This document shows, in pieces, positions 1 to 64,000 of a DNA stretch of 64,000 nucleotides; positions within the stretch are counted from its first letter, which is position 1, and every line of letters starts with the position of its first letter. This DNA is from Candidatus Shapirobacteria bacterium (GTDB taxonomy: Bacteria > Patescibacteriota > Microgenomatia > UBA12405): the NCBI GenBank assembly GCA_041659325.1, contig JBAZYN010000001.1, forward strand, positions 494,819-558,818, written 5' to 3'. A program made the position numbers and the translations under genes. The notes beneath the pieces were generated by a model that saw nothing but the letters and a program-made list of their open reading frames with translations, did not search any database and had not been told where the DNA came from.

Positions 1-1
1 T

Positions 2-637
2 TCCGGCAATACTGTTTTCAATGCTCTTGACGGAGTTTCGGTCTGTATCCGTCAGGGAGAATTTGTTTCCATCACCGGACCTTCAGGATCCGGCAAATCG
101 ACTCTCATGCATATAATCGGCCTTCTTGACAACCCCACCACCGGCCAAGTCCTGCTCGAGGGGCAAGATATCTCTCACTTAAACGAAGAAGAGCTAGCCA
201 AAACCCGTAATATTACCCTTGGCTTTGTCTTTCAGCAATTCAATCTTTTACCAAAAACTTCTTCCCTGGAAAACACCACCTTGCCGCTTTTGTATTCTGA
301 CATCCCCAGATCCAAACACAGACAAATGGGGATAAACTTGCTGACAAAAGTCGGCCTGGCAGACAAGATAATCAACACTCCCGCCCAATTATCCGGTGGT
401 CAACAACAGCGGGTCGCCATCGCCCGGGCTCTGATCAACAACCCCAAAATAATTCTTGCCGATGAACCAACCGGCAATCTCGACTCAAAATCAGGTCTGG
501 AAATTATGTCCCTTTTCCGCCAACTCCACCATGAGGGCAATACCATTGTCCTGGTTACTCATGATATGGAATTGGCTCAACAAGCCCAAAGAATTATTAT
601 TATCAAAGACGGCAAAGTCACCGGCAAATCATGCTAA
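2..637 (+). CDS. ABC transporter ATP-binding protein (MacB/LolD/FtsE-like); 5' end runs off the window
   Basis: Frame is open from base 2. Walker [13 protein letters not shown] signature [15 protein letters not shown], Walker B ILADEPT, H-loop VTHD. Overlaps the downstream permease by 7 nt. Confidence 0.9.
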
Positions 638-1848
638 AACCCTCCATCAACGATCTTATCAAAAGCAGTATCCGCAGTATTTTAAAAAATAAAAGCCGGA
701 CCGTACTAACTTCCCTGGGAGTCATTATCGGCGTTACCTCCGTCATCATGCTAACCTCAATCGGCAATGGTCTAAAAATTTTTGTCAATCAACAGTTTGA
801 GGCCTTAGGAAGTAATACGATATTTGTCAGCCCGGGTAAAATTTTTAACGACGAAGGTGGCTTCAGCAACAACCGCAGCGGTCTCATCACCAACTCTTTT
901 ACCCAAAAAAATATCACCGATCTCAAACGCGGCCTTAAAACCAACATGGTCATGCCCCTCAAAACATCTTCTGTGGAAGCCAAATCAAATACCATAAAAA
1001 AAACTGTCACCATTATCGGCACCAATTACTTATATGGTCCCAACAACAATTCTTCACCATCTACCGGCAACGGCCGTTGGTTCACCAAAGAGGAAGAAGA
1101 CAAAAATAGCACTGTCGCCATTTTAGGCGCCGTCATCGCCAAAGATCTTTTCCCCAATAGCTCCGCCTTGGGGAAAAAAATTGTTCTGGGCAGTAAAAAT
1201 ATAAAAATTATCGGCGTCAACGACAATAAAGGCAGCAGTTTTGGCGGTCCGAGTGTTGACGAGTACGTTTTTCTTCCTTTTGGGATTGTCGCCGACCTAA
1301 CCGGTGATGAAAACATCCAGCAAATCATAATAAAAGCCCCAACCAAAGATCAAATAGATTCTACCAAAGAAAAAACCACCGACATTCTTTTAAAACATTT
1401 CGACAAAGATGCTTTTTCCGTCTTTGATTCTGCCCAACTTTTAAGCTCCATTAACTCCATCATCAGCACTCTGACCATTGCCCTCACCGGCATTGCCGCC
1501 ATCTCTCTGATAGTCGGTGGAATAGGCATCATGAATATAATGCTAGTTACCGTTTCCGAAAGAACCCGCGAAATTGGCCTTCGAAAAGCTATCGGTGCTT
1601 ATCCTCGTGCCATCCTGCTTCAGTTCCTTTTTGAGGCCATTATCCTATCCGGAATTGGCGGCATTGTTGGAATTATTCTTGGTTCTCTTGGAACCTTAGG
1701 CATCAACAGCTTCTTTCCGGCCAGAGTCACTCTTTCCTCAGTCGCCCTGGCTTTTGGTGTTTCCTTTATGGTTGGAATTATTTTTGGTGTTGCCCCGGCC
1801 CGCAAAGCCAGCCGGCTATCTCCGATCGAAGCCCTACGATACGAATAA
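631..1848 (+). CDS. ABC transporter permease, MacB/FtsX family
   Basis: N-terminal TM helix, large extracytoplasmic domain, C-terminal FtsX-type 3-TM bundle. Translationally coupled to the upstream ATPase. Confidence 0.8.
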   Translation: MLKPSINDLIKSSIRSILKNKSRTVLTSLGVIIGVTSVIMLTSIGNGLKIFVNQQFEALGSNTIFVSPGKIFNDEGGFSNNRSGLITNSFTQKNITDLKRGLKTNMVMPLKTSSVEAKSNTIKKTVTIIGTNYLYGPNNNSSPSTGNGRWFTKEEEDKNSTVAILGAVIAKDLFPNSSALGKKIVLGSKNIKIIGVNDNKGSSFGGPSVDEYVFLPFGIVADLTGDENIQQIIIKAPTKDQIDSTKEKTTDILLKHFDKDAFSVFDSAQLLSSINSIISTLTIALTGIAAISLIVGGIGIMNIMLVTVSERTREIGLRKAIGAYPRAILLQFLFEAIILSGIGGIVGIILGSLGTLGINSFFPARVTLSSVALAFGVSFMVGIIFGVAPARKASRLSPIEALRYE

Positions 1849-1872
1849 TCCCGTCTTTGCTATTATTAAAGG

Positions 1873-2436
1873 GTGAGACAAGAACTTAGGCATCATTTAT
1901 TACCACTCCTCGGGATTTTTATCCTGGTTTCCATCGTCTGGATAATATACAAAGTTTCCCCTATAAACTTCGTTGCACTATTCTTTGGCTTAGCTATTGG
2001 CGCCTTTGCCCTAGACACCGATCATTTCATCTATTGGTTTTTTCTCTACCCCAATCTGGACGAAAGTCAGCAGGCGAAAATATTTTTAACCAACAAAAAA
2101 TATAAAAAATTATTAAAATTGCTAGAAAATACTCACAAAAACCATACCAGTCTCGTCTTTCATCATTATTTTTTCCAGGCTATTCTTCTGCTTATTACCT
2201 TTTTTGTCTTTACCTCCACCACCAGTGTCTTTCCCAAAGCTATTTTGTTGGCTCTCAACATTCACCTTCTGGTCGACGAAATAGTTGACTTTAGAGTCGA
2301 CAAAAAGCATCTCCAGGATTGGCTTTTTGCCCGCGAAGAAAAACAACTTGCCCTCAACTCCCTAACATATTACATCGGCACTTTTGTCCTGGTAAATGTC
2401 GTATACCTTTTTATCCTGATAAATTCAAAATTATGA
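1873..2436 (+). CDS. hypothetical membrane protein
   Basis: 187-aa ORF with several hydrophobic segments; no recognisable motif. Confidence 0.5.
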   Translation: MRQELRHHLLPLLGIFILVSIVWIIYKVSPINFVALFFGLAIGAFALDTDHFIYWFFLYPNLDESQQAKIFLTNKKYKKLLKLLENTHKNHTSLVFHHYFFQAILLLITFFVFTSTTSVFPKAILLALNIHLLVDEIVDFRVDKKHLQDWLFAREEKQLALNSLTYYIGTFVLVNVVYLFILINSKL

Positions 2437-2939
2437 GTCTGTTAACCGACCTAGTTTTTTTCGAAGCAAAAAACTTCCTGCCAAAAGAACAAATAATGCT
2501 TTTAGACGACACCCAATACGTTCTAAAAATATTGCCAAAAAACCACATTAACGATTATTCTTTCCTCGTTTCTTCCATCTCAAAAGCCTACGAGGGGTAT
2601 CTGAAAAACTTCTTCTTCAATATCGGTATTATCAGTGAGGAAGAACACGCCAGCGACCGTTTCCGTGTCGGTAAAACGCTCAACCCATCACTTCGGTACA
2701 AACGCTTCTCCGTTTTCCAAAAATTGTCAGATCTCGATTCCACCGGCGAAGAGCTAGCCGAGACCCTCTGGGATGCCTGGAAATTCGGTCGTAATGAAAT
2801 ATTTCACTATTTCCCGGGAAAAATAAAGTATCTCAACCGTGAAGAAGCCGAAGACAGAATCTATTTGTTACTAAACGCCATTATCAAATCGGGCAAATTC
2901 CTAAAAGCCAACAAGCATTATTGCGACATTGTCCAATAG
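2433..2939 (+). CDS. hypothetical protein (possible HEPN-like R-x4-H motif GRNEIFHY)
   Basis: ORF from the ATG at 2433 (MSLLTDLVFF...). Predicted all-alpha. R-x4-H motif near the C-terminus. Confidence 0.45.
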   Translation: MSLLTDLVFFEAKNFLPKEQIMLLDDTQYVLKILPKNHINDYSFLVSSISKAYEGYLKNFFFNIGIISEEEHASDRFRVGKTLNPSLRYKRFSVFQKLSDLDSTGEELAETLWDAWKFGRNEIFHYFPGKIKYLNREEAEDRIYLLLNAIIKSGKFLKANKHYCDIVQ

Positions 2940-3004
2940 CCTCTCGTGTTAAAATCAAAAAGACAATTGACATTACAAATTTTTCCGTTAAGATTATTCC
3001 TATT

Positions 3005-3202
3005 ATGAAAAAAATTATCGTCAACCAGGACAAATGCATCGGCTGCAATACCTGCCCATTAATAGATCCCGAGGTATTCGCCCTTGATCAACAAACTTAC
3101 AAAGCCATCGTCATAAAACAGCCAGAAACTATCGATGAAAAAGTAGACTCCGCTGTCGCTTCCTGTCCGGTAGGCGCCATTACAATTGAAGAGCAGTTAT
3201 AA
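3005..3202 (+). CDS. small 4Fe-4S ferredoxin
   Basis: CIGCNTCPLIDP ... ASCPVGAI cysteine pattern typical of single-cluster ferredoxins. ATG at 3005. Confidence 0.6.
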   Translation: MKKIIVNQDKCIGCNTCPLIDPEVFALDQQTYKAIVIKQPETIDEKVDSAVASCPVGAITIEEQL

Positions 3203-3246
3203 ATTAAATTTCTCCGTTTTTAACGAAAATTATATATTTTAAAATT

Positions 3247-4236
3247 ATGCCCGAAACCAATAGCAACAAAAATAAATACGTCAAAGTCCCCACCGCCGGT
3301 GTTATCTTTTTCTCCCTTCTACTGGCCGGAGCTTCTTTTTACTCAGGAATTTCCTGGGCAAAGTCAAAAGGAGCCACTCCCGATACTACCACCAAAACTA
3401 CTAGCGACAATGTCTTTGCTGTCGACAAAACCGACCGCCCCGAATTAAAATTCTTTGTCATGAGTTTCTGCCCCTATGGCAATCAAATAGAAGACATCCT
3501 TCGGCCCGTGGCTGATCTTCTCGGAGACAAGGCCGACATCCGACCTCAATATATCTTTGGCAAGGTTGCAAATCTGGGCGACTACTGCAAACAAAGATCA
3601 GGCGATCCCTCGCAATGTTCAAGTTACGTTACTAGCGGCTACTTCAAAACCGAAGCCGAGTGCAAAACTACCATCGCCGCCAATGCAAAAACTTGTCTCG
3701 ACGAGAAAAACTATATCAAAGCCAGTGACGGAACCTTCTATGACTCCCTGCATGGCCGGATAGAGGCCAATCAGGATATCCGCGAAATTTGCGCCTGGAA
3801 TCAGACCCAAGACAAAAAACTCTGGTGGAATTTTGTCGACAATGTCAACAAAAGCTGTACCTCCGAAAACGCCGATACCTGTTGGGAAGAACAGGCCAAA
3901 AAAGCCGGATTTGATACCAGCAAAATCACTGAGTGCTTCAACAAAGAGGCCATCAGCCTAATAGAAAAAGAAGTTGCCGAAACCACCAAATACCAGGTCA
4001 GCGGCTCTCCCACCGTTCTCGTAAACGGCTCTCTCTTCCCGCCCGAAGCCGCCTACGCCCAAGACGGCAATGGCACCCTAAAAATCGGTGACAAGGTGGC
4101 CGAGCAGGCAAAATATCGTACTCCAAATGTTATCAAGCAGGCAGTCTGTTCCGCCTTCAAAAAAGAACCAAAAGAATGCGATACCGTCCTCAATGAACTG
4201 AGCGGTCAGGCCCCCGCCGCCGGTGGTTGCAACTAA
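3247..4236 (+). CDS. secreted Cys-rich thioredoxin-fold (DsbA-like) protein with atypical CPYG active-site position
   Basis: N-terminal TM/signal. FVMSFCPYG sits where the CxxC motif lies in DsbA. C-terminal cis-Pro loop SGSPTVLVNG is typical of the DsbA/Trx fold. Many additional cysteines. Confidence 0.55.
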   Translation: MPETNSNKNKYVKVPTAGVIFFSLLLAGASFYSGISWAKSKGATPDTTTKTTSDNVFAVDKTDRPELKFFVMSFCPYGNQIEDILRPVADLLGDKADIRPQYIFGKVANLGDYCKQRSGDPSQCSSYVTSGYFKTEAECKTTIAANAKTCLDEKNYIKASDGTFYDSLHGRIEANQDIREICAWNQTQDKKLWWNFVDNVNKSCTSENADTCWEEQAKKAGFDTSKITECFNKEAISLIEKEVAETTKYQVSGSPTVLVNGSLFPPEAAYAQDGNGTLKIGDKVAEQAKYRTPNVIKQAVCSAFKKEPKECDTVLNELSGQAPAAGGCN

Positions 4237-4242
4237 AAATCA

Positions 4243-4420
4243 CGTCATTGCGCCTGTCCTTTTACCCGCCGAGGCGGACCTATGGCGGAAAGAGTGGAAC
4301 AAGGTGTCAACCTTACGCCCGTCATTGCGAGGAGCAGTTGTTTAGGCGACGTGGCAATCTTCACGGCAAGAAATATAAAATCGCCACATTCACTTCGTTT
4401 ATTCGCGATAACGTTCAGTA
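4243..4420. repeat. MITE-like repeat family, composite/partial copy A (two CGTCATTGCG heads, CCGCC-N-GGCGG palindrome, GACGTGGCAATCTT module)
   Basis: Shares terminal and internal modules with copies at 16324, 45969, 49920, 53894 and 57290. Confidence 0.45.
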
Positions 4421-4530
4421 TCCCTCCTTTTTTTATCAAAGGAGGGATTAAGGGTAGATTTTAACTAAACAATTTCCCCTCTTTATCCCTGTCCGCCTAT
4501 GGCGGAAAAGAGGGGTTAGGGGAGATTTAA

Positions 4531-4557
4531 CCCCCTAGCTCATCGAAGGGGTTTTTT
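4531..4557 (+). terminator. rho-independent terminator (CCCCT-loop-AGGGG followed by T6)
   Basis: Stem-loop cccctagctcatcgaagggg followed by tttttt, downstream of the DsbA-like gene. Confidence 0.5.
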
Positions 4558-4860
4558 GGTAAAATATCTTATGGAGTTCCTTTTTATACGGAGAGGGTAT
4601 AAAGCTATTTGCTCCGAACACAAGAACGAATTTCCAAGACAAAACAGCCAATTCGGCATCAGGTTACCCCTCATTCCCTTGCGACCACGTAAGAATGATT
4701 TATGCCTTTGCGAACACGAAATGTGTAAAATCCGAGGGTGGGATGGGTGTACGGGTCGCGGCGTCTTCACTGAAATTTATCATGGTCAAACAAATCCAGT
4801 CGGAGTTATTGTTCCGGAGATCCCGACTGCAAAGGCACCAAGATTGGGACGCAGAGCTAT

Positions 4861-5406
4861 TTGAAAACAATGCCAACCAAACTAAATTCTCATCAGCTTC
4901 GTAAAAGTAGGGTAGGGGAGTCAAAAAAAAATCAATCCCTTATCAAACGCAACCCGATTGTCTTGGTCCTCGACAACGTTCTTGATACCTACAATATCGG
5001 TTCTTTTTTTCGGCTTGCCGATGCCATTGGCGCGCAAAAATTATGCCTTTGTGGACCGGTCGTCACTCCGCCAAACATCAAAATTCACCGTAGCTCAATT
5101 GGCACCTGGAAATGGGTTCCCTGGCAGCATTACACTTCCACCCGGGAATGCCTTGAAGAACTTAAAAAAAATGGTTATCAAATTATTGTGTGTGAACAAC
5201 ATCCCAAAAGCGTCAACTATCAACAAGCTAATTATAAATTTCCCGTCGCCATCATTGCCGGTAGTGAATCAACCGGCGTCTCAAAAGAAGCTATTACCGC
5301 CGCCGATATGATTGTCGAAATTCCAATGTACGGAATCAACATTTCCCTAAACGTTTTGGTGGCTACCTCCGTCGTCTGTTTTCACTCCCTTTCTGTCCTA
5401 AAATAA
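4861..5406 (+). CDS. SpoU/TrmH-family RNA 2'-O-methyltransferase
   Basis: SPOUT motifs: YNIGSFFRLADAIG, IIAGSESTGVS, EIPMYGINISLNV. Confidence 0.75.
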   Translation: MKTMPTKLNSHQLRKSRVGESKKNQSLIKRNPIVLVLDNVLDTYNIGSFFRLADAIGAQKLCLCGPVVTPPNIKIHRSSIGTWKWVPWQHYTSTRECLEELKKNGYQIIVCEQHPKSVNYQQANYKFPVAIIAGSESTGVSKEAITAADMIVEIPMYGINISLNVLVATSVVCFHSLSVLK

Positions 5407-5478
5407 GGGCTAATTTTGACGATATTTTTGGCTTTTTTTATAAATTTATATTGCCTATCTTAGGGCTTTATTTGCTTA

Positions 5479-5506
5479 TTGTAAAGCTATTTTAATTTGT
5501 TAGAAT
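5479..5506 (+). promoter_or_regulatory. candidate sigma70-type promoter for gyrB (TTGTAA - 16 nt - TAGAAT)
   Basis: Hexamers seen upstream of the gyrB ATG at 5530; spacing is acceptable. Confidence 0.35.
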
Positions 5507-5529
5507 GGAACTGTACGCAATAATTATCT

Positions 5530-7473
5530 ATGGCAGACACAAACAACCAATACACCGGAAAACAAATTGTCGTCCTCGAGGGGCTTGAGCCCGTCCGCAA
5601 GCGCCCGGCTATGTATATCGGTTCCACCGACGTCACCGGGCTTCATCACTGCATCACCGAAATCATCGACAATTCCATCGACGAAGCCCTGGCTGGGTTT
5701 GCCAAAAACATCTGGGTAATAATCCATCCCGACAATTCAGCTACTATCGCCGACGATGGCCGCGGTATCCCCATCGATATCATGCCCAAATACAACAAAC
5801 CGGCCCTGGAAGTCATCATGACCACTCTTCACTCCGGCGGCAAGTTCGAAGGTGCCGCCTACAAAGTTTCCGGCGGTCTCCATGGTGTCGGCGCCGCCTG
5901 CGTTAATGCTCTTTCCACACTCTACCGGGTTGAAGTCCGGCGTGATGGCAAAATTCATGCTATGGAATTTGCCCGGGGCAAAGTCAAAACCAAGCTTTCC
6001 GAAATCACCGAAACCAATGTCGCCAAGTTAAAAGAATTAATCCCTCAAAACATTTCCGGCACCACTACCACCTTCTTTCCCGACAAAGAAATTTTTAAAG
6101 ACACCCTCGAGTTTGACAACAAAACCATTATCAAATCCCTCAAAGACCGTGCTTATCTGACATCAAAAATTTATTTTCATTATTTTGACGAAAGAAACAA
6201 CACCGAACACAACTATTATTTTGAGGGCGGAATTGTCTCACTGCTACGCGAGACCAACAAAAATAAGGTCGTTGTCCACGAGCCTATTTATCTTCACAAA
6301 GCCGAAAATGATGTCGATGTTGAAGTCGCCATTCAATACAACGATACTTTCCAAGAAAATACCCCGTCATTTGTCAACATTATAAACACCCACGAGGGCG
6401 GCGCCCATCTTTCCGGGTTCAAAACCGCCCTCACCAAAGTCATCAAGGACTATGCCGCCAAAAAAGAACTGTTAAAGGGCAAAGATGACATCATTACTGG
6501 CGACGATGTCCGCGAGGGCTTAACCGCCGTTATTTCCATCAAAATGCCCAGCAAGGATCTTCAGTTCGAAGGTCAAACCAAAGGCAAATTGGGCAACAGT
6601 GAAGTCACCCCGATTGTTACCAAAATCGTCCGCGAAGAATTGGAAATGTATTTCGAAGAGCATCCCGATGTCGCCAAAGCCATCGTCGGCAAATCAATCC
6701 TGGCCATTCAAATCCGCAAAGCCGCCAAGGCCGCCAAAGATGCAATTATGCGCAAAGGGGCTTTTGATTCTCTCGGACTTCCCGGCAAACTGGCCGATTG
6801 CCAATCCCGTAAGCCCGAAGAATGTGAAATTTTTGTCGTCGAAGGAGACTCCGCCGGTGGCAGCGCCAAGCAGGGGAGAGACCGCAAGTTTCAGGCCATT
6901 CTTCCGCTTTGGGGAAAAGCCATCAACACCGAAGGTATGCGCATCGACAAAATTGTTGGTTCCGAAAAACTCAAAGATCTAATAATTGCCCTCGGCATGG
7001 GAATAGGGGAGAGCCTAAATCCCGAAAAGCTCCGTTATCACCGCATAATTCTAATGTCCGATGCCGACGTCGACGGCGCCCACATCTCAACCCTTCTTTT
7101 GACTTTTCTCTATCGCCACATGCCATATACCATCGAACACGGTCACGTCTACCTATCCATGCCACCGCTGTACCGCATCAAAACCGGAAAGGTCACAAAA
7201 TATGTCTATACCGACGAAGAAAAAGAATCCTATCTCAAAACTCTCCCCGACATCAAAGGCATAGATATCCAGCGCTTCAAAGGTTTGGGGGAAATGAACC
7301 CTCAACAGCTTTGGGACACCACCATGAACCCCGAAACCAGAATGCTGAAAAAAATAAACATCGAAGATGCTGAAAAAACCGACGAAATTTTTAGAATCTT
7401 AATGAGCGAAGATGTCCCACCCCGCAAAAAATTTATTACTTCTCATGCCCATCTGGCTACCCTTGATTTATAA
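5530..7473 (+). CDS. gyrB: DNA gyrase subunit B
   Basis: GHKL ATPase motifs, Toprim [20 protein letters not shown]-like LPLWGKAIN. Compact 647-aa form. Confidence 0.97.
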
Positions 7474-7475
7474 AA

Positions 7476-10160
7476 ATGGCAAACGATATAAAAACACTAC
7501 CGACCGCTCCCCAAAATCCTATCGGTAAAATTCTCAATGTCAACATAGTTCCCGAAATGGAAAAATCGTATCTCGATTACGCCATGAGCGTTATCGTTCA
7601 GCGGGCTCTGCCCGATGTCAGAGACGGGCTAAAACCTGTTCACCGGCGCATCATCTATGCCATGGACAAAATGGGTTTATCCGCAAGCGGAAGGAACGTC
7701 AAATCAGCTGCTGTTGTCGGCGACGTCCTAAAATCCTATCACCCCCACGGCGACATGTCTGTTTATATGGCCCTGGTCCGTATGGCCCAGGATTTTTCTC
7801 TTCGCTACCCACTGGTCAAAGGCCAGGGGAATTTTGGTTCCATCGACGGGGATCCACCCGCTGCCATGAGGTACACCGAAGTCAGAATGTCCCGTCTCAC
7901 CCCGGAAATGGTCGCTGATATCGGAAAAGAAACCATTGAAATGATGGACAACTACGACGGCTCCACCAAAGAGCCCACTGTTCTTCCTTCCCGTATTCCC
8001 AATCTCCTTTTAAATGGCGCCGATGGTATCGCCGTTGGTATGGCCACCAGAATCCCACCCCACAACCTCAAAGAAATTTGTCAGGCCATCAGTCATATTC
8101 TGGACCACTGTCATCTCGAAAAAATTGAAACCCCCCTGGAAATTTCCCACATCAAGCCCAAAACAACTGAGGAGTTAGTTTTACAGCCGGTTTATCATCT
8201 TACCAACCAGCATTTTAATCTGGAAACTGCCGCCACAGTAGAGGAGTTGACTAAATATGTTCAAGGCCCGGATTTCCCCACCTCCGGAGAAATATACGGT
8301 AAAACCGGAATTATCGAAATGTACACTTCCGGTCGTGGTAAATTCGCTATCCGTGGGAAAACCGCCATCGAAGAAACAAAATCCGGAAAAATCAGAATCA
8401 TCATCACCGAGCTACCATATCAGGTAAACAAAGCCGAATTCGTAAAAAAGATAGCCGACCTGGTTCGCGACAAAAAAATTGTTGGCATCTCTGATCTCCG
8501 CGACGAATCCGACCGGCATGGTATCAGGGTGGTGGTCGAAATCAAAAAAAACGGTAAACCAAAATCGGTGCTCAACAAGCTTTTCAAGTACACTCCCCTC
8601 CAAAGCTCTTATTCCGCCAATATGTTGGCTCTGGTCGACGGCGTTCCCCAAACCCTAAATCTTCGTCAGTTTTTGCTTCTTTTCCTCCGCCATCGTGAAT
8701 CAATAGTCCGCGCCAGAACAATTTTCGATCTAAAAGGTAATTATATGAGGGCTCATATTCTGGAAGGTCTCAAAAAAGCCCTGGATATCATAGATGAGGT
8801 TATAAAAACCATCAGAGCCTCCAAGAGTACCGACGATGCCCGGGACAATCTTATTTCAAAATTTTCCTTTACCGATCTTCAGGCCAATGCTATTTTGGAA
8901 ATGCAGCTTCGCCGTCTTGCCGCTCTCGAACGGCAAAAGCTCGACGAAGAATACGACTCCATCAAAAAGCTAATAGACGAATTAACCTCTATCCTTACGG
9001 TAGAAGCAAAAATGGTTTCCGTTTTAAAAACCGAAAACGACGAAATCAGCCAAAAATATGGCGACACCAGAAAAACAAAAATTTATGTCCGGGGCTTAGA
9101 TGATTTCAGCGAGGAAGATCTGATTCCAAACGAGCCTACCATCGTCACCCTCACCAAAACCGGATATGTCAAAAGGGTTCCAAAAGACACCTACAAAACC
9201 CAACACCGCGGCGGCGTCGGTATCGTCGGCATGTCCACCAAGGCCGAGGATGAAATAGAAAACGTCATGTCCGTCGAAACTCACGACGACCTTTTATTCT
9301 TTACCAACAAAGGCCGTGTCTTTAGAATCAAAGTTTGGGATATCCCCGAAGCCAACCGTCAATCCAAAGGTCAGGCTCTGATTAATCTTATCAATACCGT
9401 TCAGGGCGAAACTGTCCAAACCGCTCTCCCACTTAGCAAAGACGAAAAAAACAAATTCATTCTTCTGGCCACCAAAAAGGGTATCGTTAAAAAAACTTCC
9501 TTAGAAAAATTCAAAAACATCCGCCAAAATGGTCTAGCCGCCATCAAGCTCGATCTAAACGATGAGCTGATTTGGGCCAAAACTACCACCGGTGGCTGTC
9601 AGGTTTTTCTCGTCACTCACGACGGCAAATGCATCCGCTTTGACGAAAAAGACACCCGTCCCATGGGCCGGCAAACCAGAGGAGTCAGGGGAATTCTTCT
9701 AAAAGAAAACGACTACCTGGTCAGCATCGGCATCATTCCCAGTACCATCACCAAGGTCGGCCAGGTCAACGGCTTCAGACATCTTTTGGTTGTCACCGAA
9801 AACGGCGTCGGCAAACGCAGCAATGTTTACCTTTATCCTCTCCAAAAACGCGGCGGAGTCGGTGTCAAAGTCGCCGCTCTCACCCCCAAAACCGGTAAAA
9901 TCGCCGCCGCCCAGGTGGTTTCCGAAATCCACAACCAGGTAATTTTGGTCTCAAAAAAGGCCATAACTATCAAGCTCCCGTTAAAAAATATTCCCACTCT
10001 AAACCGAAACACCAAGGGCGTCATCCTGATGAGGTTCAAATCAGCCGACGACAAACTTAATGCCATGACTGTTCTAGAAATTAACGACACCGACAAGGAA
10101 AATCCAGCCTCGGATAGGGCAGGGGAGTCAGCCAAGAAATCAGCAGACAAAGTGGTCTAG
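7476..10160 (+). CDS. gyrA: DNA gyrase subunit A
   Basis: [25 protein letters not shown] with active-site Tyr region; C-terminal beta-pinwheel repeats. Follows gyrB directly. Confidence 0.97.
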
Positions 10161-10242
10161 TGATAACAGGATGCCAAAGTGTACTTTTGGCCAAAGATTG
10201 GGACATTTTGCTCACTTTACTATACACACTGGATACTAAAGA

Positions 10243-11181
10243 CTATTTCCGATTTCCGCTATGATATTTCTCGTGTACTTCCCTCAATCTTGCATCTGTT
10301 ACGTGAGTATAAATTTGAGTAGTGGCAATGTTTTTGTGGCCAAGCAATTCCTGAACCGACCGAAGATCAGCCCCGCTTCTTAGAAGATCAGTCGCCATCG
10401 AGTGCCGTAAAGTGTGGGGGGTGGCACCAACCGGTATCTTTGCCTGACGCGTAAATCTTTTTACCATATACTGAATCGCCCTCGAAGACAGCCTGGCTTT
10501 TTCTTCACTGGCCGTAATGTCCTTTCTTTTCTTCAAATTTACAAATAGCGGCCTAAACTTATCGGTCCTGCTTCTCAAATATCTCTCTAAAATCACCTTG
10601 GCCGATTGGGAAATAAAAACCAGTCTGGATCTTCCACCCTTGCCGATTATCCCAAATTCCCTGGTCTTCAAATCAATCTGATCTCGATTCAAAGCCACCA
10701 ATTCCGATACCCGCAATCCGGCCGAAAACAGCAATTCCAAAATCGCCCTGTCCCGCAACCCGGCGGGCGTAGACAACAAAGGTTGGTTAAATAGTCTGGC
10801 TATCTGCTCTCCATTCAAAAACTTCAAAGAGTGTTCGCTGTTTTTTGGGACGTCAATTTTTTCCGGCTGCATCGATTTCAAGTCATTTTTAATTGCCCAC
10901 TTCAAAAAAGCCCGCAAAACTATCACATAATATCCTTGGGTCACACTTTTCAGGTCTCCGTTTAAGCCCGGTTGTCTTGCCAAAAATAATCGAAATTTTC
11001 TTACGCTTTCAGAATTAATATCCGACAGAGTTGGGTATTCAATTTTTAGCTCCTCCCTAAAAAAGGCCTCCAGTTTCCCCAGGTAATGTTTATATTTCAC
11101 CACTGTCAGTCGCGAGCAATTTCTTTCAATTTCCAAATGTTCAATAAATCTCGTAAATAGCGTGATTAAATCATCATTCAT
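10243..11181 (-). CDS. xerC: tyrosine site-specific recombinase, XerC/XerD family
   Basis: C-terminal catalytic motifs [12 protein letters not shown] ... [15 protein letters not shown] (R-H-R-Y tetrad). Confidence 0.85.
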
Positions 11182-11410
11182 GACCTATCTTATCATAGCC
11201 AAGGGCATAAAAATCGATTCTAGGGCCTCTGGTGAGGCTATATATAACTTTTCCCTATTCTTAGGCCTTTTCCTACCGGTCCTCCCGATTTTTACCCTGA
11301 GGGGAGTCAATGTCCAATTTTATGCCTGACAAACCGGTTCGACCGACTGGGGCAACCGATAGGCGAAACGGGGTTATCTATTAACATTCAGTTGTCGCCA
11401 CATAACATTA

Positions 11411-11446
11411 TCTGAATAAATAATTCGTAATTCGTAATTGTTAATT
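11411..11446. repeat. tandem heptamer array (TAATTCG/TAATTGT/TAATTAT)
   Basis: Five consecutive 7-nt units; in the 680-bp intergenic region next to xer. Confidence 0.4.
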
Positions 11447-11821
11447 ATTAATTAAGTGACTCCTCCCCTCCACTTCCACTTCAGAGTACTTCGTGAAAGA
11501 TACATTCTACGAAGTTACAAATATGCCACCTACCCGCCGGGGTAGAATAAACAAATGTTTTACTCACTTCCCCATAATTTACTCTAATCATTTATTAATT
11601 CGAAATTGATAATTCTTAATTGGTTCAACCCTTCCCCTGGGCTACACCTGCCCCTCTCGTGATACATTGGCGTTTTGTAAGTTTTCCACACAGACTATAT
11701 CACTCTATATCACGGTAATTGTGAAAACTATAGGACATTATGTGAAAATTATAGGATATTATAGGACTATATATTATAGGTCTAGCACTTCCCTCCTCCC
11801 CTGCCAACCCCCTCACAAAAA

Positions 11822-11856
11822 AATTACCGATTACTGATTACAAATTACTAATTACA
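11822..11856. repeat. tandem heptamer array (GATTACT/GATTACA/AATTACT)
   Basis: 7-nt periodicity immediately 3' of the minus-strand membrane-protein gene. Confidence 0.4.
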
Positions 11857-11864
11857 AAATTTGA

Positions 11865-12671
11865 TTATCTCCACCTGGTCATCACAATAATTGCCAAAAA
11901 TATAGCCACTCCCACCCAGACGAATCCCATCCACGTCTTCCGAAACAGTCTCCCCCGAATATCGCCCTGCAACAACCCCGATATAATATAAATCACAGAC
12001 ACCAGGTACATCGACCCTCTAAAAATTCCCACTGGCCAAAACGAAAATATCATTCCCAATTGGCCCAAAATTAATCCGGGAGCCAAAACATAGGCCATCC
12101 GGTTTTTATCCTTGCCGTCATCAGGTAGCTCAATCGCAATTGCCCAAAATTGATACAAAAATAGCAAAGTCGACACCGCAAAGATCACCAGTCCGTTTAT
12201 CCAATAATCCCATCTGAAAGAAAATATGGTATCAAACAAAAAAAACGCCGCCAATAACAAGATTATCAAGCTAACCGTATACGCCGCCCGATACAAAGGT
12301 ACCGTTTTATAGCCTATTGCCACCAAAAATACATTTTCAACCAAAAAAATAATATAGCAAAGCCCCCCAAAAAATACACTCATCGCCAATGAACCGACAA
12401 ACGAAGCAGGCAATATGGCCGCAAACAAGCCAAAGCCAATAAACAGCGCCGACGGCAACAAAATTGCCATCAGTCTAAGATAAATGCTATCGGCAAATAT
12501 TATCCCCAATCCAAACCAAAAACAAAAAATAACCAAAAGCGTCCCTACAATTAATCCGTAATACCGCGATTCATAAGGTAGGGAAATAAACATAAAAAAA
12601 CCAACCGCCGATAAAATCGATGAGACCAGATACTTAAACCTTTTGGACATAGTCAAACCCGGTAAAAACAT
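11865..12671 (-). CDS. hypothetical polytopic membrane protein
   Basis: 268-aa ORF with about 7 hydrophobic helices; no motif recognised. Confidence 0.6.
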   Translation of the reverse strand: MFLPGLTMSKRFKYLVSSILSAVGFFMFISLPYESRYYGLIVGTLLVIFCFWFGLGIIFADSIYLRLMAILLPSALFIGFGLFAAILPASFVGSLAMSVFFGGLCYIIFLVENVFLVAIGYKTVPLYRAAYTVSLIILLLAAFFLFDTIFSFRWDYWINGLVIFAVSTLLFLYQFWAIAIELPDDGKDKNRMAYVLAPGLILGQLGMIFSFWPVGIFRGSMYLVSVIYIISGLLQGDIRGRLFRKTWMGFVWVGVAIFLAIIVMTRWR

Positions 12672-13347
12672 TAATCACATCATCACTTTCCTCCAATTCT
12701 CCCACCAGATCAAGCACATCAGCCACATCTTCCTCGCGGGAAAGCATTAAAGGCATTTTTGGCACCATTACTATTTCATACCGAACAACTTTTATCCCCA
12801 TATTTTTAATTTTTTCCGCCACCTCGGTCAGATTCCCTGGGTCAACATATATCCTGTTTTCCGATATATCCTCAGCTCCGGCGTCAATCAAATCAAGCTC
12901 CCTGTCTACTGGTATTTGTTCAACCTCTATCTCTCCCCTTTTATCAAATTGATACAGCACCGATCCTCCCTCCACCAAACTTCCTCCGCAATTTCTAAAC
13001 ATTAATTTCAGTTCCGTCAAAGTTCTATTTTTGTTATCTGTTTCCGCTTCAATGATAAATGGGACCGAGTGGGGACCGTAGCCCTCAAAAACATAGTTTC
13101 CCATATTCGCTTTTTTTTCCTCAAAATTAGCGATTAACCGCTCGATATTGTCTTTCGGCATATCGACATCTCGGGCCGCGACAATTGCCGTCTTGAGATG
13201 TAAGTTAGCCTCCCTATTTGTATTCCCCCCACCCGTCCGAATTGCCGTCAGGATATTCTTGGCTGCCTTAGTAAAAACTTCGCTTCGCTTTTTATCTTGC
13301 GCTCCCTTTCTGTTTTTGATATTCGACCACTTAGAATGACCGGACAT
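12634..13347 (-). CDS. yebC: YebC/PmpR-family probable transcriptional regulator
   Basis: N-terminal MSGHSKWSNIKNRKGAQDKKRSEVFTKAAKNI is the YebC/TACO1 signature. Confidence 0.85.
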   Translation of the reverse strand: MSGHSKWSNIKNRKGAQDKKRSEVFTKAAKNILTAIRTGGGNTNREANLHLKTAIVAARDVDMPKDNIERLIANFEEKKANMGNYVFEGYGPHSVPFIIEAETDNKNRTLTELKLMFRNCGGSLVEGGSVLYQFDKRGEIEVEQIPVDRELDLIDAGAEDISENRIYVDPGNLTEVAEKIKNMGIKVVRYEIVMVPKMPLMLSREEDVADVLDLVGELEESDDVINVFTGFDYVQKV

Positions 13348-14197
13348 AATTACTATATTTTATCATCCGGCCAAAGGTATCACCGAAATATAAATATATT
13401 TCGTTTTCGCCCAAATTACTGTCTGTCCGAATTGTACAACTAAATAGTTCCTTTAATGCCAACAGTCCCCATCTCTCCTCCAAACCATGGTGATATACCA
13501 TCAAGCACTTATCGACTATTTCCTCCGCATCATCAACTTCCATTACTGAAAACCCCGCCCATTCCAACCTCTCCGACATAAAACCGGCAAGCCCACTTTC
13601 TGCCGATGCGTTGTAAACCGATAGCCTCATATCATCAACCAAAATTCTGTCATCCCCAAAGTCCCTCATCATTATTTCTCCCAATACAAGCTTGTTTTGC
13701 TCAATGGCACCATTAATCTCCTCACTGCTTACAATCATACTGTTTTGCCATAAGACATATTTAATCCACCCAAATATTCCCAACTCCGAGATCAAATTTT
13801 TATTGCTGCTCCAATCCTCATATTTTTCCAGAAATACCACCTCATCGGCCATAAAGCCAAAATTATAAAAAAATATCGGTTTATAATCCGCAAAATTCAC
13901 CTCCTGTTTTAGTAACCGCATGATCTTATCACCCTTGTACCACCCCAATCCTCCTGGCACCCAAATCGGCACACTTCCCCCCACCTCAAGCACATTTACC
14001 ATATCCCTCACCGGACTTATCGAAACCATTACTAACCGATCGGGAGAAATAATTGCCAGTTTCACATCGGTTTTACCATTCCAGCCAGCCGACCAGACAG
14101 TAATTCCTAGCCCCCCCGCCACCACCAATACTCCCAATATTACCAGCCAAAGCCATCCCCTATTTTTAACCCGTTTTTTCATATTCCGCCAAAACAT
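13331..14197 (-). CDS. membrane-anchored protein with LytR_C-like C-terminal domain
   Basis: N-terminal TM. C-terminal RLSVYNASAESGLAGFMSERLEWAGFSV resembles the LytR_C pattern. Confidence 0.5.
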   Translation of the reverse strand: MFWRNMKKRVKNRGWLWLVILGVLVVAGGLGITVWSAGWNGKTDVKLAIISPDRLVMVSISPVRDMVNVLEVGGSVPIWVPGGLGWYKGDKIMRLLKQEVNFADYKPIFFYNFGFMADEVVFLEKYEDWSSNKNLISELGIFGWIKYVLWQNSMIVSSEEINGAIEQNKLVLGEIMMRDFGDDRILVDDMRLSVYNASAESGLAGFMSERLEWAGFSVMEVDDAEEIVDKCLMVYHHGLEERWGLLALKELFSCTIRTDSNLGENEIYLYFGDTFGRMIKYSNYVRSF

Positions 14198-14900
14198 CTT
14201 TTAGATCACTAGGTATTTCCGATTCAAATGACACAACTTTCCCGTTTACATCGGTAAAACTAATCTGGTGGGCATGTAGAAACGGCCTCCCGCCGGAAGC
14301 TCTGAGCTTGTCGAAGGGCTCCCCGCCATACAACACATCTCCCACCAACGGCCATCTCAAGTTACTAAAATGAACTCTAATCTGATGAGTTCTCCCGGTC
14401 AAAAGATCAATATCCACCAAGCTATAGATTCGGTTACCCCTTTTATACTTTGAAATCAGCCGAAATCGGGTTTCCGCCTTCTTGCCGTCCGGATCAACTC
14501 CAAATTTCCCAAAGCCAAAACGGCTGCGACCTATCGGCACTTTCATTCCCCCCTCTCTTGGCAAATCTCCGCAAATTAACGCAATATATTTTTTTTGTAC
14601 TTTCCTTTTTTTAAACTGACTTTTCAAATAATCCAGGGCTTTTTTAGTTTTTGCCACCACTATCAATCCCGAGGTCCCCTTATCCAATCGGTGCACTATC
14701 CCCGCTCTTTCTAAATTATTTGACTTTTTATCCCTCAGCCAATCCTCTAGAGTCGCCTGCCGGTTCGTCCGTCCCTCATTAGTTACCACCAATCCTCCCG
14801 GTTTATCTAAAACCATCATCTCCTCGCCTTCAAAAACTATTCCGATCTTTTCATCCATAAGTTTATTATAAATACCCCCGCACCCAAAACTATCATCCAA
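14166..14900 (-). CDS. RluA-family pseudouridine synthase (RluD-like, no S4 domain)
   Basis: Catalytic motif HRLDKGTSGLIVVAKT. Neighbour of lspA, as in many bacteria. Confidence 0.8.
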   Translation of the reverse strand: MDDSFGCGGIYNKLMDEKIGIVFEGEEMMVLDKPGGLVVTNEGRTNRQATLEDWLRDKKSNNLERAGIVHRLDKGTSGLIVVAKTKKALDYLKSQFKKRKVQKKYIALICGDLPREGGMKVPIGRSRFGFGKFGVDPDGKKAETRFRLISKYKRGNRIYSLVDIDLLTGRTHQIRVHFSNLRWPLVGDVLYGGEPFDKLRASGGRPFLHAHQISFTDVNGKVVSFESEIPSDLKDVLAEYEKTG

Positions 14901-15220
14901 TCTGCCAGGTTATTATATAACCCAAAAAATAATTCCCAATAATCCCTTACATATCCAAATCTTATCCGGTCAACCAGGTTTAACCCTCCACCCCAAAACA
15001 CCGCCGCCAGCCCTCCCCCCTCTCCCCTCCAAATCACTTTATATCCCAAAATCAAAAATACGGCTATATTTAGTAATATACCACCTATATTAAACCCAAA
15101 ACTGACTCCATAGTTTCGGACCATCACCCCAAAAAATCCCGCCAACACCTCATTTACAAAAACCAACAAAACCAATCCGGTTGTAAACCACAAAACTCTA
15201 GAACTCTGACTCTTTCTCAC
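14837..15220 (-). CDS. lspA: lipoprotein signal peptidase II
   Basis: NYGVSFGFNIGG and GGGLNLVDRIRFGYVRDYW ... NLAD match LspA conserved boxes; 4 TM helices. Confidence 0.8.
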   Translation of the reverse strand: MRKSQSSRVLWFTTGLVLLVFVNEVLAGFFGVMVRNYGVSFGFNIGGILLNIAVFLILGYKVIWRGEGGGLAAVFWGGGLNLVDRIRFGYVRDYWELFFGLYNNLADWMIVLGAGVFIINLWMKRSE

Positions 15221-15584
15221 ATTTAATACAAACGGTTGCTTCAGGCTTAATTGCTAACCGGTCTGTATCTATCATCTTCCCGCACTTCTCGCAAGTTCCA
15301 TACTTCCCAATCCTTAGATAAGTCAAAGCCTTTCTGACCTGAACAATCTGTTTTTTAATAAAATTAGCCTTTACCACCGTTTCAAAATGCCCCACCTGTT
15401 CATCCACATCCTCCTCAATCGAATTTTCCGTCGACCTGGCTGCATCCATAAACGGATCAGACTGCTTTATGTCTTTCTCTCTGCGCTTTAAGCGGACAAT
15501 CTCTCCCTCAAGGAAATGTTTTATCGGTGCTACCAATCTGCCGGGAAATTTAATACTCTCCGCCGGCTTCGTTTCTGATTTCAT
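15198..15584 (-). CDS. DksA/TraR-family C4 zinc-finger protein
   Basis: C-terminal CEKCGKMIDTDRLAIKPEATVCIKCEK four-cysteine finger. Confidence 0.7.
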   Translation of the reverse strand: MKSETKPAESIKFPGRLVAPIKHFLEGEIVRLKRREKDIKQSDPFMDAARSTENSIEEDVDEQVGHFETVVKANFIKKQIVQVRKALTYLRIGKYGTCEKCGKMIDTDRLAIKPEATVCIKCEKESEF

Positions 15585-16249
15585 GATTTCTTCCTTTTTA
15601 TCTTAACCAATAACGGATCAAGCACTTCTCCAAGAATAAACAATCCTCCCAGATTTATCAAGCCGGCAAACAAAAGTACCCCAAAAAAAACCCACTTGTT
15701 AATTATCAAAAAATATACCGCAAGGAGCATGAAAAACACCATATTGGCAAAGAAAAACCTAAATCCCTTCCGGCCACTTCTATACCAAACAAAGGACCGA
15801 TACCGATTTTTCACCCACGTCGAAATCAAAAGACTCAAAACAAATATTGCCGCTATCGCCCCCTCCGTTACCCCAATCTTCCCAAAATCCACCCCCGCCA
15901 ACCATACCCCCATCACCAAAATCAACATATTGTTGGTCATATCTTCAAGAAATGGCCATAATTTCCAACTATACTTCTGCGCTAGCACGGTTACAATCAT
16001 TAGTAATATCACATAACCACCGGCCAAATTTAATCCCCGATTTTTATAAAATATTACCCAATCACCAAGCGTACTCCACTCCCCCCAATTAGCCAGTCCA
16101 TAAGTTACCCTCCCCCCTATCAAAAAAGCCAACACCGCCAACCATGAAAAAGTAATCAAATCATCAACCCGATAACTATCTCTCAAATTTCTCCAGGTTA
16201 AATACAGAAACAATACAATTCCGATTATTGATAAGAACGGAAAAACCAT
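15581..16249 (-). CDS. probable prolipoprotein diacylglyceryl transferase (Lgt-like)
   Basis: Polytopic membrane protein; GGRVTYG and YKNRGLNLAGGYV loosely match Lgt motifs; operon context with lspA. Assignment is tentative. Confidence 0.45.
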   Translation of the reverse strand: MVFPFLSIIGIVLFLYLTWRNLRDSYRVDDLITFSWLAVLAFLIGGRVTYGLANWGEWSTLGDWVIFYKNRGLNLAGGYVILLMIVTVLAQKYSWKLWPFLEDMTNNMLILVMGVWLAGVDFGKIGVTEGAIAAIFVLSLLISTWVKNRYRSFVWYRSGRKGFRFFFANMVFFMLLAVYFLIINKWVFFGVLLFAGLINLGGLFILGEVLDPLLVKIKRKKS

Positions 16250-16323
16250 ACCCTATTATAATCTATATTCATCGCACAAATTGCGATCCCTTCATAGCGC
16301 CAAAGAACGAAATTGTATCTGTA

Positions 16324-16477
16324 CGTCATTGCGCTTGTCCGCCTTTGGCGGAAGGAGTAAAACGACGTGGCAATCTTTACAGAATTTGACTATACAAATC
16401 TCTCCACTCCGGGTTAATGCAATTGATTATGTCTAACGTTAAAGATTGCCACAGTCAATCCTTCCTTCGCAATGACG
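16324..16477. mobile_element. MITE-like element copy B (154 bp; TIR CGTCATTGCG / CGCAATGACG)
   Basis: Perfect 10-nt terminal inverted repeats. Internal CCGCCTTTGGCGG palindrome. Inverted GACGTGGCAATCTTT / AAGATTGCCAC modules. Confidence 0.55.
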
Positions 16478-16532
16478 CGAATCATCTGGTGCTCGTTTTT
16501 GGAAAAATTCGAACGCATTTCAAACAAAATTG

Positions 16533-17612
16533 TTAAAGTGTTAGGTCTTTAAACAAAATTATATTATTTTTTTGACCACGAATCAAAACAAATACTTTGT
16601 CTAATAAATCACCATGCTGAAGTACCATTTCTTTCTGTTGAAAAGTCATTTTATCAAAAATGTCTTTGGTGATTACAATCTTTTCTGTCTCTTCTGGCTT
16701 CCATCCACCCATAACGTGTGATTCAACATACCAACCTCCTGGAAATAGTTTTTGGTAGACTCTTGCCAATTCCGCTCCTTCCCAATTAAAAACATGGCTT
16801 TGAATTATTACATCGGGATGCATCCCCAAGCCACCTTGAGATCCTGAATCAACGTCACAAAAAATTGTTTTTCTCTCAAAAGCTCTTCGAGAACCAATCA
16901 AATAAACTCCAAGGTCGGAGAAAAATGGCTGTTTCGCAGTTAAGTCTTCAATCCAATCGTCAGTTAAAATGCCATACAACACAGAGGGATCTTCGGCAAT
17001 ATCCATTGCTCTTGTTCCCAATTTTGCTTCCAACGCGCGTATCTGAACTTCTGGTCTCTGTATTGTCCCTCTGCCCCATAACTCACCAGTTTGAAGAAAA
17101 TCAATTAACCTTTCAACAGAATAAATATTTTTTGCAACATATGTCTGACCTTGTATTTTATCTTCCGTGGTACTTAATTGTTCTTCTGCCAATACCCTAT
17201 CAACATTGCCTTCTGCCATTAGTCTTGAGACTATCGCTTCTTTTTTTCTTGGAATATTAGCGGAAGCAAATATATCTGCCTGTTCAAGCGCTTGTTGTCG
17301 TCTGGCTACTGGAGTTAACGTAAGAACGTCTTGAAATAATAAACCCGGCGCGGCGTCAATCTCCTGCCACCAACTTTTTAATTTGGCGTCAATCGCCATT
17401 TCTACCGACCATTTTAAACGCAGTTCATCAGGAGGAAGAAGATTTTTTGCCCATCCGGCATATTGATCCAAAAATGCTATTCCATTTTGTTCAACCCTTT
17501 TGTCATCCATATTGAATAGTATATTGCAAATTAAGAAGTAACTGCTTTCTGTCAGCACCCTTTGCACATAGATTTTTCCCTGTTCCGTTTCTAACCTTGG
17601 GCATATTCCCAC
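16533..17612 (-). CDS. hypothetical protein with a candidate Pol-beta-type nucleotidyltransferase motif (LIGSRRAFERKTIFCDVDSG)
   Basis: 359-aa ORF. AT-richer than its neighbours. hGS-x(11)-DxD pattern about 100 aa from the C-terminus. Lies between MITE copy B and tRNA-Leu. Confidence 0.6.
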   Translation of the reverse strand: MGICPRLETEQGKIYVQRVLTESSYFLICNILFNMDDKRVEQNGIAFLDQYAGWAKNLLPPDELRLKWSVEMAIDAKLKSWWQEIDAAPGLLFQDVLTLTPVARRQQALEQADIFASANIPRKKEAIVSRLMAEGNVDRVLAEEQLSTTEDKIQGQTYVAKNIYSVERLIDFLQTGELWGRGTIQRPEVQIRALEAKLGTRAMDIAEDPSVLYGILTDDWIEDLTAKQPFFSDLGVYLIGSRRAFERKTIFCDVDSGSQGGLGMHPDVIIQSHVFNWEGAELARVYQKLFPGGWYVESHVMGGWKPEETEKIVITKDIFDKMTFQQKEMVLQHGDLLDKVFVLIRGQKNNIILFKDLTL

Positions 17613-17728
17613 AAAAATCTACCCACACAAACAGTTGGTCCATGATATTCTTCCTCGACAACATCTAACTGTCCACGATATAAATCCGTCATATAAAAAA
17701 TTTATGTTTTATGATACGATTTCCTTTT

Positions 17729-17816
17729 TGGTGCCGAAGGACGGAATCGAACCGTCACGGTTTTTAAGGCCACAGGTTTTTGAGACCTGCGTGTCTACCA
17801 ATTCCACCACTTCGGC
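17729..17816 (-). tRNA. tRNA-Leu(CAA), type II with long variable arm, CCA encoded
   Basis: Acceptor GCCGAAG/CTTCGGC (7 bp). Anticodon stem CAGGT/ACCTG with loop CTCAAAA. T-arm GACGG-TTCGATT-CCGTC. Discriminator A then CCA. Confidence 0.85.
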
Positions 17817-17841
17817 AAATTTCAAACTTTATTTTATTATT

Positions 17842-17898
17842 GTCGGCCTCGGTAGTCTACCAATGAAATTTATCCGCCGGCAGGCGGACCACTTCGGC
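17842..17898 (-). pseudogene. tRNA-Leu 5'-half duplicate interrupted by a CCGCCTGCCGGCGG palindrome insertion
   Basis: GCCGAAGTGGT ... ATTGGTAGAC copies the acceptor and D-arm of the adjacent tRNA, with a 23-nt palindromic insert. No anticodon or T-arm. Confidence 0.35.
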
Positions 17899-17950
17899 TT
17901 TCAAACTCTTCTATTATCTCACGACAAACCCCTAATTTTAAACCCAAAAC

Positions 17951-18014
17951 AATTACTAATTACAGATTACAGATTACTGATTACAGATTACTGATTACAG
18001 ATTACCAATTACCA
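17951..18014. repeat. tandem heptamer array (AATTACT AATTACAG ATTACAG ATTACTG ATTACAG ATTACTG ATTACAG ATTACCA ATTACCA)
   Basis: Nine 7-nt units immediately 3' of dnaB. Confidence 0.6.
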
Positions 18015-18016
18015 TC

Positions 18017-19321
18017 TCACCCTTTCTTCTCCACATCAAAAAAACTCACCTGCTTACCGTTAAAGTACAGATTAAAAGTTCCAGTCGGACCATTCCTGTG
18101 TTTTTCGATCCCACAGGTCACAATTTCCCGAACCTCCTCGTCCTCCCGGTGTAAAAACAGTACCACGTCAGCATCCTGTTCAATACTTCCCGATTCCCGC
18201 AGATCCGACAGTCTCGGTTTCCCCCCCCTGGCTTCCATTGCCCGGGAAAGTTGAGCCGCCGCCACAATTGGCACCTTTAGCTCTCTTGCCAAATTTTTTA
18301 ATCCCTGGGAAATTTCCGACACCTCCTGAACCCGATTATCTCTGGTAGTTCCATGCATCAGTTGCAAATAATCAACCACAATAAATCTTATCCCCTTATC
18401 CGACTGCAGTCTCCTTGCCTTCGTCCTCAGTTCCGTCACCGTCAGCCCGGGAGTATCGTCAATATAAAGCGGGGCCTCAGCTAGTACCCCCATTGCCTCC
18501 GACAACGACGCAAAGTCATCTTCCGACAGTTGTCCAGTCTTTAGCTTCCAGGCGTCAATCAGCCCCTGACGAACTAGCAATCTGTCTACTAGTTCCTCCT
18601 TGCTCATTTCCAAAGAAAATACACACACCGGTTTCTTTTCTTCAACCGCCACATGTCTGGCAATATTCAAAACAAAAGCCGTTTTTCCCACTCCCGGCCT
18701 GGCTGCCAAAATTATTAAATTACTATCCTGCATTCCGGCAAGCATTCCATCCAACGACTTAAAACCGGTCCCGATTCCCCTCAAACCACTTCCCAATTTC
18801 TGCAACTCATCCAGGCGGTCAAAACTGGCCGTCAAAACTTCCTTCAGCGAAGATGGCACCGATTTCAAATGTTTTTGCGACAGCGAATATATTTCCTGCT
18901 CGGCATAATCCAAAAGCTCCTCCGACTTCAATCCATCATCAAAAGCTCTCTCGGAAATCCTGGCCGCCGCCGAAATCAGCTCCCTTTTAGCCGATAGCGA
19001 CTTAATAATCCGACCATAACTCTCAACATTGGCCGAAGTCGGCACCTCGTTTGCCAACCTGGCCAAAAACGTCTTCCCTCCCACCCTCTTTAACAACTTA
19101 AGCTCCTTAAGCCTTTCCGAAACAGTCACGATGTCTAAGGGCTCCCTCTTTTCATACAAATCAATCATTGCCTGATACACCTGGGCATAGTTTTCATTGT
19201 GAAAATGTTCGGGACGAAGAAAATCCGACACTTCAACAATCCCATCGTTATCTATCAAAATCGACCCCAAAACCGATATTTCGGCTTGCTCAGAACTCGG
19301 CGGTATCTTTAATGTATCCAT
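18017..19321 (-). CDS. dnaB: replicative DNA helicase DnaB
   Basis: N-terminal DnaB domain. Walker A ARPGVGKT, Walker B and arginine finger; SEISQGLKNLARELKVPIVAAAQLSR. Confidence 0.95.
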   Translation of the reverse strand: MDTLKIPPSSEQAEISVLGSILIDNDGIVEVSDFLRPEHFHNENYAQVYQAMIDLYEKREPLDIVTVSERLKELKLLKRVGGKTFLARLANEVPTSANVESYGRIIKSLSAKRELISAAARISERAFDDGLKSEELLDYAEQEIYSLSQKHLKSVPSSLKEVLTASFDRLDELQKLGSGLRGIGTGFKSLDGMLAGMQDSNLIILAARPGVGKTAFVLNIARHVAVEEKKPVCVFSLEMSKEELVDRLLVRQGLIDAWKLKTGQLSEDDFASLSEAMGVLAEAPLYIDDTPGLTVTELRTKARRLQSDKGIRFIVVDYLQLMHGTTRDNRVQEVSEISQGLKNLARELKVPIVAAAQLSRAMEARGGKPRLSDLRESGSIEQDADVVLFLHREDEEVREIVTCGIEKHRNGPTGTFNLYFNGKQVSFFDVEKKG

Positions 19322-19893
19322 ACAATTTCAAGCCCCTCAGGCAGACTTTCAGAATCTACCTTTAACGACTCAACCGGCTGCAAATCCTCCCTGTCAACCT
19401 CATCCATAAATTTCTTCATCTCTCCGGTGTCCGCCTGCCCTCCGACGGGAATCAGGTAATTTGCTCCCCACTTTTTCGCCCACGACAATACAATTTTTCC
19501 ACCCACCACTTTTTCTCCTCCCACCGATGCCATCAATACATCAACGGCGTTAATCCGCTCGATTTTTTTATCGGTCAAAACTTCAGATATCTCACCCAAA
19601 ATTCCAATTGTTACTCCATCTACATTAATTACATACACCGTGTCTCCGCTGCCGGCACCGACTCCCAATACTTCCACCCCCCCGACTTCATATTCTCCCG
19701 GACCTCTCAATATCACTTTTTCCCCGTCATTTAGCCCCAACCAATCGTATTTTTTGAAGTAAATATTATTACCCTACCTATGGCCTTATTAGCTCCAATA
19801 ACTTCCTTTGTCGGATTAATCAAAACACTCTCTTTTTTGCCTTTTAACAAAACCGTTTGACTTCCCATACATCTTATTTCCATATATGCAATT
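19309..19893 (-). pseudogene. frameshifted gene; N-terminal 50 codons resemble the start of MBL-fold hydrolases
   Basis: ATG at 19883 gives MEIRCMGSQTVLLKGKKESVLINP..., which stops at 19731. The long ORF 19309-19740 starts on TTG in the +1 frame. The two frames overlap at an A6 run (19752-19757 on the minus strand). No HxHxDH motif in either piece. Confidence 0.4.
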
Positions 19894-19938
19894 CTATCAT
19901 CACTTTTTAGCTCTTTGTGATATCATCTCTAAATCAAT

Positions 19939-20406
19939 ATGTTTAAAGAATTTGTGCTCGCCATCATCTTGGGCGCTCTTCTCGGATTCGGACTTACGGG
20001 AGGTTATTTTGCCCTAAACGCCAACAAGAAAAATAACCAACTCCCCGCCATCACCCCATCTCCGATCCCGCTTGTTTCCCAGGCCGTCGATTCAAAAATC
20101 AGCCCTGAGCCTTCGGAAAAACCCACCATCCAAAACCCCGACAATCTAACCGTTGACAGCCCCAAAAACGAATCGGTAGTCAACAACTCCAAAACCACAG
20201 TATCCGGTAATAGTTCACCCCAAAGTACAATAATAATTACCACTGCTCAAAAAACATACAGCCAAACGGCCTCCGAAGACGGCGCTTTTTCTATCGATAT
20301 CGAGCTCGAGTCAGGCGCCAACAAAATCAACGTCTCGTCCATAGGTACCGGCGACAGCCAAACTGATATACAACTAATTATTACCTATTCAACCGCAAAG
20401 ATATAA
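19939..20406 (+). CDS. hypothetical membrane-anchored or secreted protein
   Basis: N-terminal TM helix, Ser/Thr/Pro-rich linker, then beta-rich C-terminus. Confidence 0.55.
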   Translation: MFKEFVLAIILGALLGFGLTGGYFALNANKKNNQLPAITPSPIPLVSQAVDSKISPEPSEKPTIQNPDNLTVDSPKNESVVNNSKTTVSGNSSPQSTIIITTAQKTYSQTASEDGAFSIDIELESGANKINVSSIGTGDSQTDIQLIITYSTAKI

Positions 20407-21143
20407 TGACTATTCTTCTCCTGCTTTTCTTTCTCTTTCGTCCTCTAAATATTTTCGCTGCCACCCCAACTCCCACCTCAGTTGCCAACGACCCTACCCC
20501 GGCGGCAGATCCGACCAAAACATCCGGACTTGACGAAATAAAAAAAATCCGCGAGGCAGTCCAACAAAAAGTTCAGGAAAAACTAGCCGAGATATCAAAT
20601 CCCGAAGTCAACCAAAAAAGAGGTATCATCGGAAAAATCACCAAAATTGATGGACTTGAAATTACCCTTGAAGACAATCTCCTTACCAGTCGAAAACTAT
20701 CCCTTACTAACGACACGGTGGTCATTGGTATCAACAAAAATAAATCAAATCTAGAAAGTCTTAAAGTAGGCGTTGAAATCCTGGCCATGGGATATACCAC
20801 TGAAGACGGTTCCCTCGATACCAAAAGAATTGTCATAGTTGACCTCAAAACAATAGCTGATCCCCTAAACGTCACCGTCGGCAAAATTGTCGATATTTCC
20901 CGAGCCTCTCCGGTCTTTGTCCTCATCCCCTCTTCCGACAAAAACACCCAATATCAAATCAAAACCGATGCAAAAACAGAAATTACTCAGCTCCAAAAAA
21001 ACAAAATATCTTTTTCGGATCTCAAAAACGGCCAAAGAACTATTTTGGTTTTTAAGCCAGAAAGTAAAACCAGCAAATCCTTCTATGCCACCAAAATTAT
21101 AAACCTCGACTATCAGACCCCTACCCCCACCCCCAAAAGCTAA
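20406..21143 (+). CDS. hypothetical secreted protein
   Basis: Signal peptide MTILLLLFFLFRPLNIFAATP, Thr/Pro linker. Tandem with the upstream gene (start overlaps its stop). Confidence 0.6.
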   Translation: MTILLLLFFLFRPLNIFAATPTPTSVANDPTPAADPTKTSGLDEIKKIREAVQQKVQEKLAEISNPEVNQKRGIIGKITKIDGLEITLEDNLLTSRKLSLTNDTVVIGINKNKSNLESLKVGVEILAMGYTTEDGSLDTKRIVIVDLKTIADPLNVTVGKIVDISRASPVFVLIPSSDKNTQYQIKTDAKTEITQLQKNKISFSDLKNGQRTILVFKPESKTSKSFYATKIINLDYQTPTPTPKS

Positions 21144-21850
21144 AAACCGGAAATTCCGAATTTCTGATACAACTTTAGTGTTTCTCCACTTTTTAAAAAC
21201 GATTCCCTATTCTCAATAAATTCCTCTCTGCCCCTTACGGGTTCGATACATACATAATTCTTGTCCCCCTCACTTACCCACAACTTTGAATATTGAAATC
21301 CTCCTATTTCCCAGTCCATCATTCCCCGTCCCGGAACAAAAATCTCGTTTTGGGGCTTTAGGGCAATATAGCCACTTTTCTTAACTTTTTCATTCATGTT
21401 TTCTCCGTTAATTTTCAGGTCTTTCCAGCCCTGGGGCATTTCAAAATAGTTGTGTATCCCCACATTTACAGGTGATTTTGCCCCAAGATTTTTAACTTCT
21501 ATCTCATGCAATAAATTATTGCCCTCAAGGCGATATTTTTGCTGCACTTCAATATGTCCCGGATACGCGCCCACGTTTTGAAATTCAAAAGATATCTGAA
21601 AACAATTTTTATTCCCTTTCGCTACTCTCCACAATCCATTTCTTACCGGCCCATGAGCCGGCAGTTGAAATTTACCTACCCCCTCATTGGCAAAATTCGG
21701 TACACACAAATGGGTATTGGCAATTTTTCCGTCATTCCGATGATATGTCCCCAATACTACCTTATCCCCGTATCTCAATTCTTTAATCCTGCCCCCCATC
21801 AAATCAATCTCTAATTTCCAATCACCAAAACCTATATTAATCTCCGTCAC
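21140..21850 (-). CDS. aldose 1-epimerase family protein (galactose mutarotase-like fold)
   Basis: PAHGPVRNGLW, NVGIHNYFEMP and VCIEPVRG match the conserved His/Glu boxes of aldose-1-epimerase or D-hexose-6-phosphate mutarotase. Confidence 0.7.
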   Translation of the reverse strand: MTEINIGFGDWKLEIDLMGGRIKELRYGDKVVLGTYHRNDGKIANTHLCVPNFANEGVGKFQLPAHGPVRNGLWRVAKGNKNCFQISFEFQNVGAYPGHIEVQQKYRLEGNNLLHEIEVKNLGAKSPVNVGIHNYFEMPQGWKDLKINGENMNEKVKKSGYIALKPQNEIFVPGRGMMDWEIGGFQYSKLWVSEGDKNYVCIEPVRGREEFIENRESFLKSGETLKLYQKFGISGF

Positions 21851-22138
21851 AAACTAAGTATACCAAAACAAAACCACAAAGAATTTACCCCTCTATATAC
21901 CGGATTTCATTCGATACGTATAATATATTTATTCTTTAATTTCGGTTATTTATTCCCCGAATAAGCCACCCTTAAAACATATCCGAATAATTCAAACATG
22001 TACATATATTTAATAGTCTGTTATCATCCTCACATGTTAGTTAATTCTCTCGTCCTCCTTATTTTGGTCGTCCTCCTTATTACGAAGGGGGCACTTTCGG
22101 AGGCAAGAGGAAGCTAATTTTTTCTCAAATTAATTCTC

Positions 22139-22167
22139 AAAAACCCCTCCGAAACGGAGGGGTTTTT
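22139..22167. terminator. bidirectional rho-independent terminator (A5-CCCCTCC-GAAAC-GGAGGGG-T5)
   Basis: Perfect 7-bp GC stem flanked by an A-run and a T-run. No protein gene ends here on either strand. Confidence 0.5.
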
Positions 22168-22431
22168 AGTGGAATATTATTTATTAATAAAATATGGAAA
22201 GAATATCTAGGGATCGCATAGAAGTTGACCCCTGTGGATTCCGGGTTGAAGAATTAGATACCGTCGGGGTGATCCCTCCCCGATATTACATAGATGGTTG
22301 GGATAAATTACCGGGAGGAGCAACCGTTTATTGGTCCCATACGGACAGACGTATTCCACCGCGCGAAGTTATACTTCGACCCTCCCAAGGTGTCATAAAG
22401 CCAACCAAAAACAGCAAAACCTAACATTTTT

Positions 22432-22440
22432 TGCTATAAT
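22432..22440 (+). promoter_or_regulatory. extended -10 promoter element (TGcTATAAT), 8 nt upstream of the rpmE ATG
   Basis: TGnTATAAT seen directly in the sequence; implies a very short or leaderless rpmE transcript. Confidence 0.35.
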
Positions 22441-22448
22441 CTATTCCT

Positions 22449-22709
22449 ATGAAACAAGGAATTCATCCAAAATATTTTGCTGATTGCCAGGTAAGCTGTG
22501 CCTGCGGCAATAAATTTACCACCGGCTCAACCCTGGAAAAAATCGAGGTAGACGTTTGTTCCAAATGTCATCCTTTTTTCACCGGCCAACAAAAGTTTGT
22601 CGACGTCAAGGGTAGAATTGACAAATTCAACCAAAAAGTCCAACAGGGCAAGGCTTATGCTGTCAAAAAAGCCGCAACCCCCAAGAAAAAAACTGCTAAA
22701 ACCAATTAG
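22449..22709 (+). CDS. rpmE: 50S ribosomal protein L31 with Lys-rich C-terminal tail
   Basis: CxxC ... [13 protein letters not shown] zinc-ribbon L31 signature. Confidence 0.9.
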
Positions 22710-22727
22710 CTTGTTTTTTTCTTAAAT

Positions 22728-23453
22728 ATGCCAACTATAAACCCAAACATTGCCATTTTGGAGTTTCACACCGGACCGGGTGGGCAGGAAGCCACTATTT
22801 GGTCTCAGGACTTAATGAACATGTATAGCCGTTATGCCAATCGTATCGGCTGGAAAGTCTCCCAAATTGACGACAATATCATAAAAATTTCCGGCTTTGA
22901 TGCCTTCAGTCAGCTAAAGCACGAAACCGGTACCCACCGGGGCCAAAAAATCCCCATAACCGAAAAGCGCGGTCGTATCCAAACATCAACCGCCTCAGTC
23001 GTTGTCCTGCCCCAAATCGATTCCGCTGATATAGTAATTAATCCCGATGATGTTGAGATCACCGCCTGTCGGGCCGGCGGACATGGCGGCCAAAATGTCA
23101 ACAAAGTCAGTACCGCCGTCAGGTTAGTCCACAAACCCACCGGTCTAGCTTTTTCCGTCCGTCAGGAACGATATCAGCAGCAAAACCGGGAAATCGCCAT
23201 GAATCTCTTAAAATCAAAACTTTGGCAAATCGAAGAAGACAAAAAAATGTCTCATATCAGCGGCTCTCGGGCTATTGCCACCCAATCCCATCGGGCAGAC
23301 AAAATCAGAACCTACAATTATTCCCGAAACCAGATCAAAGATCATCGTATCAACGTTTCCTTCAACAACCTCGATCGTATGATGCAAGGCGAGCTCGAAG
23401 ACTTGATTCTCGAACTTTCAGTTCTCGATACTCACAAAGAAAACAATAACTAA
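22728..23453 (+). CDS. class I peptide chain release factor, RF1-type (PxT = PIT, GGQ), lacking N-terminal domain 1
   Basis: The protein starts exactly where RF1 domain 2 begins ([13 protein letters not shown]...MYSRYA). [19 protein letters not shown] carries a PxT tripeptide. [23 protein letters not shown] is the GGQ motif. Only 241 aa. Confidence 0.8.
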
Positions 23454-23458
23454 CTAGT

Positions 23459-25024
23459 CTACGCCATCGCTTGATATCCTCCCAACTGAAGCCCCTTTTT
23501 ACTATAGCGTTGATATAAACCTTTCAGAATTGTACCCACATAATTATCAGGAAACTCCCTTAACTGACCGGCATATTCTAGTATTAGTCTACAAAAGTTA
23601 TCATATGCTCCAACTCTCGCTTCCTCGTATTGCAAAAAATCAACTGTTCCCGATAGACACAATTGTCTGGCCTCTTCACCCCTCCGCAAAACTTCAATTA
23701 TCTTAGCAAAACCAATTTTCCCACAAAAATCCTCCCACCCCGGCAAAACATTTTCCACAAAACCAGTTCCAACCACTCCCGGCAATAAACTTAATTGCCA
23801 TCCCGCCTTTTCTCCCAACATAAAAACATTTAATGGATTTATATTTAAAGCCATCCAATACGCATTCCAAGCATTATGAAACCGATCCACATCCTCTGAA
23901 GCAGACAAACTTTTTCCCAGTGGTTTCCATACCTTATCATTTAACCACCACGCAGACTCGCCTAAACTATTTAATAATTGGTCAGTAGTCTCTATTCTGA
24001 CTTCTGATAATTGTTGTCCTCTATCTCCGACTACCAGGGGCATTATCTGAAAAGGCCAAACTGCCCTAAATTCATGCAATGCTGTCCGAAAACCAGCCAC
24101 TGGAACAAATTGGTTGAAAGCAATCTCCGGCCAAAGGTATTCATTTCCGACAAAGTTAATTATCCCCTTATTTGCCACTGCGACCTCTTTTCTCCCGGGA
24201 TAAAAATTCATTTGTACCCCTAACAATTGCCCATCAGCGCCCGGCACTATTAAACACGGTTGGCAAACCGTTCCTCTGGCCATTAAAAATGGTGCCAGTC
24301 CCAAATTACTATCTGATGGTCCATCAATCCCAAATGGGCTCATCACATGAAGCAAAGGATGACCAAAATATAGCTTCCTTACTGTCTCCACTTCATTTTC
24401 TCCATTACCATCAACTTCCATCCCCAACCTCCTTCGACTCATTTGCCATTGAATTCTGTCTCCAGTATCACTCCTCACTTTTACCATTTCCGCCCATAAG
24501 TTCTTACCCGCCACATCACCAAATACCTCTTCCGCCTCGCCGGTCTGCCCTATTGCCAATAGGTCCACATCAGCATTATTTAAACATGGACGCTCTCCCG
24601 CCATTTCCATCCTCGCTAACTCCGTTGGTGAAAACCTCCATCTGGGAGTTATTCCCCGAACAAAAGCCGGATCTTTCGCTCTTGAAAGATCCAAAGCTGC
24701 CCCCTCCACCGCCATTAATATAAGTTCTGGTTTTCTCACCAAGACTTCACGGATCAACTCCCCGACCTCTGTCATCGCCACCCTTCCATCTTCTTCGTAA
24801 CCATATATACCCCGTATCCTATCGAATTCTATCAACCTTAGACCCACTCCTCCATACTCCTCAAGAGTCGATCCTCCTTTTAGTATTTGCCCTTGTCTGG
24901 CCATTTTTGCCACTCTATTACAAAGATCTATCGATCCTTCTCTCTCCAATAAAACACTCCAACCTTCATGCCCGGCTTGGTCCAAACCCTTTTTGTAAAT
25001 ACCCATCATCTCCTGTTTGTCCAC
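23459..25024 (-). CDS. hypothetical protein, 521 aa, function unknown
   Basis: Long ORF with somewhat higher GC. No motif recognised. Distal gene of a 2-gene operon with the upstream wHTH protein (2-nt gap). Confidence 0.6.
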   Translation of the reverse strand: MDKQEMMGIYKKGLDQAGHEGWSVLLEREGSIDLCNRVAKMARQGQILKGGSTLEEYGGVGLRLIEFDRIRGIYGYEEDGRVAMTEVGELIREVLVRKPELILMAVEGAALDLSRAKDPAFVRGITPRWRFSPTELARMEMAGERPCLNNADVDLLAIGQTGEAEEVFGDVAGKNLWAEMVKVRSDTGDRIQWQMSRRRLGMEVDGNGENEVETVRKLYFGHPLLHVMSPFGIDGPSDSNLGLAPFLMARGTVCQPCLIVPGADGQLLGVQMNFYPGRKEVAVANKGIINFVGNEYLWPEIAFNQFVPVAGFRTALHEFRAVWPFQIMPLVVGDRGQQLSEVRIETTDQLLNSLGESAWWLNDKVWKPLGKSLSASEDVDRFHNAWNAYWMALNINPLNVFMLGEKAGWQLSLLPGVVGTGFVENVLPGWEDFCGKIGFAKIIEVLRRGEEARQLCLSGTVDFLQYEEARVGAYDNFCRLILEYAGQLREFPDNYVGTILKGLYQRYSKKGLQLGGYQAMA

Positions 25025-25025
25025 C

Positions 25026-26174
25026 TTAGTTTATCAACCGATATCCCCTACCTCTAACAGTCTGTATTCTGTTCCCGATACTTTCCTCAGCCATCTTTTT
25101 CCGTAAACTTCCCACCATTTTATCTATTGCCCAGTCAGAATACTTAACATCCGCCCTTTTCCCCCAAAGCACCCGAGCCACTTCCTCTCTACTAATCACC
25201 CGGCCTCTGCTCTCCAGAAAGCCCCTCAACAACTGATATTCATTCAAGCTAAATATGTCAGAAACTACCACTCCTCCCGCCACTATTTCTCCCCTTTTTT
25301 CATCAAATTCCAACCTCATTTTATCTATTAATTTTTTATTTTTTATATATTCTTCAAACATCCTCAAAAATAACTTTCCCTTTTTTACCAACCCGTTCTG
25401 TCTCACAAAATCCGAAAAATATTTGTCCTCTACTTTTCCCCCCGCTGCCAGTAACCCCATCAACCGTTTATCTTTTCCCCCAACTGATTCCAGTATGTCA
25501 TTAAATACTTTTTTCACCTCCCAACAGGATTTCAAAGATAAACCTCTCAAAAAAACCTTTATCAAATATGGATGCCCTCCGGTAATTTTCCAGATTGCTT
25601 CTCCTTTTTCTTTTTTTATTTTATAACCATATCTTCTTACAAAATCAGCTATAACCCCATTTGATTCCTCTTTTGAATATAGCGGATAATATATTTTGTT
25701 CTGGCCAACCAGTTCTGCCACCTTTCCTAATTTAGTCAAGCTCTCCCCGTCAAAAATATCCCGATTGACTCCAAAAATATAATGTATCAAAACTTTATTC
25801 TTTCGCCACAAATAAACCATATTATTCCACACCGATAGCGGGTAATGTAAACTCTCAAAATCGACTAATATTATTATTATTTGAATCCCTCCACTTAGAA
25901 GTCTTTTTATTTCCGCCTCAATTTTATTAAATATGCTTCCCAAATCATCTCCGGCTCCAACAATCCCCAATTCTTCCGCCATCAATCGATAAAAATCAAC
26001 TGAATCCTCCGATATCAGCCTTTCTTTCTCAATTCTAATTACTTTATATTTCCCCGGTTCTCCAAAATCCAATCGAGACATTACCCAATTCCTACCAGCA
26101 TTTGGGACAAAAATTAAGGTTGCATTTTCCCCCCTGTTTATCACAGACAGCACCTTACTGTTTATATCTCTCAT
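25026..26174 (-). CDS. protein with C-terminal OmpR/PhoB-type winged-helix DNA-binding domain and an unrecognised 300-aa N-terminal domain
   Basis: C-terminal LNEYQLLRGFLESRGRVISREEVARVLWGK ... IQTVRGRGYRL matches the trans_reg_C pattern. No REC and no P-loop in the N-terminal part. Confidence 0.65.
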   Translation of the reverse strand: MRDINSKVLSVINRGENATLIFVPNAGRNWVMSRLDFGEPGKYKVIRIEKERLISEDSVDFYRLMAEELGIVGAGDDLGSIFNKIEAEIKRLLSGGIQIIIILVDFESLHYPLSVWNNMVYLWRKNKVLIHYIFGVNRDIFDGESLTKLGKVAELVGQNKIYYPLYSKEESNGVIADFVRRYGYKIKKEKGEAIWKITGGHPYLIKVFLRGLSLKSCWEVKKVFNDILESVGGKDKRLMGLLAAGGKVEDKYFSDFVRQNGLVKKGKLFLRMFEEYIKNKKLIDKMRLEFDEKRGEIVAGGVVVSDIFSLNEYQLLRGFLESRGRVISREEVARVLWGKRADVKYSDWAIDKMVGSLRKKMAEESIGNRIQTVRGRGYRLIN

Positions 26175-26304
26175 CCGTCAGGATTATATCAAACTATCGC
26201 TATTCCTCCCACTTTCTCCAACTTTTCCGGCTTCCGCTCAGATAAAAATCAAGCTTCTCTCCTCCAACCCAAATAAACTCCCCTTATTACAAATCAAAAT
26301 CATT

Positions 26305-26703
26305 ATGTCTCTTAAAGAAACAAAAAAACAAGTTGCCCTCTTTGATGACAGTCCAGACATCCAAGCTAGCCTTGGCATGTTATTAGATATGAATGACTAC
26401 GGAGTACATCCGGCCACTTCAATGTCAGAAGCTTTAGAGCTTATCCCCCAATTACCTAAACTAAAAGTTAGATTTGCCATCGTTGATGGAAATTTGTCCC
26501 CTGGAGGTTGGGGAGACAACCGAGACGGAGCCGAAATTGTGAGTAAAATACAGCAAAACCCCTATCAGACAATAACCATCGGGTATGCCTCTCGGGGAGA
26601 TGTCCCGGGTGCCGACTACCAATCACCCAAAAACAAAGGACCCATAAACTTATTAAATACAATGAGATTGGCTATTCTCCCCTCTTCTAGAGCCCCACGC
26701 TAA
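26305..26703 (+). CDS. stand-alone CheY-like receiver (REC) domain protein
   Basis: VALFDDSPDIQASL ... LKVRFAIVDGNL resembles the REC beta1 acidic pair and the phospho-acceptor strand. Divergent from the wHTH gene. Confidence 0.55.
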   Translation: MSLKETKKQVALFDDSPDIQASLGMLLDMNDYGVHPATSMSEALELIPQLPKLKVRFAIVDGNLSPGGWGDNRDGAEIVSKIQQNPYQTITIGYASRGDVPGADYQSPKNKGPINLLNTMRLAILPSSRAPR

Positions 26704-26723
26704 TCACTAGCCCCCATTTTCTC

Positions 26724-26752
26724 TTGACAAAACCGGCACCCCGTGATATATA
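26724..26752 (+). promoter_or_regulatory. near-consensus sigma70 promoter (TTGACA - 17 nt - TATATA)
   Basis: Hexamers seen directly. No plus-strand protein gene downstream for more than 15 kb. Confidence 0.5.
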
Positions 26753-26759
26753 TACCCCA

Positions 26760-27100
26760 TGGTTACGCCTGAAAAGCACTTTCAAGAATGCGCTGTCCCG
26801 GGCCGTCTGACTTGCGACCAGCCCGGTCGCTTACGGGGTCGATGCTCTATTTGCACCCCCGCAAAAAATTTGGTTCTACACCATGCTACATCCTTTGCCC
26901 AAGCCAACATCCGCTCAATCTCAAAAATCAGCTCCTCCTACGGGATAATATTAGTACGACAGAACCCTTGCACAGTGGAATCCCAAATCACAATAAATAC
27001 AGAACCAACGCCGATAACCATACCGGTCGTTCGTATCGCCTCTGGCCAATTCGAGGTTGCACTTCCAGAATCTTGGATGGATATAATTCCCACCTCAAAA
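26760..27100 (+). ncRNA. candidate structured non-coding RNA of unknown class downstream of the strong promoter
   Basis: GC-rich relative to surroundings. Multiple perfect hairpins (GCGACC-AGCCC-GGTCGC; CGGGG...CCCCG). The only ORFs are short and overlapping. Identity not established. Confidence 0.25.
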
Positions 27101-27104
27101 AATT

Positions 27105-28277
27105 CTACCCCGTCCTCTTCTCCAGCTTCACTTTAAGGTTCATCTCTTTATCATCCCGCCAAATTTTCAGGTCAACACTATCCCCTATTTTCTTTTTATT
27201 AATAATTGAAACCAAAGAGTCAGCTTTATCATCATTCATCTTCACCCCGTCAATTTCCATAATTATATCTCCCCCTTTAACTCCATATTTCTCAGCCGGG
27301 CTGCCGGCAATAATTTCCTGGACATAAACTCCGGCCGGAACACCGTTTTGCAAGGCCAAATTTTTTGAAATTACTCTATACGACACCCCCAAATACGGTC
27401 GCTCAAATTCACCCGTAGCTTTAAAATTATCAATTGAAGCCTTGACCAGGTTAATAGGTAGGGCAAAGCCAATACTCTGCCCTCCCTGTGACACCGCTAC
27501 GTTAACCCCGATCACCTGGCCTGAGGAGTTAAAAAGCGGCCCGCCGGAATTCCCGGGGTTTATTGCCGCATCAGTCTGAATTACTCCGTCCAGTTTTTCC
27601 GTCCCAATTAAACTGCCTCCGGCCACAATTCCCCTTCCCAATCCGGAAATTACCCCCTTGGTTACCGTCGACCGAAATTCGCCCAGTGCTGTCCCAATAG
27701 CAATCACCGTCTGCCCCACCTTCAGTCTGTCGGAATCCCCCAACTTCACCGGCGTTAATCCGCTCCTGTCAATTTTCAAAATTGCCAAATCATTAACCGG
27801 ATCCCTATATATCTCTTTTACCTCTATCACGTCGTCTTTCCCAACTACCACCTTATATTTCGCCTCCGTATCAGACACTACATGCTTATTGGTCACAATC
27901 AGTCCGTCAGGGGTAATAATAAATCCGCTGCCAATATCCTGTTCAATTTTTTCTTCTCTGTTTACCTCCTGCCGGGGAACCCCAAAGCCAAACATTCCTC
28001 CCCAAAAACCATTATCGGAAAAAGGGTCGCTAATCACCGTAGTCTTACTAATTGATACTGTCACTACACTTGGTGTCGCCTCCTCCACCACCTTCGTTAC
28101 CACCGACTCCTCGTCAATCACCTGCAACTTGGTAATCTCCGAAACTTTTTCTACCGTCCTGTCCAAAAACTTGGATTTTACCGTTCTTCCCAACACTACT
28201 CCGATAAACAGTAATAGTGAAATTACCAAAACTACCGCCACCGATATGCCCGCAATTTTTAGCGATTTTCCCCTCAT
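27105..28277 (-). CDS. htrA: HtrA/DegP-family serine protease with PDZ domain
   Basis: Catalytic triad context HVV ... DLAIL ... GNSGGPLFNSSGQVIGVN; C-terminal PDZ; N-terminal TM anchor. Confidence 0.9.
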   Translation of the reverse strand: MRGKSLKIAGISVAVVLVISLLLFIGVVLGRTVKSKFLDRTVEKVSEITKLQVIDEESVVTKVVEEATPSVVTVSISKTTVISDPFSDNGFWGGMFGFGVPRQEVNREEKIEQDIGSGFIITPDGLIVTNKHVVSDTEAKYKVVVGKDDVIEVKEIYRDPVNDLAILKIDRSGLTPVKLGDSDRLKVGQTVIAIGTALGEFRSTVTKGVISGLGRGIVAGGSLIGTEKLDGVIQTDAAINPGNSGGPLFNSSGQVIGVNVAVSQGGQSIGFALPINLVKASIDNFKATGEFERPYLGVSYRVISKNLALQNGVPAGVYVQEIIAGSPAEKYGVKGGDIIMEIDGVKMNDDKADSLVSIINKKKIGDSVDLKIWRDDKEMNLKVKLEKRTG

Positions 28278-28300
28278 GATTTTCTATTGTAAATCTTCAC

Positions 28301-29512
28301 TTATTTTTTTGTCAATACTTCAATCGCCTTTTTAAGTTGCATGTCCTCTTCATCCACGGACGAATATTTTACCTCAACATCAGGCATAATTCCGTCTTTG
28401 TGAATATTTTTCCCACTCGGCAGCAACCATTTGGCTACCGTTACATGAAGCCCCGAGCCGTCACTAAAATCTTCCGGCTGCTGGACTGTGCCCTTTCCAA
28501 AGGTTTTTTCTCCCACCAGTGTTCCCCGGCCATAATCCCTCAGCGCCCCCGCCAAAATTTCAGATGCTGAGGCTGATCCCCCATTCACCAAAACCACCAA
28601 GTTATCCGAAAGCAGTTTCCTTCTCGATCTGTCAACCTCATACGATTCCACTTTCCCATCCGACGATTCCTGTTTCACAATCACTCCGCTCTCAACAAAA
28701 TCAGATGCCACCAACACACTCGCCTGTAAATACCCGCCCGGGTTATTTCTCAAATCGAGCACTATTCCCGCCACGCTGCCTTTGGCCTTTTCCTCATTTA
28801 TTTTATTCACCAGACCGGGCCAATCCGTATACAACTGTTCAGTAAATTTGTACAGTTTTATCCACGCCACTTTCTTGTTACCTTCCTGCCTCCATTCAAG
28901 TTCCAAACTGGCAACCACAATGTTGTCTCTTTTTAAAACCACGTCAAAAGTTTCCTTTTCTCCCTCTCTGAATAGTTTCAATGTCACCTCCGTTCCGATT
29001 TTCCCCCGGATTAGATTCACCGCTTCATCCAAAGCCATCCCGGCCGTATCTTTGTCAATATTTTTTTCCTTATCAGTAATTTTCAAAATCAAATCCCCCG
29101 CCCTAACTCCGGCTTTTTCCGCCGGTGTCTTTGGCAAAGGCGACATCACCGATATCGTTTTATCCTTATACCCAAGCTGTATTCCCACTCCGCCAAATTC
29201 ACCCGCCAGATCTTCATTGGCACTTTTATTTTCTGATGGCGGTAGATAAACCGTATACGGATCATCCAAAGACGACACCATCCCCGAAATCGCCCCGTAA
29301 ACCATATTTTTATCATCGATTTTTTCTTTATCAAGATACAGCTGTTGCAACCGGTCCTTCACCCTCCACATCATCGTCAAATCCAAGGGTTCCCTTCCGC
29401 TGCTACCCGGAGCATCTTCCACACTTTTTCTGCCGGCATAAAAGCTTATCAGAGAAAACACCGAAATAACCGCCAATATTAAGGTAATATTCCTCAGGGT
29501 CTTAATCCTCAT
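28301..29512 (-). CDS. ctpA: carboxyl-terminal processing (S41, tail-specific) protease
   Basis: PDZ domain, then VLVNGGSASASEILAGALRD and the catalytic Ser/Lys region of the S41 family; N-terminal TM. Confidence 0.85.
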   Translation of the reverse strand: MRIKTLRNITLILAVISVFSLISFYAGRKSVEDAPGSSGREPLDLTMMWRVKDRLQQLYLDKEKIDDKNMVYGAISGMVSSLDDPYTVYLPPSENKSANEDLAGEFGGVGIQLGYKDKTISVMSPLPKTPAEKAGVRAGDLILKITDKEKNIDKDTAGMALDEAVNLIRGKIGTEVTLKLFREGEKETFDVVLKRDNIVVASLELEWRQEGNKKVAWIKLYKFTEQLYTDWPGLVNKINEEKAKGSVAGIVLDLRNNPGGYLQASVLVASDFVESGVIVKQESSDGKVESYEVDRSRRKLLSDNLVVLVNGGSASASEILAGALRDYGRGTLVGEKTFGKGTVQQPEDFSDGSGLHVTVAKWLLPSGKNIHKDGIMPDVEVKYSSVDEEDMQLKKAIEVLTKK

Positions 29513-29516
29513 TCTT

Positions 29517-30299
29517 CTATTGTACTACCAAAAGTAATCTGCCAACCTTTGAATTTAGCAATATCCTTCTCTCTCCCTCATCTGTTTGATTATCCACCAA
29601 TTGATCCCACACCGATCTCTCCAAAGACATCACCGGAAACCCCACCTCAATCTCTTTAAAATCCATCTCCACCGGTTCCGGCACCACCAAACCGGCCACC
29701 CCTAGTACCTCCGCCTTAATAATATACGCCACACTGGGTTCTGTTGAAAAGATAATCTTACCGTTTAGAGCGCTAGTTAACTCCGTTAGTTTATTCCGAA
29801 TCCTTAGGTCGCTCTCACCCCACACCTTACCATCCACCAACCCGACTCCCTCATACTTCAGAGACTCAAATTCCAGCACCATTTTCTCCTTTTCCACCTT
29901 CAAAACTTCCGAATCAACCGGCGAAACAATCTCTCTTCTTTTGCTTACCACAGTCTGGAACTGAATATTTAAAAACTCATCAATCCCGCAAAACTTACCG
30001 CTGCATGGAGAATATAGCTTTTTGGGAAACAGTCCTCCGTCGACAAACAACAAGTCCCCCTCCTTAAATTCCTTATCGCTCAAGCTACTATATAATTCCT
30101 GAAGTTTACCCTTAGACATTCTCGACAACATCCACGAGGCGTCATAAGAATCCACTCCGACCTCTTCACAGGTCAACAAAAGTTGCCCTTTCTTCACCTT
30201 CACACCCTCCGATACCTCTACCTTTGCCCCATTGGGAATCATCACCACCCACTTTGACTTCACCGTCGCTAACTTTGATTTTTTTTTCTTCACCGCCAT
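29517..30299 (-). CDS. hypothetical protein
   Basis: 260-aa ORF in an operon with ctpA; no motif recognised. Confidence 0.55.
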   Translation of the reverse strand: MAVKKKKSKLATVKSKWVVMIPNGAKVEVSEGVKVKKGQLLLTCEEVGVDSYDASWMLSRMSKGKLQELYSSLSDKEFKEGDLLFVDGGLFPKKLYSPCSGKFCGIDEFLNIQFQTVVSKRREIVSPVDSEVLKVEKEKMVLEFESLKYEGVGLVDGKVWGESDLRIRNKLTELTSALNGKIIFSTEPSVAYIIKAEVLGVAGLVVPEPVEMDFKEIEVGFPVMSLERSVWDQLVDNQTDEGERRILLNSKVGRLLLVVQ

Positions 30300-30348
30300 A
30301 ACCTCATCAGAAATTATAGCAGTTCAGAGACCAAAATCCCGTCTGTCT

Positions 30349-30648
30349 TTAATTCTGAGTCGTAAATGGCACCAATCCCAAGTGTCTCGCCTGCTTGATA
30401 ACATCCGACAATTTTCTTTGATGCTTCACGCAAACACCCGAGTACTGGGCTCCGATTATCCTACCTCGGGGGGATAAATATTCTTTCAAACCCTCATAAT
30501 CTTCCCATCTCGGTATGGTCTTGGTCTTACAAAAAGAACAGCCCTTTTCTCTTCCGCGAATCTTTGCGGCTAAAAGCGAATCTTTCTTGGATTTTTTAAT
30601 CATAAACTCACCAAAAATTTTAAAACGGCATCTCCTCTTTCGGAGCAT
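30349..30648 (-). CDS. rpsR: 30S ribosomal protein S18 (start codon uncertain; possible N-terminal extension)
   Basis: KGCSFCKTKTIPRWEDYEGLKEYLSPRGRIIGAQYSGVCVKHQRKLSDVIKQARHLGLVPF matches S18. The long ORF overlaps the ssb 3' end; the true start may be the internal MIKKSKK. Confidence 0.85.
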   Translation of the reverse strand: MLRKRRCRFKIFGEFMIKKSKKDSLLAAKIRGREKGCSFCKTKTIPRWEDYEGLKEYLSPRGRIIGAQYSGVCVKHQRKLSDVIKQARHLGLVPFTTQN

Positions 30649-31144
30649 CAGTTGATTTTGCCGAAGTTTCTGCGTCCATTATTTCATCCGGAATCACAAT
30701 ATCTTCAAGCTTACCGTCCTCAGGCACGAATTCTTCTGCAGGAGCTGGAGCAGAGGCGCCGCCAGCCGGGGCGAAATTCTGAGCCGTATTTTGTCTGTCG
30801 CCGACACCTTTGTTGTCCAAAATTATCATATCATCAATTACAATCTCTGCAATCTGTCTTCTACTATTTTCGGCATCGACCATATCCCGATACTGAATCC
30901 TGCCCTCTACATATATTCTGCGGCCTTTTGCCAATAATTGCGAACACAACTCTGCTAGTTTATTCCAAGCCACAATCCTATGAAATTGAGCATCTTCTTT
31001 TCTTTCGCCCTGTTTGGTTACCCAAACCCGATTGGTGGCCAATCCAAAAGAAACAACTGCCATCCCTGCCGGGGTATACCTTAATTCAGGATCCCTGGTT
31101 AGATTACCAATTAACAAAACACGATTTAGACACCTACTGGGCAT
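30620..31144 (-). CDS. ssb: single-stranded DNA-binding protein
   Basis: OB-fold N-terminus (VLLIGNLTRDPELRYTPAGMAVVSF), Gly/Pro/acidic tail ending EEMPF. Confidence 0.9.
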   Translation of the reverse strand: MPSRCLNRVLLIGNLTRDPELRYTPAGMAVVSFGLATNRVWVTKQGERKEDAQFHRIVAWNKLAELCSQLLAKGRRIYVEGRIQYRDMVDAENSRRQIAEIVIDDMIILDNKGVGDRQNTAQNFAPAGGASAPAPAEEFVPEDGKLEDIVIPDEIMDAETSAKSTDAPKEEMPF

Positions 31145-31154
31145 TTTGACTCCT

Positions 31155-31451
31155 TTACTTTTTTAATATTAAATAACGTATAATTTTCGGCTCTCTGTTC
31201 AAAAATAAATTAAATTCCTTAAATTGAATCGGTTTTTCGCCTTCCACGTCCAAAACCCAAAAATCACCTTTTCCAAAATCCCTTATTTTATAAACCATAT
31301 CAATCATTCCCAAATGATTTTTGGAAACTACTTTGGCCTTGGCATCATCAACCCAACCCTCTATCTTTACCAAAACCTCTTCTTTTTCTTTTTCTTCGAT
31401 TTTTGGATTCAAAACCGAAACAATCTGATATTTATATTTATTGTCTTTCAT
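31155..31451 (-). CDS. rpsF: 30S ribosomal protein S6
   Basis: Size, ferredoxin-like pattern and the conserved rpsF-ssb-rpsR synteny. Confidence 0.8.
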   Translation of the reverse strand: MKDNKYKYQIVSVLNPKIEEKEKEEVLVKIEGWVDDAKAKVVSKNHLGMIDMVYKIRDFGKGDFWVLDVEGEKPIQFKEFNLFLNREPKIIRYLILKK

Positions 31452-31509
31452 GAACGTACTAGGTTATCACACACCCCTTTGTTTTACAATAATAAACTTG
31501 CCCATATTT

Positions 31510-31710
31510 TCATACAATATCTTCTATCGGCTCTGTCTTCAGAGCCTCAGTATCAGCTTCCTTGTCAATAATTGCCAATATCCTGTCAATCTCTTCGTTT
31601 GTCAGATTATCCGAATCCGCCACCGACTCCAAAATAGAATTTGCCTGGGCCAGTGCCTCCAAAGGCAGCTCCATCGACTCGATTATTTGCTTTGCTTCTT
31701 TTATATCCAT
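31510..31710 (-). CDS. hypothetical small acidic protein (66 aa)
   Basis: Only ORF in the rpsF-cysS gap; low complexity; may not be real. Confidence 0.25.
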   Translation of the reverse strand: MDIKEAKQIIESMELPLEALAQANSILESVADSDNLTNEEIDRILAIIDKEADTEALKTEPIEDIV

Positions 31711-31722
31711 ATTCTCATCAAT

Positions 31723-33117
31723 CTATATTTTCCTAATTATATATCCCTCTTTCGTATCTTCAACTATATATCCCAATTCCCTAATCTCATTTCTAATCGT
31801 ATCTGCTTCCGCCCATTTCTTTTCTTCCTTGCACCTCTGTCTATTTTTGGCCATCACCACCACCGCCTCCGGCACCTTTTCTTCAATCGACTCCCTATCC
31901 AATTTCAGGCCCAACACTTTATCAAAGTCCAATATCGTTGCCAGCTTATCGCCGTCCGCCAAATCCGACTTTGCTAATTTCCAAACAACCGCCATCGCCT
32001 CCGGCATTGCCAAATCATTCTCAATTGCTTCCACAAACTGCTGTTTAAAATCTTTGCTTACCTTCCCCCCGGGAGTTCCATTCTGTTTCCATCTTAAAAC
32101 CATCGACAACAACTTCCGGTACGACAATTCCGCCGTCGCCATACCATCCAGGCTAAAAGTCATCCCCTTTCTGTAATGAGAATTAATCGCCAAATACCTG
32201 TACACCATCGGGTCAAAACCTTTCTCTTTTAACGCTCGTATCGTATACACCTCTCCAACTGATTTACTCATTTTACCCTGTCCTATCGTAATAAAGGCAT
32301 TATGTATCCAATAATTGGCTGTTTGATGTCCGAATGCTCCGCATCCCTGAGCAATTTCATTAGTATGATGTATTGGAATATGGTCTTCCCCTCCCGTATG
32401 AATATCAAAAGTTTCCCCCAAATATTTTGTCGACATCGCCGTACATTCAATATGCCACCCCGGGAATCCCACTCCCCACGGGCTTTCCCACTCCATTTGC
32501 CTCCGGGCTTGCCCTGAGTTTACGCAAGGACTAAATTTCCACAAGGCAAAATCACAGGGGCCCCTTTTCTCCCGGTTCTCTTCCACTCTGGCCCCTTCTT
32601 TAATTTTGTCCGGATTCAACCTGGCAAAATCACAATAGCCCGGAAACTTTGCCGTATCAAAATAAATTCCGTCACTGATTTGATAAGTAAAGCCGTTTTT
32701 CTCTAACCTTTCTATTAGCTCAATCTGATCTTTAATATGATCAGTTGCCCGACAAAAAACCAAAGGTTTCACAATATTAAGCATTTCCAGGCTTTCCATA
32801 AATTCGCTCTCATATTTTTTGGCAATCTCCCACACACTCACCCCCTCTCTTTTTGAGCCCTTTTCCATCTTGTCCTCCCCCTCATCGGCATCTGAGGTCA
32901 AGTGTCCCACATCAGTAATATTCATTACCTGATTAACCTCGTATCCGACATATTTTAAAGTCCTAACCAAAATATCCCAGGCGATATAGGCATACATATT
33001 TCCAATATGTGGACTGGAATAAACCGTCGGACCACAGCTATAAATCCCTGCCTTCCCCTCCTCTCTAGGCTTAAACTCCTCCTTAGACCTCGTCAGTGTA
33101 TTGTAAAACTTGATCAT
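31723..33117 (-). CDS. cysS: cysteine--tRNA ligase
   Basis: Class I motifs HIGNMYAY (HIGH) and KMSKSVGEV (KMSKS); Zn-binding Cys early in the protein; CysRS-type anticodon-binding C-terminus. Confidence 0.95.
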   Translation of the reverse strand: MIKFYNTLTRSKEEFKPREEGKAGIYSCGPTVYSSPHIGNMYAYIAWDILVRTLKYVGYEVNQVMNITDVGHLTSDADEGEDKMEKGSKREGVSVWEIAKKYESEFMESLEMLNIVKPLVFCRATDHIKDQIELIERLEKNGFTYQISDGIYFDTAKFPGYCDFARLNPDKIKEGARVEENREKRGPCDFALWKFSPCVNSGQARRQMEWESPWGVGFPGWHIECTAMSTKYLGETFDIHTGGEDHIPIHHTNEIAQGCGAFGHQTANYWIHNAFITIGQGKMSKSVGEVYTIRALKEKGFDPMVYRYLAINSHYRKGMTFSLDGMATAELSYRKLLSMVLRWKQNGTPGGKVSKDFKQQFVEAIENDLAMPEAMAVVWKLAKSDLADGDKLATILDFDKVLGLKLDRESIEEKVPEAVVVMAKNRQRCKEEKKWAEADTIRNEIRELGYIVEDTKEGYIIRKI

Positions 33118-33134
33118 ACCAGATTATATCAATA

Positions 33135-33614
33135 TTAATCCGGTTTTTTGGCTTGCTCCATACTCTGATCAACCATGCTAGGTTTCCTCTTACCCTGTCG
33201 CTGTGGACCTTTTTTCTTTTTATTCCCTTCAGATCCGTATTGCGCCGCCATCTCTTCCTGCTCCCGCTTTTCTGCTTCTCTCTGTCTCTTTAAATTTTCC
33301 AAAAACTGTCGTTCTTTCTCGTCTTCGTCCTGTTTTTTTTGATCTTGTATCTGCTTAATTTCCGCCCCCACATTTCTTCCCTGCCCCATTTCTCCTCTGA
33401 TCCTTTCTGCCTCTTCCTGTCTCTTTTTATCGTCCTCAGCCCGCTTTTGTTGCAATTGCCCCTCAGTCATCGGCGTTATGTCCCCCAAAAGCTCCTTGCC
33501 GGTAATTATTGTATTACCAATTTGCGCCACCTGCTTTACCCCTTGTTCTACTGTCTCCATTCCTATTTGTTTTATCGCCTGCAACACTTGTTTTGGAATA
33601 TTATTATCTGTCAT
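33135..33614 (-). CDS. hypothetical highly charged (K/E/Q-rich) coiled-coil protein
   Basis: 159-aa ORF; low-complexity charged repeats. Confidence 0.5.
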   Translation of the reverse strand: MTDNNIPKQVLQAIKQIGMETVEQGVKQVAQIGNTIITGKELLGDITPMTEGQLQQKRAEDDKKRQEEAERIRGEMGQGRNVGAEIKQIQDQKKQDEDEKERQFLENLKRQREAEKREQEEMAAQYGSEGNKKKKGPQRQGKRKPSMVDQSMEQAKKPD

Positions 33615-33646
33615 TTTATTTGAATTCTATAATTTCTAATTACAGA

Positions 33647-33672
33647 TTACTAATTACTGATTACAGTTTACC
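33647..33672. repeat. tandem heptamer array (TAATTACAG ATTACTA ATTACTG ATTACAG)
   Basis: Immediately 3' of recR. Confidence 0.5.
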
Positions 33673-33677
33673 AACTC

Positions 33678-34277
33678 TTATATCTCCCTTCTTCCCTCCA
33701 TTGCCCGGCTCAGGGTGGCCTGGTCTGCAAACTCCAAGTCAGCCCCCATCGGCAAACCACTCCCGATTCGGGAAATTTTAAGACCTGATTTTCTCTCTTC
33801 AATTTTCCGCTTTATATAAAGTGCCGTTGCCTCACCCTCCATAGTTGAATTGGTGGCGATTATCACCTCCTCCACCCCGTCAATCCTGGCCAATAATTCA
33901 TCAATCTTTAGGTCATCCGGACCAACATGATCCAGCGGATTGATCACTCCTCCCAACACGTGATAAACCCCCCTATACCCTCCCATATTTTCAAGCGCCA
34001 TCATGTCAATCGCCCTCTCCACCACACAAACCAGTTTATGGTCTCTCTTTTCATCCAGACAAACCACGCACTCATCCTCTTCACTCACCGAAAAACACTT
34101 TTTACAGACTTTGATATCTTTCTTTACATTTATCAAAGCCTGAGCTAGTTCCACCACAAAAGAAGCGGGCGTATTCAAAAGGTAAAAAGCCAGACGAGTC
34201 GCACTTTTGGGCCCAATCCCCGGTAGCCTCTCAAAACCGGTAATCAAATCTCTCAGCGCCTTTGGGAATTGAACCAT
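33678..34277 (-). CDS. recR: recombination protein RecR
   Basis: HhH N-terminus, C4 zinc finger CKKCFSVSEEDECVVC, Toprim domain. Confidence 0.9.
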   Translation of the reverse strand: MVQFPKALRDLITGFERLPGIGPKSATRLAFYLLNTPASFVVELAQALINVKKDIKVCKKCFSVSEEDECVVCLDEKRDHKLVCVVERAIDMMALENMGGYRGVYHVLGGVINPLDHVGPDDLKIDELLARIDGVEEVIIATNSTMEGEATALYIKRKIEERKSGLKISRIGSGLPMGADLEFADQATLSRAMEGRREI

Positions 34278-34282
34278 GATTA

Positions 34283-34531
34283 TTAAAACAAACCTTCCAA
34301 ACCGCCCATGTCTTTCATTTTTCTGGCGGCGGCTTCCTGTGATTTTTTCAATCCCTTATTAATAGTATCCACCAGTAGCTTATTTTCTACCCCGTTTATC
34401 GACAAAAATTTCACCTTCTGGTCCCCCGACACCGTAACCCTTACTCCTCCCTCTTCAACCTCTACTACTTCCGCCTCCACCGCTTTTTTTAACTTGAAAG
34501 CCTGAGCCAACATTTTTGCTTTATCAAACAT
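34283..34531 (-). CDS. ybaB: YbaB/EbfC-family nucleoid-associated protein (short form)
   Basis: MFDKAKMLAQAFKLKKAVE ... GGVRVTVSGDQKV pattern; canonical dnaX-ybaB-recR synteny. Confidence 0.8.
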   Translation of the reverse strand: MFDKAKMLAQAFKLKKAVEAEVVEVEEGGVRVTVSGDQKVKFLSINGVENKLLVDTINKGLKKSQEAAARKMKDMGGLEGLF

Positions 34532-34574
34532 ATTTTTTAAATAACTTTTAATCCGCCCTTATTCTATCGAAAAT

Positions 34575-36140
34575 CTACCCAAAAATCTCTTTGGCCACTT
34601 CATATATATCTTTTGTACTGTTATCAGCATTGTTTTTCTCCAAAGATAACTCACTGCTCACCGCCTCAAGGGGCGTGTCGTTTTTTATTACCAGAGGCTC
34701 CTTTTTGCCCTTACTTAGGACACATTCAAACGCCATATCCACCCCGTAAACTTTCGACAAGCCCATTTCTACCACCTTACGGTTTTTTGCTTCTTCAAGT
34801 CTATCCTTATGAAACGGATAAAAAACCTCCAAAATTAATGTCTTTCCCCGCACTAATTTTGGCCGGGCTGCCCTCAAAAACGCCTCTACCGAATGATTAA
34901 ATGGCTTGACCGCTGACAGCATTTTTGACCACTCTTTTTCCACTTTTTCCAGCTCCAAGCTACCACCCGCAACTTTGAGCTCAGCCTCCTCCCTTTCTTC
35001 CGGCTCACTTACCATCTCAGTCCTGATTTCTTCGACTCTCAGTACGGTTTCCGTCACCACCGTCGTCTCGACTTTGCTGTCACCCGCCATCGGGGCCTTT
35101 CCCACCCCCAAGAATTCCGCCACCGCTAGCTGTAATGGCAGCTGATCAATATTTACTTCTTTCTCCTGTTTACTGGCAGCTATCAGCAAATTTATAAGTC
35201 GGGAAACTTCCTTCAACCCCAATCCCGTATCCTCCGACAAGCCCACTTCATTTTCAAAAAAAGCCACCAACCTTTTTTGCAGATACTCCAATAACTTTTC
35301 TCTAAATACCGAAAAGTCGGCCCCTTCCCCAGCCATTTTCTCCAGTCTTTCCATAATCTTTCTCCCGTCTCCCAAAACCAAATCAGCACAAATTTCCTTC
35401 TCCCCATACTCTCCCGAAATAGTCTCCATATATTTCTTTGCCTTATCGTATGTAATTTTATTACCCAACTGAAGATACAATTCGTTAAACTTTCTTTGCA
35501 AATTTCTAAAACTTCCATCGCTTTCCGACACCAACAAATCTATCGTTTTATCGTCAATCTCAATCCCTTCTCCGATTATTATTTTCTTCAAAGAACTCAC
35601 TAGCTCCTTCTTTGCTCCCTTGCCAAAATCAACCCTCATCAACCTCGACAAAACCGTTTCGGGGATTTTTTGAGGATCAGTTGTACACAAAATAAAAATA
35701 GTATTTTTGGGTGGTTCTTCAATCAGCTTTAACATGGCGTTAAACGCCTCTTTAGTCAACATATGAACCTCATCGATTATGAAAACCTTTTGTTTGAGTT
35801 TGCTTGGCAACAGATATGCCCTATCCTTCAATACCCTGATATCATCAATTCCCCGATTTGATGCCGCATCAATTTCAATGATATCCATACTGCTCCCCCG
35901 GCTAATTTCCTCACAGTTTTCACAAATATTACACGGCTCCACTCCTTGCGGTTTTAAACAATTTACCGCCCTGGCCATAATTCTGGCCGCCGACGTCTTT
36001 CCCGATCCTTTTGGGCCGGAAAACAAAAAGGCCTGAGGGGTGTCTTTCGACTTTAAAATTTTGGTCAAGCTTCCACCCACCCGTAATAAATCAAGATCAG
36101 AAATCCTCTGCGGCCGATATTTTAGATGAAAAACAGACAT
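34575..36140 (-). CDS. dnaX: DNA polymerase III subunit gamma/tau
   Basis: AAA+ clamp-loader motifs GPKGSGKTS, Zn module CxxC...C, DEVHMLT (Walker B), sensor motifs. Confidence 0.9.
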   Translation of the reverse strand: MSVFHLKYRPQRISDLDLLRVGGSLTKILKSKDTPQAFLFSGPKGSGKTSAARIMARAVNCLKPQGVEPCNICENCEEISRGSSMDIIEIDAASNRGIDDIRVLKDRAYLLPSKLKQKVFIIDEVHMLTKEAFNAMLKLIEEPPKNTIFILCTTDPQKIPETVLSRLMRVDFGKGAKKELVSSLKKIIIGEGIEIDDKTIDLLVSESDGSFRNLQRKFNELYLQLGNKITYDKAKKYMETISGEYGEKEICADLVLGDGRKIMERLEKMAGEGADFSVFREKLLEYLQKRLVAFFENEVGLSEDTGLGLKEVSRLINLLIAASKQEKEVNIDQLPLQLAVAEFLGVGKAPMAGDSKVETTVVTETVLRVEEIRTEMVSEPEEREEAELKVAGGSLELEKVEKEWSKMLSAVKPFNHSVEAFLRAARPKLVRGKTLILEVFYPFHKDRLEEAKNRKVVEMGLSKVYGVDMAFECVLSKGKKEPLVIKNDTPLEAVSSELSLEKNNADNSTKDIYEVAKEIFG

Positions 36141-36185
36141 CAGACAGATTTAACCAAAACGAGTCTGACTTTACAATGGCTTTAA

Positions 36186-36548
36186 CTATATCACCAAATT
36201 ATTTACCCCGTGTTTCAACCATTCAAGCAACACTTTCTCGAGCCTGCTTTTTTGGAAAACAACCTCATACTTCAACTTTTCAGTACATATAACTATATCA
36301 CCCAACCTTATTCTTCCATCTGCCATGGGCTCTTTCGACATTGGGAAGCCCAAAACTTGCGGGATATAGTTCTTCTTTCTGTATTCCATGTTATATTTTT
36401 TCGCCTTTTCCCTACCCACAAATAATATACTTAGCTCCACCCCTCTCGGATACCCAAAACTTTTCAGCGCCTTTTCTGCCACTCTCAAAACCATTACCTC
36501 ATCCAACCCCCAATTCTTCGGGTGCTTTATCAGAATAACATTATTCAT
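36186..36548 (-). CDS. YbeY-like endoribonuclease homologue with degenerate H3xH5xH metal site (likely inactive or truncated)
   Basis: Aligns with YbeY through LGFP ... LGDIVICTE. The expected HGxLHLxGYDH is KHGVNNLVI followed by a stop. No extension in other frames. Confidence 0.6.
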   Translation of the reverse strand: MNNVILIKHPKNWGLDEVMVLRVAEKALKSFGYPRGVELSILFVGREKAKKYNMEYRKKNYIPQVLGFPMSKEPMADGRIRLGDIVICTEKLKYEVVFQKSRLEKVLLEWLKHGVNNLVI

Positions 36549-36578
36549 ATTTATAAGTCTCCCTTGTCAAAGGGAGAT

Positions 36579-37016
36579 TTAGAGGGATTTGGTCCTTTCT
36601 TTCACCATCTTTGAAATCATCTCTCCGCCTGCTCTCCCTGCTACCTTAATCATCACGTTTTTCATCACCAACCCAAAGTTACCCCCAAATTCAGCCACAA
36701 CTTCATCAACAATCTTTTCCACCTCCGACTCGGACATCTCTTGTGGTAGATATTCGTTTACCACTTCAATCTCATAATCCTGCTGTTTTACCAAATCCTC
36801 CCTTCCGGCTTTCAAAAACATTTCTCTCGACTCTTGTTTATTTTTTAGTTCCTTACGCAAAACAGAAATTTCTTCCTTGTCAGTCATTCCCCCGGGTGGT
36901 AATTGCATTTCTCTCTTATCAATCAAAGATATCAAAAACCGCAACACATCCACCCGGGCGGAATCCCGATTTTTCAAAGCCAAAACACTATCAGATTTTA
37001 GTTTGTCTCTAAGCAT
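36579..37016 (-). CDS. yqeY: GatB/YqeY domain protein
   Basis: ALKNRDSARVDVLRFL ... KQESREMFLKAGREDL ... EYLPQEMSESE pattern of YqeY. The start was chosen at the internal MLRDKL to limit overlap with rpsU. Confidence 0.75.
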   Translation of the reverse strand: MLRDKLKSDSVLALKNRDSARVDVLRFLISLIDKREMQLPPGGMTDKEEISVLRKELKNKQESREMFLKAGREDLVKQQDYEIEVVNEYLPQEMSESEVEKIVDEVVAEFGGNFGLVMKNVMIKVAGRAGGEMISKMVKERTKSL

Positions 37017-37224
37017 GCCTTCTGGAATTTTTAGCTCTTTTCCGGCACTTTTCACGCCAGATTATGATTTTCTTTTTTGCGTACCTTTCTTCCGAGGGTT
37101 TGGTATAAGCCGCCCTTTTTCTTACTTCCTCAGTAATATCCTCCTCAATACACAACCGCCGAAACTTACCAATCACATCATCTTTGGACTCGCCCTTTTT
37201 TTTCTTTACAATTATTGGCATCAA
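37009..37224 (-). CDS. rpsU: 30S ribosomal protein S21
   Basis: MPIIVKKKKGES ... KFRR ... YTKPSEERYAKKK ... RRHA, typical of S21. Confidence 0.85.
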   Translation of the reverse strand: MMPIIVKKKKGESKDDVIGKFRRLCIEEDITEEVRKRAAYTKPSEERYAKKKIIIWREKCRKRAKNSRRHA

Positions 37225-37259
37225 TTCACCTCCTTTATTGACATAAGGTGTATTCTATC

Positions 37260-37913
37260 TTATTTTTTCTTAGACTTCAAACACTCAATCACGTCTATAC
37301 TGTTAGATATTTTCTTCCCGTTAAAAGTGTCCCCAACTCCGCAACCCGTTGAAGTCGGAACCGGCGCTCTCGAAGTTTTGGGCTGGGCCTTCAGGCATTC
37401 AACCACGTCCAGACTGTTTGCTATTTTTTTACCGTTGTAAGTACTCCCCACCACACATCCCGGGGGGGCAGTCACTGTGGGGACAATCACCATATTTGGC
37501 GTCGCTACCGGCTCCGGTGCCGCCATTGTTTTAAAGGAGTATGGGATACCGTTGTTATCAAAAACCTCTTCTCCTACCCTGATTCTAAAATAATAGTTTG
37601 CTCCTTGTTTTAGAGGGGTCAAAGTCATCTTATGACTTACTACCGATTCTGTTTCCACTGCCCTCAAAAGTAAACTTGCCGGAGTCGATCCGTATTCCAC
37701 TACCCCCATAGACGCCTTATCAGAAGTCCAGGAAATCACAGCACTCTTCCCGTCGGCCAATGGTTTTGCCAACACATCTTTTGGTGCCGTATCAGCCGCC
37801 GCCCCGCTCATATATGTCCTCACAGTATTTATCCCCAACACCCCCAACACCCCTACCAATAAAATAATTACCAGAACAACAATCGATTTTACATTCACCG
37901 CCCCTCTCATTTT
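37260..37913 (-). CDS. secreted protein with FN3-like domain and two C-terminal Cys-containing 24-aa repeats
   Basis: Signal/TM MRGAVNVKSIVVLVIILLVG; VISWTSDKASMGVVEYGST ... YYFRIRV; repeats GCxxGxTxNGKKIxNSxDVxECLK x2. Confidence 0.55.
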   Translation of the reverse strand, partial: KMRGAVNVKSIVVLVIILLVGVLGVLGINTVRTYMSGAAADTAPKDVLAKPLADGKSAVISWTSDKASMGVVEYGSTPASLLLRAVETESVVSHKMTLTPLKQGANYYFRIRVGEEVFDNNGIPYSFKTMAAPEPVATPNMVIVPTVTAPPGCVVGSTYNGKKIANSLDVVECLKAQPKTSRAPVPTSTGCGVGDTFNGKKISNSIDVIECLKSKKK

Positions 37914-38637
37914 ATAACCATCCAAGTAATAGTATGGAAAGTATACTGACACTGCCAAAAACTAATAAGCCCATCGTCGGACCAAAACCACCGGTCCGTG
38001 GCAACTCAGCCTCTGTACTCGTTGTGGTAGTCGTTGTCGTAGAAGTCGAAGTTAACGGAGTTGGAGTCGCGGCAGGATTGGAAGTCGGTGTAGGCCCACT
38101 GGCAGCCTCAACAATAGTATAGGACCCGCTCTGGTTTGCCGCACAGCTGACCACATCAGCCCCATCTTGGTTAGCAATATTTGTATCTCTAGTATTCCCC
38201 TGAGTACAGGCCAAATTAACAATTGCCGTCCCCACCGCTTTTGTCCTAAAAGTGAATGTCAGTAAAGGCCCAGAGACAGTGGCCGAATCGTACAGACTTG
38301 TTGAAGTCGGTGCCAAGGTCATCTCAAAAGTACCAGAGTCGTTTTGAATTTTTGCCGTTCCCGCATCAAAGGTAAAGTTAAAAGCCGGCGCCGAAACCCT
38401 TTCCACCGATAGCAACTCCAGTTTAGTCGCATCAAAGCTCCCCATCACATCCATTGCCAAAACCTTTTCCGCATCCGATTCAGCCCCCAGAACAACTACA
38501 ATGTTTGAACCCACCGTATATGTTCCCGTTGCCGGGGTAAATGTAAATCTCGGAGCCGCAAAAGCTTTTACCGGAGTCACCACCAACATCAGAAACGCAA
38601 CCAGGGAAACCAGTAAAAACTTTACTTTTAGATTCAT
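37912..38637 (-). CDS. cohesin-domain surface protein with Thr-rich linker and C-terminal LPRTG sortase signal
   Basis: Signal peptide; cohesin-like beta-sandwich pattern; T-rich stalk; ELPRTGG followed by a hydrophobic tail. Confidence 0.65.
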   Translation of the reverse strand: MNLKVKFLLVSLVAFLMLVVTPVKAFAAPRFTFTPATGTYTVGSNIVVVLGAESDAEKVLAMDVMGSFDATKLELLSVERVSAPAFNFTFDAGTAKIQNDSGTFEMTLAPTSTSLYDSATVSGPLLTFTFRTKAVGTAIVNLACTQGNTRDTNIANQDGADVVSCAANQSGSYTIVEAASGPTPTSNPAATPTPLTSTSTTTTTTTSTEAELPRTGGFGPTMGLLVFGSVSILSILLLGWL

Positions 38638-39231
38638 TTATTTTATTACCTCAATAGTTAATTTGCTGCCTGAATAAGGTAACGCCTTAGCAGTAGCATT
38701 CTCTACAAACATAGTAGCAGACTCGTTTGTACCGTTTCCAGTACTTACTTCAAAACTAAAATCCCCAACTACTTTTGGAGTTGCTTCAAAGCTCACCAGG
38801 TTCAAAACATCACCCTCGGCCAATTTCATCCCCTGAGTATCCGAAATCAAAAAGTTTACTACTATCATTCCCTTTGTAGTACTGACCTTACTAAATGTCG
38901 GACTAGGCAACTTCGGATCAAAAGTTAAGCTATCAATATCAAATGATTTCGGGTCATATTTAACATACAAATTTAACGAATCAAGAGATCTCTCGTTCTT
39001 CGCAAGCATATTAACTTCCACCATCGACGGCTTTCCTGCCTGCATCTGGCTCTCCCCTGCAAAAACCAAGCTAAAATCAGGGTTGGAAACCACTTCTGAC
39101 GGAATCAGGGCAACATCTCCACCCGGAGGAGTCACCACCAGATTCTTCTTTGCCAGACCTGAAAATAAAATAATACTTTCGGCAATCACCAAAACTGCCG
39201 CAATTGGTACTAATATTTTAAAATAATTCAT
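38638..39231 (-). CDS. secreted cohesin-like domain protein
   Basis: N-terminal TM/signal. Beta-rich domain resembling the cohesin regions of the neighbouring genes. Confidence 0.5.
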   Translation of the reverse strand: MNYFKILVPIAAVLVIAESIILFSGLAKKNLVVTPPGGDVALIPSEVVSNPDFSLVFAGESQMQAGKPSMVEVNMLAKNERSLDSLNLYVKYDPKSFDIDSLTFDPKLPSPTFSKVSTTKGMIVVNFLISDTQGMKLAEGDVLNLVSFEATPKVVGDFSFEVSTGNGTNESATMFVENATAKALPYSGSKLTIEVIK

Positions 39232-39293
39232 ATTTTTCCTCCGTTTGTTTTTTTATAATTTCTTCTAATTTAAAGATAACACAGAACTTCCAA

Positions 39294-40934
39294 CTAATAC
39301 AATTGCTCTAATTTATCTTTTAATGTTTGTTTAAACAAAGCTGTATCAATTCCGTTAACCTTACAGTTCCCGTCCATATCGGCCTGTAAGTAGCCACCGT
39401 CATCTACCTCGTCAATTCTGGTTGCGGCTGATTTCACATAAGAGTAATCAAGACCGTCAACCACCCCATCGGGTACTCCAACCGTCGCTCCGGTCACATC
39501 ACCCGGCATTACCGGATATCTCGAAAAATCATAAAGTGGTGTTGTGTCTGCATCATCGGTCAGAGCTAAATTACCCCATGTCGAAGCAAAATATTCAGAT
39601 TGGTTATCAATCCCATACTTCACCTGAAGATGCTTTGGTCCCTTAAAAAATACGGCTATTCCCTCATAATATGGGAAGTCCGTCAAAACTACTTGGCCTC
39701 CATAAACAACCCTCTCGCTTATTGACGTGTTCAGTACCGGTATCTGCCCGGGATATATCTTAATAGTCCCCTCCGGTGCCAAAACTGTCACCGTCACCGG
39801 CCAATTTACCGCACACATATTGCCCGCCAGTACATCCCTGTAAGAAATCATGTATTTCAAAATCGGCCAACCGGCTGTCATTGGTGGCGTCTCTGTCGGC
39901 AAAAGAGTGTTGGTTGGCCTTAACGTATTTGTCGGCCTCGGTGGCGTCTCTGTCGGCACATCGGCCAGTGGTGTTTCTGTGGGCATCAGGGTATTTGTTG
40001 GTTTTAGTGTATTCGTTGGTCTCACTGGCGTGTTAGTTGGGACGAGGGTATTGGTCGGTCTCAATGTATTCGTTGGCTTCACTGGTGTTTGTGTAGGCCT
40101 CAGCGTATTGGTGGGAATAAGCGTTCCTGTCGGTCTCAATGTATTCGTTGGTCTCACTGGTGTGTTAGTTGGGACGAGGGTATTGGTCGGTCTCAATGTA
40201 TTCGTTGGCTTCACTGGTGTTTGTGTAGGCCTCAGCGTATTGGTGGGAATAAGCGTTCCTGTCGGTCTCAATGTATTTGTTGGTTTTGGTGTAATAGTCG
40301 GGGTCACTTCCGACTGGCTGCCATCTTCAATCACATAACTCATCCCGGTAACTCTATCTATCGACATCGCCGTATCGGTAGTCGTTGAATTACCCGACAC
40401 AACCGATTTACTCTTATCAAGAGTTATCATCCCCGTCGTTGTCGATCCGCCCGCCGTAAACATCAATTTGGCCACATTTACCACTCCGGAGCTCAAATCC
40501 GCTTCCGGCTTGTTAGAAGTCACCGATAAATTAATACATCTATTAATCCCCGCAGGGTAATTGCTGCCACCAACCGCTACCATCATCGACAATGGCACCT
40601 CATTAAACGAGCTCGTTTCTTTATTTACAATTATCACTTTGTCCAAATCAGTCTCATCAACCGAAAGCTTAGTACTGTCATAACAAACCTGAGTGGTTAC
40701 CCCCACTACTTTCGCCTTTTCCGACCCACCCGTTACGTTCCCCGTTTCAACCCACAACTGCACTGGAAAAGCCTCATTCATTTTCAATACTCTGTTCTCG
40801 GGTAAAAGAAATAATTTTGATCCGGCAAAGTACGCCCCGCTTCTGGTATCCCTGCTCCTGCCGGTCAAAAACACTGCCCCGGCAAGAGCGATCAGCAAGA
40901 CCACCCCAAAAACAATGGTCCCTGCCTTTTTCAT
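39294..40934 (-). CDS. secreted protein: cohesin-like N-domain, Thr/Pro-rich tandem repeats, C-terminal type-I-like dockerin
   Basis: Signal peptide. PTNTLRPTGTLIPTNTLRPTQTPVKPTNTLRPTNTLVPTNTPVR repeated. Dockerin duplicated segment GVPDGVVDGLDYSYV ... ADMDGNCKVNGIDTALF. Confidence 0.7.
   Translation of the reverse strand: MKKAGTIVFGVVLLIALAGAVFLTGRSRDTRSGAYFAGSKLFLLPENRVLKMNEAFPVQLWVETGNVTGGSEKAKVVGVTTQVCYDSTKLSVDETDLDKVIIVNKETSSFNEVPLSMMVAVGGSNYPAGINRCINLSVTSNKPEADLSSGVVNVAKLMFTAGGSTTTGMITLDKSKSVVSGNSTTTDTAMSIDRVTGMSYVIEDGSQSEVTPTITPKPTNTLRPTGTLIPTNTLRPTQTPVKPTNTLRPTNTLVPTNTPVRPTNTLRPTGTLIPTNTLRPTQTPVKPTNTLRPTNTLVPTNTPVRPTNTLKPTNTLMPTETPLADVPTETPPRPTNTLRPTNTLLPTETPPMTAGWPILKYMISYRDVLAGNMCAVNWPVTVTVLAPEGTIKIYPGQIPVLNTSISERVVYGGQVVLTDFPYYEGIAVFFKGPKHLQVKYGIDNQSEYFASTWGNLALTDDADTTPLYDFSRYPVMPGDVTGATVGVPDGVVDGLDYSYVKSAATRIDEVDDGGYLQADMDGNCKVNGIDTALFKQTLKDKLEQLY
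40021..40284. repeat. near-perfect 132-bp tandem duplication inside the dockerin-protein CDS
   Basis: Unit beginning CTCACTGGCGTGTTAGTTGGGACGAGG recurs 132 bp later with only a few substitutions. Confidence 0.7.
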
Positions 40935-40935
40935 T

Positions 40936-43900
40936 TTAATTTCCTCCCGAAGTCATCAACTCGCTAAAATACTTGTGCCACAAAGAATAGTCAAAGACAT
41001 TAACGACACCATCGCACTTTCCGTCACTACCGGTAAAGTCGGCGTCCCAGTTTGTACTTACTTCCGGCACTCCGGCACTCAGGTCTACGAACTCTCGTCG
41101 CCATACGGCATAATCGGTTACATCAATCGAACCGTCGCAATTGGCATCACCTTTTGACTTACCTTTAAAGGTAGGTTTCGGTACATTAGAGCCCGTACAG
41201 TTATCATCTACATCTCTTACGAAACCATTCATCACATAGCCAGGTACAAACCACCGATACTCCCCTCCGGTATTCAGCTTATAACATTCAAAAGTGGTTG
41301 GGCATTCCTTACAACTTGAAGCTGCACCTTCTGCTACCGTAATCCAGTGTATACAATTTGTACTGTTACAGTTCCTGCCGCTTACCGGTTCATAATACCC
41401 CGGGCAGCTATTAGTCTGGTTCTGATACAGTTTCCCATCCGCCGTACACAATTGAGAACACTGATTGTTACAGGCCGATTTTAACTCTACTGCAAAAACC
41501 CCCACTTCGTTCATCTGATAGGCCGCTTTCGGATAATACGCTCCGCTAGCACCACCAATCGCAAAGCTATTCGCGCTTGGTTGTGCCCCTACCGATGAAA
41601 CCTTGCTCATATAAATTATTCCCCAATTAGAAACGGTTCCGGTCATATTGACGATTTCACCTTTTTTAACGGTGATATTCCCGTTTGCATTATTCAAAGT
41701 CAAACCGTTACATGAGAAATTCTGGTTGCAGGTCGCCGTCGGAATCGGTGTCAGAGACGGTACCGGCACTCCGGTCGGGATCCCGCACCTACAGCTCAAA
41801 TCACCGGCACAACTTGGATTCCGGCAAAAATTCCCCGGTTTCCCCTGGCTATCAAAATAACCCGAGGTACACACCAATCCTAAACTGCGATCACACATAT
41901 CCTGACCCTGGATCATTGTGCAGGATTCATTGCACCCAGCCGCAGCGGTGGCAACGTTAAATGTCGCATTATCGGTCGACGCACACGACACAAAGCCCGT
42001 GCACGGCAGACTGCCTCCCTTATAACTACAGGCCGGATTACCGGTACATTTACCCACCGGTGCTGTCGGCACATCACAATGCGCTACATAGTTGCCAGCC
42101 GGCAAACCCGCAAACTGAAAACTATCATTGCAAGCTGCCCCATTAATGCTATTGCACTGTTTAACTCTGGTGTAATAGAACCCTTCTTCTCCGGGAACAC
42201 TGGAATTAGCTGCCAATGGCGCCGGCGACATTTTCGAAGTATCAATCTGTTTATAATCCCTTCTTTCTATCCACAATCTCACCGGATAAGTCCCCGAAGC
42301 GTTAGCATTACCTTCATAAGTAATGGTTATTGCCCCTCCCGGAGCTGATTGAGGAATCAAGCCGGTAATTCGGCAATATGCTTTACTTTCCGTCCCCGTC
42401 GGTACCACCGTCGGGACCACACTGCCCGAACAACATCGATAAGTCGGCGCCCAACCGCAGCCATTGGCCGCCGCTGTCGCTGTATCGCCAAATCTGGTAC
42501 AAGCCTTACCGCAATTAGTAGTGCAGTTGGCCTCGTTGGAATAGCATCCGCCGGTACAACTTGTCGGCGCGCTACCTGTCGGCACCGTTGTTGGTCTGAC
42601 TGTTGGCGTTACAGAAGAGCCGCAACTCGAAGAACTAACACAGCTAGTCGCTCCATTAAAGCTCCTTGCTCCATCCCATCTGGTACAATACACCCCATCA
42701 TTTCTCAAAAATTGGTTAGCAGGACAGCTAGTACTCACACCCGGGTTAGATACAAAACCAGTGTTGCAGCTCGAACCCGCTCTACACCAATTCATTCCCG
42801 ACCACCCGCACGACATATCCCAAACACTATCCTGACAACTGGGCGCTATAGTCGGGGCAGGCGTCGTCCCGGAACAATTCGTGGATGTAATACAAGTAGA
42901 CGAACCATTAAAGCTCTTAGCCCCATCCGATCTGGTACAGTAAGTCCCCTGATTTCTCATAAACTGATTCGGGGCACAACCGGTGGCAACCAACGGCCCG
43001 GAAATATAACCGGTATCACAACTGGTCCCAACTTTACACCAATTTAATCCCGTCCATCCACAGGCCATATCCCAAGTACCATTAGCCTGACAGCTTCCGG
43101 GAGCCGAGGTTACTGTAGCTGCTTTCACCGTAAACTTAATAAGCAGTTGGCAATTGTTACTGCCTGATTCTGCCATTCTAAAACTGGCTACTCCACCCGT
43201 ACCCGAAAATTTTACCGTATTACTATTCCATGCATCGACTACTTTCCAACTTACCCCCTCTACACTTCCTCCTACGGTCACCTTAACATCACCACCCCCG
43301 CCACCTACATTTAATCTTTTGACTTTAAAATACCTACCACCCGGGTTAGAAAATCCACATGTTCCGGTTGAACTAGTATTACCGGGGTTCTCCCAAGATT
43401 CAAATGAACCGCTGGTTGATTGAACCGTTATTTTTACTCCGTTTCCATCAGACAGCACTTTTCCTGCACTGTCCACTACTATCCCCCCGTAATCAACATA
43501 ATGCCCCTCGCCGGTTCCGCCACACGACCACCAGTCAACATAGTTATTGTTGCTATCACAACACGCCTGTTTATCAGGATTCCCGTCAGCCGAAGGACAG
43601 CTGTGGTAAGAATTGGGTATTGCCGTAGGAGTCAAAGTCGGACCCACGGTTGGAACCATAGTTGGCACTCTAGTCGGAGCCACTGTCGGTCTTACCGTCG
43701 CAGTCGGAACCACGGTTGATCTTTTACAATACCCCGAGCTAGTAGTGCTGCTACAAACAAACCCGCTACAACACCTATTATCAGAGTCACAATAATCACC
43801 ATCACAAGTATACTGCGGAGTCGGTGTTCTAGTGGGAACCACCGTCTTGGTCGGTGTAACCGTCGTTCTGGTTGGCGTTGCCGTTACCCTAATAGTTGGA

Positions 43901-44406
43901 GTAGAAGTCCCATACGGCTTTACTGTCGGCTTTACGGTCGATGTCGGAGACGTTGTAGATGTATATTTGCAACAATTTTGTCCCGTTGGACACCATCCCG
44001 ACCCTTCTCCGATAAATGTTTTTCCCGCAACTCCATAATTCAAACTACAAGCTTTATAATTATCCATACACATTTGAGACAAACCAGCGCTCTCGCAATG
44101 TTGGGTCGGAGTATTAGTCGGTCTCAGAGTGTCCGTCGGTACTGGCCTTATACAATATTCCTCACCATATGGGTTACCGGGAGACGTCTGGCAGACTAAA
44201 CCGGCACAACAATTATTGTATCTTGAGTCACCACTGACACACCCACGATCCTGGGCTATACAAGCACCGCTTGTTGGTGTTACTGCTGGCTCCGACGGCA
44301 TTGCCGCCCTGTTTCTAATATCCTGGTTCTGTTGGCTTAATTTGGTAACCATCGGCAGTGCCACTGCCATTATCACCAAACCTATAATCAATGGTATCTG
44401 AGCCAT
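40936..44406 (-). CDS. giant secreted Cys-rich multi-domain protein with C-terminal dockerin (ORF extends to 44517; probable start at the MAQIPLIIG signal peptide)
   Basis: Signal/TM. Thr-rich linkers. Two copies of a 70-aa Cys-rich module (WDMxCGWxGxNWC ... NQFxRN ... YCTR). C-terminal dockerin pair DANCDGSIDVTDYAVW / SDGKCDGVVNVFDYSLW. Confidence 0.75.
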   Translation of the reverse strand: MAQIPLIIGLVIMAVALPMVTKLSQQNQDIRNRAAMPSEPAVTPTSGACIAQDRGCVSGDSRYNNCCAGLVCQTSPGNPYGEEYCIRPVPTDTLRPTNTPTQHCESAGLSQMCMDNYKACSLNYGVAGKTFIGEGSGWCPTGQNCCKYTSTTSPTSTVKPTVKPYGTSTPTIRVTATPTRTTVTPTKTVVPTRTPTPQYTCDGDYCDSDNRCCSGFVCSSTTSSGYCKRSTVVPTATVRPTVAPTRVPTMVPTVGPTLTPTAIPNSYHSCPSADGNPDKQACCDSNNNYVDWWSCGGTGEGHYVDYGGIVVDSAGKVLSDGNGVKITVQSTSGSFESWENPGNTSSTGTCGFSNPGGRYFKVKRLNVGGGGGDVKVTVGGSVEGVSWKVVDAWNSNTVKFSGTGGVASFRMAESGSNNCQLLIKFTVKAATVTSAPGSCQANGTWDMACGWTGLNWCKVGTSCDTGYISGPLVATGCAPNQFMRNQGTYCTRSDGAKSFNGSSTCITSTNCSGTTPAPTIAPSCQDSVWDMSCGWSGMNWCRAGSSCNTGFVSNPGVSTSCPANQFLRNDGVYCTRWDGARSFNGATSCVSSSSCGSSVTPTVRPTTVPTGSAPTSCTGGCYSNEANCTTNCGKACTRFGDTATAAANGCGWAPTYRCCSGSVVPTVVPTGTESKAYCRITGLIPQSAPGGAITITYEGNANASGTYPVRLWIERRDYKQIDTSKMSPAPLAANSSVPGEEGFYYTRVKQCNSINGAACNDSFQFAGLPAGNYVAHCDVPTAPVGKCTGNPACSYKGGSLPCTGFVSCASTDNATFNVATAAAGCNESCTMIQGQDMCDRSLGLVCTSGYFDSQGKPGNFCRNPSCAGDLSCRCGIPTGVPVPSLTPIPTATCNQNFSCNGLTLNNANGNITVKKGEIVNMTGTVSNWGIIYMSKVSSVGAQPSANSFAIGGASGAYYPKAAYQMNEVGVFAVELKSACNNQCSQLCTADGKLYQNQTNSCPGYYEPVSGRNCNSTNCIHWITVAEGAASSCKECPTTFECYKLNTGGEYRWFVPGYVMNGFVRDVDDNCTGSNVPKPTFKGKSKGDANCDGSIDVTDYAVWRREFVDLSAGVPEVSTNWDADFTGSDGKCDGVVNVFDYSLWHKYFSELMTSGGN

Positions 44407-44590
44407 GCCCAAATTTTCTCTAAAATTAAAAAATCCAATTATCTTCCGTATTTTTGGGCTCATTTTCTGTTTTTTTATATAAAAATATACGCAAATACTA
44501 ATAGAAAAGTAAAACACTTGGCATCACCTGAGTCAATACGTCAAATGTTAAAACACCCAATAATCATTACTTTTCTTCTATACTTAAACT

Positions 44591-45967
44591 ATGGCTAACA
44601 AGAATTTAAACCTATTAAAAACCATTTTCCCTCTTGTCGCCCTGCCATTCATAATCCTGGCCATAAAAACGGTTTTAGATATCCGCAAAGGTGCTGCTGG
44701 TATCCCCGCCGCCATTATCATCGACACCCAAAGTCCTCAGGGTAATATCCCCTCTTCCCTATGGCAAAACATTTCTCAGGGTGGCGAAGAGCCTACCGAT
44801 ATGATTGCTCCTGTTTTATACCAAACCAAGCCCCTCCGGCTCCAACTGATACGAATCGACCACCTATTCGATTACTATCAGGTTTACGCCGGTCCCGGAA
44901 ACTACAACTTCGAAAAGCTCGATCGTATTATAAATAGTATCCTGTCAACCGGCGCCAAGCCGATGCTTTCCGTTTCCTACACCACTTCCTCTATGTCCAA
45001 AAACGGTCAAAACGCCGGCGAGCCATCAGACTGGAACCAATGGTACCAATTAGTCAAGGCCACCGCCAACCGTTATTCCCGGGAAAAAAATATCTCCGGT
45101 ATTTATTACGAAGTCTGGAACGAGCCCGACCTTTTTGGCGGTTGGCACTATGCCAAAAGCCCCGATTACTCCACCCTTTACGTTCAAACTGCCAGAGCAA
45201 TTGTCGACGGTGCCGGCAATTCCGATTACAAAATCGGCGGCCCGGCTACTACCGGCTTTTATGAAAACTGGATTAAATCCTTATTTAAAACGGCCACCGA
45301 AAATCGCCTCCGCCTCAATTTCATCTCCTGGCACAAATATTCCAAAAACATTATCGATTACGAAAAAGACTTTAATAACTTAAACAAAATTTTATCTGAC
45401 TTTCCTCAATATTTCGGCATTGAAAGGATTATCACCGAAACCGGCCCCTCTCCAGAAGCCGACGCCTGGTACGACAATAAGCTTTCCGGAATTCATCTTA
45501 TTTCCCTCTGTACTCAAATGGCCGGCAAAATCCACCGTCTTTTCCCATTTGAACTCGTCGACGGCCCCTCCCCAAGATCCCCAAACTCAACCGGTTGGGG
45601 TATAATCACTCACCACACCAACGGCTCTGTCCCAAAACCCCGCTATTATGCTCTCCAGTTCCTAAACCAACTCCAGGGCCAACGTTTATCCTCAACCGGT
45701 GATGGCAGTTGGGTTACTTCGCTTTCGGCCAAAAATGGCTCAATAATCTCCACCCTATTAGTAAACTACGACAGTTTAAATTTACATCCCGAAACCGTCC
45801 CGGTCACCTTCCGCGGCATTAGCCCCGGCAATTATCGGCTAGTTAGCACCATTTATATGGGCAAAGAAAATTCCAAAAATATAACCGTCCCCTCATTCAA
45901 TTACACCGAAAACGTCTACCTCGAGCCCAATTCTGCCATCATTCTCAAACTCACCCCGCTAAATTAA
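44591..45967 (+). CDS. membrane-anchored clan GH-A glycoside hydrolase (GH39/GH5-like)
   Basis: N-terminal TM. Acid/base box YYEVWNEPDLFGGW and nucleophile box ERIITETGPSP, typical of clan GH-A (beta/alpha)8 hydrolases. Confidence 0.7.
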   Translation: MANKNLNLLKTIFPLVALPFIILAIKTVLDIRKGAAGIPAAIIIDTQSPQGNIPSSLWQNISQGGEEPTDMIAPVLYQTKPLRLQLIRIDHLFDYYQVYAGPGNYNFEKLDRIINSILSTGAKPMLSVSYTTSSMSKNGQNAGEPSDWNQWYQLVKATANRYSREKNISGIYYEVWNEPDLFGGWHYAKSPDYSTLYVQTARAIVDGAGNSDYKIGGPATTGFYENWIKSLFKTATENRLRLNFISWHKYSKNIIDYEKDFNNLNKILSDFPQYFGIERIITETGPSPEADAWYDNKLSGIHLISLCTQMAGKIHRLFPFELVDGPSPRSPNSTGWGIITHHTNGSVPKPRYYALQFLNQLQGQRLSSTGDGSWVTSLSAKNGSIISTLLVNYDSLNLHPETVPVTFRGISPGNYRLVSTIYMGKENSKNITVPSFNYTENVYLEPNSAIILKLTPLN

Positions 45968-45968
45968 G

Positions 45969-46108
45969 CGTCATTGCGATCCGCCAACTGGCGGAGTGGC
46001 AATCCCTGCCTGCCGGCAGGCAATCTTTACAGGATTAAAATAGTCAAGCTGTTTCAAGATTGCGGAGCCTGTCCCGAGAAACGAGGGATCGTTTCTCCTC
46101 GCAATGAC
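45969..46108. mobile_element. MITE-like element copy C (140 bp; TIR CGTCATTGCGA / TCGCAATGAC)
   Basis: Begins 2 nt after the GH stop codon. Internal CCGCCAACTGGCGG, GTGGCAATC and CCTGCCTGCCGGCAGGCAATCTTTAC modules. Confidence 0.55.
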
Positions 46109-46126
46109 AAAACAGTTCTCACTCTT

Positions 46127-46213
46127 AATTCGTAATTAGTAATTAGTAATTTTGGAATTTTATTACAGGTTACAGATTACTTATTACAGATTACCAATTA
46201 CAGGTTACCAATT
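46127..46213. repeat. tandem heptamer array (TAATTCG TAATTAG TAATTAG ... TTACAGG TTACAGA ... ATTACCA ATTACAGG TTACCAA)
   Basis: About 12 units directly 3' of rseP; overlaps its stop codon. Confidence 0.6.
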
Positions 46214-47258
46214 ATTTGAATATCCTCACCACATCACCGGCTGTGATCAAAAATATCAAAAACAACAACACCACCATTCCGAAATTATTAATAGCCGTTT
46301 CAAACTTTTGGTTGACCCGTTTTCTGAAAATCATTTCATAAACCACAAAGATTATCCTTCCTCCGTCCAAAGCCGGAAAAGGTAAAATATTTACCACCGC
46401 CAAATTTACAGATACTATCGCAAAAAAATGTACCACCGCCAACATCCCCTGGTTTTGTTTGATACTACTTGTCGCCTGAAACATCCCAATTGGCCCGCTC
46501 ACATCTTTTGGCACTCTGCCCTGAAATAGTTCACTCACCATGCCGATCACTCCGCTTCCAATAATTTTTCCCCAATAATAAGCCTCTCGAAAACCAGCCC
46601 CAATCCCTTTATGTATCTCATACCACTTCATTGGCACCATTTCCGTGTTAGATACCGTCACCCCCATTCCGCCCTCACCTGCCGGAGGATTTTCCCTTAC
46701 AAAAACTTTTACTTCTCTTTCGACTTTTAGACTTTCGACTTCTAGACTAATTTCTTGTCCCTTATATTTTGCCACTTCATCTGTCATCTCTCTTGCGCTA
46801 AAAACCGGTTTACCCTCAACTTCGACCACCGAATCTCCTTCTTTAAGCCCTGCCATTTCCGCCGGGCTACCCCCGGTAATTCCTATTATCTTCACCACCT
46901 TTATATCCGTCGGCACACCGGAAACGGAATAAACAAACGAAAAAATCGCTATTGCCAAAACCAGATTCATCAACACTCCCCCCAAAACCACCATCATCTT
47001 CTGCCACGGTTTTTTATTATTAAACGCCACCCCACCCTTTCCGTCTCCATCTTCGCCATACAATTTACAAAACCCTCCGATCGGCAGCCAATTCAAACTA
47101 AAAATTGTTCCGCCAAATTTTTTCCCCACGATTCTCGGTGGCAAACCCAATCCAAATTCTTCCACCTTTACCCCGGTTTTAATCGCCGCAAAATAATGGC
47201 CAAACTCATGAACCAAAACCAAAATAGAAAGCGCAATTATAAAAATTAAAATATCCAT
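46212..47258 (-). CDS. rseP: RIP metalloprotease RseP (site-2 protease) with PDZ domain
   Basis: HEFGHYFAA HExxH motif in TM1, PDZ domain, C-terminal LDG motif. Contains an in-frame 30-nt CTTTCGACTTTTAGA x2 repeat. Confidence 0.9.
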   Translation of the reverse strand: MDILIFIIALSILVLVHEFGHYFAAIKTGVKVEEFGLGLPPRIVGKKFGGTIFSLNWLPIGGFCKLYGEDGDGKGGVAFNNKKPWQKMMVVLGGVLMNLVLAIAIFSFVYSVSGVPTDIKVVKIIGITGGSPAEMAGLKEGDSVVEVEGKPVFSAREMTDEVAKYKGQEISLEVESLKVEREVKVFVRENPPAGEGGMGVTVSNTEMVPMKWYEIHKGIGAGFREAYYWGKIIGSGVIGMVSELFQGRVPKDVSGPIGMFQATSSIKQNQGMLAVVHFFAIVSVNLAVVNILPFPALDGGRIIFVVYEMIFRKRVNQKFETAINNFGMVVLLFLIFLITAGDVVRIFK

Positions 47259-47265
47259 CTTTATG

Positions 47266-47298
47266 TGATCTGTAACCGGTAATCTGTAATCAGTAATT
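47266..47298. repeat. heptamer array in inverted orientation (CTGTAAC CGGTAAT CTGTAAT CAGTAAT)
   Basis: The only array in the opposite orientation; lies between the rseP start and the four-helix-bundle gene. Confidence 0.45.
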
Positions 47299-47399
47299 TA
47301 AAACTATTTTTGACTCTCAACAGATTTAATTAAACCATTAATTAATTTTTCAGCAACTTTACTTTGGACCCAAATTTTCTTGCAGGAATCAGAATCTAT

Positions 47400-47705
47400 C
47401 TATTTTAGATCTTTTGCTAACAAAATAAAATTTTGAACTTCCTTTAGCGATCCTCTTGCTTGAAAATAGAATTTAATTTTATCATTAAAATGATATCTAC
47501 CAAATCCCTCTGCTATATTAGCACTAATTGAGCTCGCAGCCCTCCTTAGCTGATCACAAACTCCATATTTCTCAACTCGAGGGAACTTATCCAATATTTT
47601 ATAAACAGAAATCACCAAGGCGTGTGATTCCTTCCATGAATTTAAATCATAAAAATCCAATATTCTCCCCATCTTCCTATCACATTCTACCAGTTTGATT
47701 ACCAA
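47400..47705 (-). CDS. four-helix-bundle protein (23S rRNA intervening-sequence protein family)
   Basis: KFPRVEKYGVCDQLRRAASSISANIAEGFGRY ... ARGSLKEVQNFILLAKDL is the signature of the TIGR02436-type family. Confidence 0.75.
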   Translation of the reverse strand: MVIKLVECDRKMGRILDFYDLNSWKESHALVISVYKILDKFPRVEKYGVCDQLRRAASSISANIAEGFGRYHFNDKIKFYFQARGSLKEVQNFILLAKDLK

Positions 47706-47770
47706 TTACAGGTTACCAATTACAGGTTACCAATTACAGGTTACCAATTACTGATTACTGATTACTGATT
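47697..47770. repeat. tandem heptamer array (GATTACC AATTACAGG TTACCAA TTACAGG ... ATTACTG ATTACTG ATTACTG)
   Basis: About 10 units between frr (3' end) and the four-helix-bundle gene start. Confidence 0.65.
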
Positions 47771-48322
47771 TTATCCCCTTATCTCCCCTTCCTTCTTACT
47801 GGCCACCATTTCCAATTTCTCAATATATTGGTCAGTCACCTTTTGCAACTCTGCCTCATCTACCTTAAATTCATCCTCGGAAACTGTTTTTTCTTGCTTT
47901 GCCGACTGTAATTCTTTCCGGAAATCTGCCCGGGCATCCCGGATCATCACTCTCGCCGCTTCAAGTTTCCTCCCCAAGATTTTTATATAATCCTCTCTTT
48001 GTTCTGTTGTTAGCATCGGCAAGCCCATCCGGATTATTTGCCCGTCAACTGCCGGGTTCATGCCAATATTGGCCGCCGCAATCCCATTGGCAATTTCCTT
48101 TACCAAAGTCCCATCCCACGGTTGAAAAGTCAATGTTCTTACGTCGGGCACTCCAATCGATCCAAGCTCAATCAGTCTCATTTTTTGTCCGCCATACACA
48201 GTTACCACCACATTCTCTATCAACCCCGGCGTTGCCCTGCCGGTCCGAATCGATGAAATATCATCAACAAAAATTCCTACAATCTTATCCATTCTCGCTT
48301 TTACGTTTGGGATATTTATCAT
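47771..48322 (-). CDS. frr: ribosome recycling factor
   Basis: Full-length RRF pattern (MINIPNVKARMDK ... VRTGRATPGLIENVVV ... MGLP). Confidence 0.92.
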   Translation of the reverse strand: MINIPNVKARMDKIVGIFVDDISSIRTGRATPGLIENVVVTVYGGQKMRLIELGSIGVPDVRTLTFQPWDGTLVKEIANGIAAANIGMNPAVDGQIIRMGLPMLTTEQREDYIKILGRKLEAARVMIRDARADFRKELQSAKQEKTVSEDEFKVDEAELQKVTDQYIEKLEMVASKKEGEIRG

Positions 48323-48341
48323 ATCGTTATTTTACCAAACT

Positions 48342-48379
48342 AATTACCAGTTACAGATTACAGATTACAGGTTACCAAT
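48342..48379. repeat. tandem heptamer array (AATTACC AGTTACAG ATTACAG ATTACAGG TTACCAA)
   Basis: Directly 3' of tsf. Confidence 0.55.
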
Positions 48380-48838
48380 CTATATCTCAAATCTACCAAT
48401 TCTTCCAAGTTTTATATTCTCCCCAAATTTTGCCACCAGTGCTTTTATCAGATCCGATACGGTTTTGGACGGATCCTTAATAAAATCCTGTTTTAGCAAA
48501 GCCTTTGCATCTTTGGGATTCATCGCCGCCACCTGCAAACACAAATCCTTTGCCAGGGCCATATATTCTTCATTTTTTGCCACAAAATCAGTCTCACACA
48601 ATAGTTCCACCATTACCCCGATTTTACCGGTTGCATGAGTATAAGTGGCCACCCTGCCCTGATGAGTTTCCCTATCGGCCTTTTTCTCCGCCTTTTGAAA
48701 TCCTTTTTCTTTCAATATTTCTCTTGCCTTCGACTCGTTGCCCTCGGCCTCTTCCAGAGCCGCCTTAATTTCCATCATTCCTAATCCCAATTCTTCCCTC
48801 AATTTTTTAACTAGCTCAATTAATTTTTTAGTCTCCAT
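48380..48838 (-). CDS. tsf: elongation factor Ts (short form)
   Basis: UBA-like N-terminus LVKKLREELGLGMMEIKAALEEAEGN and TDFVAKNEEY core. Confidence 0.85.
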   Translation of the reverse strand: METKKLIELVKKLREELGLGMMEIKAALEEAEGNESKAREILKEKGFQKAEKKADRETHQGRVATYTHATGKIGVMVELLCETDFVAKNEEYMALAKDLCLQVAAMNPKDAKALLKQDFIKDPSKTVSDLIKALVAKFGENIKLGRIGRFEI

Positions 48839-48861
48839 TTTTTTATTTTAATATTAATTTA

Positions 48862-48897
48862 CAATTACAGATTACTGATTACAGATTACTGATTACC
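48862..48897. repeat. tandem heptamer array (AATTACAG ATTACTG ATTACAG ATTACTG ATTACCA)
   Basis: Directly 3' of rpsB. Confidence 0.55.
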
Positions 48898-48900
48898 AAC

Positions 48901-49818
48901 TCATTTCACCCCCGCCGCTTTTATCGCCTTCCCGATTTCTTCAACAATTATCGTGATGCTTTTAACATTATCATCGTTGGTCGGAATGGCAAAGTCCACC
49001 TTAAAAGGATTACTATCTGTATCTACCATCGCCAGAGTCTTTACCCCCCTCATCGTCGCTTCTTTAATGGTCGTTTTTTCAAACCCGGCATCAACCGCAA
49101 AGACCATATCAAATAATTTATCGAGTTTAACCAGTCCCCCCACTATCTTTTCCAATCTAATCACCTCTTTTTTCATCTCAAGGATTTCTTTTTTAGTGCT
49201 TTCGGTAAATTTCCCCTTCTCCAACCCGTCTTTAAGATCAACTAGTTTTTTTATATCTTTTCGGATCTGATCCCAATTAGTAATTGTCCCTCCCAACCAT
49301 CTGTCTGTTACATAAGGTACGCCGGCTTCAGTCGCCACTCTCCGGACCACTTCACGGGCCTGGCGCTTGGTTCCAACCAATACTATCTGTTTACCGTTCC
49401 TTTTAGCGTTGTATATGTAATTACACGCCGCTTCCAGTCCGTCTAGAGTTTTAACCAAATCAATCACCTGAATTCCGTCTTTGGCCGCATAAATCGACTC
49501 TCTCGCCTTTGGATGAGTTTTAGAAATTTTGTGACCCAAATGACATCCGGCATCCAGTAAATCTTTTAGCCCGATTGTCAGAGTATATTTTTTGTCAGCC
49601 TTGGCATCTGCAGCTACTTTTTCTGCCAAAACCACTGCCTGCAATTCCTGTTTCTTGGACAAAGCATCTTTTTTTGCTCTGAGATCTTCATTAATCTTTT
49701 TAATCTTATCTGCCGTTACCGCCGTCTGTTTCTTGGCTTTTACTACTAACGCTTTTTTTACCAAACTTTTACCGGTTCGGTTTACGGTTTTTACGATCGT
49801 CTTTTTCTTTTCTTCCAT
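48901..49818 (-). CDS. rpsB: 30S ribosomal protein S2 with about 75-aa Lys-rich N-terminal extension
   Basis: LLDAGCHLGHKISKTHPKARESIYAAKDGIQVIDLVKT and VGTKRQAREVV match S2. The extension is low complexity; the start codon is uncertain. Confidence 0.9.
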   Translation of the reverse strand: MEEKKKTIVKTVNRTGKSLVKKALVVKAKKQTAVTADKIKKINEDLRAKKDALSKKQELQAVVLAEKVAADAKADKKYTLTIGLKDLLDAGCHLGHKISKTHPKARESIYAAKDGIQVIDLVKTLDGLEAACNYIYNAKRNGKQIVLVGTKRQAREVVRRVATEAGVPYVTDRWLGGTITNWDQIRKDIKKLVDLKDGLEKGKFTESTKKEILEMKKEVIRLEKIVGGLVKLDKLFDMVFAVDAGFEKTTIKEATMRGVKTLAMVDTDSNPFKVDFAIPTNDDNVKSITIIVEEIGKAIKAAGVK

Positions 49819-49919
49819 TTTGTTTTGTCCTTACTAATAATCTTGGGTGGGCCAACGGCCAGGACAAACACCCGCCAATTAACTAATAACTATTCAATCG
49901 GAAATTATAACACACTCTC

Positions 49920-50010
49920 CGTCATTGTGTCTGCCCGTTTACCCGCCTTTGGAGGGAGAATCCTCGACGCTAATCGGGACGACGTGGCAATCTTTCGGCT
50001 CTTGCCGTCT
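49920..50010. repeat. MITE-like family, partial copy D (CGTCATTGTG head, CCGCCTTTGGAGGG, GACGTGGCAATCTTT)
   Basis: 5' modules present; no matching 3' inverted repeat; followed by the perfect hairpin GAGACACCCCGCGGGGTGTCTC. Confidence 0.4.
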
Positions 50011-50602
50011 GGATTTTCCTTGTAGAGACACCCCGCGGGGTGTCTCAATACAAAAATAAAAAAAAGGTGAATTGAAAAAAACAACAACCCAGGAAAACAC
50101 AAAAAACAAAAACAAAACAAAAAAAATAAAAAAACGTAACCCCATGGTTACTAACAAAGGGGGCATTCCCCTTTGCTTTTTCTTTTTTCTTTTTTTTCTT
50201 ACCATCCCTCGGGGTGGGCCATAGAAGACAGCGATGTCCTCTGATCTTTTTCGGCCCACCCCGAGAACCCCTTACACCGGGGCTACGACTGGCGTGTGAA
50301 AGGGCCGCCGCAATTGGGGTATGCCTTCACGCACCCACTCCTCAGACGGTTGCACTGCGAGCAGAAACTCGACTTGTTACCCACCACCAGCAGAATCAGA
50401 AAAGACAAAAGACGTTCCACGTCGCCTCCTTTGGGCAGTCATAAAAAACCCATGGAACCCCACGGTGAAAACAACGCGACACGCTATTTTTTTAAAAATT
50501 AAGAACCTAACTCTCACACAATCATATTCGCTTCTCCTCTCTAAATAGAATCAACCAATCCACCAAAAGATGAACTCGTTGATCCCATTTAAAAAGGGTT
50601 TA

Positions 50603-50650
50603 ACTACAGATTACAAGTTACAGGTTACCAATTACTGATTACCAATTACC
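50603..50650. repeat. tandem heptamer array (CTACAG ATTACAAG TTACAGG TTACCAA TTACTGA TTACCAA TTACC)
   Basis: Lies inside the ORF-poor 1.8-kb region. Confidence 0.55.
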
Positions 50651-51595
50651 AAAATTTTTTCCTGGGTTGTTAACGAACAGGAACGTTTAAACGACATTTG
50701 TCGTTTATTACGTTCAGGACAGGAACAAAATCATCTCAAAACCGCATTGGTTCCTAATAATTTTGTTACGAAAAACAATCCGATTATATCACACTATACT
50801 AGTCCTTGTCCCTGGGGACACTATTCCCCACAAAACCTTCTTCCCTAGGTCCATATCGCTTCAACCATCGCCCCAACTTGGCCGTCCTCTTTAACCCTTC
50901 GGCTCTTTCCTCTGGACTTTCCCTGGCAACAACTACAACTGCCGGTGGTATCTCTTCCGCCACTGTTACCATAACTTCCCTTGCTTTTGCCCCCAATCCG
51001 GGCATTGGCATCTGAATCGTCAGGGCCTCCAACGTTTTTCCCATTAACCTATTTTAATCCATATTTAAAAAATAAAAACAACAAGACAACTCAAAACACC
51101 AAAAAACAAACAAAGTGGAGTGACCACCATCGTGCATGGTCACCCCACCCGTTGTCTTCGCCCTCGGCGATCTTTGGGACTTACCCAATGACCGCCGATA
51201 TTAGCGACAGAAAACCCCAGCTAGCCAACGCGGTGGGGATCAGGACAAACAAAAGGCAAAACCCCCCACCCTCCGAAGCAGGCTGGTCGTCGTTCTTCTG
51301 CGTAGCCGCTAGCTGAAAGAAGGACAATGCCGCACAAAGTGCGAGCAAAGAGCTAGCCGCAACCCACCTGATTTTCATCTTCATGCGATTTTCCTTTCTG
51401 GCCAATGGCCATGAGTTGTCTTGTTGTCAACGAACCAGTCTTCAGCAAACCGCCGCTTACAGATATAAATCTTTGGCAATCTGCTAAAACTATATCTTAT
51501 AATATCACATATCATCGAAAAATACAACAATATATTTACATAACAGACAAAATCATAAACCCTGTTTCCGTCCAATATTAGTGTAAAATCAAACT

Positions 51596-53872
51596 ATGCC
51601 CGACAGTGTTCAAAGCCAGTTCACCATTCTTGAAATCCGTCTGCCACAAAACAACGAATACACTCTGGAGTCTATGTCCTCTCTTTTTTCCAATTTCACC
51701 CAATTTTCCAGTCTTGGATTTTTCGAGAAACTCCTCGGCAAAAAGAAAACTATTGCCTCAATTGAAATCGCCCTGATAAACGGCCAGATTAGATTTTTTG
51801 TCGTCACCAACACCCGTGACGCCGATTTTTTCCGGGCCCAAATTTTAGCCCAATACCCCACTGCCATCACCCGCAACCCCGATGATTATCTAACCCCTTT
51901 TTTAGTCGGGTCGCACTGCCCCGTTACCCCAGGCCAAGATTCCACTCCAAAAACAGAAATAACCCCCCAGCGCCTCAGTTTCATCCAGCTTGGTCTTTCC
52001 CGCATGTCTGATTACCCTCTAAAAATCGCCAAAGACTTTCGCGATACCGATCCTCTAAATTCCATCCTGGCCCCGCTCTCCCGATCAAACAGCCGCGATG
52101 ATTTTTTCCTCTATCAAATAATTCTTTCCTCCGCCCCCAAAAACTGGCAGGGTCCAATTATCGACGTTATTCAAAACGGCACGGTAGTCGACAAAGAAAA
52201 AGGCTATCACCAAGCTCATCCCGACAAAGCCGTCTTTGAGCAAAAAATCCAGTTCCCCGGGCTTCTGGCCCAAATCAATCTTTTCTCCAATAATCCCGGG
52301 TTAATTACCGGCGTTTCCTCCTCCTTTGGCATCTACACCAGCCCCCGCGGTAATCTTATCAAAACCTTTACCCCTGGTTTTTTTCACAAAAATAAACTCC
52401 CAACCGCAATATTCTCCAGGGAAATCAAAAAAGGTCTCAAAACTCAGATTCTAAACACCGAGGAACTCGCTGCCCTCTGCCATTTTCCCAATAAACTCAC
52501 AAAACTTCCTAACATCGCCTGGGGCAAAAAACTTTATGCCGAACCCCCGGAAAATCTCCCCATAATCGAAGGTCTCTCCGAAGAAGAAAAAAACAAAATT
52601 ACCGTTTTCGGTCGCACAGAATTCCGCAACAAAGACGCCATTTTTGGTATCAAAGAGGGGGAAGACCGTCGCCGCCATACCTATATTATCGGTAAATCCG
52701 GTACCGGAAAAACCACCCTCATTGCCAACATGGCCATTGATGACATCAGAAAAGGCCGTGGCGTCGCTATCATCGACCCTCACGGTGATCTTTGCAACAC
52801 CATTCTTGACTATATTCCCAGCAACCGCATCAACGACTGTTGTTATTTCAACCCCGCCGATCCGGAATACGTCTACCCGTTAAATGTTCTCGAGGCCAAA
52901 AACGAGTCCCAAAAAGAATTAGTCGCTTCCGGTGTCCTCTCCATCTTCAAAAAACTCTATGGTACTGTTTCCTGGGGACCGCGTCTCGAGCACATCCTCA
53001 GAAACACCGTCCTGACTCTTGTAAATACTCCCGACTCCAACCTAACCCATGTTATCGAAATCTTAACCAACAGAAACTATCGAAATCGGGTTATTGAAAA
53101 GTTAAACAATCAAACTCTCAAAAACTTCTGGCTCAACGAATTTGACCGAATGGACCCAAAATTCCAAAACGAAGCCATTGCCCCGGTTCTAAACAAAGTC
53201 GGTCAGTTCATTTCCTCCACCAAAATCAGAAACACTCTTGCCCACTCCAAATCAAAAGTCGATATTCAAAGCATCATGGACCAAAAAAAGATCCTTATAG
53301 CCGATCTCTCCACTGGCCGCCTCGGAGAAGACAATTCATCTCTTCTAGGCGCTATGTTAATCACCCAAATCCAGCTTTCCGCCATGAACCGTGTTTTTCA
53401 AACGGTAGAAGAAAGATCTGATTTCTATCTTTACGTCGACGAATTTCAAAACTTTGCCACAGAAGCTTTCATCAAAATCCTCTCCGAAGCCCGTAAATTT
53501 AAGCTTAATCTAATCGTCGCCAATCAATACATGAACCAGTTGGAACGTCCGATTCAGGATGCTATTTTCGGCAACGTCGGTTCCCTTATCTCCTTTGTCG
53601 TTGGCAACCAGGATGCCGCTATCCTCCAAAAAGAATTCGGAGCCGAGTTCCCCTCAGATGACCTTGTGAAACTTGGTAGATATCAGGTCATTTGCCGTCT
53701 CTCCATTGACTCAGAAACAACCCAGCCTTTTTATTCCAACACCCTTCCGCCGCTCCTGTGCAAAAATCAGCATCGCGATAAAGTAATTAGAACTTCCCAG
53801 GAAAGATGGGGCAAAAAACTAAAAGACGCCTTTCCCCCACCCAATTCCCTGCCAGTCATTCCACAACCCTAA
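51596..53872 (+). CDS. P-loop ATPase of the VirB4/VirD4(TraG/TrwB) type IV secretion or conjugation family, no TM segments, 350-aa unknown N-terminal domain
   Basis: Walker A IIGKSGTGKTT, then IDPHGD. Walker B LYVDEFQNF. Family-typical ARKFKLNLIVANQYMNQL (RK...Q..QL) box. Confidence 0.6.
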   Translation: MPDSVQSQFTILEIRLPQNNEYTLESMSSLFSNFTQFSSLGFFEKLLGKKKTIASIEIALINGQIRFFVVTNTRDADFFRAQILAQYPTAITRNPDDYLTPFLVGSHCPVTPGQDSTPKTEITPQRLSFIQLGLSRMSDYPLKIAKDFRDTDPLNSILAPLSRSNSRDDFFLYQIILSSAPKNWQGPIIDVIQNGTVVDKEKGYHQAHPDKAVFEQKIQFPGLLAQINLFSNNPGLITGVSSSFGIYTSPRGNLIKTFTPGFFHKNKLPTAIFSREIKKGLKTQILNTEELAALCHFPNKLTKLPNIAWGKKLYAEPPENLPIIEGLSEEEKNKITVFGRTEFRNKDAIFGIKEGEDRRRHTYIIGKSGTGKTTLIANMAIDDIRKGRGVAIIDPHGDLCNTILDYIPSNRINDCCYFNPADPEYVYPLNVLEAKNESQKELVASGVLSIFKKLYGTVSWGPRLEHILRNTVLTLVNTPDSNLTHVIEILTNRNYRNRVIEKLNNQTLKNFWLNEFDRMDPKFQNEAIAPVLNKVGQFISSTKIRNTLAHSKSKVDIQSIMDQKKILIADLSTGRLGEDNSSLLGAMLITQIQLSAMNRVFQTVEERSDFYLYVDEFQNFATEAFIKILSEARKFKLNLIVANQYMNQLERPIQDAIFGNVGSLISFVVGNQDAAILQKEFGAEFPSDDLVKLGRYQVICRLSIDSETTQPFYSNTLPPLLCKNQHRDKVIRTSQERWGKKLKDAFPPPNSLPVIPQP

Positions 53873-53893
53873 GGTTTTTCCACCCCGCTAGTT

Positions 53894-54000
53894 CGTCATT
53901 ACGATCCGCCAACTGGCGGAGTGGCAATCATTACAAGACTTAGTTAGTCAAGTTGTTTCAGAATTACTTCTCCCGACGTAACGTCGGGATCGCAATGACG
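53894..54000. mobile_element. MITE-like element copy E (107 bp; TIR CGTCATTACGATC / GATCGCAATGACG)
   Basis: Fills the convergent gap between the ATPase gene and topA. Contains CCGCCAACTGGCGGAGTGGCAATC and a CCCGACGTAACGTCGGG hairpin. Confidence 0.55.
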
Positions 54001-54004
54001 GGTT

Positions 54005-56044
54005 TTAAGGTTTCTTCCACCCTGCCCACTTACACTCCGGATATTTCGAGCAGCCATAAAATTTCTTGCCGCTCCGGGTTCTCTTTATTACCACCGGCGC
54101 CCCACACGTCGGACAGTCAAATCCGGCCACTTCCTGATACTGTTTAGTATACCTACACTCCGGAAACCGGCTACAAGAAATAAACTTCCCGAATTTCCCC
54201 AGTCTAATAACCAGCTCCCCCTCCTTACACTCCGGACATTTTTCCCCCAATTTTTCCGTCTCCACCTTCACTCTCTCTGCCCCGGCTTCGGCTATTTTTA
54301 CATCCTTCTCAAATCTGTTCCAAAATGTTTTCATCATTTTTTTCCAATCCAATTTTCCCGCCGCAATTTTGTCCAAATTACCCTCCATGTCAGCCGTAAA
54401 CGGCAACGACAAAACTTCAGAAAAATTCCTTACCAAAAATTCATTGGCCGCCTTGCCCAATGCTGTTGGGATAAATTTCCCCTCATCCTTTTCCACATAC
54501 TGTCGAATCTGAATAGTCGAGATAATCGGCGCATAAGTACTTGGTCGCCCGATTCCCTGTTTTTCCAGGCTCGATACCAAACTTGCCTCGGTATATCTTG
54601 GCGGTGGGTTAGTTTCCGACTCCTCAAACCATATCTTTGTAGCCGAAATCATCTCTCCTTCTTTTAAAGCCGGCAATATCTGATCTTCAAATTTCTCTCC
54701 ATTAATCTTCAAAAACCCATCAAAAATCATCCTTACTCCTTTTGACTGAAACAGACCGCCTCCGTCTCGCAGATTAACCACCGTACTTCCTGTTATCGCC
54801 GCTGCCCCCTGTGTTGCCACTGCCCGTTTCCAAATCATTTGGTATAGTCTATTCTCCCTCGGGTCTGCATCCGCCAGTTCTGTCCTATTTACGTCTGTCG
54901 GCCTGATAGCCTCATGCGCCTCCTGGGCATTCTTGGCCGTATTTTTATAGTACCTGATCTTTGCCGATATATACTTTTCTCCGTATGTTTTGCCGATATA
55001 TTTTCTGAAATCATTTATCGTTTTTTCGGCAATATAGACCGAATCAGTCCGATGGTATGTTATAAAGCCTCTTTCAAACAATCTTTGCGCCACACTCATT
55101 GTCGTTTTCCCTGGCCATCCAAACCTCCTGGCCGCTGCCTGTTGAAGTTTTGATGTTGTAAAAGCCGGCAGCGGCGTTCTGTTAATTTCTTTCTCTGTTA
55201 CTTTCTCGACCACCATTTGGTTTGATAGGTCATTCACGAATTTCGTCACCTTCTGCCTATCCTCAAAAATCGACTTGGTAAAAGAATAAACCCCGTCAAA
55301 TAGTTTGATCTTTTCCGTTTTAAACGCCGACTTTTCTTCCACCTTTATCAGATCAGCGTCAAACTTTTCCCTCCCCTTTTTCAATTCCGCCAATACCTTA
55401 AAAAACACTTCTTTTTTAAATGCCTCAATCTCTTTTTCCCTTTCGCACACCAGTCTCACCGCCACCGACTGCACCCGCCCACCGGACAAACCTCTCCTTA
55501 CTTTTCTCCACAAAACCGGAGATAAAGTATAACCCACCACCCGGTCAAGAATCCTTCTCCCCTGCTGCGCGTTTACCAAATCCATATCCACCGCCCGTGC
55601 TTTTCCCATCGCATCAGAAATTGCGTCCTTAGTAATTTCATGAAATGTTATTCTGCTGATATCAAGCTTCTTTCCCACTTTCAAACTTTCAGACTTTCCC
55701 ACTTTCAGACTTTTAGACTTTAAGACTTTTGACTCATCTGGATGCGTCAGCAACCACTCCACATGCCACGATATTGCTTCCCCTTCCCGATCCGGATCTG
55801 TCGCCAACAATACTCTTTTAACTCTGGCCGCAGTTCTAATAAGGTCCTCTACCACATTTTTTTTCTTGGGATCGATCTTGTAATCCGGCTCAAAACCGTG
55901 TTTAATATCCACCGACATCTTATTCCCCGGCAAATCTCTCAAATGACCCACGGTCGCAATCACCTCAAAATCTTTTCCCAAATATTTCCCTATAGTTTTC
56001 GCTTTCGTCGGCGATTCCACTACCAATAAACTCTTGTCTCCCAT
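54005..56044 (-). CDS. topA: DNA topoisomerase I with C-terminal zinc ribbons
   Basis: Toprim N-terminus LLVVESPTKAKTIGKYLG ... GHLRDL, active-site Tyr region, several C4 ribbons (CPECKEG ... CSRFPEC; CPTCGA ... CSKYPEC). Carries an in-frame SLKVGK low-complexity repeat insertion. Confidence 0.95.
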   Translation of the reverse strand: MGDKSLLVVESPTKAKTIGKYLGKDFEVIATVGHLRDLPGNKMSVDIKHGFEPDYKIDPKKKNVVEDLIRTAARVKRVLLATDPDREGEAISWHVEWLLTHPDESKVLKSKSLKVGKSESLKVGKKLDISRITFHEITKDAISDAMGKARAVDMDLVNAQQGRRILDRVVGYTLSPVLWRKVRRGLSGGRVQSVAVRLVCEREKEIEAFKKEVFFKVLAELKKGREKFDADLIKVEEKSAFKTEKIKLFDGVYSFTKSIFEDRQKVTKFVNDLSNQMVVEKVTEKEINRTPLPAFTTSKLQQAAARRFGWPGKTTMSVAQRLFERGFITYHRTDSVYIAEKTINDFRKYIGKTYGEKYISAKIRYYKNTAKNAQEAHEAIRPTDVNRTELADADPRENRLYQMIWKRAVATQGAAAITGSTVVNLRDGGGLFQSKGVRMIFDGFLKINGEKFEDQILPALKEGEMISATKIWFEESETNPPPRYTEASLVSSLEKQGIGRPSTYAPIISTIQIRQYVEKDEGKFIPTALGKAANEFLVRNFSEVLSLPFTADMEGNLDKIAAGKLDWKKMMKTFWNRFEKDVKIAEAGAERVKVETEKLGEKCPECKEGELVIRLGKFGKFISCSRFPECRYTKQYQEVAGFDCPTCGAPVVIKRTRSGKKFYGCSKYPECKWAGWKKP

Positions 56045-56057
56045 GTTTATAAAATTT

Positions 56058-56178
56058 ATTTACTAAATTACTAATTACAGACTTGCCTGCCGGTAGGCAG
56101 GTTACCAGTTACTGATTACAGATTACCAGTTACCGGTTACAGATTACCATTTACCAATTACTGATTACCAGTTACAAG
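56058..56178. repeat. long tandem heptamer array with embedded palindrome GACTTGCCTGCCGGTAGGCAGGTTAC
   Basis: About 15 heptamer units (ATTACTA ATTACAG ... TTACTGA TTACAGA TTACCAG ...) between the 133-aa gene and the topA start. Confidence 0.6.
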
Positions 56179-56210
56179 TCTATATATTATCACCACCTGT
56201 CAAGCTTTCA

Positions 56211-56612
56211 CTACCATCTTACCCTCGGCAAGCATACAGTTTCTCCGGTCGCCAACGATAGCACCACCCTGGACTCTTCTCCGGGCTGAATACCCTCTAA
56301 GCTACTTCTATACAACTCCGACGCCCTCCCATCCCCCGCAATTAGAGAGTTAGAATTCCGAATCTCTTTCCCCCGTCCATCGGTTCTCATCACAGTCATC
56401 GACCACCCCAATCCCGGGATACCATCAACAATTCCCAATGCCATTCTCGTCACCACCTGTCGCGCAAAACTAGTTACTTTGGTAATTCTTTCCTCCATAT
56501 CATCCGCCGCTACCTTCGGAATCCCCTCATAAGCTATCGTACTTCGCCAATAACCCGTTGGCCTATTTTCTTTGGAACTTGGTCCTTCAGCCCCCCTTTC
56601 TCCTGATAACAT
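56211..56612 (-). CDS. hypothetical protein (133 aa)
   Basis: GC-richer ORF upstream of topA; no motif recognised. Confidence 0.45.
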   Translation of the reverse strand: MLSGERGAEGPSSKENRPTGYWRSTIAYEGIPKVAADDMEERITKVTSFARQVVTRMALGIVDGIPGLGWSMTVMRTDGRGKEIRNSNSLIAGDGRASELYRSSLEGIQPGEESRVVLSLATGETVCLPRVRW

Positions 56613-56626
56613 TGACCACTACTTTA

Positions 56627-57295
56627 CTACAATCCTTCTAAATCTTCAATCCCCGTTACAATATTCGCCCCGTTTTTAATCAGATAATTTGGCGCTGCCG
56701 AATTGGTATCTGTCATTCTCCCTGGCACTGCCCATACCTCCCGCCCCTGCTCCGCCGCCAGCCTTGCTGTTACCAAAGTTCCGCTTCTTTTCGACCCCTC
56801 AATTACCACTACCCCCCTCGAGATTCCGGAAATTATTCTGTTTCTTGCCAAAAATTTTTCCGGGGCCGGCAATACTCCGTTTGCATATTCTGAAACTATC
56901 AACCCTCCACTAGCCAAAATCAATTCATAAAGCCACTTATTCGACCTCGGGCTAACCACGTCCACTCCCGAAGCCAAAACCGCAATTGTTTTCCCGCCCC
57001 TCTCAGTACAAACCCTTTGCACTTGAGCATCTACCCCAAAGGCCATCCCCGACACTACCACAATCCCGGTTCTGACCAGTTCCGGAACTAGCTTTTCCAC
57101 CACTTCTTTCCCGTATTCACTGATATTTCTGCTCCCCACCACCGCCAGGGCTTTCTTTTCTCTTAGCAACTCCGTATTCCCAAGACAATACAGTCTATCG
57201 GGGCAATCCGGTATCTGCCGCAGTAAATACGGAAAACTGTCACTATCTTTACAAATTACTTTTATTTCCACTCCTAAATCATATACTAACGTCAT
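56627..57295 (-). CDS. dprA: DNA processing protein DprA (Rossmann-fold core only)
   Basis: ALAVVGSRNISEYG ... VVSGMAFGVDAQ ... IISGISRGVVVIEGSKRSGTL DprA core motifs. The ATG start lies inside the CGTCATTGCG head of MITE copy F. Confidence 0.85.
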   Translation of the reverse strand: MTLVYDLGVEIKVICKDSDSFPYLLRQIPDCPDRLYCLGNTELLREKKALAVVGSRNISEYGKEVVEKLVPELVRTGIVVVSGMAFGVDAQVQRVCTERGGKTIAVLASGVDVVSPRSNKWLYELILASGGLIVSEYANGVLPAPEKFLARNRIISGISRGVVVIEGSKRSGTLVTARLAAEQGREVWAVPGRMTDTNSAAPNYLIKNGANIVTGIEDLEGL

Positions 57296-57362
57296 TGCGA
57301 TCCGCCAACTGGCGGAGTGGCAATCTTTTCTAGTCCTCCCTTCTTCAAGGGAGGGAATTAAA
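57290..57362. repeat. MITE-like family, partial copy F (CGTCATTGCGATCCGCCAACTGGCGGAGTGGCAATC plus a CCTCCC ... GGGAGG hairpin)
   Basis: The first 36 nt match copies C and E almost exactly; no 3' TIR found. Confidence 0.4.
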
Positions 57363-57385
57363 GGGTGGGTTTTAATTTAATTAAA

Positions 57386-57457
57386 ATTACAGATTACAGA
57401 TTACAGACCTGCCTGCCGGTTTACCCGCCGTGGTGGGCAGGCAGGTTACAAATTACA
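57386..57457. repeat. tandem heptamer array with embedded palindrome CCTGCCTGCCGG ... GGGCAGGCAGG
   Basis: AATTACAG ATTACAG ATTACAG then palindrome then TTACAAA TTACATT; overlaps the PBP2 stop codon. Confidence 0.6.
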
Positions 57458-59102
57458 TTTTTATCCCCGGTGTTGGTGTCCCATATCTTGGCACCACCGT
57501 TTCCGGTTCCTCAAACCATTCTTTCAAAATATCCCCCACAATCGGCGCCGCCACATCAGACCCTTCCCCGCCTCTCTCCACCACAACCGTAATAGATATT
57601 TGTGGCTCATCAACTGGTGCAAAAGCAGTCAGCCAGGCATGTGTTTCTTTACTCCCGTCACCCACTTCCGCCGTCCCTGTCTTACAGGCAATCTCAGTCT
57701 TAAAGTTAAAAAGCGGCCACGCTGTCCCTCCACTTTTACAGGCTTCTTTCATTCCCCCAACTACTAACTTTATCGTCTCTTTCTTTATCCCCAAACTTTC
57801 GCACTCCGCTTTCCCGTTCCGAATCAAGGTCATTTTACACTTCACCCCCCCATTGGCTACCACATTCGTCATCTGGTTCACCTGAAGAGGTGTCACACTC
57901 AAATCTCCCTGTCCGATGGCCAAATGATAAGTATTTCCCAAAAACCACTTCTCCCCCTTATTTTCAATTTTCCATTTTTCATCCGGTAAAATCCCGCTAA
58001 TTTCCCCCGGTAACTCCACCCCCGCTTTTTTTCCAAAACCAAATTTATCCGCCCAGGTCACAATTCTCTCCAGTCCCATTCTCTCCCCCAATCTATAAAA
58101 AAATATATCATTAGATCTCTTCAGGGCTTTTACAATATTCACCATCCCATCTGTCCCGCCGCTTTTGTTCCACAGCCAATTCGAATAGGAATATTCACCC
58201 ACCTTTATCACCCCGGTATCCTCGATCAGAGTATTGCCATCAATTACACCCGTTTCCAGTCCGCCGGTTGCCATCGTCAGTTTAAACACCGAACCCGGAT
58301 GATATCTTGCCGCCACCGCCCTGTTCAGAAGCGGCAAATCTACCTTATCGTCCAGATAATTATTAATCGCTACATTATCCTGCTGAAATGAAAACACATT
58401 GGGGTCAAACCCGGGACTGGAAACCATGCTGACTATTTCTCCGTTTTGGGGGTTGCTGATTATTACCACCGCCTTTTTCCCTTCAAGCATTTTATAAATC
58501 TTTTCCTGCCAGTAAGCATCCAAACTTAAGGTAATTTTTTCCCCTATTTCCGGCTCCTGTCTCCCTAGCTCTCTGATATATTTCCCCTTTGCATCTACTT
58601 CTATCAACCGTTTACCGTCCACCCCCCGAAGATCACAATCAAAATACTCTTCAGTTCCTCCCCGTCCCAACACACTTCCAAATCCCAACCGCTCTTTGCA
58701 CTTATCCGTATTTATTTCCTTTTCATTTACTTGCCCCACATATCCGGTAATAAAAGACATCGATTCCCCATATGGGTATTGCCGCTTTAACTCATATGCC
58801 AAATCTTTACCCTCAAACCGATAGCCCAAAAAGTCCCCCTGGTCATCATAAACCCTGTTTCCGTCAACCATTTTAAAGTATTGATAAAAACTTTTCGCCA
58901 CCACCCTGTCTTTCCGGTCGACTATCAATCCCCTTCCGGCCGGGATTACCGTTTCAAAAATTCGGTTTTCCCTGGATAAACTATAGTAATATTTGTGTCT
59001 GATAATCGACAAATTGCAAAATCCGACAAACAATATCCCAAAGCTCAAAAACAGACCTACTTTCAAACCCCAATACCGCAAATTACCCTCGGTTTCCATC
59101 AT
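57453..59102 (-). CDS. mrdA: penicillin-binding protein 2-type peptidoglycan D,D-transpeptidase
   Basis: N-terminal TM, dimerisation domain, transpeptidase motifs SVFK, SNW-like, KTGTAEV. Directly downstream of mreB, which favours mrdA over ftsI. Confidence 0.8.
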   Translation of the reverse strand: MMETEGNLRYWGLKVGLFLSFGILFVGFCNLSIIRHKYYYSLSRENRIFETVIPAGRGLIVDRKDRVVAKSFYQYFKMVDGNRVYDDQGDFLGYRFEGKDLAYELKRQYPYGESMSFITGYVGQVNEKEINTDKCKERLGFGSVLGRGGTEEYFDCDLRGVDGKRLIEVDAKGKYIRELGRQEPEIGEKITLSLDAYWQEKIYKMLEGKKAVVIISNPQNGEIVSMVSSPGFDPNVFSFQQDNVAINNYLDDKVDLPLLNRAVAARYHPGSVFKLTMATGGLETGVIDGNTLIEDTGVIKVGEYSYSNWLWNKSGGTDGMVNIVKALKRSNDIFFYRLGERMGLERIVTWADKFGFGKKAGVELPGEISGILPDEKWKIENKGEKWFLGNTYHLAIGQGDLSVTPLQVNQMTNVVANGGVKCKMTLIRNGKAECESLGIKKETIKLVVGGMKEACKSGGTAWPLFNFKTEIACKTGTAEVGDGSKETHAWLTAFAPVDEPQISITVVVERGGEGSDVAAPIVGDILKEWFEEPETVVPRYGTPTPGIKM

Positions 59103-60211
59103 TCCCTATATCCCGAAACCAGTCTAACCTGACCGAGTAATTCTCTGTTTTCTATCAATGCCCCGCATCCAAAAATGACCGACATACCCGGATCCTCTGT
59201 CACCCGGGTTACTATTTTAGTCTCTTTTTCAATCTCTCTATCCAGACCTTTCAGCTTCGCTCCGCTCCCCACCAAAATAATTCCTCTTTTCAAAATATCA
59301 TCCATCAGCTCCGGCGGAGTTTCGTCCAACACCGTTTTCACCATCTTAACAATTTTTCCCACCTCAAGTCCCACCGCCTCCTGAATTTCCGAAGCACTTA
59401 GTTTAATACTCCGGGGCAGACCAGACTCCAGATCGCGACCCCTCACCAAAGAGTGGCTCCCTCCCTCACCATCAAAAATCCTTCCCGATTCAATTTTCAC
59501 CCGTTCCGCCGTACCCGGACCAATCAGCACCCCATATTTCATCCTTACATAATTCACAATATTATTATCCAATTCTATCCCCGCTACTTTACTCGCCCGG
59601 GTCAGCACGACCCCACCCATCGATACCAAACTTACTTCCGTTTTTCCTCCGCCAATGTCCACCACCAGCAACCCCGACGATTTATTAACCGGCATCCCCG
59701 CCCCAATTGCCGCCAAAATCGATTCCTCCACCAACATTACCTGGGCCGCCCCCGCCGCCAAAAAAATGGTCTTTACTGCCCGTTTCTGAACATCGGTCAC
59801 AAAACCCGGGACTCCCACCAATACCTTGGGTTTCAAAAACTTAGGATATTTACTGGGTATTTCATAAACCAACCGTAGATAGTAAGTAATCATATCTTCT
59901 GCCGACTCCATATCCGAAATTATCCCGTTTTTTATCGGGTTAACAACTTCGATATGGATAGGCTCACGGTTAACCATTTCTTTTGCCTTTGTCCCAAAAG
60001 CAATTGGCCGCAGATTAGACAATTTTGGCGCCGACAACCCGGTCCATCTTTTCTTTTTTGGTCGGGCCACCATGGCCGGCTCATCCACCACCACCCCCCG
60101 CTCTCGAAGATAAATCAAAACATTACTGCTGCCCAGGTCAACCCCAATATCCCACCTAAACGGCGCCAAAATTTTGTCCACAAAACCTCCAAAATCAAAA
60201 AGACTGATCAC
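59099..60211 (-). CDS. mreB: rod shape-determining protein MreB (with a small insertion)
   Basis: Actin-fold motifs GIDLGSSN, VVDIGGGKTEVSLV, LVGSGAKLKGLD ... ETKI. Confidence 0.9.
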   Translation of the reverse strand: MISLFDFGGFVDKILAPFRWDIGVDLGSSNVLIYLRERGVVVDEPAMVARPKKKRWTGLSAPKLSNLRPIAFGTKAKEMVNREPIHIEVVNPIKNGIISDMESAEDMITYYLRLVYEIPSKYPKFLKPKVLVGVPGFVTDVQKRAVKTIFLAAGAAQVMLVEESILAAIGAGMPVNKSSGLLVVDIGGGKTEVSLVSMGGVVLTRASKVAGIELDNNIVNYVRMKYGVLIGPGTAERVKIESGRIFDGEGGSHSLVRGRDLESGLPRSIKLSASEIQEAVGLEVGKIVKMVKTVLDETPPELMDDILKRGIILVGSGAKLKGLDREIEKETKIVTRVTEDPGMSVIFGCGALIENRELLGQVRLVSGYRE

Positions 60212-60246
60212 ATCAAATTATAGCAAGATACCGTTATACTATACCT

Positions 60247-62217
60247 ATGAAATTAATACCCAGGGCAATTATTTTTTGCTACCTCCTGCTTTTCTTTTTC
60301 ACCCCCCTGATTTTCACCTCCTTTAATTCAGAGCTGTTCGAATTACCCAAAACTTACTTTGTTTTTGCCATTACTATACTTGTTCTTTCCCTTCATTTAA
60401 TCAATCATTTTGTCAACGCCACTCCCCTCTATCGCCGCAGCTTCCTGGACATCCCTTTTGCACTATTTCTACTCTCCCAAGCCATTTCCACCATTATTTC
60501 CATCGATCCCCACACCTCTCTTTGGGGCTATTATTCCCGAATGAACGGCGGGCTTTTATCCACCGTCTCATATCTCACCCTTTTCTGGGTTTTCAATGTT
60601 TACCTCACCGATTCTCTAAAAAACAAGCTAGTCCACACTGCCCTGATTTCCGGATTAATAGTCTCTGTGTACGGAATTTTGCAGCATTTCGGTATCGACA
60701 AACACCTCTGGATTCAGGATGTCCAAAACCGGGTTTTCTCCACCCTCGGCCAACCAAATTGGTTGGCCGCCTATCTTTGTATCCTTATCCCTTTTGCCAT
60801 TTTGAAATTTCTTAATTCCAAATCAAAGTTACAGTTTACTGTTTACAGTTTACTGATTACCGTTTTTTATCTGTGTCTCCTTTTTACCAAATCCAAATCA
60901 GGTATTCTTGCCGCCATCATCACCATCTCTCTCTTTCTTATTATCTATTCCCAAAAAACAAAAAAAATTCTATTACCGATTATCGTTTCCGGCTTAGTGA
61001 TTATTTTTCTTTTTACCGTCAACAATCCCATTCAAAATCGCCTTTCCCCCTCCTCCCCCCAAACTCCCTCAGCCCTGTCAGAGGTTACCGCCGACACTAA
61101 TATTACTGCCTCAGAAGATATCAGAAAAATTGTCTGGCAAGGTGCCTTTGACCTCTGGAAACGTTTCCCCGTCCTTGGCACCGGAGTAGAAACTTTTGCC
61201 TATTCTTATTACTGGACCAGGCCGACCTCTCATAATCTCACCTCCGAGTGGGACTTTCTCTACAACAAAGCCCACAACGAATATTTAAACTACCTCGCTA
61301 CTACCGGCGCTCTAGGCTTACTTGCCTACCTCCTCATCATTTTCACCGTTCTCAAAAAATTAATCCCTAATCACCAATCCGATATAGAAAACCTGGCTAT
61401 CCTCTCCGGCTTCTCCGCCATTTTGATCACCAATGCCGCCGGTTTTACCGTCGTTGTCTCATCTTTATTTTTCTTCCTTCTTCCCGCCCTCATCAAAATC
61501 CCGCCACAGGTTATTACTCCAAAAGCCAAACTAAAAGATAATTTTTTTACCATTCCCCTTGTCATTTTTACCCTAATCTGTGGCAGCTATCTTTTCAACA
61601 CCATTACCGCCTATTATCTAGCCGATATCGCCTTCGCCCAATCCGAAAATACCGATGCCGACCAAGAGCCTCAAACTGCCTATGACTACATCGGCGCCGC
61701 CATTAAATTTCGACCCACCGAGCCCTTGTACCAAAGCAAGATGTCTACCATCGCCGTCAAACTCGCTTCCATCGACAAACAATCGCAAGACAACAACATC
61801 AAGATCGCCCTGGCCGCTTCTGACAAATCCGTTGCCGATTCTCCGGCCAATGTTAACTTTTGGAAAGAACGAGCCCAAATGTTTATTTACCTGTCCACCA
61901 TCGATTCAAAATATTTTACCGACTCCATCGAGTCCCTTCTCTCCGCCTCCCGTCTTGCTCCCACCGATGCCAAAATTTTTTATCTTATCGGTCGTTTTTA
62001 TCTTACTGCCGGCCAAACTCCAGAGGCCCTTTTGTACTTTCAAAAAGCCATCGACCAAAAACCAAACTATGATTTTGCCTATTTTGATATGGGGAAAATT
62101 TATTTGGATCAGAAAGACTATCAAAAAGCCAAAGAATCATTTGAAACCACCCTAAAAATCGCCCCAAAAAACACCGACGCCCAAAATTACCTTGATCAAA
62201 TCAACCTCCTTGACTAG
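60247..62217 (+). CDS. O-antigen ligase (Wzy_C) family membrane protein with C-terminal TPR repeats
   Basis: About 10 TM helices. Periplasmic loop WQGAFDLWKRFPVLGTGVETF ... NKAHNEYLNYL matches Wzy_C. C-terminal TPR-like helices. Contains an in-frame heptamer stretch at 60828-60865. Confidence 0.7.
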   Translation: MKLIPRAIIFCYLLLFFFTPLIFTSFNSELFELPKTYFVFAITILVLSLHLINHFVNATPLYRRSFLDIPFALFLLSQAISTIISIDPHTSLWGYYSRMNGGLLSTVSYLTLFWVFNVYLTDSLKNKLVHTALISGLIVSVYGILQHFGIDKHLWIQDVQNRVFSTLGQPNWLAAYLCILIPFAILKFLNSKSKLQFTVYSLLITVFYLCLLFTKSKSGILAAIITISLFLIIYSQKTKKILLPIIVSGLVIIFLFTVNNPIQNRLSPSSPQTPSALSEVTADTNITASEDIRKIVWQGAFDLWKRFPVLGTGVETFAYSYYWTRPTSHNLTSEWDFLYNKAHNEYLNYLATTGALGLLAYLLIIFTVLKKLIPNHQSDIENLAILSGFSAILITNAAGFTVVVSSLFFFLLPALIKIPPQVITPKAKLKDNFFTIPLVIFTLICGSYLFNTITAYYLADIAFAQSENTDADQEPQTAYDYIGAAIKFRPTEPLYQSKMSTIAVKLASIDKQSQDNNIKIALAASDKSVADSPANVNFWKERAQMFIYLSTIDSKYFTDSIESLLSASRLAPTDAKIFYLIGRFYLTAGQTPEALLYFQKAIDQKPNYDFAYFDMGKIYLDQKDYQKAKESFETTLKIAPKNTDAQNYLDQINLLD

Positions 62218-62227
62218 AACTTAGCCA

Positions 62228-62500
62228 TTGTTTACAATCTCACCAATTATGGCACCAGAACGACGATGTCGCGGAAATAGAATGACCTGGGGACTCGATT
62301 GCAAAAGATGTATTCACCTTGAAAAAGACCCAATAACCGGTGAGATCAAATACCCCGACGATTGTCATCATGGTAAAGAACGTTTCCGCATACCACCGGA
62401 AAGTACTTTCCGCGAATCTGGTACGAGCGGAGGTGATAGCCCAGATAGAGGTGGCTCCACGGAGTTTCCAGTTTCACCTCGCCGAGGAAGAGGAGATTAA
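62228..62500 (+). CDS. hypothetical small Cys/His-containing protein (90 aa), or possibly a non-coding region
   Basis: Only ORF in the convergent gap. CRGNRMTWGLDCKRC ... DCHHG could be a zinc ribbon. GC-richer and hairpin-rich. Confidence 0.25.
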   Translation: MFTISPIMAPERRCRGNRMTWGLDCKRCIHLEKDPITGEIKYPDDCHHGKERFRIPPESTFRESGTSGGDSPDRGGSTEFPVSPRRGRGD

Positions 62501-63069
62501 CCAATTTCCCCTTCCACCACCTTCCTCACCTCCCACACCACCATTTCCTTGTTTACTTCTTTATAAAATTTCCCTCCTTCCTCCAAAATCCTGTCCACAA
62601 ACAACACCCCGTTTAGATGATCCAGTTCATGCTGGAAAACAATGGCTTCAAATCCCGACATATCTTTTTTCCTTTTCACCAACTTTTCCCCTATCAGTTC
62701 CTCCCAGGAAGCGGTAATTTTTAAAAATCTTTTTACCGTTCCGTAATAATCCGGAAAAGACAAACATCCCTCCAAAAAATCCTCATCCTTTCCCCCTTCA
62801 ACCTTTATCTTGGGGTAAACCTTCTCCCCAAAAACCACCTCAATTTCGGGATTAATAAACACCTCCACCTCCTTTGTTTTTACGTCCTTCAATCCAAAAA
62901 ATCTCCTGTCCAAGCCTATTTGCGTCGCCGCCAATCCCGCTCCATTAGCGCTTGCCGACAAAACTTTTTTCAGCTCCGACACATCCCCCTTCAAACTCCC
63001 GTCCACTTTTTCAATTCTCGGAGTTGTCTGCCTCAGCACTTCAGCCGGATAGATCACAATTTTCTTCAC
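62497..63069 (-). CDS. def: peptide deformylase
   Basis: GLAATQIG (motif 1), EGCLSFP (motif 2), HELDHLNG (motif 3). Confidence 0.92.
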   Translation of the reverse strand: MKKIVIYPAEVLRQTTPRIEKVDGSLKGDVSELKKVLSASANGAGLAATQIGLDRRFFGLKDVKTKEVEVFINPEIEVVFGEKVYPKIKVEGGKDEDFLEGCLSFPDYYGTVKRFLKITASWEELIGEKLVKRKKDMSGFEAIVFQHELDHLNGVLFVDRILEEGGKFYKEVNKEMVVWEVRKVVEGEIG

Positions 63070-63116
63070 AGGCTATTTTATCAAATTTTTTCCCGAACTC
63101 AGGTTATAATTCTCTT

Positions 63117-63983
63117 ATGAAAATAGTATTCTTTGGTTCATCGGAGTATTCACTACTCATTCTAAAGTGTCTTCAAAAAATCCAGGGTTTTGACGTTTCC
63201 GCAGTAGTTACCAAGCCGGACAAAGCCACCGGCAGGGACAAGCAAATCACCCCCAATCCCGTCTCCCGGTTTTGTGCAGACAATCATCTCCCCCTACTTC
63301 AGCCCGAAGCTTTTGACGACCAATTTTCCGATACCTTTCGGTCGCTTAAACCCGATTTGGGCCTATGTGTCGCCTATGGTCCGCCCTACTTCTCCCAAGA
63401 GTTGATTGACATTCCCAAGTACAAAATTGTCAACATCCACCCCTCTCCTTTACCAAAATACCGGGGAGCAACACCCGGACCATGGCAAATAATTAACAAC
63501 GAAACCAAAAGCGCTGTCACCTTTTTCCAAATCGATATTCTCCCCGATCACGGCCCTGTCATTACCCAAATCCCCTTCACTATTTCACCAGACGAGACAT
63601 CCTCTTCGTTTTACCAAAAAGCCTTCAACCTCGCCGCTGATAGTCTGGAAACTGTTCTCACCTCCTATATCCAAAATCCTCAATCACTGTTGCCTCAAGA
63701 CCACTCAAAAAAATCTTATTTCCCCAAACTCTCAAAAGAATCCGCAAAAATAGACTGGTCTTGGAACATCAACAAAATAGAGCACTTCATCCGTGCCCTC
63801 GACCCCTGGCCTATCGCCTGGACCGAGGTAACCAATTCCAAAAACCAGATTTTAAAAATGAAAATCTTTTCCTCGACTTTTGACTTTCGACTTTCGACTT
63901 TAAGACTCGGTACAGTCCAGATAGAAGGCAAAAAACCGATCCCCTGGGCCGAGGTAAAAGACTACTACCGGATTATCAAATAG
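63117..63983 (+). CDS. fmt: methionyl-tRNA formyltransferase
   Basis: MKIVFFGSSEYS; formyltransferase core NIHPSPLPKYRGATP. Divergent from def. C-terminal domain carries an in-frame GACTTT(C/T) repeat insertion. Confidence 0.9.
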   Translation: MKIVFFGSSEYSLLILKCLQKIQGFDVSAVVTKPDKATGRDKQITPNPVSRFCADNHLPLLQPEAFDDQFSDTFRSLKPDLGLCVAYGPPYFSQELIDIPKYKIVNIHPSPLPKYRGATPGPWQIINNETKSAVTFFQIDILPDHGPVITQIPFTISPDETSSSFYQKAFNLAADSLETVLTSYIQNPQSLLPQDHSKKSYFPKLSKESAKIDWSWNINKIEHFIRALDPWPIAWTEVTNSKNQILKMKIFSSTFDFRLSTLRLGTVQIEGKKPIPWAEVKDYYRIIK

Positions 63984-64000
63984 TCAGTTGTCATATTACC

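What the first reader, a model, noticed from the sequence alone, without database searches (positions are those of the whole stretch)
16324..17900. Small island between lgt and dnaB: MITE copy, AT-rich gene with a nucleotidyltransferase-type GS...DxD motif, tRNA-Leu and a disrupted tRNA duplicate
The 359-aa ORF (16533-17612) is more AT-rich than its neighbours and contains LIGSRRAFERKTIFCDVDSG. That fits the hG[GS]-x9-13-Dh[DE] signature of Pol-beta-fold nucleotidyltransferases (as in cGAS/DncV-like or minimal-NTase enzymes), here about 100 aa from the C-terminus with a 230-aa unknown N-terminal region. It is flanked by a complete MITE copy on one side and tRNA-Leu(CAA) plus a tRNA 5'-half duplicate on the other, which is a typical integration hotspot layout. 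This is a candidate defence or toxin-type accessory gene, possibly a lone NTase from a CBASS-like or NTase/HEPN-like system.
Basis: partly seen in the sequence, partly recalled or inferred. Interest (0 to 1): 0.55.

Follow-up and report, generated by a model that had tools for sequence, protein, structure and literature searches.

The report
Orphan gene in tRNA-Leu hotspot
A real but function-unknown gene, found in only two places in public sequence data, sits in a variable spot beside a leucine tRNA gene of a Shapirobacteria genome, and its proposed nucleotidyltransferase identity has no support beyond a chance-level motif.

Summary

The ORF is an intact accessory gene that looks horizontally acquired.
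- It is missing from 20 syntenic Shapirobacteria loci. In 11 of them the dnaB to lgt-like gap is only 143-225 bp and holds just the tRNA.
- Its GC3 is 0.30, against 0.465 ± 0.053 for the window's genes.
- A search over about 15 billion proteins found only itself and one 30%-identical homologue, which sits in an unrelated context.

The nucleotidyltransferase (NTase) reading is not supported.
- Pfam, NCBIfam, PADLOC, PHROGs and PDB sequence and profile searches give nothing at E ≤ 10.
- The AlphaFold models are unusable (pLDDT 33 and 40).
- The motif regex matches 2.6% of ordinary proteins. The homologue does not match it (IGT...DGD), and the canonical trailing hydrophobic residue is absent.
- The motif region is nevertheless the family's most conserved block (GVYLIG[ST]xxxFxRxTIFxDxDSGSxxG), so it is probably an active site of unknown fold.

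No integrase, partner gene or significant bracketing att repeat is present. The interval is a cargo hotspot: relatives carry GIY-YIG genes, a PIN toxin gene with a small upstream ORF, an ABC transporter or other orphans there.

The hotspot and insertion reading is supported. The NTase and defence reading is not. Interest is modest.

The parts
15581..16249 (-). Flanking conserved gene: a 222-aa multi-pass membrane protein, only weakly Lgt-like.
   Evidence: No Pfam hit. NCBIfam gives Lgt N-terminal similarity at E 0.0012, 18 bits. The gene is syntenic with dksA-lspA-rluD in 20 relatives.
16295..16334 (-). Candidate degenerate tRNA-Leu 3'-end remnant (ATTTCGTTCTTTGGCGCTA against ATTCCGTCCTTCGGCACCA). 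It is not statistically supported.
   Evidence: It is the best nhmmer hit of a 21-sequence tRNA-Leu profile in the masked interval, but E is 0.26. Smith-Waterman against shuffles gives p 0.14-0.5.
16324..16478 (.). MITE-like non-coding repeat. It has 10-bp perfect terminal inverted repeats, an internal CCGCC-TTT-GGCGG hairpin and a 13-bp inner inverted repeat.
   Evidence: Searches show three full copies aligned. The CCGCC N3-5 GGCGG hairpin occurs 6 times in the window against 0.02 in shuffles. No target-site duplication was seen.
16533..17612 (-). Orphan accessory gene of 359 aa from GTG (annotated as 325 aa from the ATG at 17510). It has an N-terminal helical region of about 170 aa and a C-terminal alpha/beta region of about 150 aa.
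   Evidence: Searches find only itself and P0002 (30% identity, E 6e-38). Similarity to P0002 runs upstream of the annotated ATG, to 17585. GC3 is 0.301. No tblastn match exists in 20 syntenic loci.
16830..16910 (-). Most conserved block of the family: GVYLIGSRRAFERKTIFCDVDSGSQGG.
   Evidence: 17 of 27 residues are invariant between the two family members, against 30% overall.
17729..17816 (-). tRNA-Leu(CAA), complete, with encoded CCA.
   Evidence: ARAGORN and Rfam RF00005 at 59.9 bits. It is present in the same interval in all 20 relatives, but in either orientation.
17855..17898 (-). tRNA-Leu 5' fragment: nt 1-11, a 24-nt hairpin-containing insert, then nt 16-24. The hairpin plus T-run looks like the dnaB terminator.
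   Evidence: Sequence comparison and terminator-like call. The same insert (CCGCC-N3-4-GGCGG-ATAAAYTYCA) sits at the same tRNA position in L002, L004 and L024, with a variant in L023.
17952..18012 (.). Heptamer tandem array (ATTACAG/ATTACTG)n between the dnaB stop codon and the tRNA fragment.
   Evidence: Similar arrays occur at 12 or more other intergenic sites in the window.
18017..19321 (-). Flanking conserved gene dnaB (replicative helicase).
   Evidence: Pfam DnaB_C at 3.8e-97 and DnaB N-terminal domain at 2.8e-32.

Best explanation
The 1.77-kb dnaB to lgt-like interval is an expanded copy of a variable hotspot around tRNA-Leu(CAA) in a Candidatus Shapirobacteria genome.

**The gene.** ORF 16533-17612 is a real, intact, horizontally acquired single-gene cargo. 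It belongs to a protein family with only two known members. It encodes a soluble two-part protein: an N-terminal helical region and a C-terminal alpha/beta region.

**The conserved core.** The most conserved element is a predicted beta-strand, then G[ST], a short helix, a second beta-strand, and then a DxDSGSxxG loop. An invariant Glu follows 42 residues later.

**Inferred mechanism (not shown).** This acidic loop probably binds a divalent metal and a phosphorylated or nucleotide substrate. The protein would then be a small enzyme of accessory, possibly conflict-related, function. It cannot be assigned to the Pol-beta nucleotidyltransferases or to any defence system with present evidence.

**The other features.**
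- The MITE-like element is one copy of a genome-wide repeat family and lies 55 nt downstream of the ORF stop codon.
- The tRNA 5' fragment is an old feature shared between species at this locus, not a scar of the ORF's arrival.
For: **Real gene**
- It is similar over its full length to P0002 (30% identity, E 6e-38).
- The ORF is intact.

**Insertion and foreign origin**
- The order mbl-dnaB-[tRNA-Leu]-lgt-like-dksA-lspA-rluD-lytR is conserved in 20 loci. The ORF has no tblastn match in any of them.
- In 11 loci the dnaB to lgt-like gap is 143-225 bp and holds only the tRNA.
- GC3 is 0.301 against 0.465 ± 0.053, the lowest of 46 ORFs. It matches the composition of the homologue's contig (GC3 0.29).

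**Hotspot**
- Nine relatives have expanded gaps with different cargo.
- GIY-YIG genes occur in L001, L002, L018, L023 and L024.
- L019 carries a PIN toxin gene with a small upstream ORF, and L023 an ABC transporter.
- L002 and L006 carry other orphan ORFs.

**Rarity**
- Only two family members turned up in 1.84e9 cluster representatives of about 15e9 proteins.
- A profile search of the 5.8e9-sequence set added nothing.
- Metagenome, viral, phage and plasmid scans added nothing.

**Conserved core**
- 17 of 27 residues are invariant in the GVYLIG...DSGSxxG block.
- No His or Cys is invariant anywhere, whereas D219, D221 and E263 are.

**tRNA fragment is old**
- The same hairpin insert sits at the same tRNA position in four other species.
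Against: - The function is inferred only from conservation pattern and low-confidence secondary structure (pLDDT 33 and 40).
- The relatives are distant (Lgt-like protein 27-38% identical), so absence from them does not date the insertion.
- Low GC3 could reflect low expression rather than foreign origin.
- No population data exist. The only other contig carrying the gene is identical to the window.
- A metal-binding enzymatic role is a guess. The protein could be non-enzymatic.
Confidence: 0.75

Rival explanations
1. The C-terminal domain is a divergent minimal Pol-beta-fold nucleotidyltransferase. G206-S207, D219/D221 and E263 would be the hG[GS], [DE]h[DE]h and h[DE]h motifs. It would act alone as a toxin or defence enzyme that nucleotidylates a target or synthesises a signal.
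For: - The spacing G[ST]-x11-DxD-x41-E is invariant in both family members.
- The order of predicted elements, helix-strand(G[ST])-short helix-strand(DxD)-helix-strand(E)-helix, resembles the alpha1-beta1-alpha2-beta2-alpha3-beta3-alpha4 core described for NTase-fold proteins. That description is from my knowledge of Kuchta et al. 2009 and was not checked here.
- NTase-fold families are notoriously divergent, and a two-sequence profile has little reach.
Against: - No hit to any NTase family in Pfam or NCBIfam, and none to CD-NTase or MNT models in PADLOC, at E ≤ 10.
- The PDB single-sequence search gave only two weak DUF2059 matches (E 0.41), and the profile search gave none at E ≤ 10.
- The regex is at chance level (2.6%) and the homologue does not match it (IGT, DGD).
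- The DxD lies at the end of a hydrophobic strand and is followed by SGS, not by hydrophobic residues.
- No HEPN, effector or other partner gene is present.
- The secondary structure comes from unusable models, and Foldseek returns nothing below E 0.88.
Confidence: 0.15
2. The ORF arrived as cargo of the same tRNA-Leu-targeted replacement process seen in relatives. There, a full tRNA-Leu copy, with or without a GIY-YIG gene, lies between fragments of an older tRNA copy (L024 with the gene, L004 without). ORF359 would occupy the GIY-YIG position. This concerns the route of acquisition and is compatible with the best explanation.
For: - L024 reads: 5' fragment with hairpin, full tRNA, GIY-YIG gene, 3' fragment with hairpin, lgt.
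- The window reads: the same 5' fragment with hairpin, full tRNA, ORF359, MITE, a possible 3' remnant, lgt.
- The best tRNA-profile hit in the masked interval falls exactly where this model predicts.
- GIY-YIG genes recur in this interval in 5 relatives.
Against: - The 3' remnant is not significant (E 0.26; p 0.14-0.5).
- The window has no GIY-YIG gene.
- The 5' fragments co-vary with each species' own tRNA. That fits local duplication or gene conversion better than a shared moving cassette.
- The only homologue of the ORF is not next to a tRNA on its 3.5-kb contig.
Confidence: 0.25
3. The ORF is a decaying or functionless remnant that happens to remain open.
For: - It lacks about 40 N-terminal residues present in P0002.
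- No clear ribosome-binding site is visible upstream of either candidate start.
- Its codon usage is atypical.
- It has been seen in one population only.
Against: - The 1,080-bp frame is open with no frameshift.
- Conservation to P0002 is collinear to within 5 residues of the C-terminus, and the motif blocks are intact.
Confidence: 0.08
4. It is a classical integrase-mediated genomic island inserted at the tRNA 3' end.
For: - It is adjacent to the 3' end of tRNA-Leu.
- Its base composition is atypical.
Against: - No integrase or recombinase ORF lies in the interval.
- No significant direct repeat of the tRNA 3' end exists.
- The cargo is a single 1.1-kb gene.
Confidence: 0.03

Closest known systems
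Pol-beta-fold nucleotidyltransferases (minimal NTases/MNT, NTP_transf_2, CD-NTases)
   Same: Both family members keep G[ST]-x11-DxD and a downstream invariant Glu. These fall in a predicted strand-helix-strand-helix-strand order.
   Different: - No profile, PDB or fold-search match.
- The second motif is DVDS or DGDS, at the end of a strand rather than its start, with no trailing hydrophobic residue.
- The homologue has G-T rather than G-[GS].
- A 170-aa helical domain precedes the putative core instead of following it.
- There is no HEPN or CBASS effector partner.
tRNA-adjacent genomic islets or integration hotspots
   Same: It sits next to a tRNA gene, a partial tRNA duplicate is present, the cargo differs between species, and the composition is atypical.
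   Different: - No integrase is present.
- The duplicate is a 5' fragment on the side of the tRNA away from the cargo.
- No significant bracketing att repeat exists.
- The cargo is a single gene.
Small free-standing GIY-YIG genes (PF01541) at the same locus in other Shapirobacteria
   Same: They occupy the same dnaB to tRNA-Leu to lgt-like interval, with the same hairpin-split tRNA fragments.
   Different: The window has no GIY-YIG gene, and ORF359 is unrelated in sequence. Homing activity of these proteins is untested.
MITE or REP-like intergenic repeats
   Same: The element is 155 bp with perfect terminal inverted repeats and internal hairpins. It has several copies in the window and no coding capacity.
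   Different: No target-site duplication and no cognate transposase were identified. The copies differ widely in their internal sequence.

Membership tests
Pol-beta-fold nucleotidyltransferase superfamily | Significant sequence-profile match to an NTase family (Pfam clan families such as NTP_transf_2, or NCBIfam equivalents) | tested here: not met
   0 families at E ≤ 10 in Pfam and NCBIfam for the ORF, and 0 at E ≤ 1 for P0002. The PDB single-sequence search gave only two weak DUF2059 matches at E 0.41, and the profile search gave none at E ≤ 10.
Pol-beta-fold nucleotidyltransferase superfamily | hG[GS] motif conserved across the family | tested here: inconclusive
   The window has IGS and P0002 has IGT. 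The Gly is invariant and the second position is Ser or Thr.
Pol-beta-fold nucleotidyltransferase superfamily | [DE]h[DE]h motif at the start of a beta-strand | tested here: not met
   The sequences are DVDS and DGDS. The middle residue is Gly in P0002 and the trailing residue is Ser in both. The strict regex is not matched, and the loose regex is at chance frequency of 2.6%.
Pol-beta-fold nucleotidyltransferase superfamily | Third carboxylate (h[DE]h) on a later beta-strand | tested here: inconclusive
   An invariant E263 lies in YVE[SA], 42 residues after D221. The strand assignment comes only from low-confidence models.
Pol-beta-fold nucleotidyltransferase superfamily | alpha/beta sandwich NTase fold | tested here: inconclusive
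   AF2 gives pLDDT 33 for the single sequence and 40 for the two-sequence alignment. The best Foldseek PDB hit is E 0.88 and no hit is an NTase.
CBASS (CD-NTase plus effector) | CD-NTase (SMODS) domain and an adjacent effector gene | tested here: not met
   PADLOC gives 0 hits at E ≤ 10. The neighbours are the tRNA, a repeat element, the Lgt-like gene and dnaB.
HEPN/MNT toxin-antitoxin | Adjacent HEPN partner, with a small (about 100-150 aa) MNT protein | tested here: not met
   No second ORF lies in the interval, and the protein is 359 aa with a large N-terminal domain. No invariant His is available for an Rx4-6H motif.
Integrase-mediated tRNA island | Integrase gene, and direct repeats of the tRNA 3' end bracketing the island | tested here: not met
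   There is no integrase ORF. The best 3'-end repeat candidate has E 0.26 and p at least 0.14.
MITE-like repeat (the 16324-16478 element) | Short non-coding element with terminal inverted repeats and multiple genomic copies | tested here: met
   It has 10-bp perfect TIRs. There are 3 full copies and about 4 partial copies in the window.
MITE-like repeat (the 16324-16478 element) | Target-site duplication and a related autonomous transposon | tested here: not met
   No duplication abuts the TIRs (sequence read). No transposase was sought beyond the window.

The most novel reading that the evidence does not exclude
ORF359 and P0002 define a previously unseen, extremely rare enzyme family with a catalytic core that is NTase-like or otherwise metal-dependent. 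The gene would move as single-gene cargo into a tRNA-Leu locus that, in Shapirobacteria, is repeatedly remodelled by a tRNA-gene replacement process involving small GIY-YIG nucleases and tiny GC-rich palindromic hairpins that invade the leftover tRNA fragments.
Probability: 0.12. Interest if true: 0.6.

Novelty: new member of a known kind. Interest (0 to 1): 0.3.

Why it matters
As it stands, this is one more orphan accessory gene in a tRNA-adjacent variable spot of a CPR genome. It is useful mainly as a caution that a short NTase regex is not evidence.

The gene would matter if its conserved acidic core proved to be a new catalytic fold or a highly divergent NTase. It would then be a single-gene conflict factor in organisms whose defence repertoire is poorly known.

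The surrounding locus may be the more instructive part. It shows recurrent GIY-YIG genes, tRNA fragments split by conserved hairpins, and flipping of the tRNA orientation. Together these could reveal how tRNA genes are replaced in reduced genomes.

Tried and rejected
**Profile libraries for the ORF**
- Pfam, NCBIfam, PADLOC and PHROGs returned nothing at E ≤ 10.

**Homologue searches**
- The word-indexed search found only itself for both family members and for their profile.
- The full phmmer over 1.84e9 representatives found one homologue.

**Searches for more family members**
- Peptide-pattern scans of the metagenome and viral collections found none.
- A degenerate core-motif DNA pattern gave 16 metagenome loci. 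All were chance matches by tblastn.
- tblastn against phages and plasmids found none.

**Structure**
- AF2 on the single sequence gave pLDDT 33, and on the two-sequence alignment pLDDT 40.
- Foldseek against PDB gave no hit below E 0.88. I ran no further search on a model this poor.

**Ideas set aside**
- A bracketing tRNA 3' repeat. I noticed two candidates by eye (16487-16520 and 16295-16313), but neither beats shuffles or reaches nhmmer significance.
- A Lon-like Ser-Lys protease reading (DSGS ... GGWKP). This is my own motif-level idea, from memory. No Lon sequence was available in the held data and the PDB profile search was empty, so I dropped it as being as weak as the NTase motif.
- HAD, Toprim, GT-A, aspartic-protease and PD-(D/E)xK readings of the DxD/DSGS block. 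I considered these from memory and rejected them on spacing or missing partner residues. They were not tested.

**Literature**
- Searches on GIY-YIG with tRNA genes in CPR bacteria, and on Shapirobacteria, found nothing relevant.
Full report
**What is at the coordinates**

The window comes from a Candidatus Shapirobacteria (CPR/Microgenomates) metagenome-assembled genome. The ORF's annotated product is NCBI 'hypothetical protein WC841_02775', on a 573,898-bp contig.

On the minus strand the order is:
- dnaB, 18017-19321
- a heptamer tandem array, 17952-18012
- a tRNA-Leu 5' fragment, 17855-17898
- tRNA-Leu(CAA), 17729-17816
- the ORF, 16533-17612
- a MITE-like element, 16324-16478
- a 222-aa membrane protein, 15581-16249

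dnaB is certain (Pfam DnaB_C at 3.8e-97). The 'lgt' label is weak. There is no Pfam hit, and only an 18-bit NCBIfam match to the N-terminal part of Lgt (E 0.0012). The gene does sit beside dksA and lspA.

**The repeat element and the tRNA fragment**

The MITE-like element has perfect 10-bp terminal inverted repeats (CGTCATTGCG / CGCAATGACG), an internal CCGCC-TTT-GGCGG hairpin and a 13-bp inner inverted repeat.
- Two other full copies (about 45968-46108 and 53895-53999) and several partial copies share the termini and the blocks GGCGGA...GGCAATCTTTACAG...TCGCAATGAC.
- The CCGCC-N3-5-GGCGG hairpin occurs six times in the window, against 0.02 expected.

The tRNA duplicate is real. It holds GCCGAAGTGGT (tRNA nt 1-11, 11/11), the 24-nt insert CCGCCTGCCGGCGGATAAATTTCA, and TTGGTAGAC (nt 16-24, 9/9). 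The hairpin with its T-run scores as a terminator-like site just downstream of dnaB.

**Is the ORF an insertion?**

I fetched dnaB loci from GTDB species representatives.
- Twenty Shapirobacteria-type loci keep the order mbl-dnaB-[tRNA-Leu CAA]-lgt-like-dksA-lspA-rluD-lytR.
- In eleven of them the dnaB to lgt-like gap is 143-225 bp and holds only the tRNA. In the window it is 1,767 bp.
- The ORF has no tblastn match in any of these loci.
- Its GC3 is 0.301, the lowest of 46 long ORFs in the window (mean 0.465, sd 0.053). Its GC is 0.386 against 0.443.

Nine relatives also have expanded gaps, each with different content:
- small GIY-YIG genes in L001, L002, L018, L023 and L024 (Pfam PF01541 at E 1e-15 to 1e-16 for two of them);
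- a PIN toxin gene preceded by a small antitoxin-sized ORF in L019;
- an ABC transporter in L023;
- orphan ORFs in L002 and L006.

One caveat applies. These relatives are distant (Lgt-like protein 27-38% identical), so the insertion cannot be dated.

**What is the protein?**

Profile libraries and solved structures give nothing.
- Pfam, NCBIfam, PADLOC and PHROGs return nothing at E ≤ 10.
- PDB sequences return nothing meaningful.

Homologue searches find one relative.
- A full phmmer over 1.84 billion cluster representatives of about 15 billion proteins finds only the protein itself and P0002. P0002 is 398 aa, from a 3.5-kb Logan contig of run SRR22388041, 30% identical, E 6e-38.
- P0002 likewise has no Pfam or NCBIfam match at E ≤ 1 and no other relative in the word-indexed search.
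- A two-sequence profile finds nothing more in the 5.8-billion set or in PDB.
- Metagenome, viral, phage and plasmid scans add nothing.

P0002's context differs. Its downstream neighbours are an uncharacterised 520-aa membrane protein and a MacA/HlyD-type adaptor. That contig has GC3 of about 0.29-0.32, like the window ORF and unlike the window's own genes.

Similarity to P0002 continues upstream of the annotated ATG, to position 17585. The GTG start at 17612 (359 aa) is therefore better supported than the 325-aa call.

**The NTase claim**

The peptide IGS-x11-DVD is present, but three points weaken it.
- The loose signature hG[GS]x9-13Dh[DE] matches 2.6% of 611 ordinary proteins and 2.4% of shuffles of the query. 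One hit per 64-kb window is expected.
- The canonical form with a hydrophobic residue after the second acid is not met. The only homologue reads IGT...DGDS and does not match even the loose form.
- The two Asp residues come at the end of a hydrophobic stretch (TIFCDVD) and are followed by SGS. In NTases, from my own knowledge, they open the strand.

Structure prediction could not settle the fold. AF2 gave pLDDT 33 for the single sequence and 40 for the two-sequence alignment. Foldseek against PDB gave no hit below E 0.88.

One thing survives. The block GVYLIG[ST]xxxFxRxTIFxDxDSGSxxG is the family's most conserved stretch (17 of 27 invariant, against 30% overall).
- D219, D221 and E263 (325-aa numbering) are invariant, while no His or Cys is.
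An acidic, probably metal-binding, active site is my inference.
- An NTase fold remains possible, at about 15% in my estimate, but it is untested rather than supported.

No partner gene (HEPN, CBASS effector) and no integrase is present.

**How the gene got there**

The tRNA 5' fragment lies upstream of the tRNA, on the opposite side from the ORF. It therefore does not bracket the ORF.

It is also old. L002, L004 and L024 carry the same insert (CCGCC-N3-4-GGCGG-ATAAAYTYCA) after tRNA nt 11. L023 has a variant of it, and L001 carries a fragment without this first insert. In every case the acceptor-stem sequence tracks that species' own tRNA.

In L024 the layout is: 5' fragment, full tRNA, GIY-YIG gene, hairpin-split 3' fragment, lgt. 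The window would match this if a 3' remnant lay next to lgt.
- The best tRNA-profile hit in the masked interval does fall there (16299-16334).
- But it has E 0.26, and Smith-Waterman scores do not beat shuffles.
- I keep this as a 25% rival for the route of entry, not a finding.

A second contig carrying the gene (Logan run SRR18595301) is identical to window 16448-17760. It breaks inside the tRNA and the MITE, so it adds no population information.

**Verdict**

- The hotspot and insertion reading is supported.
- The NTase, CBASS or HEPN reading is not supported.
- The gene is an intact, horizontally acquired orphan with a conserved acidic core and unknown fold.
- Interest is modest at 0.3. 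The locus-level behaviour of tRNA-Leu in this clade is the more unusual thing seen.

Noticed in passing
L001, L002, L004, L023, L024 (dnaB to lgt-like interval); window 17855-17898: Beside the intact tRNA-Leu(CAA) lie partial tRNA-Leu copies split by GC-rich palindromes. One is CCGCC-N-GGCGG-ATAAAYTYCA after nt 11. The other is CCTGCCTGCCGGCAGGCAGG after nt 24 or so, or in the T-arm. In L023 and L001 a small GIY-YIG ORF starts directly after the fragment's anticodon-stem sequence. The fragments co-vary with each species' own tRNA acceptor stem.
   Followed up: partly
L001-L026 and L074, tRNA-Leu between dnaB and lgt-like: The orientation of tRNA-Leu(CAA) relative to dnaB flips among species: same strand in 10 loci, opposite strand in 10. 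This holds even for nearly identical tRNA sequences in minimal 140-230-bp gaps (for example L005 and L009 against L007 and L074), while the flanking genes stay fixed.
   Followed up: partly
window 46006-46019: The palindrome CCTGCCTGCCGGCAGG sits inside one MITE-like copy between two GCAATC repeats that are single in the other copies. The same palindrome splits tRNA fragments in relatives. It may be a tiny mobile hairpin.
   Followed up: no
window 11822, 17952, 33630, 46162, 47264, 47697, 48351, 48859, 50605, 56098, 57386, 60829: Heptamer tandem arrays of the ATTACAG / ATTACCA type ('GATTACA' repeats), 3-11 copies each, recur at a dozen intergenic sites. Different heptamer arrays occupy the equivalent spot in relatives (L019, L024, L074).
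   Followed up: partly
window 16249 and the lgt-like starts in L004, L006, L007, L010, L020, L024: A TATAAT/TAAAAT-like box lies only about 6-8 nt upstream of the ATG of the lgt-like gene in the window and in several relatives. This suggests a leaderless transcript.
   Followed up: no
window 16299-16334 versus tRNA-Leu of relatives: The MITE terminal repeat (GCGCAATGACG) aligns with the variable-arm sequence (cAGCAATGTCATGG) of the tRNA-Leu type found in relatives. The inner GTGGCAATC resembles GTGGCAGCAATG of the same tRNA. This could be chance (nhmmer E 0.26) or a hint that the repeat family derives from a tRNA.
   Followed up: no
window 39969-40284: A 132-bp (57-bp sub-period) tandem repeat at 98% identity lies inside the 1,193-aa ORF at 40939-44517, or its neighbour at 39297-40934. 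It was not examined.
   Followed up: no
L081 1238-1342: Between the ORF's only homologue and the downstream 520-aa membrane-protein gene lies a perfect long palindrome (TTGTTACATTGTTTTAAAACAATGTAACAA). It could be a terminator or an operator.
   Followed up: no

Follow-up and report, generated by a model that had tools for sequence, protein, structure and literature searches.

A conserved operon of cohesin- and dockerin-bearing proteins in Shapirobacteria: a candidate non-enzymatic surface complex

The window analyzed here, a stretch of 64,000 nucleotides (64 kb) from the ultra-small genome of a member of the Shapirobacteria (CPR), carries an operon of five co-directional genes, G1-G5, on the minus strand (37260-44463), and a sixth gene, G6, divergent to them (Table 1). 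All six open reading frames described in an earlier sequence-only reading of this DNA were found in place. The gaps between the operon genes are 0-62 nt, and scans for promoters and terminators gave nothing above chance. The operon encodes three cohesin modules (in G2, in G3 and at the N-terminus of G4) and three dockerins (in G4, in G5 and, in degenerate form, in G1). The modules listed previously are real, but the cohesin of G4 and the dockerin of G1 had been missed. All six module types, three of cohesin and three of dockerin, are conserved, each as a family of its own, and a scan with the family HMMs detected no further members of these types in the 64 kb.

The order G5-G4-G3-G2-G1 is the same in 19 Shapirobacteria-type contigs, 17 of which contain all five genes, and in all 19 the operon is adjoined by rpsU-yqeY-ybeY-dnaX. 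It was found in all related genomes examined and is located in a core housekeeping block. Along the chain proposed below, identity to the closest relative decreases outward, from 80% for G1 and 77% for G2 to 64% for G3, 60% for G4 and about 35-41% for G5.

Table 1. Genes and protein modules of the operon and of the neighboring gene G6 (positions in the window)
Feature	Position	Strand	Content or basis of assignment
G1	37260-37910	minus	TM helix, FN3-like domain, linker, dockerin
G1 dockerin	about 37263-37460	minus	two Cys-bracketed repeats
G1 FN3-like domain	about 37527-37763	minus	Pur_ac_phosph_N, 30 bits
G2	37912-38637	minus	signal peptide, cohesin, Thr-rich linker, LPRTG, hydrophobic C-terminus
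G2 LPRTG	37990-38004	minus	sorting motif
G2 cohesin	about 38098-38559	minus	Pfam and hhalign
G3	38638-39231	minus	N-terminal TM helix, linker, cohesin
G3 cohesin	about 38641-39075	minus	Pfam, orthologue scan
G4	39294-40934	minus	N-terminal helix, cohesin, linker, X module, dockerin
G4 dockerin	39297-39506	minus	Dockerin_1 Pfam match
G4 X module	39507-39875	minus	precedes dockerin
G4 PTNTLRPT linker	39876-40319	minus	includes 132-bp tandem duplication, 40008-40284
G4 cohesin	40320-40823	minus	AF2 and Foldseek, hhalign to G2
G5	40936-44463	minus	N-terminal helix, mosaic middle, pre-dockerin Cys module, dockerin
G5 dockerin	40939-41154	minus	Dockerin_1 on C-terminal fragment
G5 tandem 8-Cys modules	42616-43095 (42868-43095, 42616-42840)	minus	54% identical, E=2e-31
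G6 GH39 glycoside hydrolase	44591-45967	plus	divergent to operon; N-terminal helix

Sortase substrates were recognized by an N-terminal signal peptide, an LPXTG motif, a hydrophobic stretch of ~20 residues and a basic tail. In G2 a signal peptide with cleavage at VKAFA/AP was identified by inspection, and the ELPRTGG followed by a hydrophobic tail that had drawn attention to this gene is present: L-P-x-T-G is invariant across 23 G2 homologues of 34-78% identity, and the hydrophobic stretch comprises 24 residues. The protein ends in LLLGWL, without basic residues; in most homologues a single K or R is found close to the C-terminal end. G2 scored 21.5 bits against NCBIfam EF0750_LPXTG, below the cut-off of 47, and 19.0 bits (E=1.7e-3) against Pfam Cohesin (PF00963), under the gathering threshold (GA) of 24.1 bits. 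Several homologues have precomputed matches to PF00963 and also to PF00746, the NCBI product name is 'cohesin domain-containing protein', and hhalign aligned the G2 cohesin with the N-terminal domain of G4 at 96% probability (E=4e-9). A natural fusion of G3 and G2, protein P0029, is above GA for both Cohesin (34 bits) and Gram_pos_anchor (24.9 bits). G2 is predicted from its sequence to be the sortase-anchored base of a complex. No sortase was detected in the 64-kb window by a TLxTC motif search or by comparison of 36 proteins (the six considered here and 30 others) with Pfam; a sortase has been reported in another complete Microgenomates genome (PMC7143001).

Dockerins were defined by two repeats, each with the loop D-x-[DN]-x-[DN]-G-x-[IV]-[DN]-x-x-D and then a helix. 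Among the cohesin and dockerin scores of the window, only the G4 dockerin clears the curated threshold (23.7 bits against Pfam Dockerin_1, PF00404; GA 22.9), and it matched dockerins in the PDB at 4.6e-6 to 2.4e-3. Its repeat 2 is DMDGNCKVNGID; in most orthologues 5 residues are inserted into repeat 1, which is canonical in L006, L020 and L023. G4 had been described as a Thr/Pro-repeat protein with a dockerin; the dockerin stands, but its N-terminal cohesin and X module had escaped notice. The AF2 model of the N-terminal domain has pLDDT 75-91, and its top 11 Foldseek matches in the PDB, at E=2.4e-8 to 1.3e-4, are cohesins without exception; the target-normalized TM score is 0.63-0.72 among the first seven and 0.26-0.56 among the four that follow. 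Sequence identity to solved cohesins is 10-15%. The domain is thus predicted by modeling to have the beta-sandwich cohesin fold. In the G4 model, the part that covers the dockerin is of low confidence (pLDDT 27-43). The N-terminal helix bears a QxQDxRxGA motif. A G4 paralogue elsewhere in the same MAG (WC841_04125) has two cohesins and an X-dockerin as in G4.

G3 scored 22.7 bits (E=1.2e-4) against Pfam Cohesin, also under GA, and 10 of its 18 orthologues match the family (best E=2.3e-7), which bears out the previous description of a second cohesin-like protein. In a PDB profile search with 18 G3 sequences the best matches were nearly all cohesins, though weak (E about 0.1). By hhalign, G3 aligned with the N-terminal domain of G4 (E=1e-3) and gave no significant alignment with G2. 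The TM helix of G3 is highly conserved, with an invariant Glu-Ser, and the protein is a predicted membrane-tethered cohesin. G1 also has a highly conserved TM helix (LVGVLGVLG), with a glycine zipper. Its dockerin is not matched by Pfam Dockerin_1 in this genome; 15 of 18 orthologues are matched (best E=5.5e-8). The orthologue repeats read DYNxDGVxNSxD, and 16 of the 18 orthologues are canonical. Here the repeats are degenerate (TYNGKKIANSLD / TFNGKKISNSID) and depart from the EF-hand-like loop consensus. Other residues stand in place of the Ca ligands, and D1 and D5 have likewise been lost in the closest relative, L024. With Lys in place of a Ca-ligand Asp in both repeats, this could possibly be a natural Ca-independent dockerin.

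G5 had been reported as a giant Cys-rich dockerin protein of about 1150 aa. Both the dockerin and the Cys modules are there, but the length needs revision: because of the N-termini of its orthologues, the start is most likely the ATG at 44463, giving 1175 aa. It contains 78 Cys counted from Gly37 and 79 in the longest ORF. Only its two ends are conserved, namely an N-terminal helix (GxAQIPLxIGL...QNQDxRNxA) and a C-terminal part that includes the pre-dockerin Cys module. The middle of ~1000 residues is hypervariable, a shuffled array in which Thr/Pro linkers connect beta domains and small disulfide-rich modules, and whole modules are gained and lost between close relatives. Against Dockerin_1 the whole protein scored 15.9 bits and its C-terminal 140 aa 22.4 bits (E=1.4e-4), just under GA 22.9; 6 of 16 orthologues match, the G5 family profile finds PDB dockerins at 5.3e-5, and both repeats, DANCDGSIDVTD and DGKCDGVVNVFD, fit the EF-hand-like loop consensus. 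The sequence-only reading had looked to Pfam for confirmation, which came for the G4 dockerin and for the GH39 (both above GA) and not for G2, G3 and G5, which fell below it. The Pfam scores in the window are borderline; the assignments are settled by the orthologue scans, the profile comparisons and the AlphaFold model with its cohesin matches in the PDB.

Covariation between modules was assessed by Mantel tests on distance matrices from 17 genomes. Covariation was found for the G2 cohesin with the G4 dockerin (r=0.66, p=5e-5), for the cohesin of G4 with the dockerin of G5 (r=0.56, p=2.5e-4) and, less strongly, for the G3 cohesin with the G4 dockerin (r=0.37, p=0.003); the remaining six cohesin-dockerin pairs gave r<=0.24. 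The cohesin and dockerin of G4, although parts of one polypeptide, gave only r=0.13, and the X module of G4 covaries with both the G4 dockerin (r=0.61) and the G2 cohesin (r=0.56). The pattern was robust to the use of Spearman correlation and to removal of one closely related genome pair. The G1 dockerin covaried with none of the cohesins, and no partner can be proposed for it. Part of the covariation could stem from a shared recombination history, since the G5 dockerin is encoded directly beside the G4 cohesin. Overall, the pattern fits a putative chain of anchor, adaptor and tip.

Taken together, these data suggest, with a probability of about 0.6, that the operon encodes a self-contained, non-enzymatic cohesin-dockerin surface complex on a monoderm CPR cell. 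G2 would be exported, cut at LPRT/G by a sortase encoded elsewhere and covalently joined to peptidoglycan, leaving one cohesin on the wall, into which the X-dockerin of G4 would plug. The cohesin at the N-terminus of G4, extended on a stalk that is rich in Thr and Pro and varies in length, would take the dockerin of G5. G5 would thus be the exposed distal subunit, and its mosaic middle would most likely bind a ligand on a host cell or polymer. G3 and G1 (FN3 and Cys-stapled dockerin), both membrane-tethered, may form a membrane-proximal part that serves as a staging or second attachment point. G1, G3, G4 and G5 may partly stay membrane-bound rather than be released, because the N-terminal helices are conserved in all four. 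The domain identities, the conservation of the operon and of the sorting motif, the constant ends and variable middle of G5 and the covariation are observed here; physical binding, sortase processing, surface exposure and a function in adhesion are inferred. The 'anchor, adaptor, payload' arrangement envisaged previously is supported by the cohesin-LPxTG structure of G2, the cohesin-X-dockerin structure of G4, the dockerin tip of G5, the synteny and the covariation.

The sequence-only reading could not assign this domain combination to a described system; in fact the operon is organized on the same principle as the sca cluster of Ruminococcus flavefaciens (ScaE/ScaC/CttA), which is the closest known analogue. 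In R. flavefaciens, ScaE consists of a signal peptide, one cohesin and an LPXTG motif; it is attached to the wall by sortase and binds the X-dockerins of both ScaB and CttA. CttA is an adhesion subunit without enzymatic activity that is tipped by a dockerin, and ScaC is a small adaptor with a cohesin plus a dockerin (PMC5301203). Both clusters have five genes (scaC-scaA-scaB-cttA-scaE in R. flavefaciens), and ScaE, ScaC and CttA would correspond to G2, G4 and G5, respectively. Anchoring in R. flavefaciens employs an X module-dockerin dyad and dockerin insertions, as G4 has an X module and, in most orthologues, the insertion in repeat 1. In contrast to the sca cluster, the operon lacks multi-cohesin scaffoldins, dockerin-bearing enzymes and recognized CBMs, adds the membrane-tethered cohesin G3 and the membrane-tethered FN3-dockerin protein G1, and has a hypervariable Cys-rich mosaic, G5, as its tip protein. 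The organisms differ too: R. flavefaciens is a fibre-degrading Firmicute, whereas the operon belongs to a CPR bacterium whose genome measures at least about 0.9 Mb. Non-cellulosomal cohesin and dockerin proteins are likewise known from bacteria and archaea that do not break down cellulose; the published cases are single domains with no partner identified, whereas here a complete, closed set of three and three is encoded together and conserved in a lineage.

To our knowledge, the way in which CPR bacteria outside the Saccharibacteria hold their partners or substrates is essentially unknown, type IV pili being the only tested device. The operon, conserved in the lineage and located in the core genome, is a concrete candidate for the attachment of these uncultured bacteria to a host or substrate. 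It also yields a specific wiring prediction, that G2 binds G4 and G4 binds G5. Cohesin-dockerin binding works with recombinant modules, so these interactions would be easy to test in vitro. In the saccharibacterium Southlakia epibionticum an essential dockerin-domain envelope protein, SEML1_0315, has been proposed to target host glycans (PMC10633639). The variability pattern of G5 is typical of recognition proteins. An 'adhesin' reading of G5 draws on its position, variability and analogy, because Pfam recognized no ligand-binding domain in it. We put forward only tentatively the further idea that the complex serves the Shapirobacteria lineage as its organelle for recognizing hosts or substrates. 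It would be a minimal cohesin-dockerin stalk free of enzymes, with a constant wall anchor and adaptor and with a tip protein, G5, that is remodeled as small disulfide-rich modules, among them the 8-Cys domain, are shuffled. If so, the G5 alleles would decide which partner a cell attaches to. Secreted proteins other than G5 draw on the same module pool, including one from a MAG that carries the label of a DPANN archaeon.

The same proteins could instead build a structural envelope scaffold, S-layer-like or wall-organizing, that maintains envelope integrity, with G5 varying through exposure to phages or predators. The place of the operon inside a core housekeeping block in all related genomes examined, the strong conservation of the G1 and G3 TM helices and the failure of Pfam to find a ligand-binding domain in G5 would suit such a role, which we consider rather unlikely: gain and loss of whole modules among close relatives is unusual for a load-bearing structural protein, and the architecture matches that of an anchoring system bearing an adhesion subunit. 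The scaffold and adhesion readings are compatible with each other.

The hydrolase on the opposite strand, previously placed in clan GH-A, proved to be a genuine GH39. G6 scored 87.8 bits (E=9e-25, GA 26) against Glyco_hydro_39 and matched PDB GH39 beta-xylosidases at E=7e-22, its VWNEP acid/base motif being aligned to that of XynB; IITETG, identified by inspection, is likely to be the nucleophile motif. It resembles the GH39 beta-xylosidases (XynB, PDB 1w91, 1px8) over the catalytic (beta/alpha)8 domain and differs from them in having an N-terminal membrane or export helix; neither Pfam nor the family HMMs found a dockerin in it. A minimal polysaccharide-degrading cellulosome with G6 as its enzyme would be consistent with the intact NEP motif, with the divergent position of the gene immediately upstream of the operon in 10 of the 13 genomes with that flank visible and with the DxRKxAAG motif of its N-terminal helix, which is common to G4 and G5. 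We nevertheless regard it as improbable. Three genomes (L002, L004 and L014) keep the operon intact without GH39, Pfam detected no dockerin-bearing enzyme and no CBM in the operon, and none of the scaffold proteins in the window has more than one cohesin, so that nothing in the window corresponds to the strict definition of a cellulosome (dockerin-bearing enzymes on a multi-cohesin, CBM-bearing scaffoldin). The earlier term 'cellulosome-like' is not supported in an enzymatic sense because the GH39 cannot dock. G6 is associated with the operon without being a dockable subunit, and would be a co-exported glycosidase acting beside the complex and not on it.

A further alternative, which we consider very improbable, is that the modules do not pair at all: unrelated secreted proteins, each with its own beta-sandwich or EF-hand-like domain, would merely be co-transcribed. 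The Pfam scores are marginal, and Peer et al. (2009, FEMS Microbiol Lett) reportedly described widespread non-cellulosomal cohesin and dockerin modules without known partners, but the 3:3 stoichiometry within one strictly conserved operon, the pair-specific covariation, the G3+G2 fusion and the retention of the X-dockerin by a G4 paralogue bearing two cohesins all argue against it.

Several other explanations were considered for parts of G5. A diversity-generating retroelement was rejected as the source of its variability because no TR/VR repeat was found; no long direct repeat involving G5 is present anywhere in the window, and no reverse transcriptase was found among the window ORFs scanned. 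A pilin-like reading of the N-terminus (G/LAQIPL...) was set aside, as there is no Glu at +5, and likeness of some 6-Cys modules to knottin, hevein or CBM1 was dropped, having no Pfam support. When G5 was the query of a word-indexed homologue search, low-complexity linkers swamped the search and a single protein was returned. The two Cys-rich modules noticed previously in G5 are real, and this tandem pair is absent from every other G5 orthologue. Foldseek found no match to the 8-Cys module among PDB structures (best E=1.2) or among the viral structures of BFVD (best E=0.46); the AF2 model has six beta strands (pLDDT 95.9, pTM 0.80). The module is thus a confidently predicted small disulfide-rich domain without a structural relative in the PDB. 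Its sequence relatives comprise only 25 proteins in 1.84 billion representatives.

Genes G5, G4, G3, G2 and G1 follow one another at intervals of 1, 62, 0 and 1 nt and therefore constitute an operon (see table). Further contigs carrying it were gathered from homologue look-ups and a scan of species-representative genomes, which gave 18 additional distinct contigs, labelled mostly as Shapirobacteria, Microgenomates or Patescibacteria. The gene order G5-G4-G3-G2-G1, followed by rpsU-yqeY-ybeY-dnaX, was kept in all of them. No published description of this operon was found in a literature search.

Positions and strands of the features discussed, in window coordinates
Feature	Position	Strand
G1	37260-37910	-
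G1 dockerin	37263-37460	-
G1 membrane helix	37800-37910	-
G2	37912-38637	-
G3	38638-39231	-
G3 membrane helix	39150-39231	-
G4	39294-40934	-
G4 linker duplication	40008-40284	-
G4 N-terminal motif region	~40830-40934	-
G5	40936-44463	-
G5 N-terminal motif region	~44300-44463	-
G6	44591-45967	+ (divergent)
G6 N-terminal motif region	44591-44700	+
Thioredoxin-like protein	3247-4236	+
Coupling ATPase	51596-53872	+
ORFs, no Pfam or NCBIfam match	23459-25024, 16533-17612	-
ORFs, no Pfam match	29517-30299, 15581-16249	-
ORF, no Pfam match	20406-21143	+
ATTACNN arrays	11420-11445, 11823-11855, 17952-18012, 33632-33671, 46125-46208, 47272-47297, 47698-47765, 48343-48375, 48864-48896, 50624-50649, 56108-56175, 57386-57404, 60819-60877	

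The sequence-only reading had proposed a cohesin-dockerin surface cluster here. For the single proteins, Pfam support is thin: Cohesin scored 19.0 bits in G2 and 22.7 bits in G3 (GA 24.1), and Dockerin_1 scored 15.9 bits in G5 and 23.7 bits in G4, the last exceeding the GA of 22.9. The borderline assignments are resolved by family-level tests on profiles, models and orthologues, which confirmed the cluster and extended it. Profile-profile comparison aligned the G2 cohesin with the N-terminal domain of G4 (96% probability, E=4e-9, 164 columns). An AlphaFold2 model of G4 built with nine homologues (pLDDT 75-91 for residues 38-205) had cohesin modules as all eleven of its best PDB matches (E=2.4e-8 to 1.3e-4), with a target-normalised TM of ~0.7 for the best of these. 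Pfam Cohesin was matched by 10 of 18 G3 orthologues (best E=2.3e-7), and the C-terminal profiles of G4 and G5 matched solved dockerins at 4.6e-6 and 5.3e-5, respectively. G4 therefore consists of a cohesin, a Thr/Pro linker, an X module and a dockerin; the C-terminal dockerin had been recognized from the sequence alone, and the cohesin and X module had been missed. In G4, 132 bp of the PTNTLRPT linker are duplicated in tandem (2.1 copies, 98% identical), so that the linker exceeds that of most orthologues by ~100 residues.

In G2, a cleavable signal peptide is followed by a single cohesin, a linker rich in Thr, and ELPRTGG with a hydrophobic end. Of the sortase-substrate features noted earlier, the motif and the hydrophobic tail are confirmed; the basic tail, which most homologues keep as one K or R, is absent in this genome. 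L-P-x-T-G is invariant across 23 G2 homologues of 34-78% identity. No sortase was found within the 64-kb window; another complete Microgenomates genome is reported to encode one (PMC7143001). Protein P0029, encoded on a 4,940-bp JGI contig, is a natural G3+G2 fusion comprising a TM helix, the G3 cohesin, the G2 cohesin and LPQTG, with the G2 signal peptide deleted; it exceeds the Pfam thresholds for both Cohesin and Gram_pos_anchor. G2 is identical to an NCBI 'cohesin domain-containing protein' of a Candidatus Shapirobacteria MAG (573,898-bp contig), whose locus-tag prefix also occurs on another contig, 335,373 bp long.

The third dockerin is located in G1, where an FN3-like domain (Pur_ac_phosph_N) precedes two repeats that are each enclosed by a cysteine pair. 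Dockerin_1 recognized these repeats in 15 of the 18 orthologues, at best with E=5.5e-8; their sequence there is DYNxDGVxNSxD. In this genome they are TYNGKKIANSLD and TFNGKKISNSID; in the closest relative, contig L024 (6666-7316), repeat 1 is IYNGKAIANSLD and repeat 2, TFNGKKIANSMD, is nearly the same as here. In both genomes, therefore, acidic Ca ligands 1 and 5 are gone from both repeats, with Lys at position 5, and the remainder of the module is conserved. The other 16 orthologues have canonical repeats. The G1 dockerin of these two genomes may be Ca-independent. With this degenerate dockerin recognized, the modules of the operon amount to exactly three types of cohesin and three of dockerin, and HMMs of all six found nothing further across the 64-kb window. 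The membrane helix of G1 has a conserved LVGVLGVLG glycine zipper and that of G3 an invariant Glu-Ser; these hint at helix-helix contacts within the membrane.

The wiring of these modules was analyzed by Mantel tests on per-module pairwise distance matrices from the 17 genomes with all five genes. The G2 cohesin covaried with the G4 dockerin (r=0.66, p=5e-5), the G4 cohesin with the G5 dockerin (r=0.56, p=2.5e-4) and the G3 cohesin with the G4 dockerin (r=0.37, p=0.003); the remaining six cohesin-dockerin pairs gave r<=0.24 and were not significant, the G1 dockerin showing no covariation with any cohesin of the operon. The X module of G4 followed both the G4 dockerin (r=0.61) and the G2 cohesin (r=0.56). 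This pattern held with Spearman correlation and without the single closely related genome pair. Since the G5 dockerin adjoins the G4 cohesin on the DNA, covariation of that pair could also be explained by shared recombination history. The G4 dockerin correlates more with the G2 cohesin than with the intervening G3 cohesin; no covariation was seen between the adjacent G2 cohesin and G1 FN3 (r=0.17) or between the G4 cohesin and G4 dockerin, two ends of the same protein (r=0.13). Overall, the covariation fits a chain of wall, G2, G4 and G5, and the anchor, adaptor and payload proposed earlier are supported by architecture, conservation and covariation. Cohesin-dockerin binding, sortase processing and a role in adhesion are inferred.

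The closest described system is the sca cluster of R. flavefaciens (PMC5301203). Its ScaE consists of one cohesin and LPXTG and binds the X-dockerins of two proteins, ScaB and the adhesion protein CttA; ScaC serves there as an adaptor with a cohesin and a dockerin. The predicted anchoring principle is the same. Unlike the sca cluster, the present operon is without enzymes, multi-cohesin scaffoldins or recognised CBMs, and has in addition a cohesin and a dockerin protein, each tethered to the membrane. Within the CPR, the nearest mention concerns a dockerin-domain protein that is essential in a Saccharibacterium (PMC10633639).

The putative tip protein G5 is conserved among orthologues only at the first ~40 and last ~130 residues, and orthologue lengths range from ~340 to >1600 aa. 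Identity to the closest relative is 80% for G1, 77% for G2, 64% for G3, 60% for G4 and ~35-41% for G5. This variation takes the form of modules gained or lost. From Gly37 on, G5 has 78 cysteines in small modules with Thr/Pro linkers between them, and the two Cys-rich modules flagged by the sequence-only reading proved real (54% identical). Among 1.84 billion representatives, searched exhaustively with HMMER, only 25 proteins related to the 8-Cys module were found, some bearing dockerins; no other G5 orthologue has the module. Two of these proteins, P0072 (WC841_02535) and P0073 (WC841_04205), are encoded in the same MAG outside the window, and P0073 also has the next 8-Cys module of G5, 'CxGGCY...RCC'. 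Another, P0080 (MBI1934829.1, 1229 aa), combines the module with GH130/GH43-like and peptidase M64 matches and comes from a MAG labelled Candidatus Woesearchaeota archaeon (DPANN). The AlphaFold2 model of the module (20-sequence alignment) is a six-stranded all-beta domain (pLDDT 95.9, pTM 0.80) for which Foldseek gave no match either in the PDB (best E=1.2) or among viral models (best E=0.46). Elsewhere in the MAG, P0034/P0107 (WC841_04125) is an 821-aa G4 paralogue that carries two cohesins and an almost identical X-dockerin. A diversity-generating retroelement was considered as a source of G5 variability, and no repeat pair of that type was present in the window. Also encoded in the window is a thioredoxin-like protein, either secreted or anchored in the membrane (VSR_TRX, E=5.6e-10; CPYG motif, 12 Cys), which may have a bearing on how the Cys-rich G5 is folded oxidatively.

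The neighbouring gene G6, earlier assigned to clan GH-A, encodes a GH39 (Pfam, 87.8 bits) that aligns with GH39 beta-xylosidases (E=7e-22), their NEP acid/base motif included; it has no dockerin. GH39 lies divergently upstream of the operon in 10 of 13 genomes with that flank visible and is missing in contigs L002, L004 and L014. The N-termini of G4, G5 and G6 have a common motif, in which [QN]Q[DE]xR[RKN]xA[AY] comes after a hydrophobic helix (QNQDIRNRAA, SRDTRSGAYF, LDIRKGAAG), which is kept in all orthologues of the three families in the related contigs (L002-L024). Conservation of the G5 N-terminus (GxAQIPLxIGL...) goes far beyond what a generic signal peptide would need. The common motif suggests a common export or processing route rather than docking.

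Elsewhere in the window, five ORFs of 222-521 aa gave no Pfam match. A coupling ATPase resembling TraD/VirD4 (DUF87, TrwB_AAD_bind) is encoded a few kb away from rpsB, both here and in L002 (1-2003). About 13 intergenic spacers are filled by arrays of a 7-nt unit (ATTACNN, e.g. ATTACAGATTACTGATTAC), none within the G5-G1 operon; there are 45 matches to ATTACNNATTACNNATTAC, where chance would give 0.01. Read on the minus strand, which is mostly the coding one, the unit is GTAATNN, with TAA in every frame, and some sites form inverted pairs (e.g. 46125-46150 with 46162-46208). GC skew is strongly negative over positions 1-64000 (-0.09 to -0.48), and a similar strand disparity is reported for another Microgenomates genome (PMC7143001).

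Follow-up and report, generated by a model that had tools for sequence, protein, structure and literature searches.

Repeats and Genes in the Window

The window, by which the whole 64-kb stretch of DNA analysed here is meant, holds a set of short palindromic repeats in its intergenic gaps. An earlier note on this DNA had placed two of them behind a glycoside-hydrolase gene and in the convergent gap before topA, and this context is borne out: copy B starts 1 nt past the stop codon of a GH39-family gene (ORF end 45967), and copy C occupies the 132 nt that separate two convergent genes, a HerA-like gene (ends 53872) and topA (ends 54005). The note had described three complete copies with perfect terminal inverted repeats (TIRs) of 9-10 nt. 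This is correct for copy A (16324-16477), whose ends CGTCATTGCG and CGCAATGACG pair perfectly over 10 nt (10/10), but not for copy B (45969-46109), in which CGTCATTGCG and CGCAATGACA are complementary at 9/10 and the true right end is 46109 rather than 46108, nor for copy C (53894-54000), where one internal mismatch makes the ends CGTCATTACG and CGCAATGACG imperfect. The partial or composite copies at 4243-4420, 49920-50010 and 57290-57362 are present, and the sub-motifs GTGGCAATC, TCCGCC-N4-GGCGGA and CCTGCCTGCCGGCAGG, reported as shared internal modules, were located in the window at the places given for them.

The real unit of these repeats is a hairpin module of 35-70 nt and not a 140-nt MITE. 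The "complete copies" are pairs of such modules in inverted orientation (dimers), 107-154 nt in size, which begin 1-22 nt past stop codons, have tags that point outward and enclose spacers of ~32-68 nt; modules also stand alone at 57290-57325, 4320-4359 and 49920-49992. The individual features, with the scores of a covariance model (CM) described below, are as follows:

4320-4359, + strand: single module with a poorly paired inner region (CM match 4317-4362, 44.3 bits, seed member; fold z = -0.6)
16324-16375, + strand: copy A left module, long form CGTCATTGCG-CTTGTCCGCCTTTGGCGGAAGGAGTAAAACGAC-GTGGCAATC (from sequence; CM match 16321-16378, 22.8 bits, E 4.5e-4)
16377-16430, - strand: copy A spacer, 3'-end remnant of an ssn (GIY-YIG) gene, ...DIINCINPEWRDLYSQIL (Ssn HMM match and motif NP.W.DL)
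16444-16477, - strand: copy A right module, short form with a weak inner stem (CM match 16441-16480, 40.4 bits, seed member)
45969-46004, + strand: copy B left module, canonical, 36 nt: CGTC ATTGC GA TCCGCC AACT GGCGGA GTG GCAAT C (CM 51.6 bits, seed member)
46005-46024, no strand assigned: nested palindrome CCTGCCTGCCGGCAGG in copy B, then a second (G)GCAATC (from sequence)
46025-46059, - strand: copy B spacer, in which only the junction ..ATCCTGTAA-AG-ATTGCC is common to copy A (direct sequence comparison)
46060-46109, - strand: copy B right module with the long inner stem GGAGAAACGATCCCTCGTTTCTC (CM match 46055-46112, 19.7 bits, E 0.003; fold z = -3.05)
49920-49992, + strand: long degenerate module CGTCATTGTG ... 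CGACGTGGCAATC upstream of rpsB (from sequence, pattern match; CM just 10.6 bits, E about 1)
53870-53885, no strand assigned: left copy of a ~18-nt direct repeat around copy C, TAAGGTTT(T/C)T(T)CCACCC; the right copy, 54006-54022, is the 3' end of topA
53894-53929, + strand: copy C left module, canonical with one outer-stem mismatch (CM match 53891-53932, 35.4 bits, E 1.6e-7; not in the seed)
53962-54000, - strand: copy C right module with a degenerate outer stem and the inner stem CCCGACGTTACGTCGGG (CM match 53959-54003, 18.3 bits, E 0.007; fold z = -2.8)
57290-57325, + strand: single canonical module (module D) in the dprA leader, ~20 nt upstream of the likely GTG start (CM 51.5 bits, seed member)

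Ahead of the single module at 4320-4359 lie an orphan CGTCATTGCG head (4243-4252) and an insert containing TTTACCCGCC. Palindromes related to CCTGCCTGCCGGCAGG were also seen at 56082-56101 and 57408-57445.

With at most one mismatch, CGTCATTGCG is matched 11 times in the 64-kb window, while 2.40 +/- 1.59 matches are expected from 100 dinucleotide shuffles of the window, none of which (0/100) reaches 11. This over-representation and the eight modules recovered by the CM uphold the description of a genuine interspersed, non-autonomous, intergenic family of modular palindromes. The accompanying statement that no transposase is encoded in the window also holds, as a scan of 58 window ORFs found no transposase Pfam family, Y1_Tnp and OrfB_IS605 being likewise without a match. 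The window does encode a Xer-like tyrosine recombinase at 10243-11181. The Rfam search of the window at gathering thresholds returned tRNA alone, and a permissive search of 45900-46250 gave chance-level matches; BLASTN with the whole 141-nt copy B found no match in PLSDB plasmids or INPHARED phages, and a literature search by repeat DNA strings and translated peptides brought up nothing relevant. A replication strand bias of the single modules was considered in view of their shared + orientation and a strongly negative GC skew, and this idea was dropped because n = 3-4.

Module Architecture, Folding and Covariation

The module has the layout 5'-CGTC / ATTGC / GA / variable stem-loop / GTG / GCAAT / C-3', i.e., a 5-bp outer stem, a GA/GTG internal loop and a variable inner stem of 4-9 bp, with the halves of the outer stem lying 10-59 nt apart. 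Every head in the window has the tag CGTC, and TGTC is seen at one right end. Neither GTC nor the trailing C varies among the eight window modules at E<0.01 or in the module alignment, for whose non-window members the search pattern had set them in part. The "TIR" is not a transposase-binding end; it consists of the CGTC tag and the outer stem belonging to a hairpin that is complete in itself and also occurs singly.

Folding had been proposed as a check of the hairpin model and supports it: as single-stranded DNA (ssDNA), the canonical module is predicted to fold into exactly the bipartite hairpin, and the composites give fold z-scores of -6.8, -4.4 and -6.0 against shuffles. The inner stems of the modules at 4320, 16444 and 49920 are poor in ssDNA folding, and these modules may be dead. 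The CM, seeded with an alignment of 45 sequences (41 modules of other origin and four from the window), detects eight window modules at E<0.01, four of which were not in the seed, namely 53891-53932(+), 16321-16378(+), 46055-46112(-) and 53959-54003(-).

The inner helix varies in sequence while its pairing is kept. In the 45-sequence alignment, 94.3% of the inner-helix cells are paired, compared with 26-58% when the 3' partner is slid, and double-change cells number 100, compared with 34.5 +/- 4.1 in shuffles. Among 194 unique inner regions, defined as those with a GA...GNN loop, a perfect inner stem of at least 4 bp is present in 80, which comprise 21 distinct stem sequences, and after shuffling in 2/194. 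The outer stem ATTGC/GCAAT is found in 45/45 aligned modules and in the window copies. Since the search pattern demanded it of the non-window sequences, its invariance there is uninformative. Compensatory outer stems do occur elsewhere, as ATTCC/GGAAT in a Clostridia MAG and as ATTCT/AGAAT and ATCCT/AGGAT in Planktothrix.

CGTC-Tagged REPs and Ssn-Related Motifs

Two published groups of repeats resemble these modules. CGTC-tagged REPs were defined by Di Nocera, De Gregorio and Rocco (BMC Genomics 2013; PMC3733652) as the families CGTC-1 to CGTC-4, which include Neisseria dRS3 and Rickettsia RPE-4 and RPE-6. They are marked by an unpaired CGTC (or TGTC/CCTC) tag, A-T/T-A first pairs and a short tail, occur mostly as inverted (HH) dimers with spacers of 20-100 bp in intergenic positions near ORF 3' ends, "apparently lack a dedicated transposase" and flank no RAYT or IS200 gene (PMC3733652). 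Ssn-related motifs (SRM) were described together with the Ssn ssDNA nucleases (Chenal et al., Nat Commun 2025; PMC11893778). The prototype SRM is the Neisseria Transformation Sequence (NTS), CGTCATTCCCGCGMAVGCGGGAATCYRG, which with its relatives flanks ssnA, and SsnA, with 94 aa and a single GIY-YIG domain, binds the hairpin as ssDNA only and cuts it a few nucleotides upstream; binding of RNA by Ssn was not seen in vitro (PMC11893778). Binding depends most on the C right after the palindrome, and cleavage on the three bases ahead of it (PMC11893778). An SRM lies close to 71% of the ssnA homologues, and 42% are enclosed by SRM on either side; the SRM-ssnA-SRM arrangement resembles an insertion sequence, and in Neisseria the Ssn system restricts transformation by NTS-bearing DNA (PMC11893778).

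The window repeats carry the defining marks of both CGTC-tagged REPs (PMC3733652) and SRM (PMC11893778), and the family is therefore not "previously undescribed", as the earlier note had claimed. The published SRM string HGTCWYN(0-2)YYVSBRHN(0-5)WNVSBRGN(0-2)RNCYNB, implemented from the Methods text of PMC11893778, has 0 matches in the window and recovers 1/314 modules of this type, while the same implementation matches the Neisseria NTS.

Occurrence Outside the Window and Association With Small GIY-YIG Genes

An exact scan of IMG/VR with the pattern CGTCATTGCG-N10-40-GTGGCAATC yielded 113 contigs, many of them multi-copy and some with tandem arrays, and module loci were also found in Bacteroidota, Verrucomicrobiota, Clostridia and Ignavibacteria. 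The 35-mer of the copy B left module recurs unchanged at loci L114, L115, L116 and L121-L123. Only three species-representative genomes and three metagenome contigs contain the window-specific 26-mer ATCCGCCAACTGGCGGAGTGGCAATC. The genes between module pairs in viral contigs were considered as partners of the repeats and rejected, being ordinary phage genes (e.g., Mu-like A and B).

In 2/3 of the genomes with ATCCGCCAACTGGCGGAGTGGCAATC, a Verrucomicrobiota MAG and a Pelobium MAG, the 26-mer adjoins an ORF of 81-97 aa that has modules on both sides, and both ORFs encode GIY-YIG domain proteins (PF01541, E 2.5e-17 and 4.5e-17), for which NCBIfam holds no specific model. A profile made from these two proteins retrieved 5,857 protein clusters at E <= 1e-10, many of them on very short contigs. 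In 9/9 non-viral loci examined, the small GIY-YIG gene has a local CGTC-type hairpin on both sides. In five of these nine the hairpin is the ATTGC/GCAAT type of the window, namely Verrucomicrobiota (L114), Pelobium (L115), Pedobacter psychrophilus (L124), a Clostridia MAG (10 contigs, L125-L134) and Ignavibacteria (L135/L136), and in the other four each locus has its own CGTC variant, namely N. gonorrhoeae (L137), Novosphingobium aromaticivorans pNL2 (L138), Planktothrix agardhii (L139) and Sinorhizobium meliloti (L140). The Ignavibacteria unit consists of module(+), 17 nt, the gene, and module(-) abutting the stop codon; this unit is located within an ABC-transporter operon.

The flanks of the N. 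gonorrhoeae gene are dRS3/NTS. The Pelobium protein shares 40% identity over its full length (91 residues, E 1e-22) with the 94-aa N. gonorrhoeae GIY-YIG ORF. Judging by the length of this ORF and the NTS/dRS3 on either side of it, it is taken as the SsnA orthologue. Since Ssn and SRM have already been published (PMC11893778), the GIY-YIG association found here is a rediscovery. Four viral GIY-YIG relatives (42-46% identity) that were examined have no modules, and the 113 module-bearing viral contigs have no ssn; module and ssn therefore need not occur close together. Neither the 64-kb window nor the 2.6 kb upstream of it, the latter read from a 7.8-kb Logan contig identical to the left end of the window, contains an intact ssn gene.

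An ssn Remnant in Copy A

An HMM built from 120 Ssn homologues was searched against every six-frame fragment of the window, and its sole match lies in the spacer of copy A, on the minus strand, reading ...DIINCINPEWRDLYSQIL-stop. The match corresponds to HMM positions 79-95 of 97 and spans 17 residues (E 0.026 among 1785 fragments). The motif NP.W.DL, present in 44/120 Ssn homologues and usually located 4-9 residues ahead of the stop, occurs once in the six frames of the 64 kb, at 16395-16415. Because an Ssn-like C-terminus is combined with a stop codon (TAA, 16377-16379) spaced by 1 nt from the left module, which is the position seen in intact cassettes, the copy A spacer is identified as the last ~17 codons of an ssn gene, and the dimer as a gene-deleted cassette.

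The junction ..CTGTAA-AG-ATTGCC.., at which the end of ssn meets the module, is all that copies B and C keep in common with copy A. The copy B spacer gives no match to the Ssn HMM, and a search of the dimer spacers of other loci found no ssn remnants; the shared junction is the one feature suggesting that copies B and C, too, may derive from an ssn cassette.

Empty Sites in Close Relatives

TopA from the window matches, at 100% identity, a protein of a Candidatus Shapirobacteria MAG encoded on a contig of 573,898 bp. Contigs L142 and L143 from relatives are syntenic with the window at 76-82% nucleotide identity, with the gene order PBP-dprA-topA-HerA-like, and have no modules across 14 kb. They provide the empty sites that the earlier note had proposed to look for. 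Where dimer C lies in the window, topA and its convergent neighbour have a few bases in common in L142/L143, and the ~18-nt direct repeat beside dimer C, which restores both gene ends, is present there as a single copy at the gene overlap. Likewise, neither module D nor the adjoining CCTGCC palindrome is present in the dprA leader of L143. Because the sites are empty in two relatives, insertion is regarded as recent, and the elements were most likely gained in intergenic gaps after the split from these close relatives, as judged from the aligned contigs.

The ~18-nt repeat is confined to copy C. At copies A and B, even the best flanking repeats do not exceed what is expected by chance (p about 0.8 and 0.5), and insertion of the element was therefore unlike that of a DDE transposon. 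A consistent target-site duplication, as the label MITE in the earlier note would imply, was not found.

Proposed Explanation and Alternatives

The repeats are probably hairpins of the CGTC-tagged REP / SRM kind, i.e., recognition sites of Ssn-family GIY-YIG ssDNA nucleases, in a CPR genome. By analogy with SsnA and the NTS of N. meningitidis (PMC11893778), a module would fold into its hairpin when the DNA is single-stranded, and Ssn would bind it and nick the DNA 5' of the tag, at a distance of a few nucleotides; the window modules may have been processed in this way by an Ssn that is, or once was, resident. The ancestral unit would be a cassette of module(+), ssn gene and module(-), from which loss of the gene would leave inverted module pairs. 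In a module(+)...module(-) unit, one nick would fall just beyond each end, the two being on opposite strands, and this would be favourable to excising or copying the entire unit; spread might be Ssn-dependent. A bolder version is rather doubtful. It would make the ATTGC/GCAAT hairpin a distinct, cross-phylum class of Ssn site missed by SRM searches, CGTC dimers internally deleted hairpin-ssn-hairpin cassettes, and Ssn the long-sought enzyme that mobilises CGTC REPs, active even in reduced CPR genomes.

Inverted hairpin pairs with a spacer, in intergenic positions and without target-site duplication, are REPIN-like, and the composites fold as long hairpins, as would be expected of REP/REPIN-type elements moved by a Y1 HUH transposase (RAYT or IS200/IS605 TnpA) or guided by TnpB. 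However, the tag is CGTC and not GTAG, CGTC repeats flank no RAYT/IS200 gene (PMC3733652), the enclosed gene in all nine non-viral loci is a GIY-YIG Ssn homologue, the 58 window ORFs lack Y1_Tnp and OrfB_IS605 Pfam matches, and the coding remnant in copy A is Ssn-like, all of which makes such an origin very unlikely. From the resemblance to IS200/IS605 or REP elements suggested in the earlier note, the REP-like part can thus be retained, while a partner from IS200/IS605, RAYT or TnpB cannot, since the flanked gene is GIY-YIG. The chances are equally slim for a classical MITE, i.e., an internally deleted insertion sequence (IS) of a DDE transposase whose 9-10 nt TIRs are bound by the transposase in trans. 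It would explain the inverted 9-10 nt ends in three copies of 107-154 nt and the empty sites in relatives, but copies A and B have no target-site duplication and the repeat at copy C restores two overlapping gene ends, the "TIR" is also found on single self-contained hairpins (57290, 4320, 49920), and the same termini occur in many phyla around hypervariable interiors. Moreover, no DDE transposase was seen beside modules in ~1 Mb of loci, in few of which the ORFs were read, and the Mu-like genes found between modules in L076 and L100 belong to phages.

Another view holds that the repeats are structural elements that serve the host and are not currently mobile, either as stabilisers or terminators of mRNA 3' ends or as marks for uptake or recombination of transforming ssDNA. 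Modules lie 1-22 nt past stop codons or in gene leaders, as REPs do (PMC3733652), one of them is directly upstream of dprA, and the Neisseria motif restricts transformation through Ssn (PMC11893778). On the other hand, the orthologous sites in close relatives are without modules, which are therefore not conserved regulatory parts of those genes; furthermore, the hairpins are not followed by a T-run, and Ssn does not bind RNA in vitro (PMC11893778). As the whole explanation such a function is unlikely, yet a host-serving role is compatible with recognition by Ssn as a secondary use and the two are not exclusive. Chance similarity, or local duplication of one intergenic segment, can practically be dismissed. 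The copies seen from this genome do all lie within the 64 kb searched, but the 11 CGTCATTGCG matches stand against 2.4 expected, flanks and interiors differ between copies, an identical 35-mer is present in unrelated phyla, and hundreds of homologous modules exist elsewhere.

Implications

The Candidatus Shapirobacteria (CPR) genome is added to the putative hosts of the Ssn/SRM system. Its module form, with a bipartite structure and a hypervariable inner stem, escapes the published search string, and surveys of SRM abundance may therefore undercount. The sequence of copy A is direct evidence that inverted REP dimers can be ssn cassettes minus their gene, and the recent gain of the elements together with this gene-deleted cassette bears on how CGTC REPs spread and on whether Ssn mobilises them. 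For biotechnology, each new pair of hairpin and Ssn is a candidate specificity of a site-specific ssDNA nuclease (PMC11893778). For annotation, it is of practical concern that the modules yield spurious ORFs (e.g., ...SLRG..., ...LAMT, ...ARND...) and can mimic start codons, as the ATG at 57293-57295 does for dprA.

Comparison With Known Systems

REPINs/BIMEs and the REPtrons of RAYT (TnpA-REP) share with the present elements the inverted REP doublet with a spacer, the enzyme gene between its own repeats, the lack of target-site duplication and the recognition of ssDNA hairpins. They differ in their GTAG tag and Y1 HUH transposase, whereas the combination here is CGTC and a GIY-YIG nuclease, and no Y1 gene was found between modules in the loci examined. 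IS-derived MITEs are similarly short, non-autonomous and intergenic, have terminal inverted repeats and arise by internal deletion of a protein-coding parent, as copy A has done. In contrast to MITEs, the parent here would be a nuclease and not a demonstrated transposase, the ends are independent hairpin modules, and there is no regular target-site duplication.

The CGTC-tagged REPs agree with the window repeats in the unpaired CGTC/TGTC tag, the A-T/T-A first pairs, the short 3' tail and the lack of a transposase, and also in occurring mainly as inverted dimers with spacers of 20-100 bp near gene 3' ends. Their stem is simple, has 8-9 bp and closes a loop of 4-5 nt, while the hairpin here is bipartite, has an internal loop and varies in length, and the phyla reported in 2013 did not include Patescibacteria. 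With SRM, the modules have in common a palindrome with AT as its first bases, preceded immediately by (C)GTC and followed immediately by an invariant C, and a directional hairpin in many copies that flanks genes for ~95-aa GIY-YIG proteins homologous to SsnA on both sides. They differ from SRM in the ATTGC/GCAAT outer stem, the GA/GTG loop, the hypervariable second stem and the length (35-70 nt, compared with 28 nt), and also in the host, a CPR bacterium whose window holds gene-less derivatives only, known from sequence alone. Taken together, the window repeats present themselves as a variant, bipartite form within the CGTC-REP/SRM kind and outside any one described family. What is new here is the host phylum, a hairpin variant missed by the published string, one gene-deleted cassette and clear empty sites.

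Sequence neighborhood of the hairpin modules

The window comprises a core replication and recombination neighborhood (gyrB, gyrA, a Xer-like recombinase, dnaB, ssb, recR, dnaX, topA and dprA), in which the minus strand holds 41 of the 69 ORFs and GC skew is strongly negative throughout (-0.12 to -0.41; 1-64000). All single modules in the window lie on the plus strand, a number too small for interpretation. Many short intergenic gaps are filled by a tandemly repeated 7-nt unit (ATTACAG, ATTACTG or GTTACCA, with variants; families D1-D3), and a second palindrome family, CCTGCC(TGCC)...GGCAGG(CAGG), is also present.

Other repeats in the window
11823-11854, 17946-18012, 33632-33677, 46124-46215, 47685-47771, 48343-48380: 7-nt tandem arrays
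48864-48895, 50597-50655, 56088-56174, 57380-57405, 60828-60859: 7-nt tandem arrays, continued
46005-46020, 56082-56101, 57408-57445; also 4253-4270, 49930-49947: CCTGCC-family palindromes
4423-4466, 57336-57378: CCCTCC..GGAGGG-ATTAA(A)GGGTRGRTTTTAA motif, common to both sites

One CCTGCC-family palindrome sits inside copy B, the inverted module pair at 45969-46109, between the duplicated (G)GCAATC, and one contains the core TTTACCCGCC, which recurs within two long modules, at 4243 and 49920. The CCCTCC..GGAGGG motif lies immediately downstream of two single modules. In the syntenic relative L143, the orthologous dprA leader also holds a similar 7-nt array, hence the arrays are conserved across relatives, whereas the hairpin modules are not; the palindrome at 57408 is likewise missing from the orthologous site of L143.

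The ATG that opens the longest dprA ORF lies inside a module (CGCAATGACG, minus strand; 57290-57299 and 57267-57295), while alignment with L143 suggests that the true start is a GTG at ~57269, which is preceded by AGGAG. Modules can thus create false N-terminal extensions.

Modules in viral contigs and ssn cassettes

Modules are commonly carried by predicted viral contigs in IMG/VR (L001-L113), for example at 1694-2922 in L076, 784-2081 in L100, 11383-11521 in L003 and 692-842 in L084. Among these contigs, the module is found between the Mu-like transposase genes A and B, and there are tandem arrays in which it repeats every 54 or 41 nt. None of the 113 contigs carries an ssn gene in the flanks that were retrieved.

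Ssn homologs matched by the profile search are often located on contigs of only 500-1200 nt, which fits with assemblies breaking at the flanking repeats, and ssn cassettes (module-ssn-module) may therefore be under-represented in MAGs.

An identical 35-mer across phyla

Modules otherwise have hypervariable inner stems, yet one exact 35-mer, GTCATTGCGATCCGCCAACTGGCGGAGTGGCAATC, occurs not only in the CPR bacterium but also in a Verrucomicrobiota MAG, in two Sphingobacteriales and on three metagenome contigs.

Occurrences of the 35-mer
45970-46004 and 57291-57325: window
53895-53929: window, with 1 mismatch
1050-1084: L114 (Verrucomicrobiota MAG)
6778-6812: L115 (Pelobium MAG)
2483-2517: L116
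L121-L123: also present

The Ssn proteins adjoining the 35-mer in L114 and L115 share only 44% identity. The identity of the 35-mer across phyla could be explained by horizontal transfer or by a favored cognate site.
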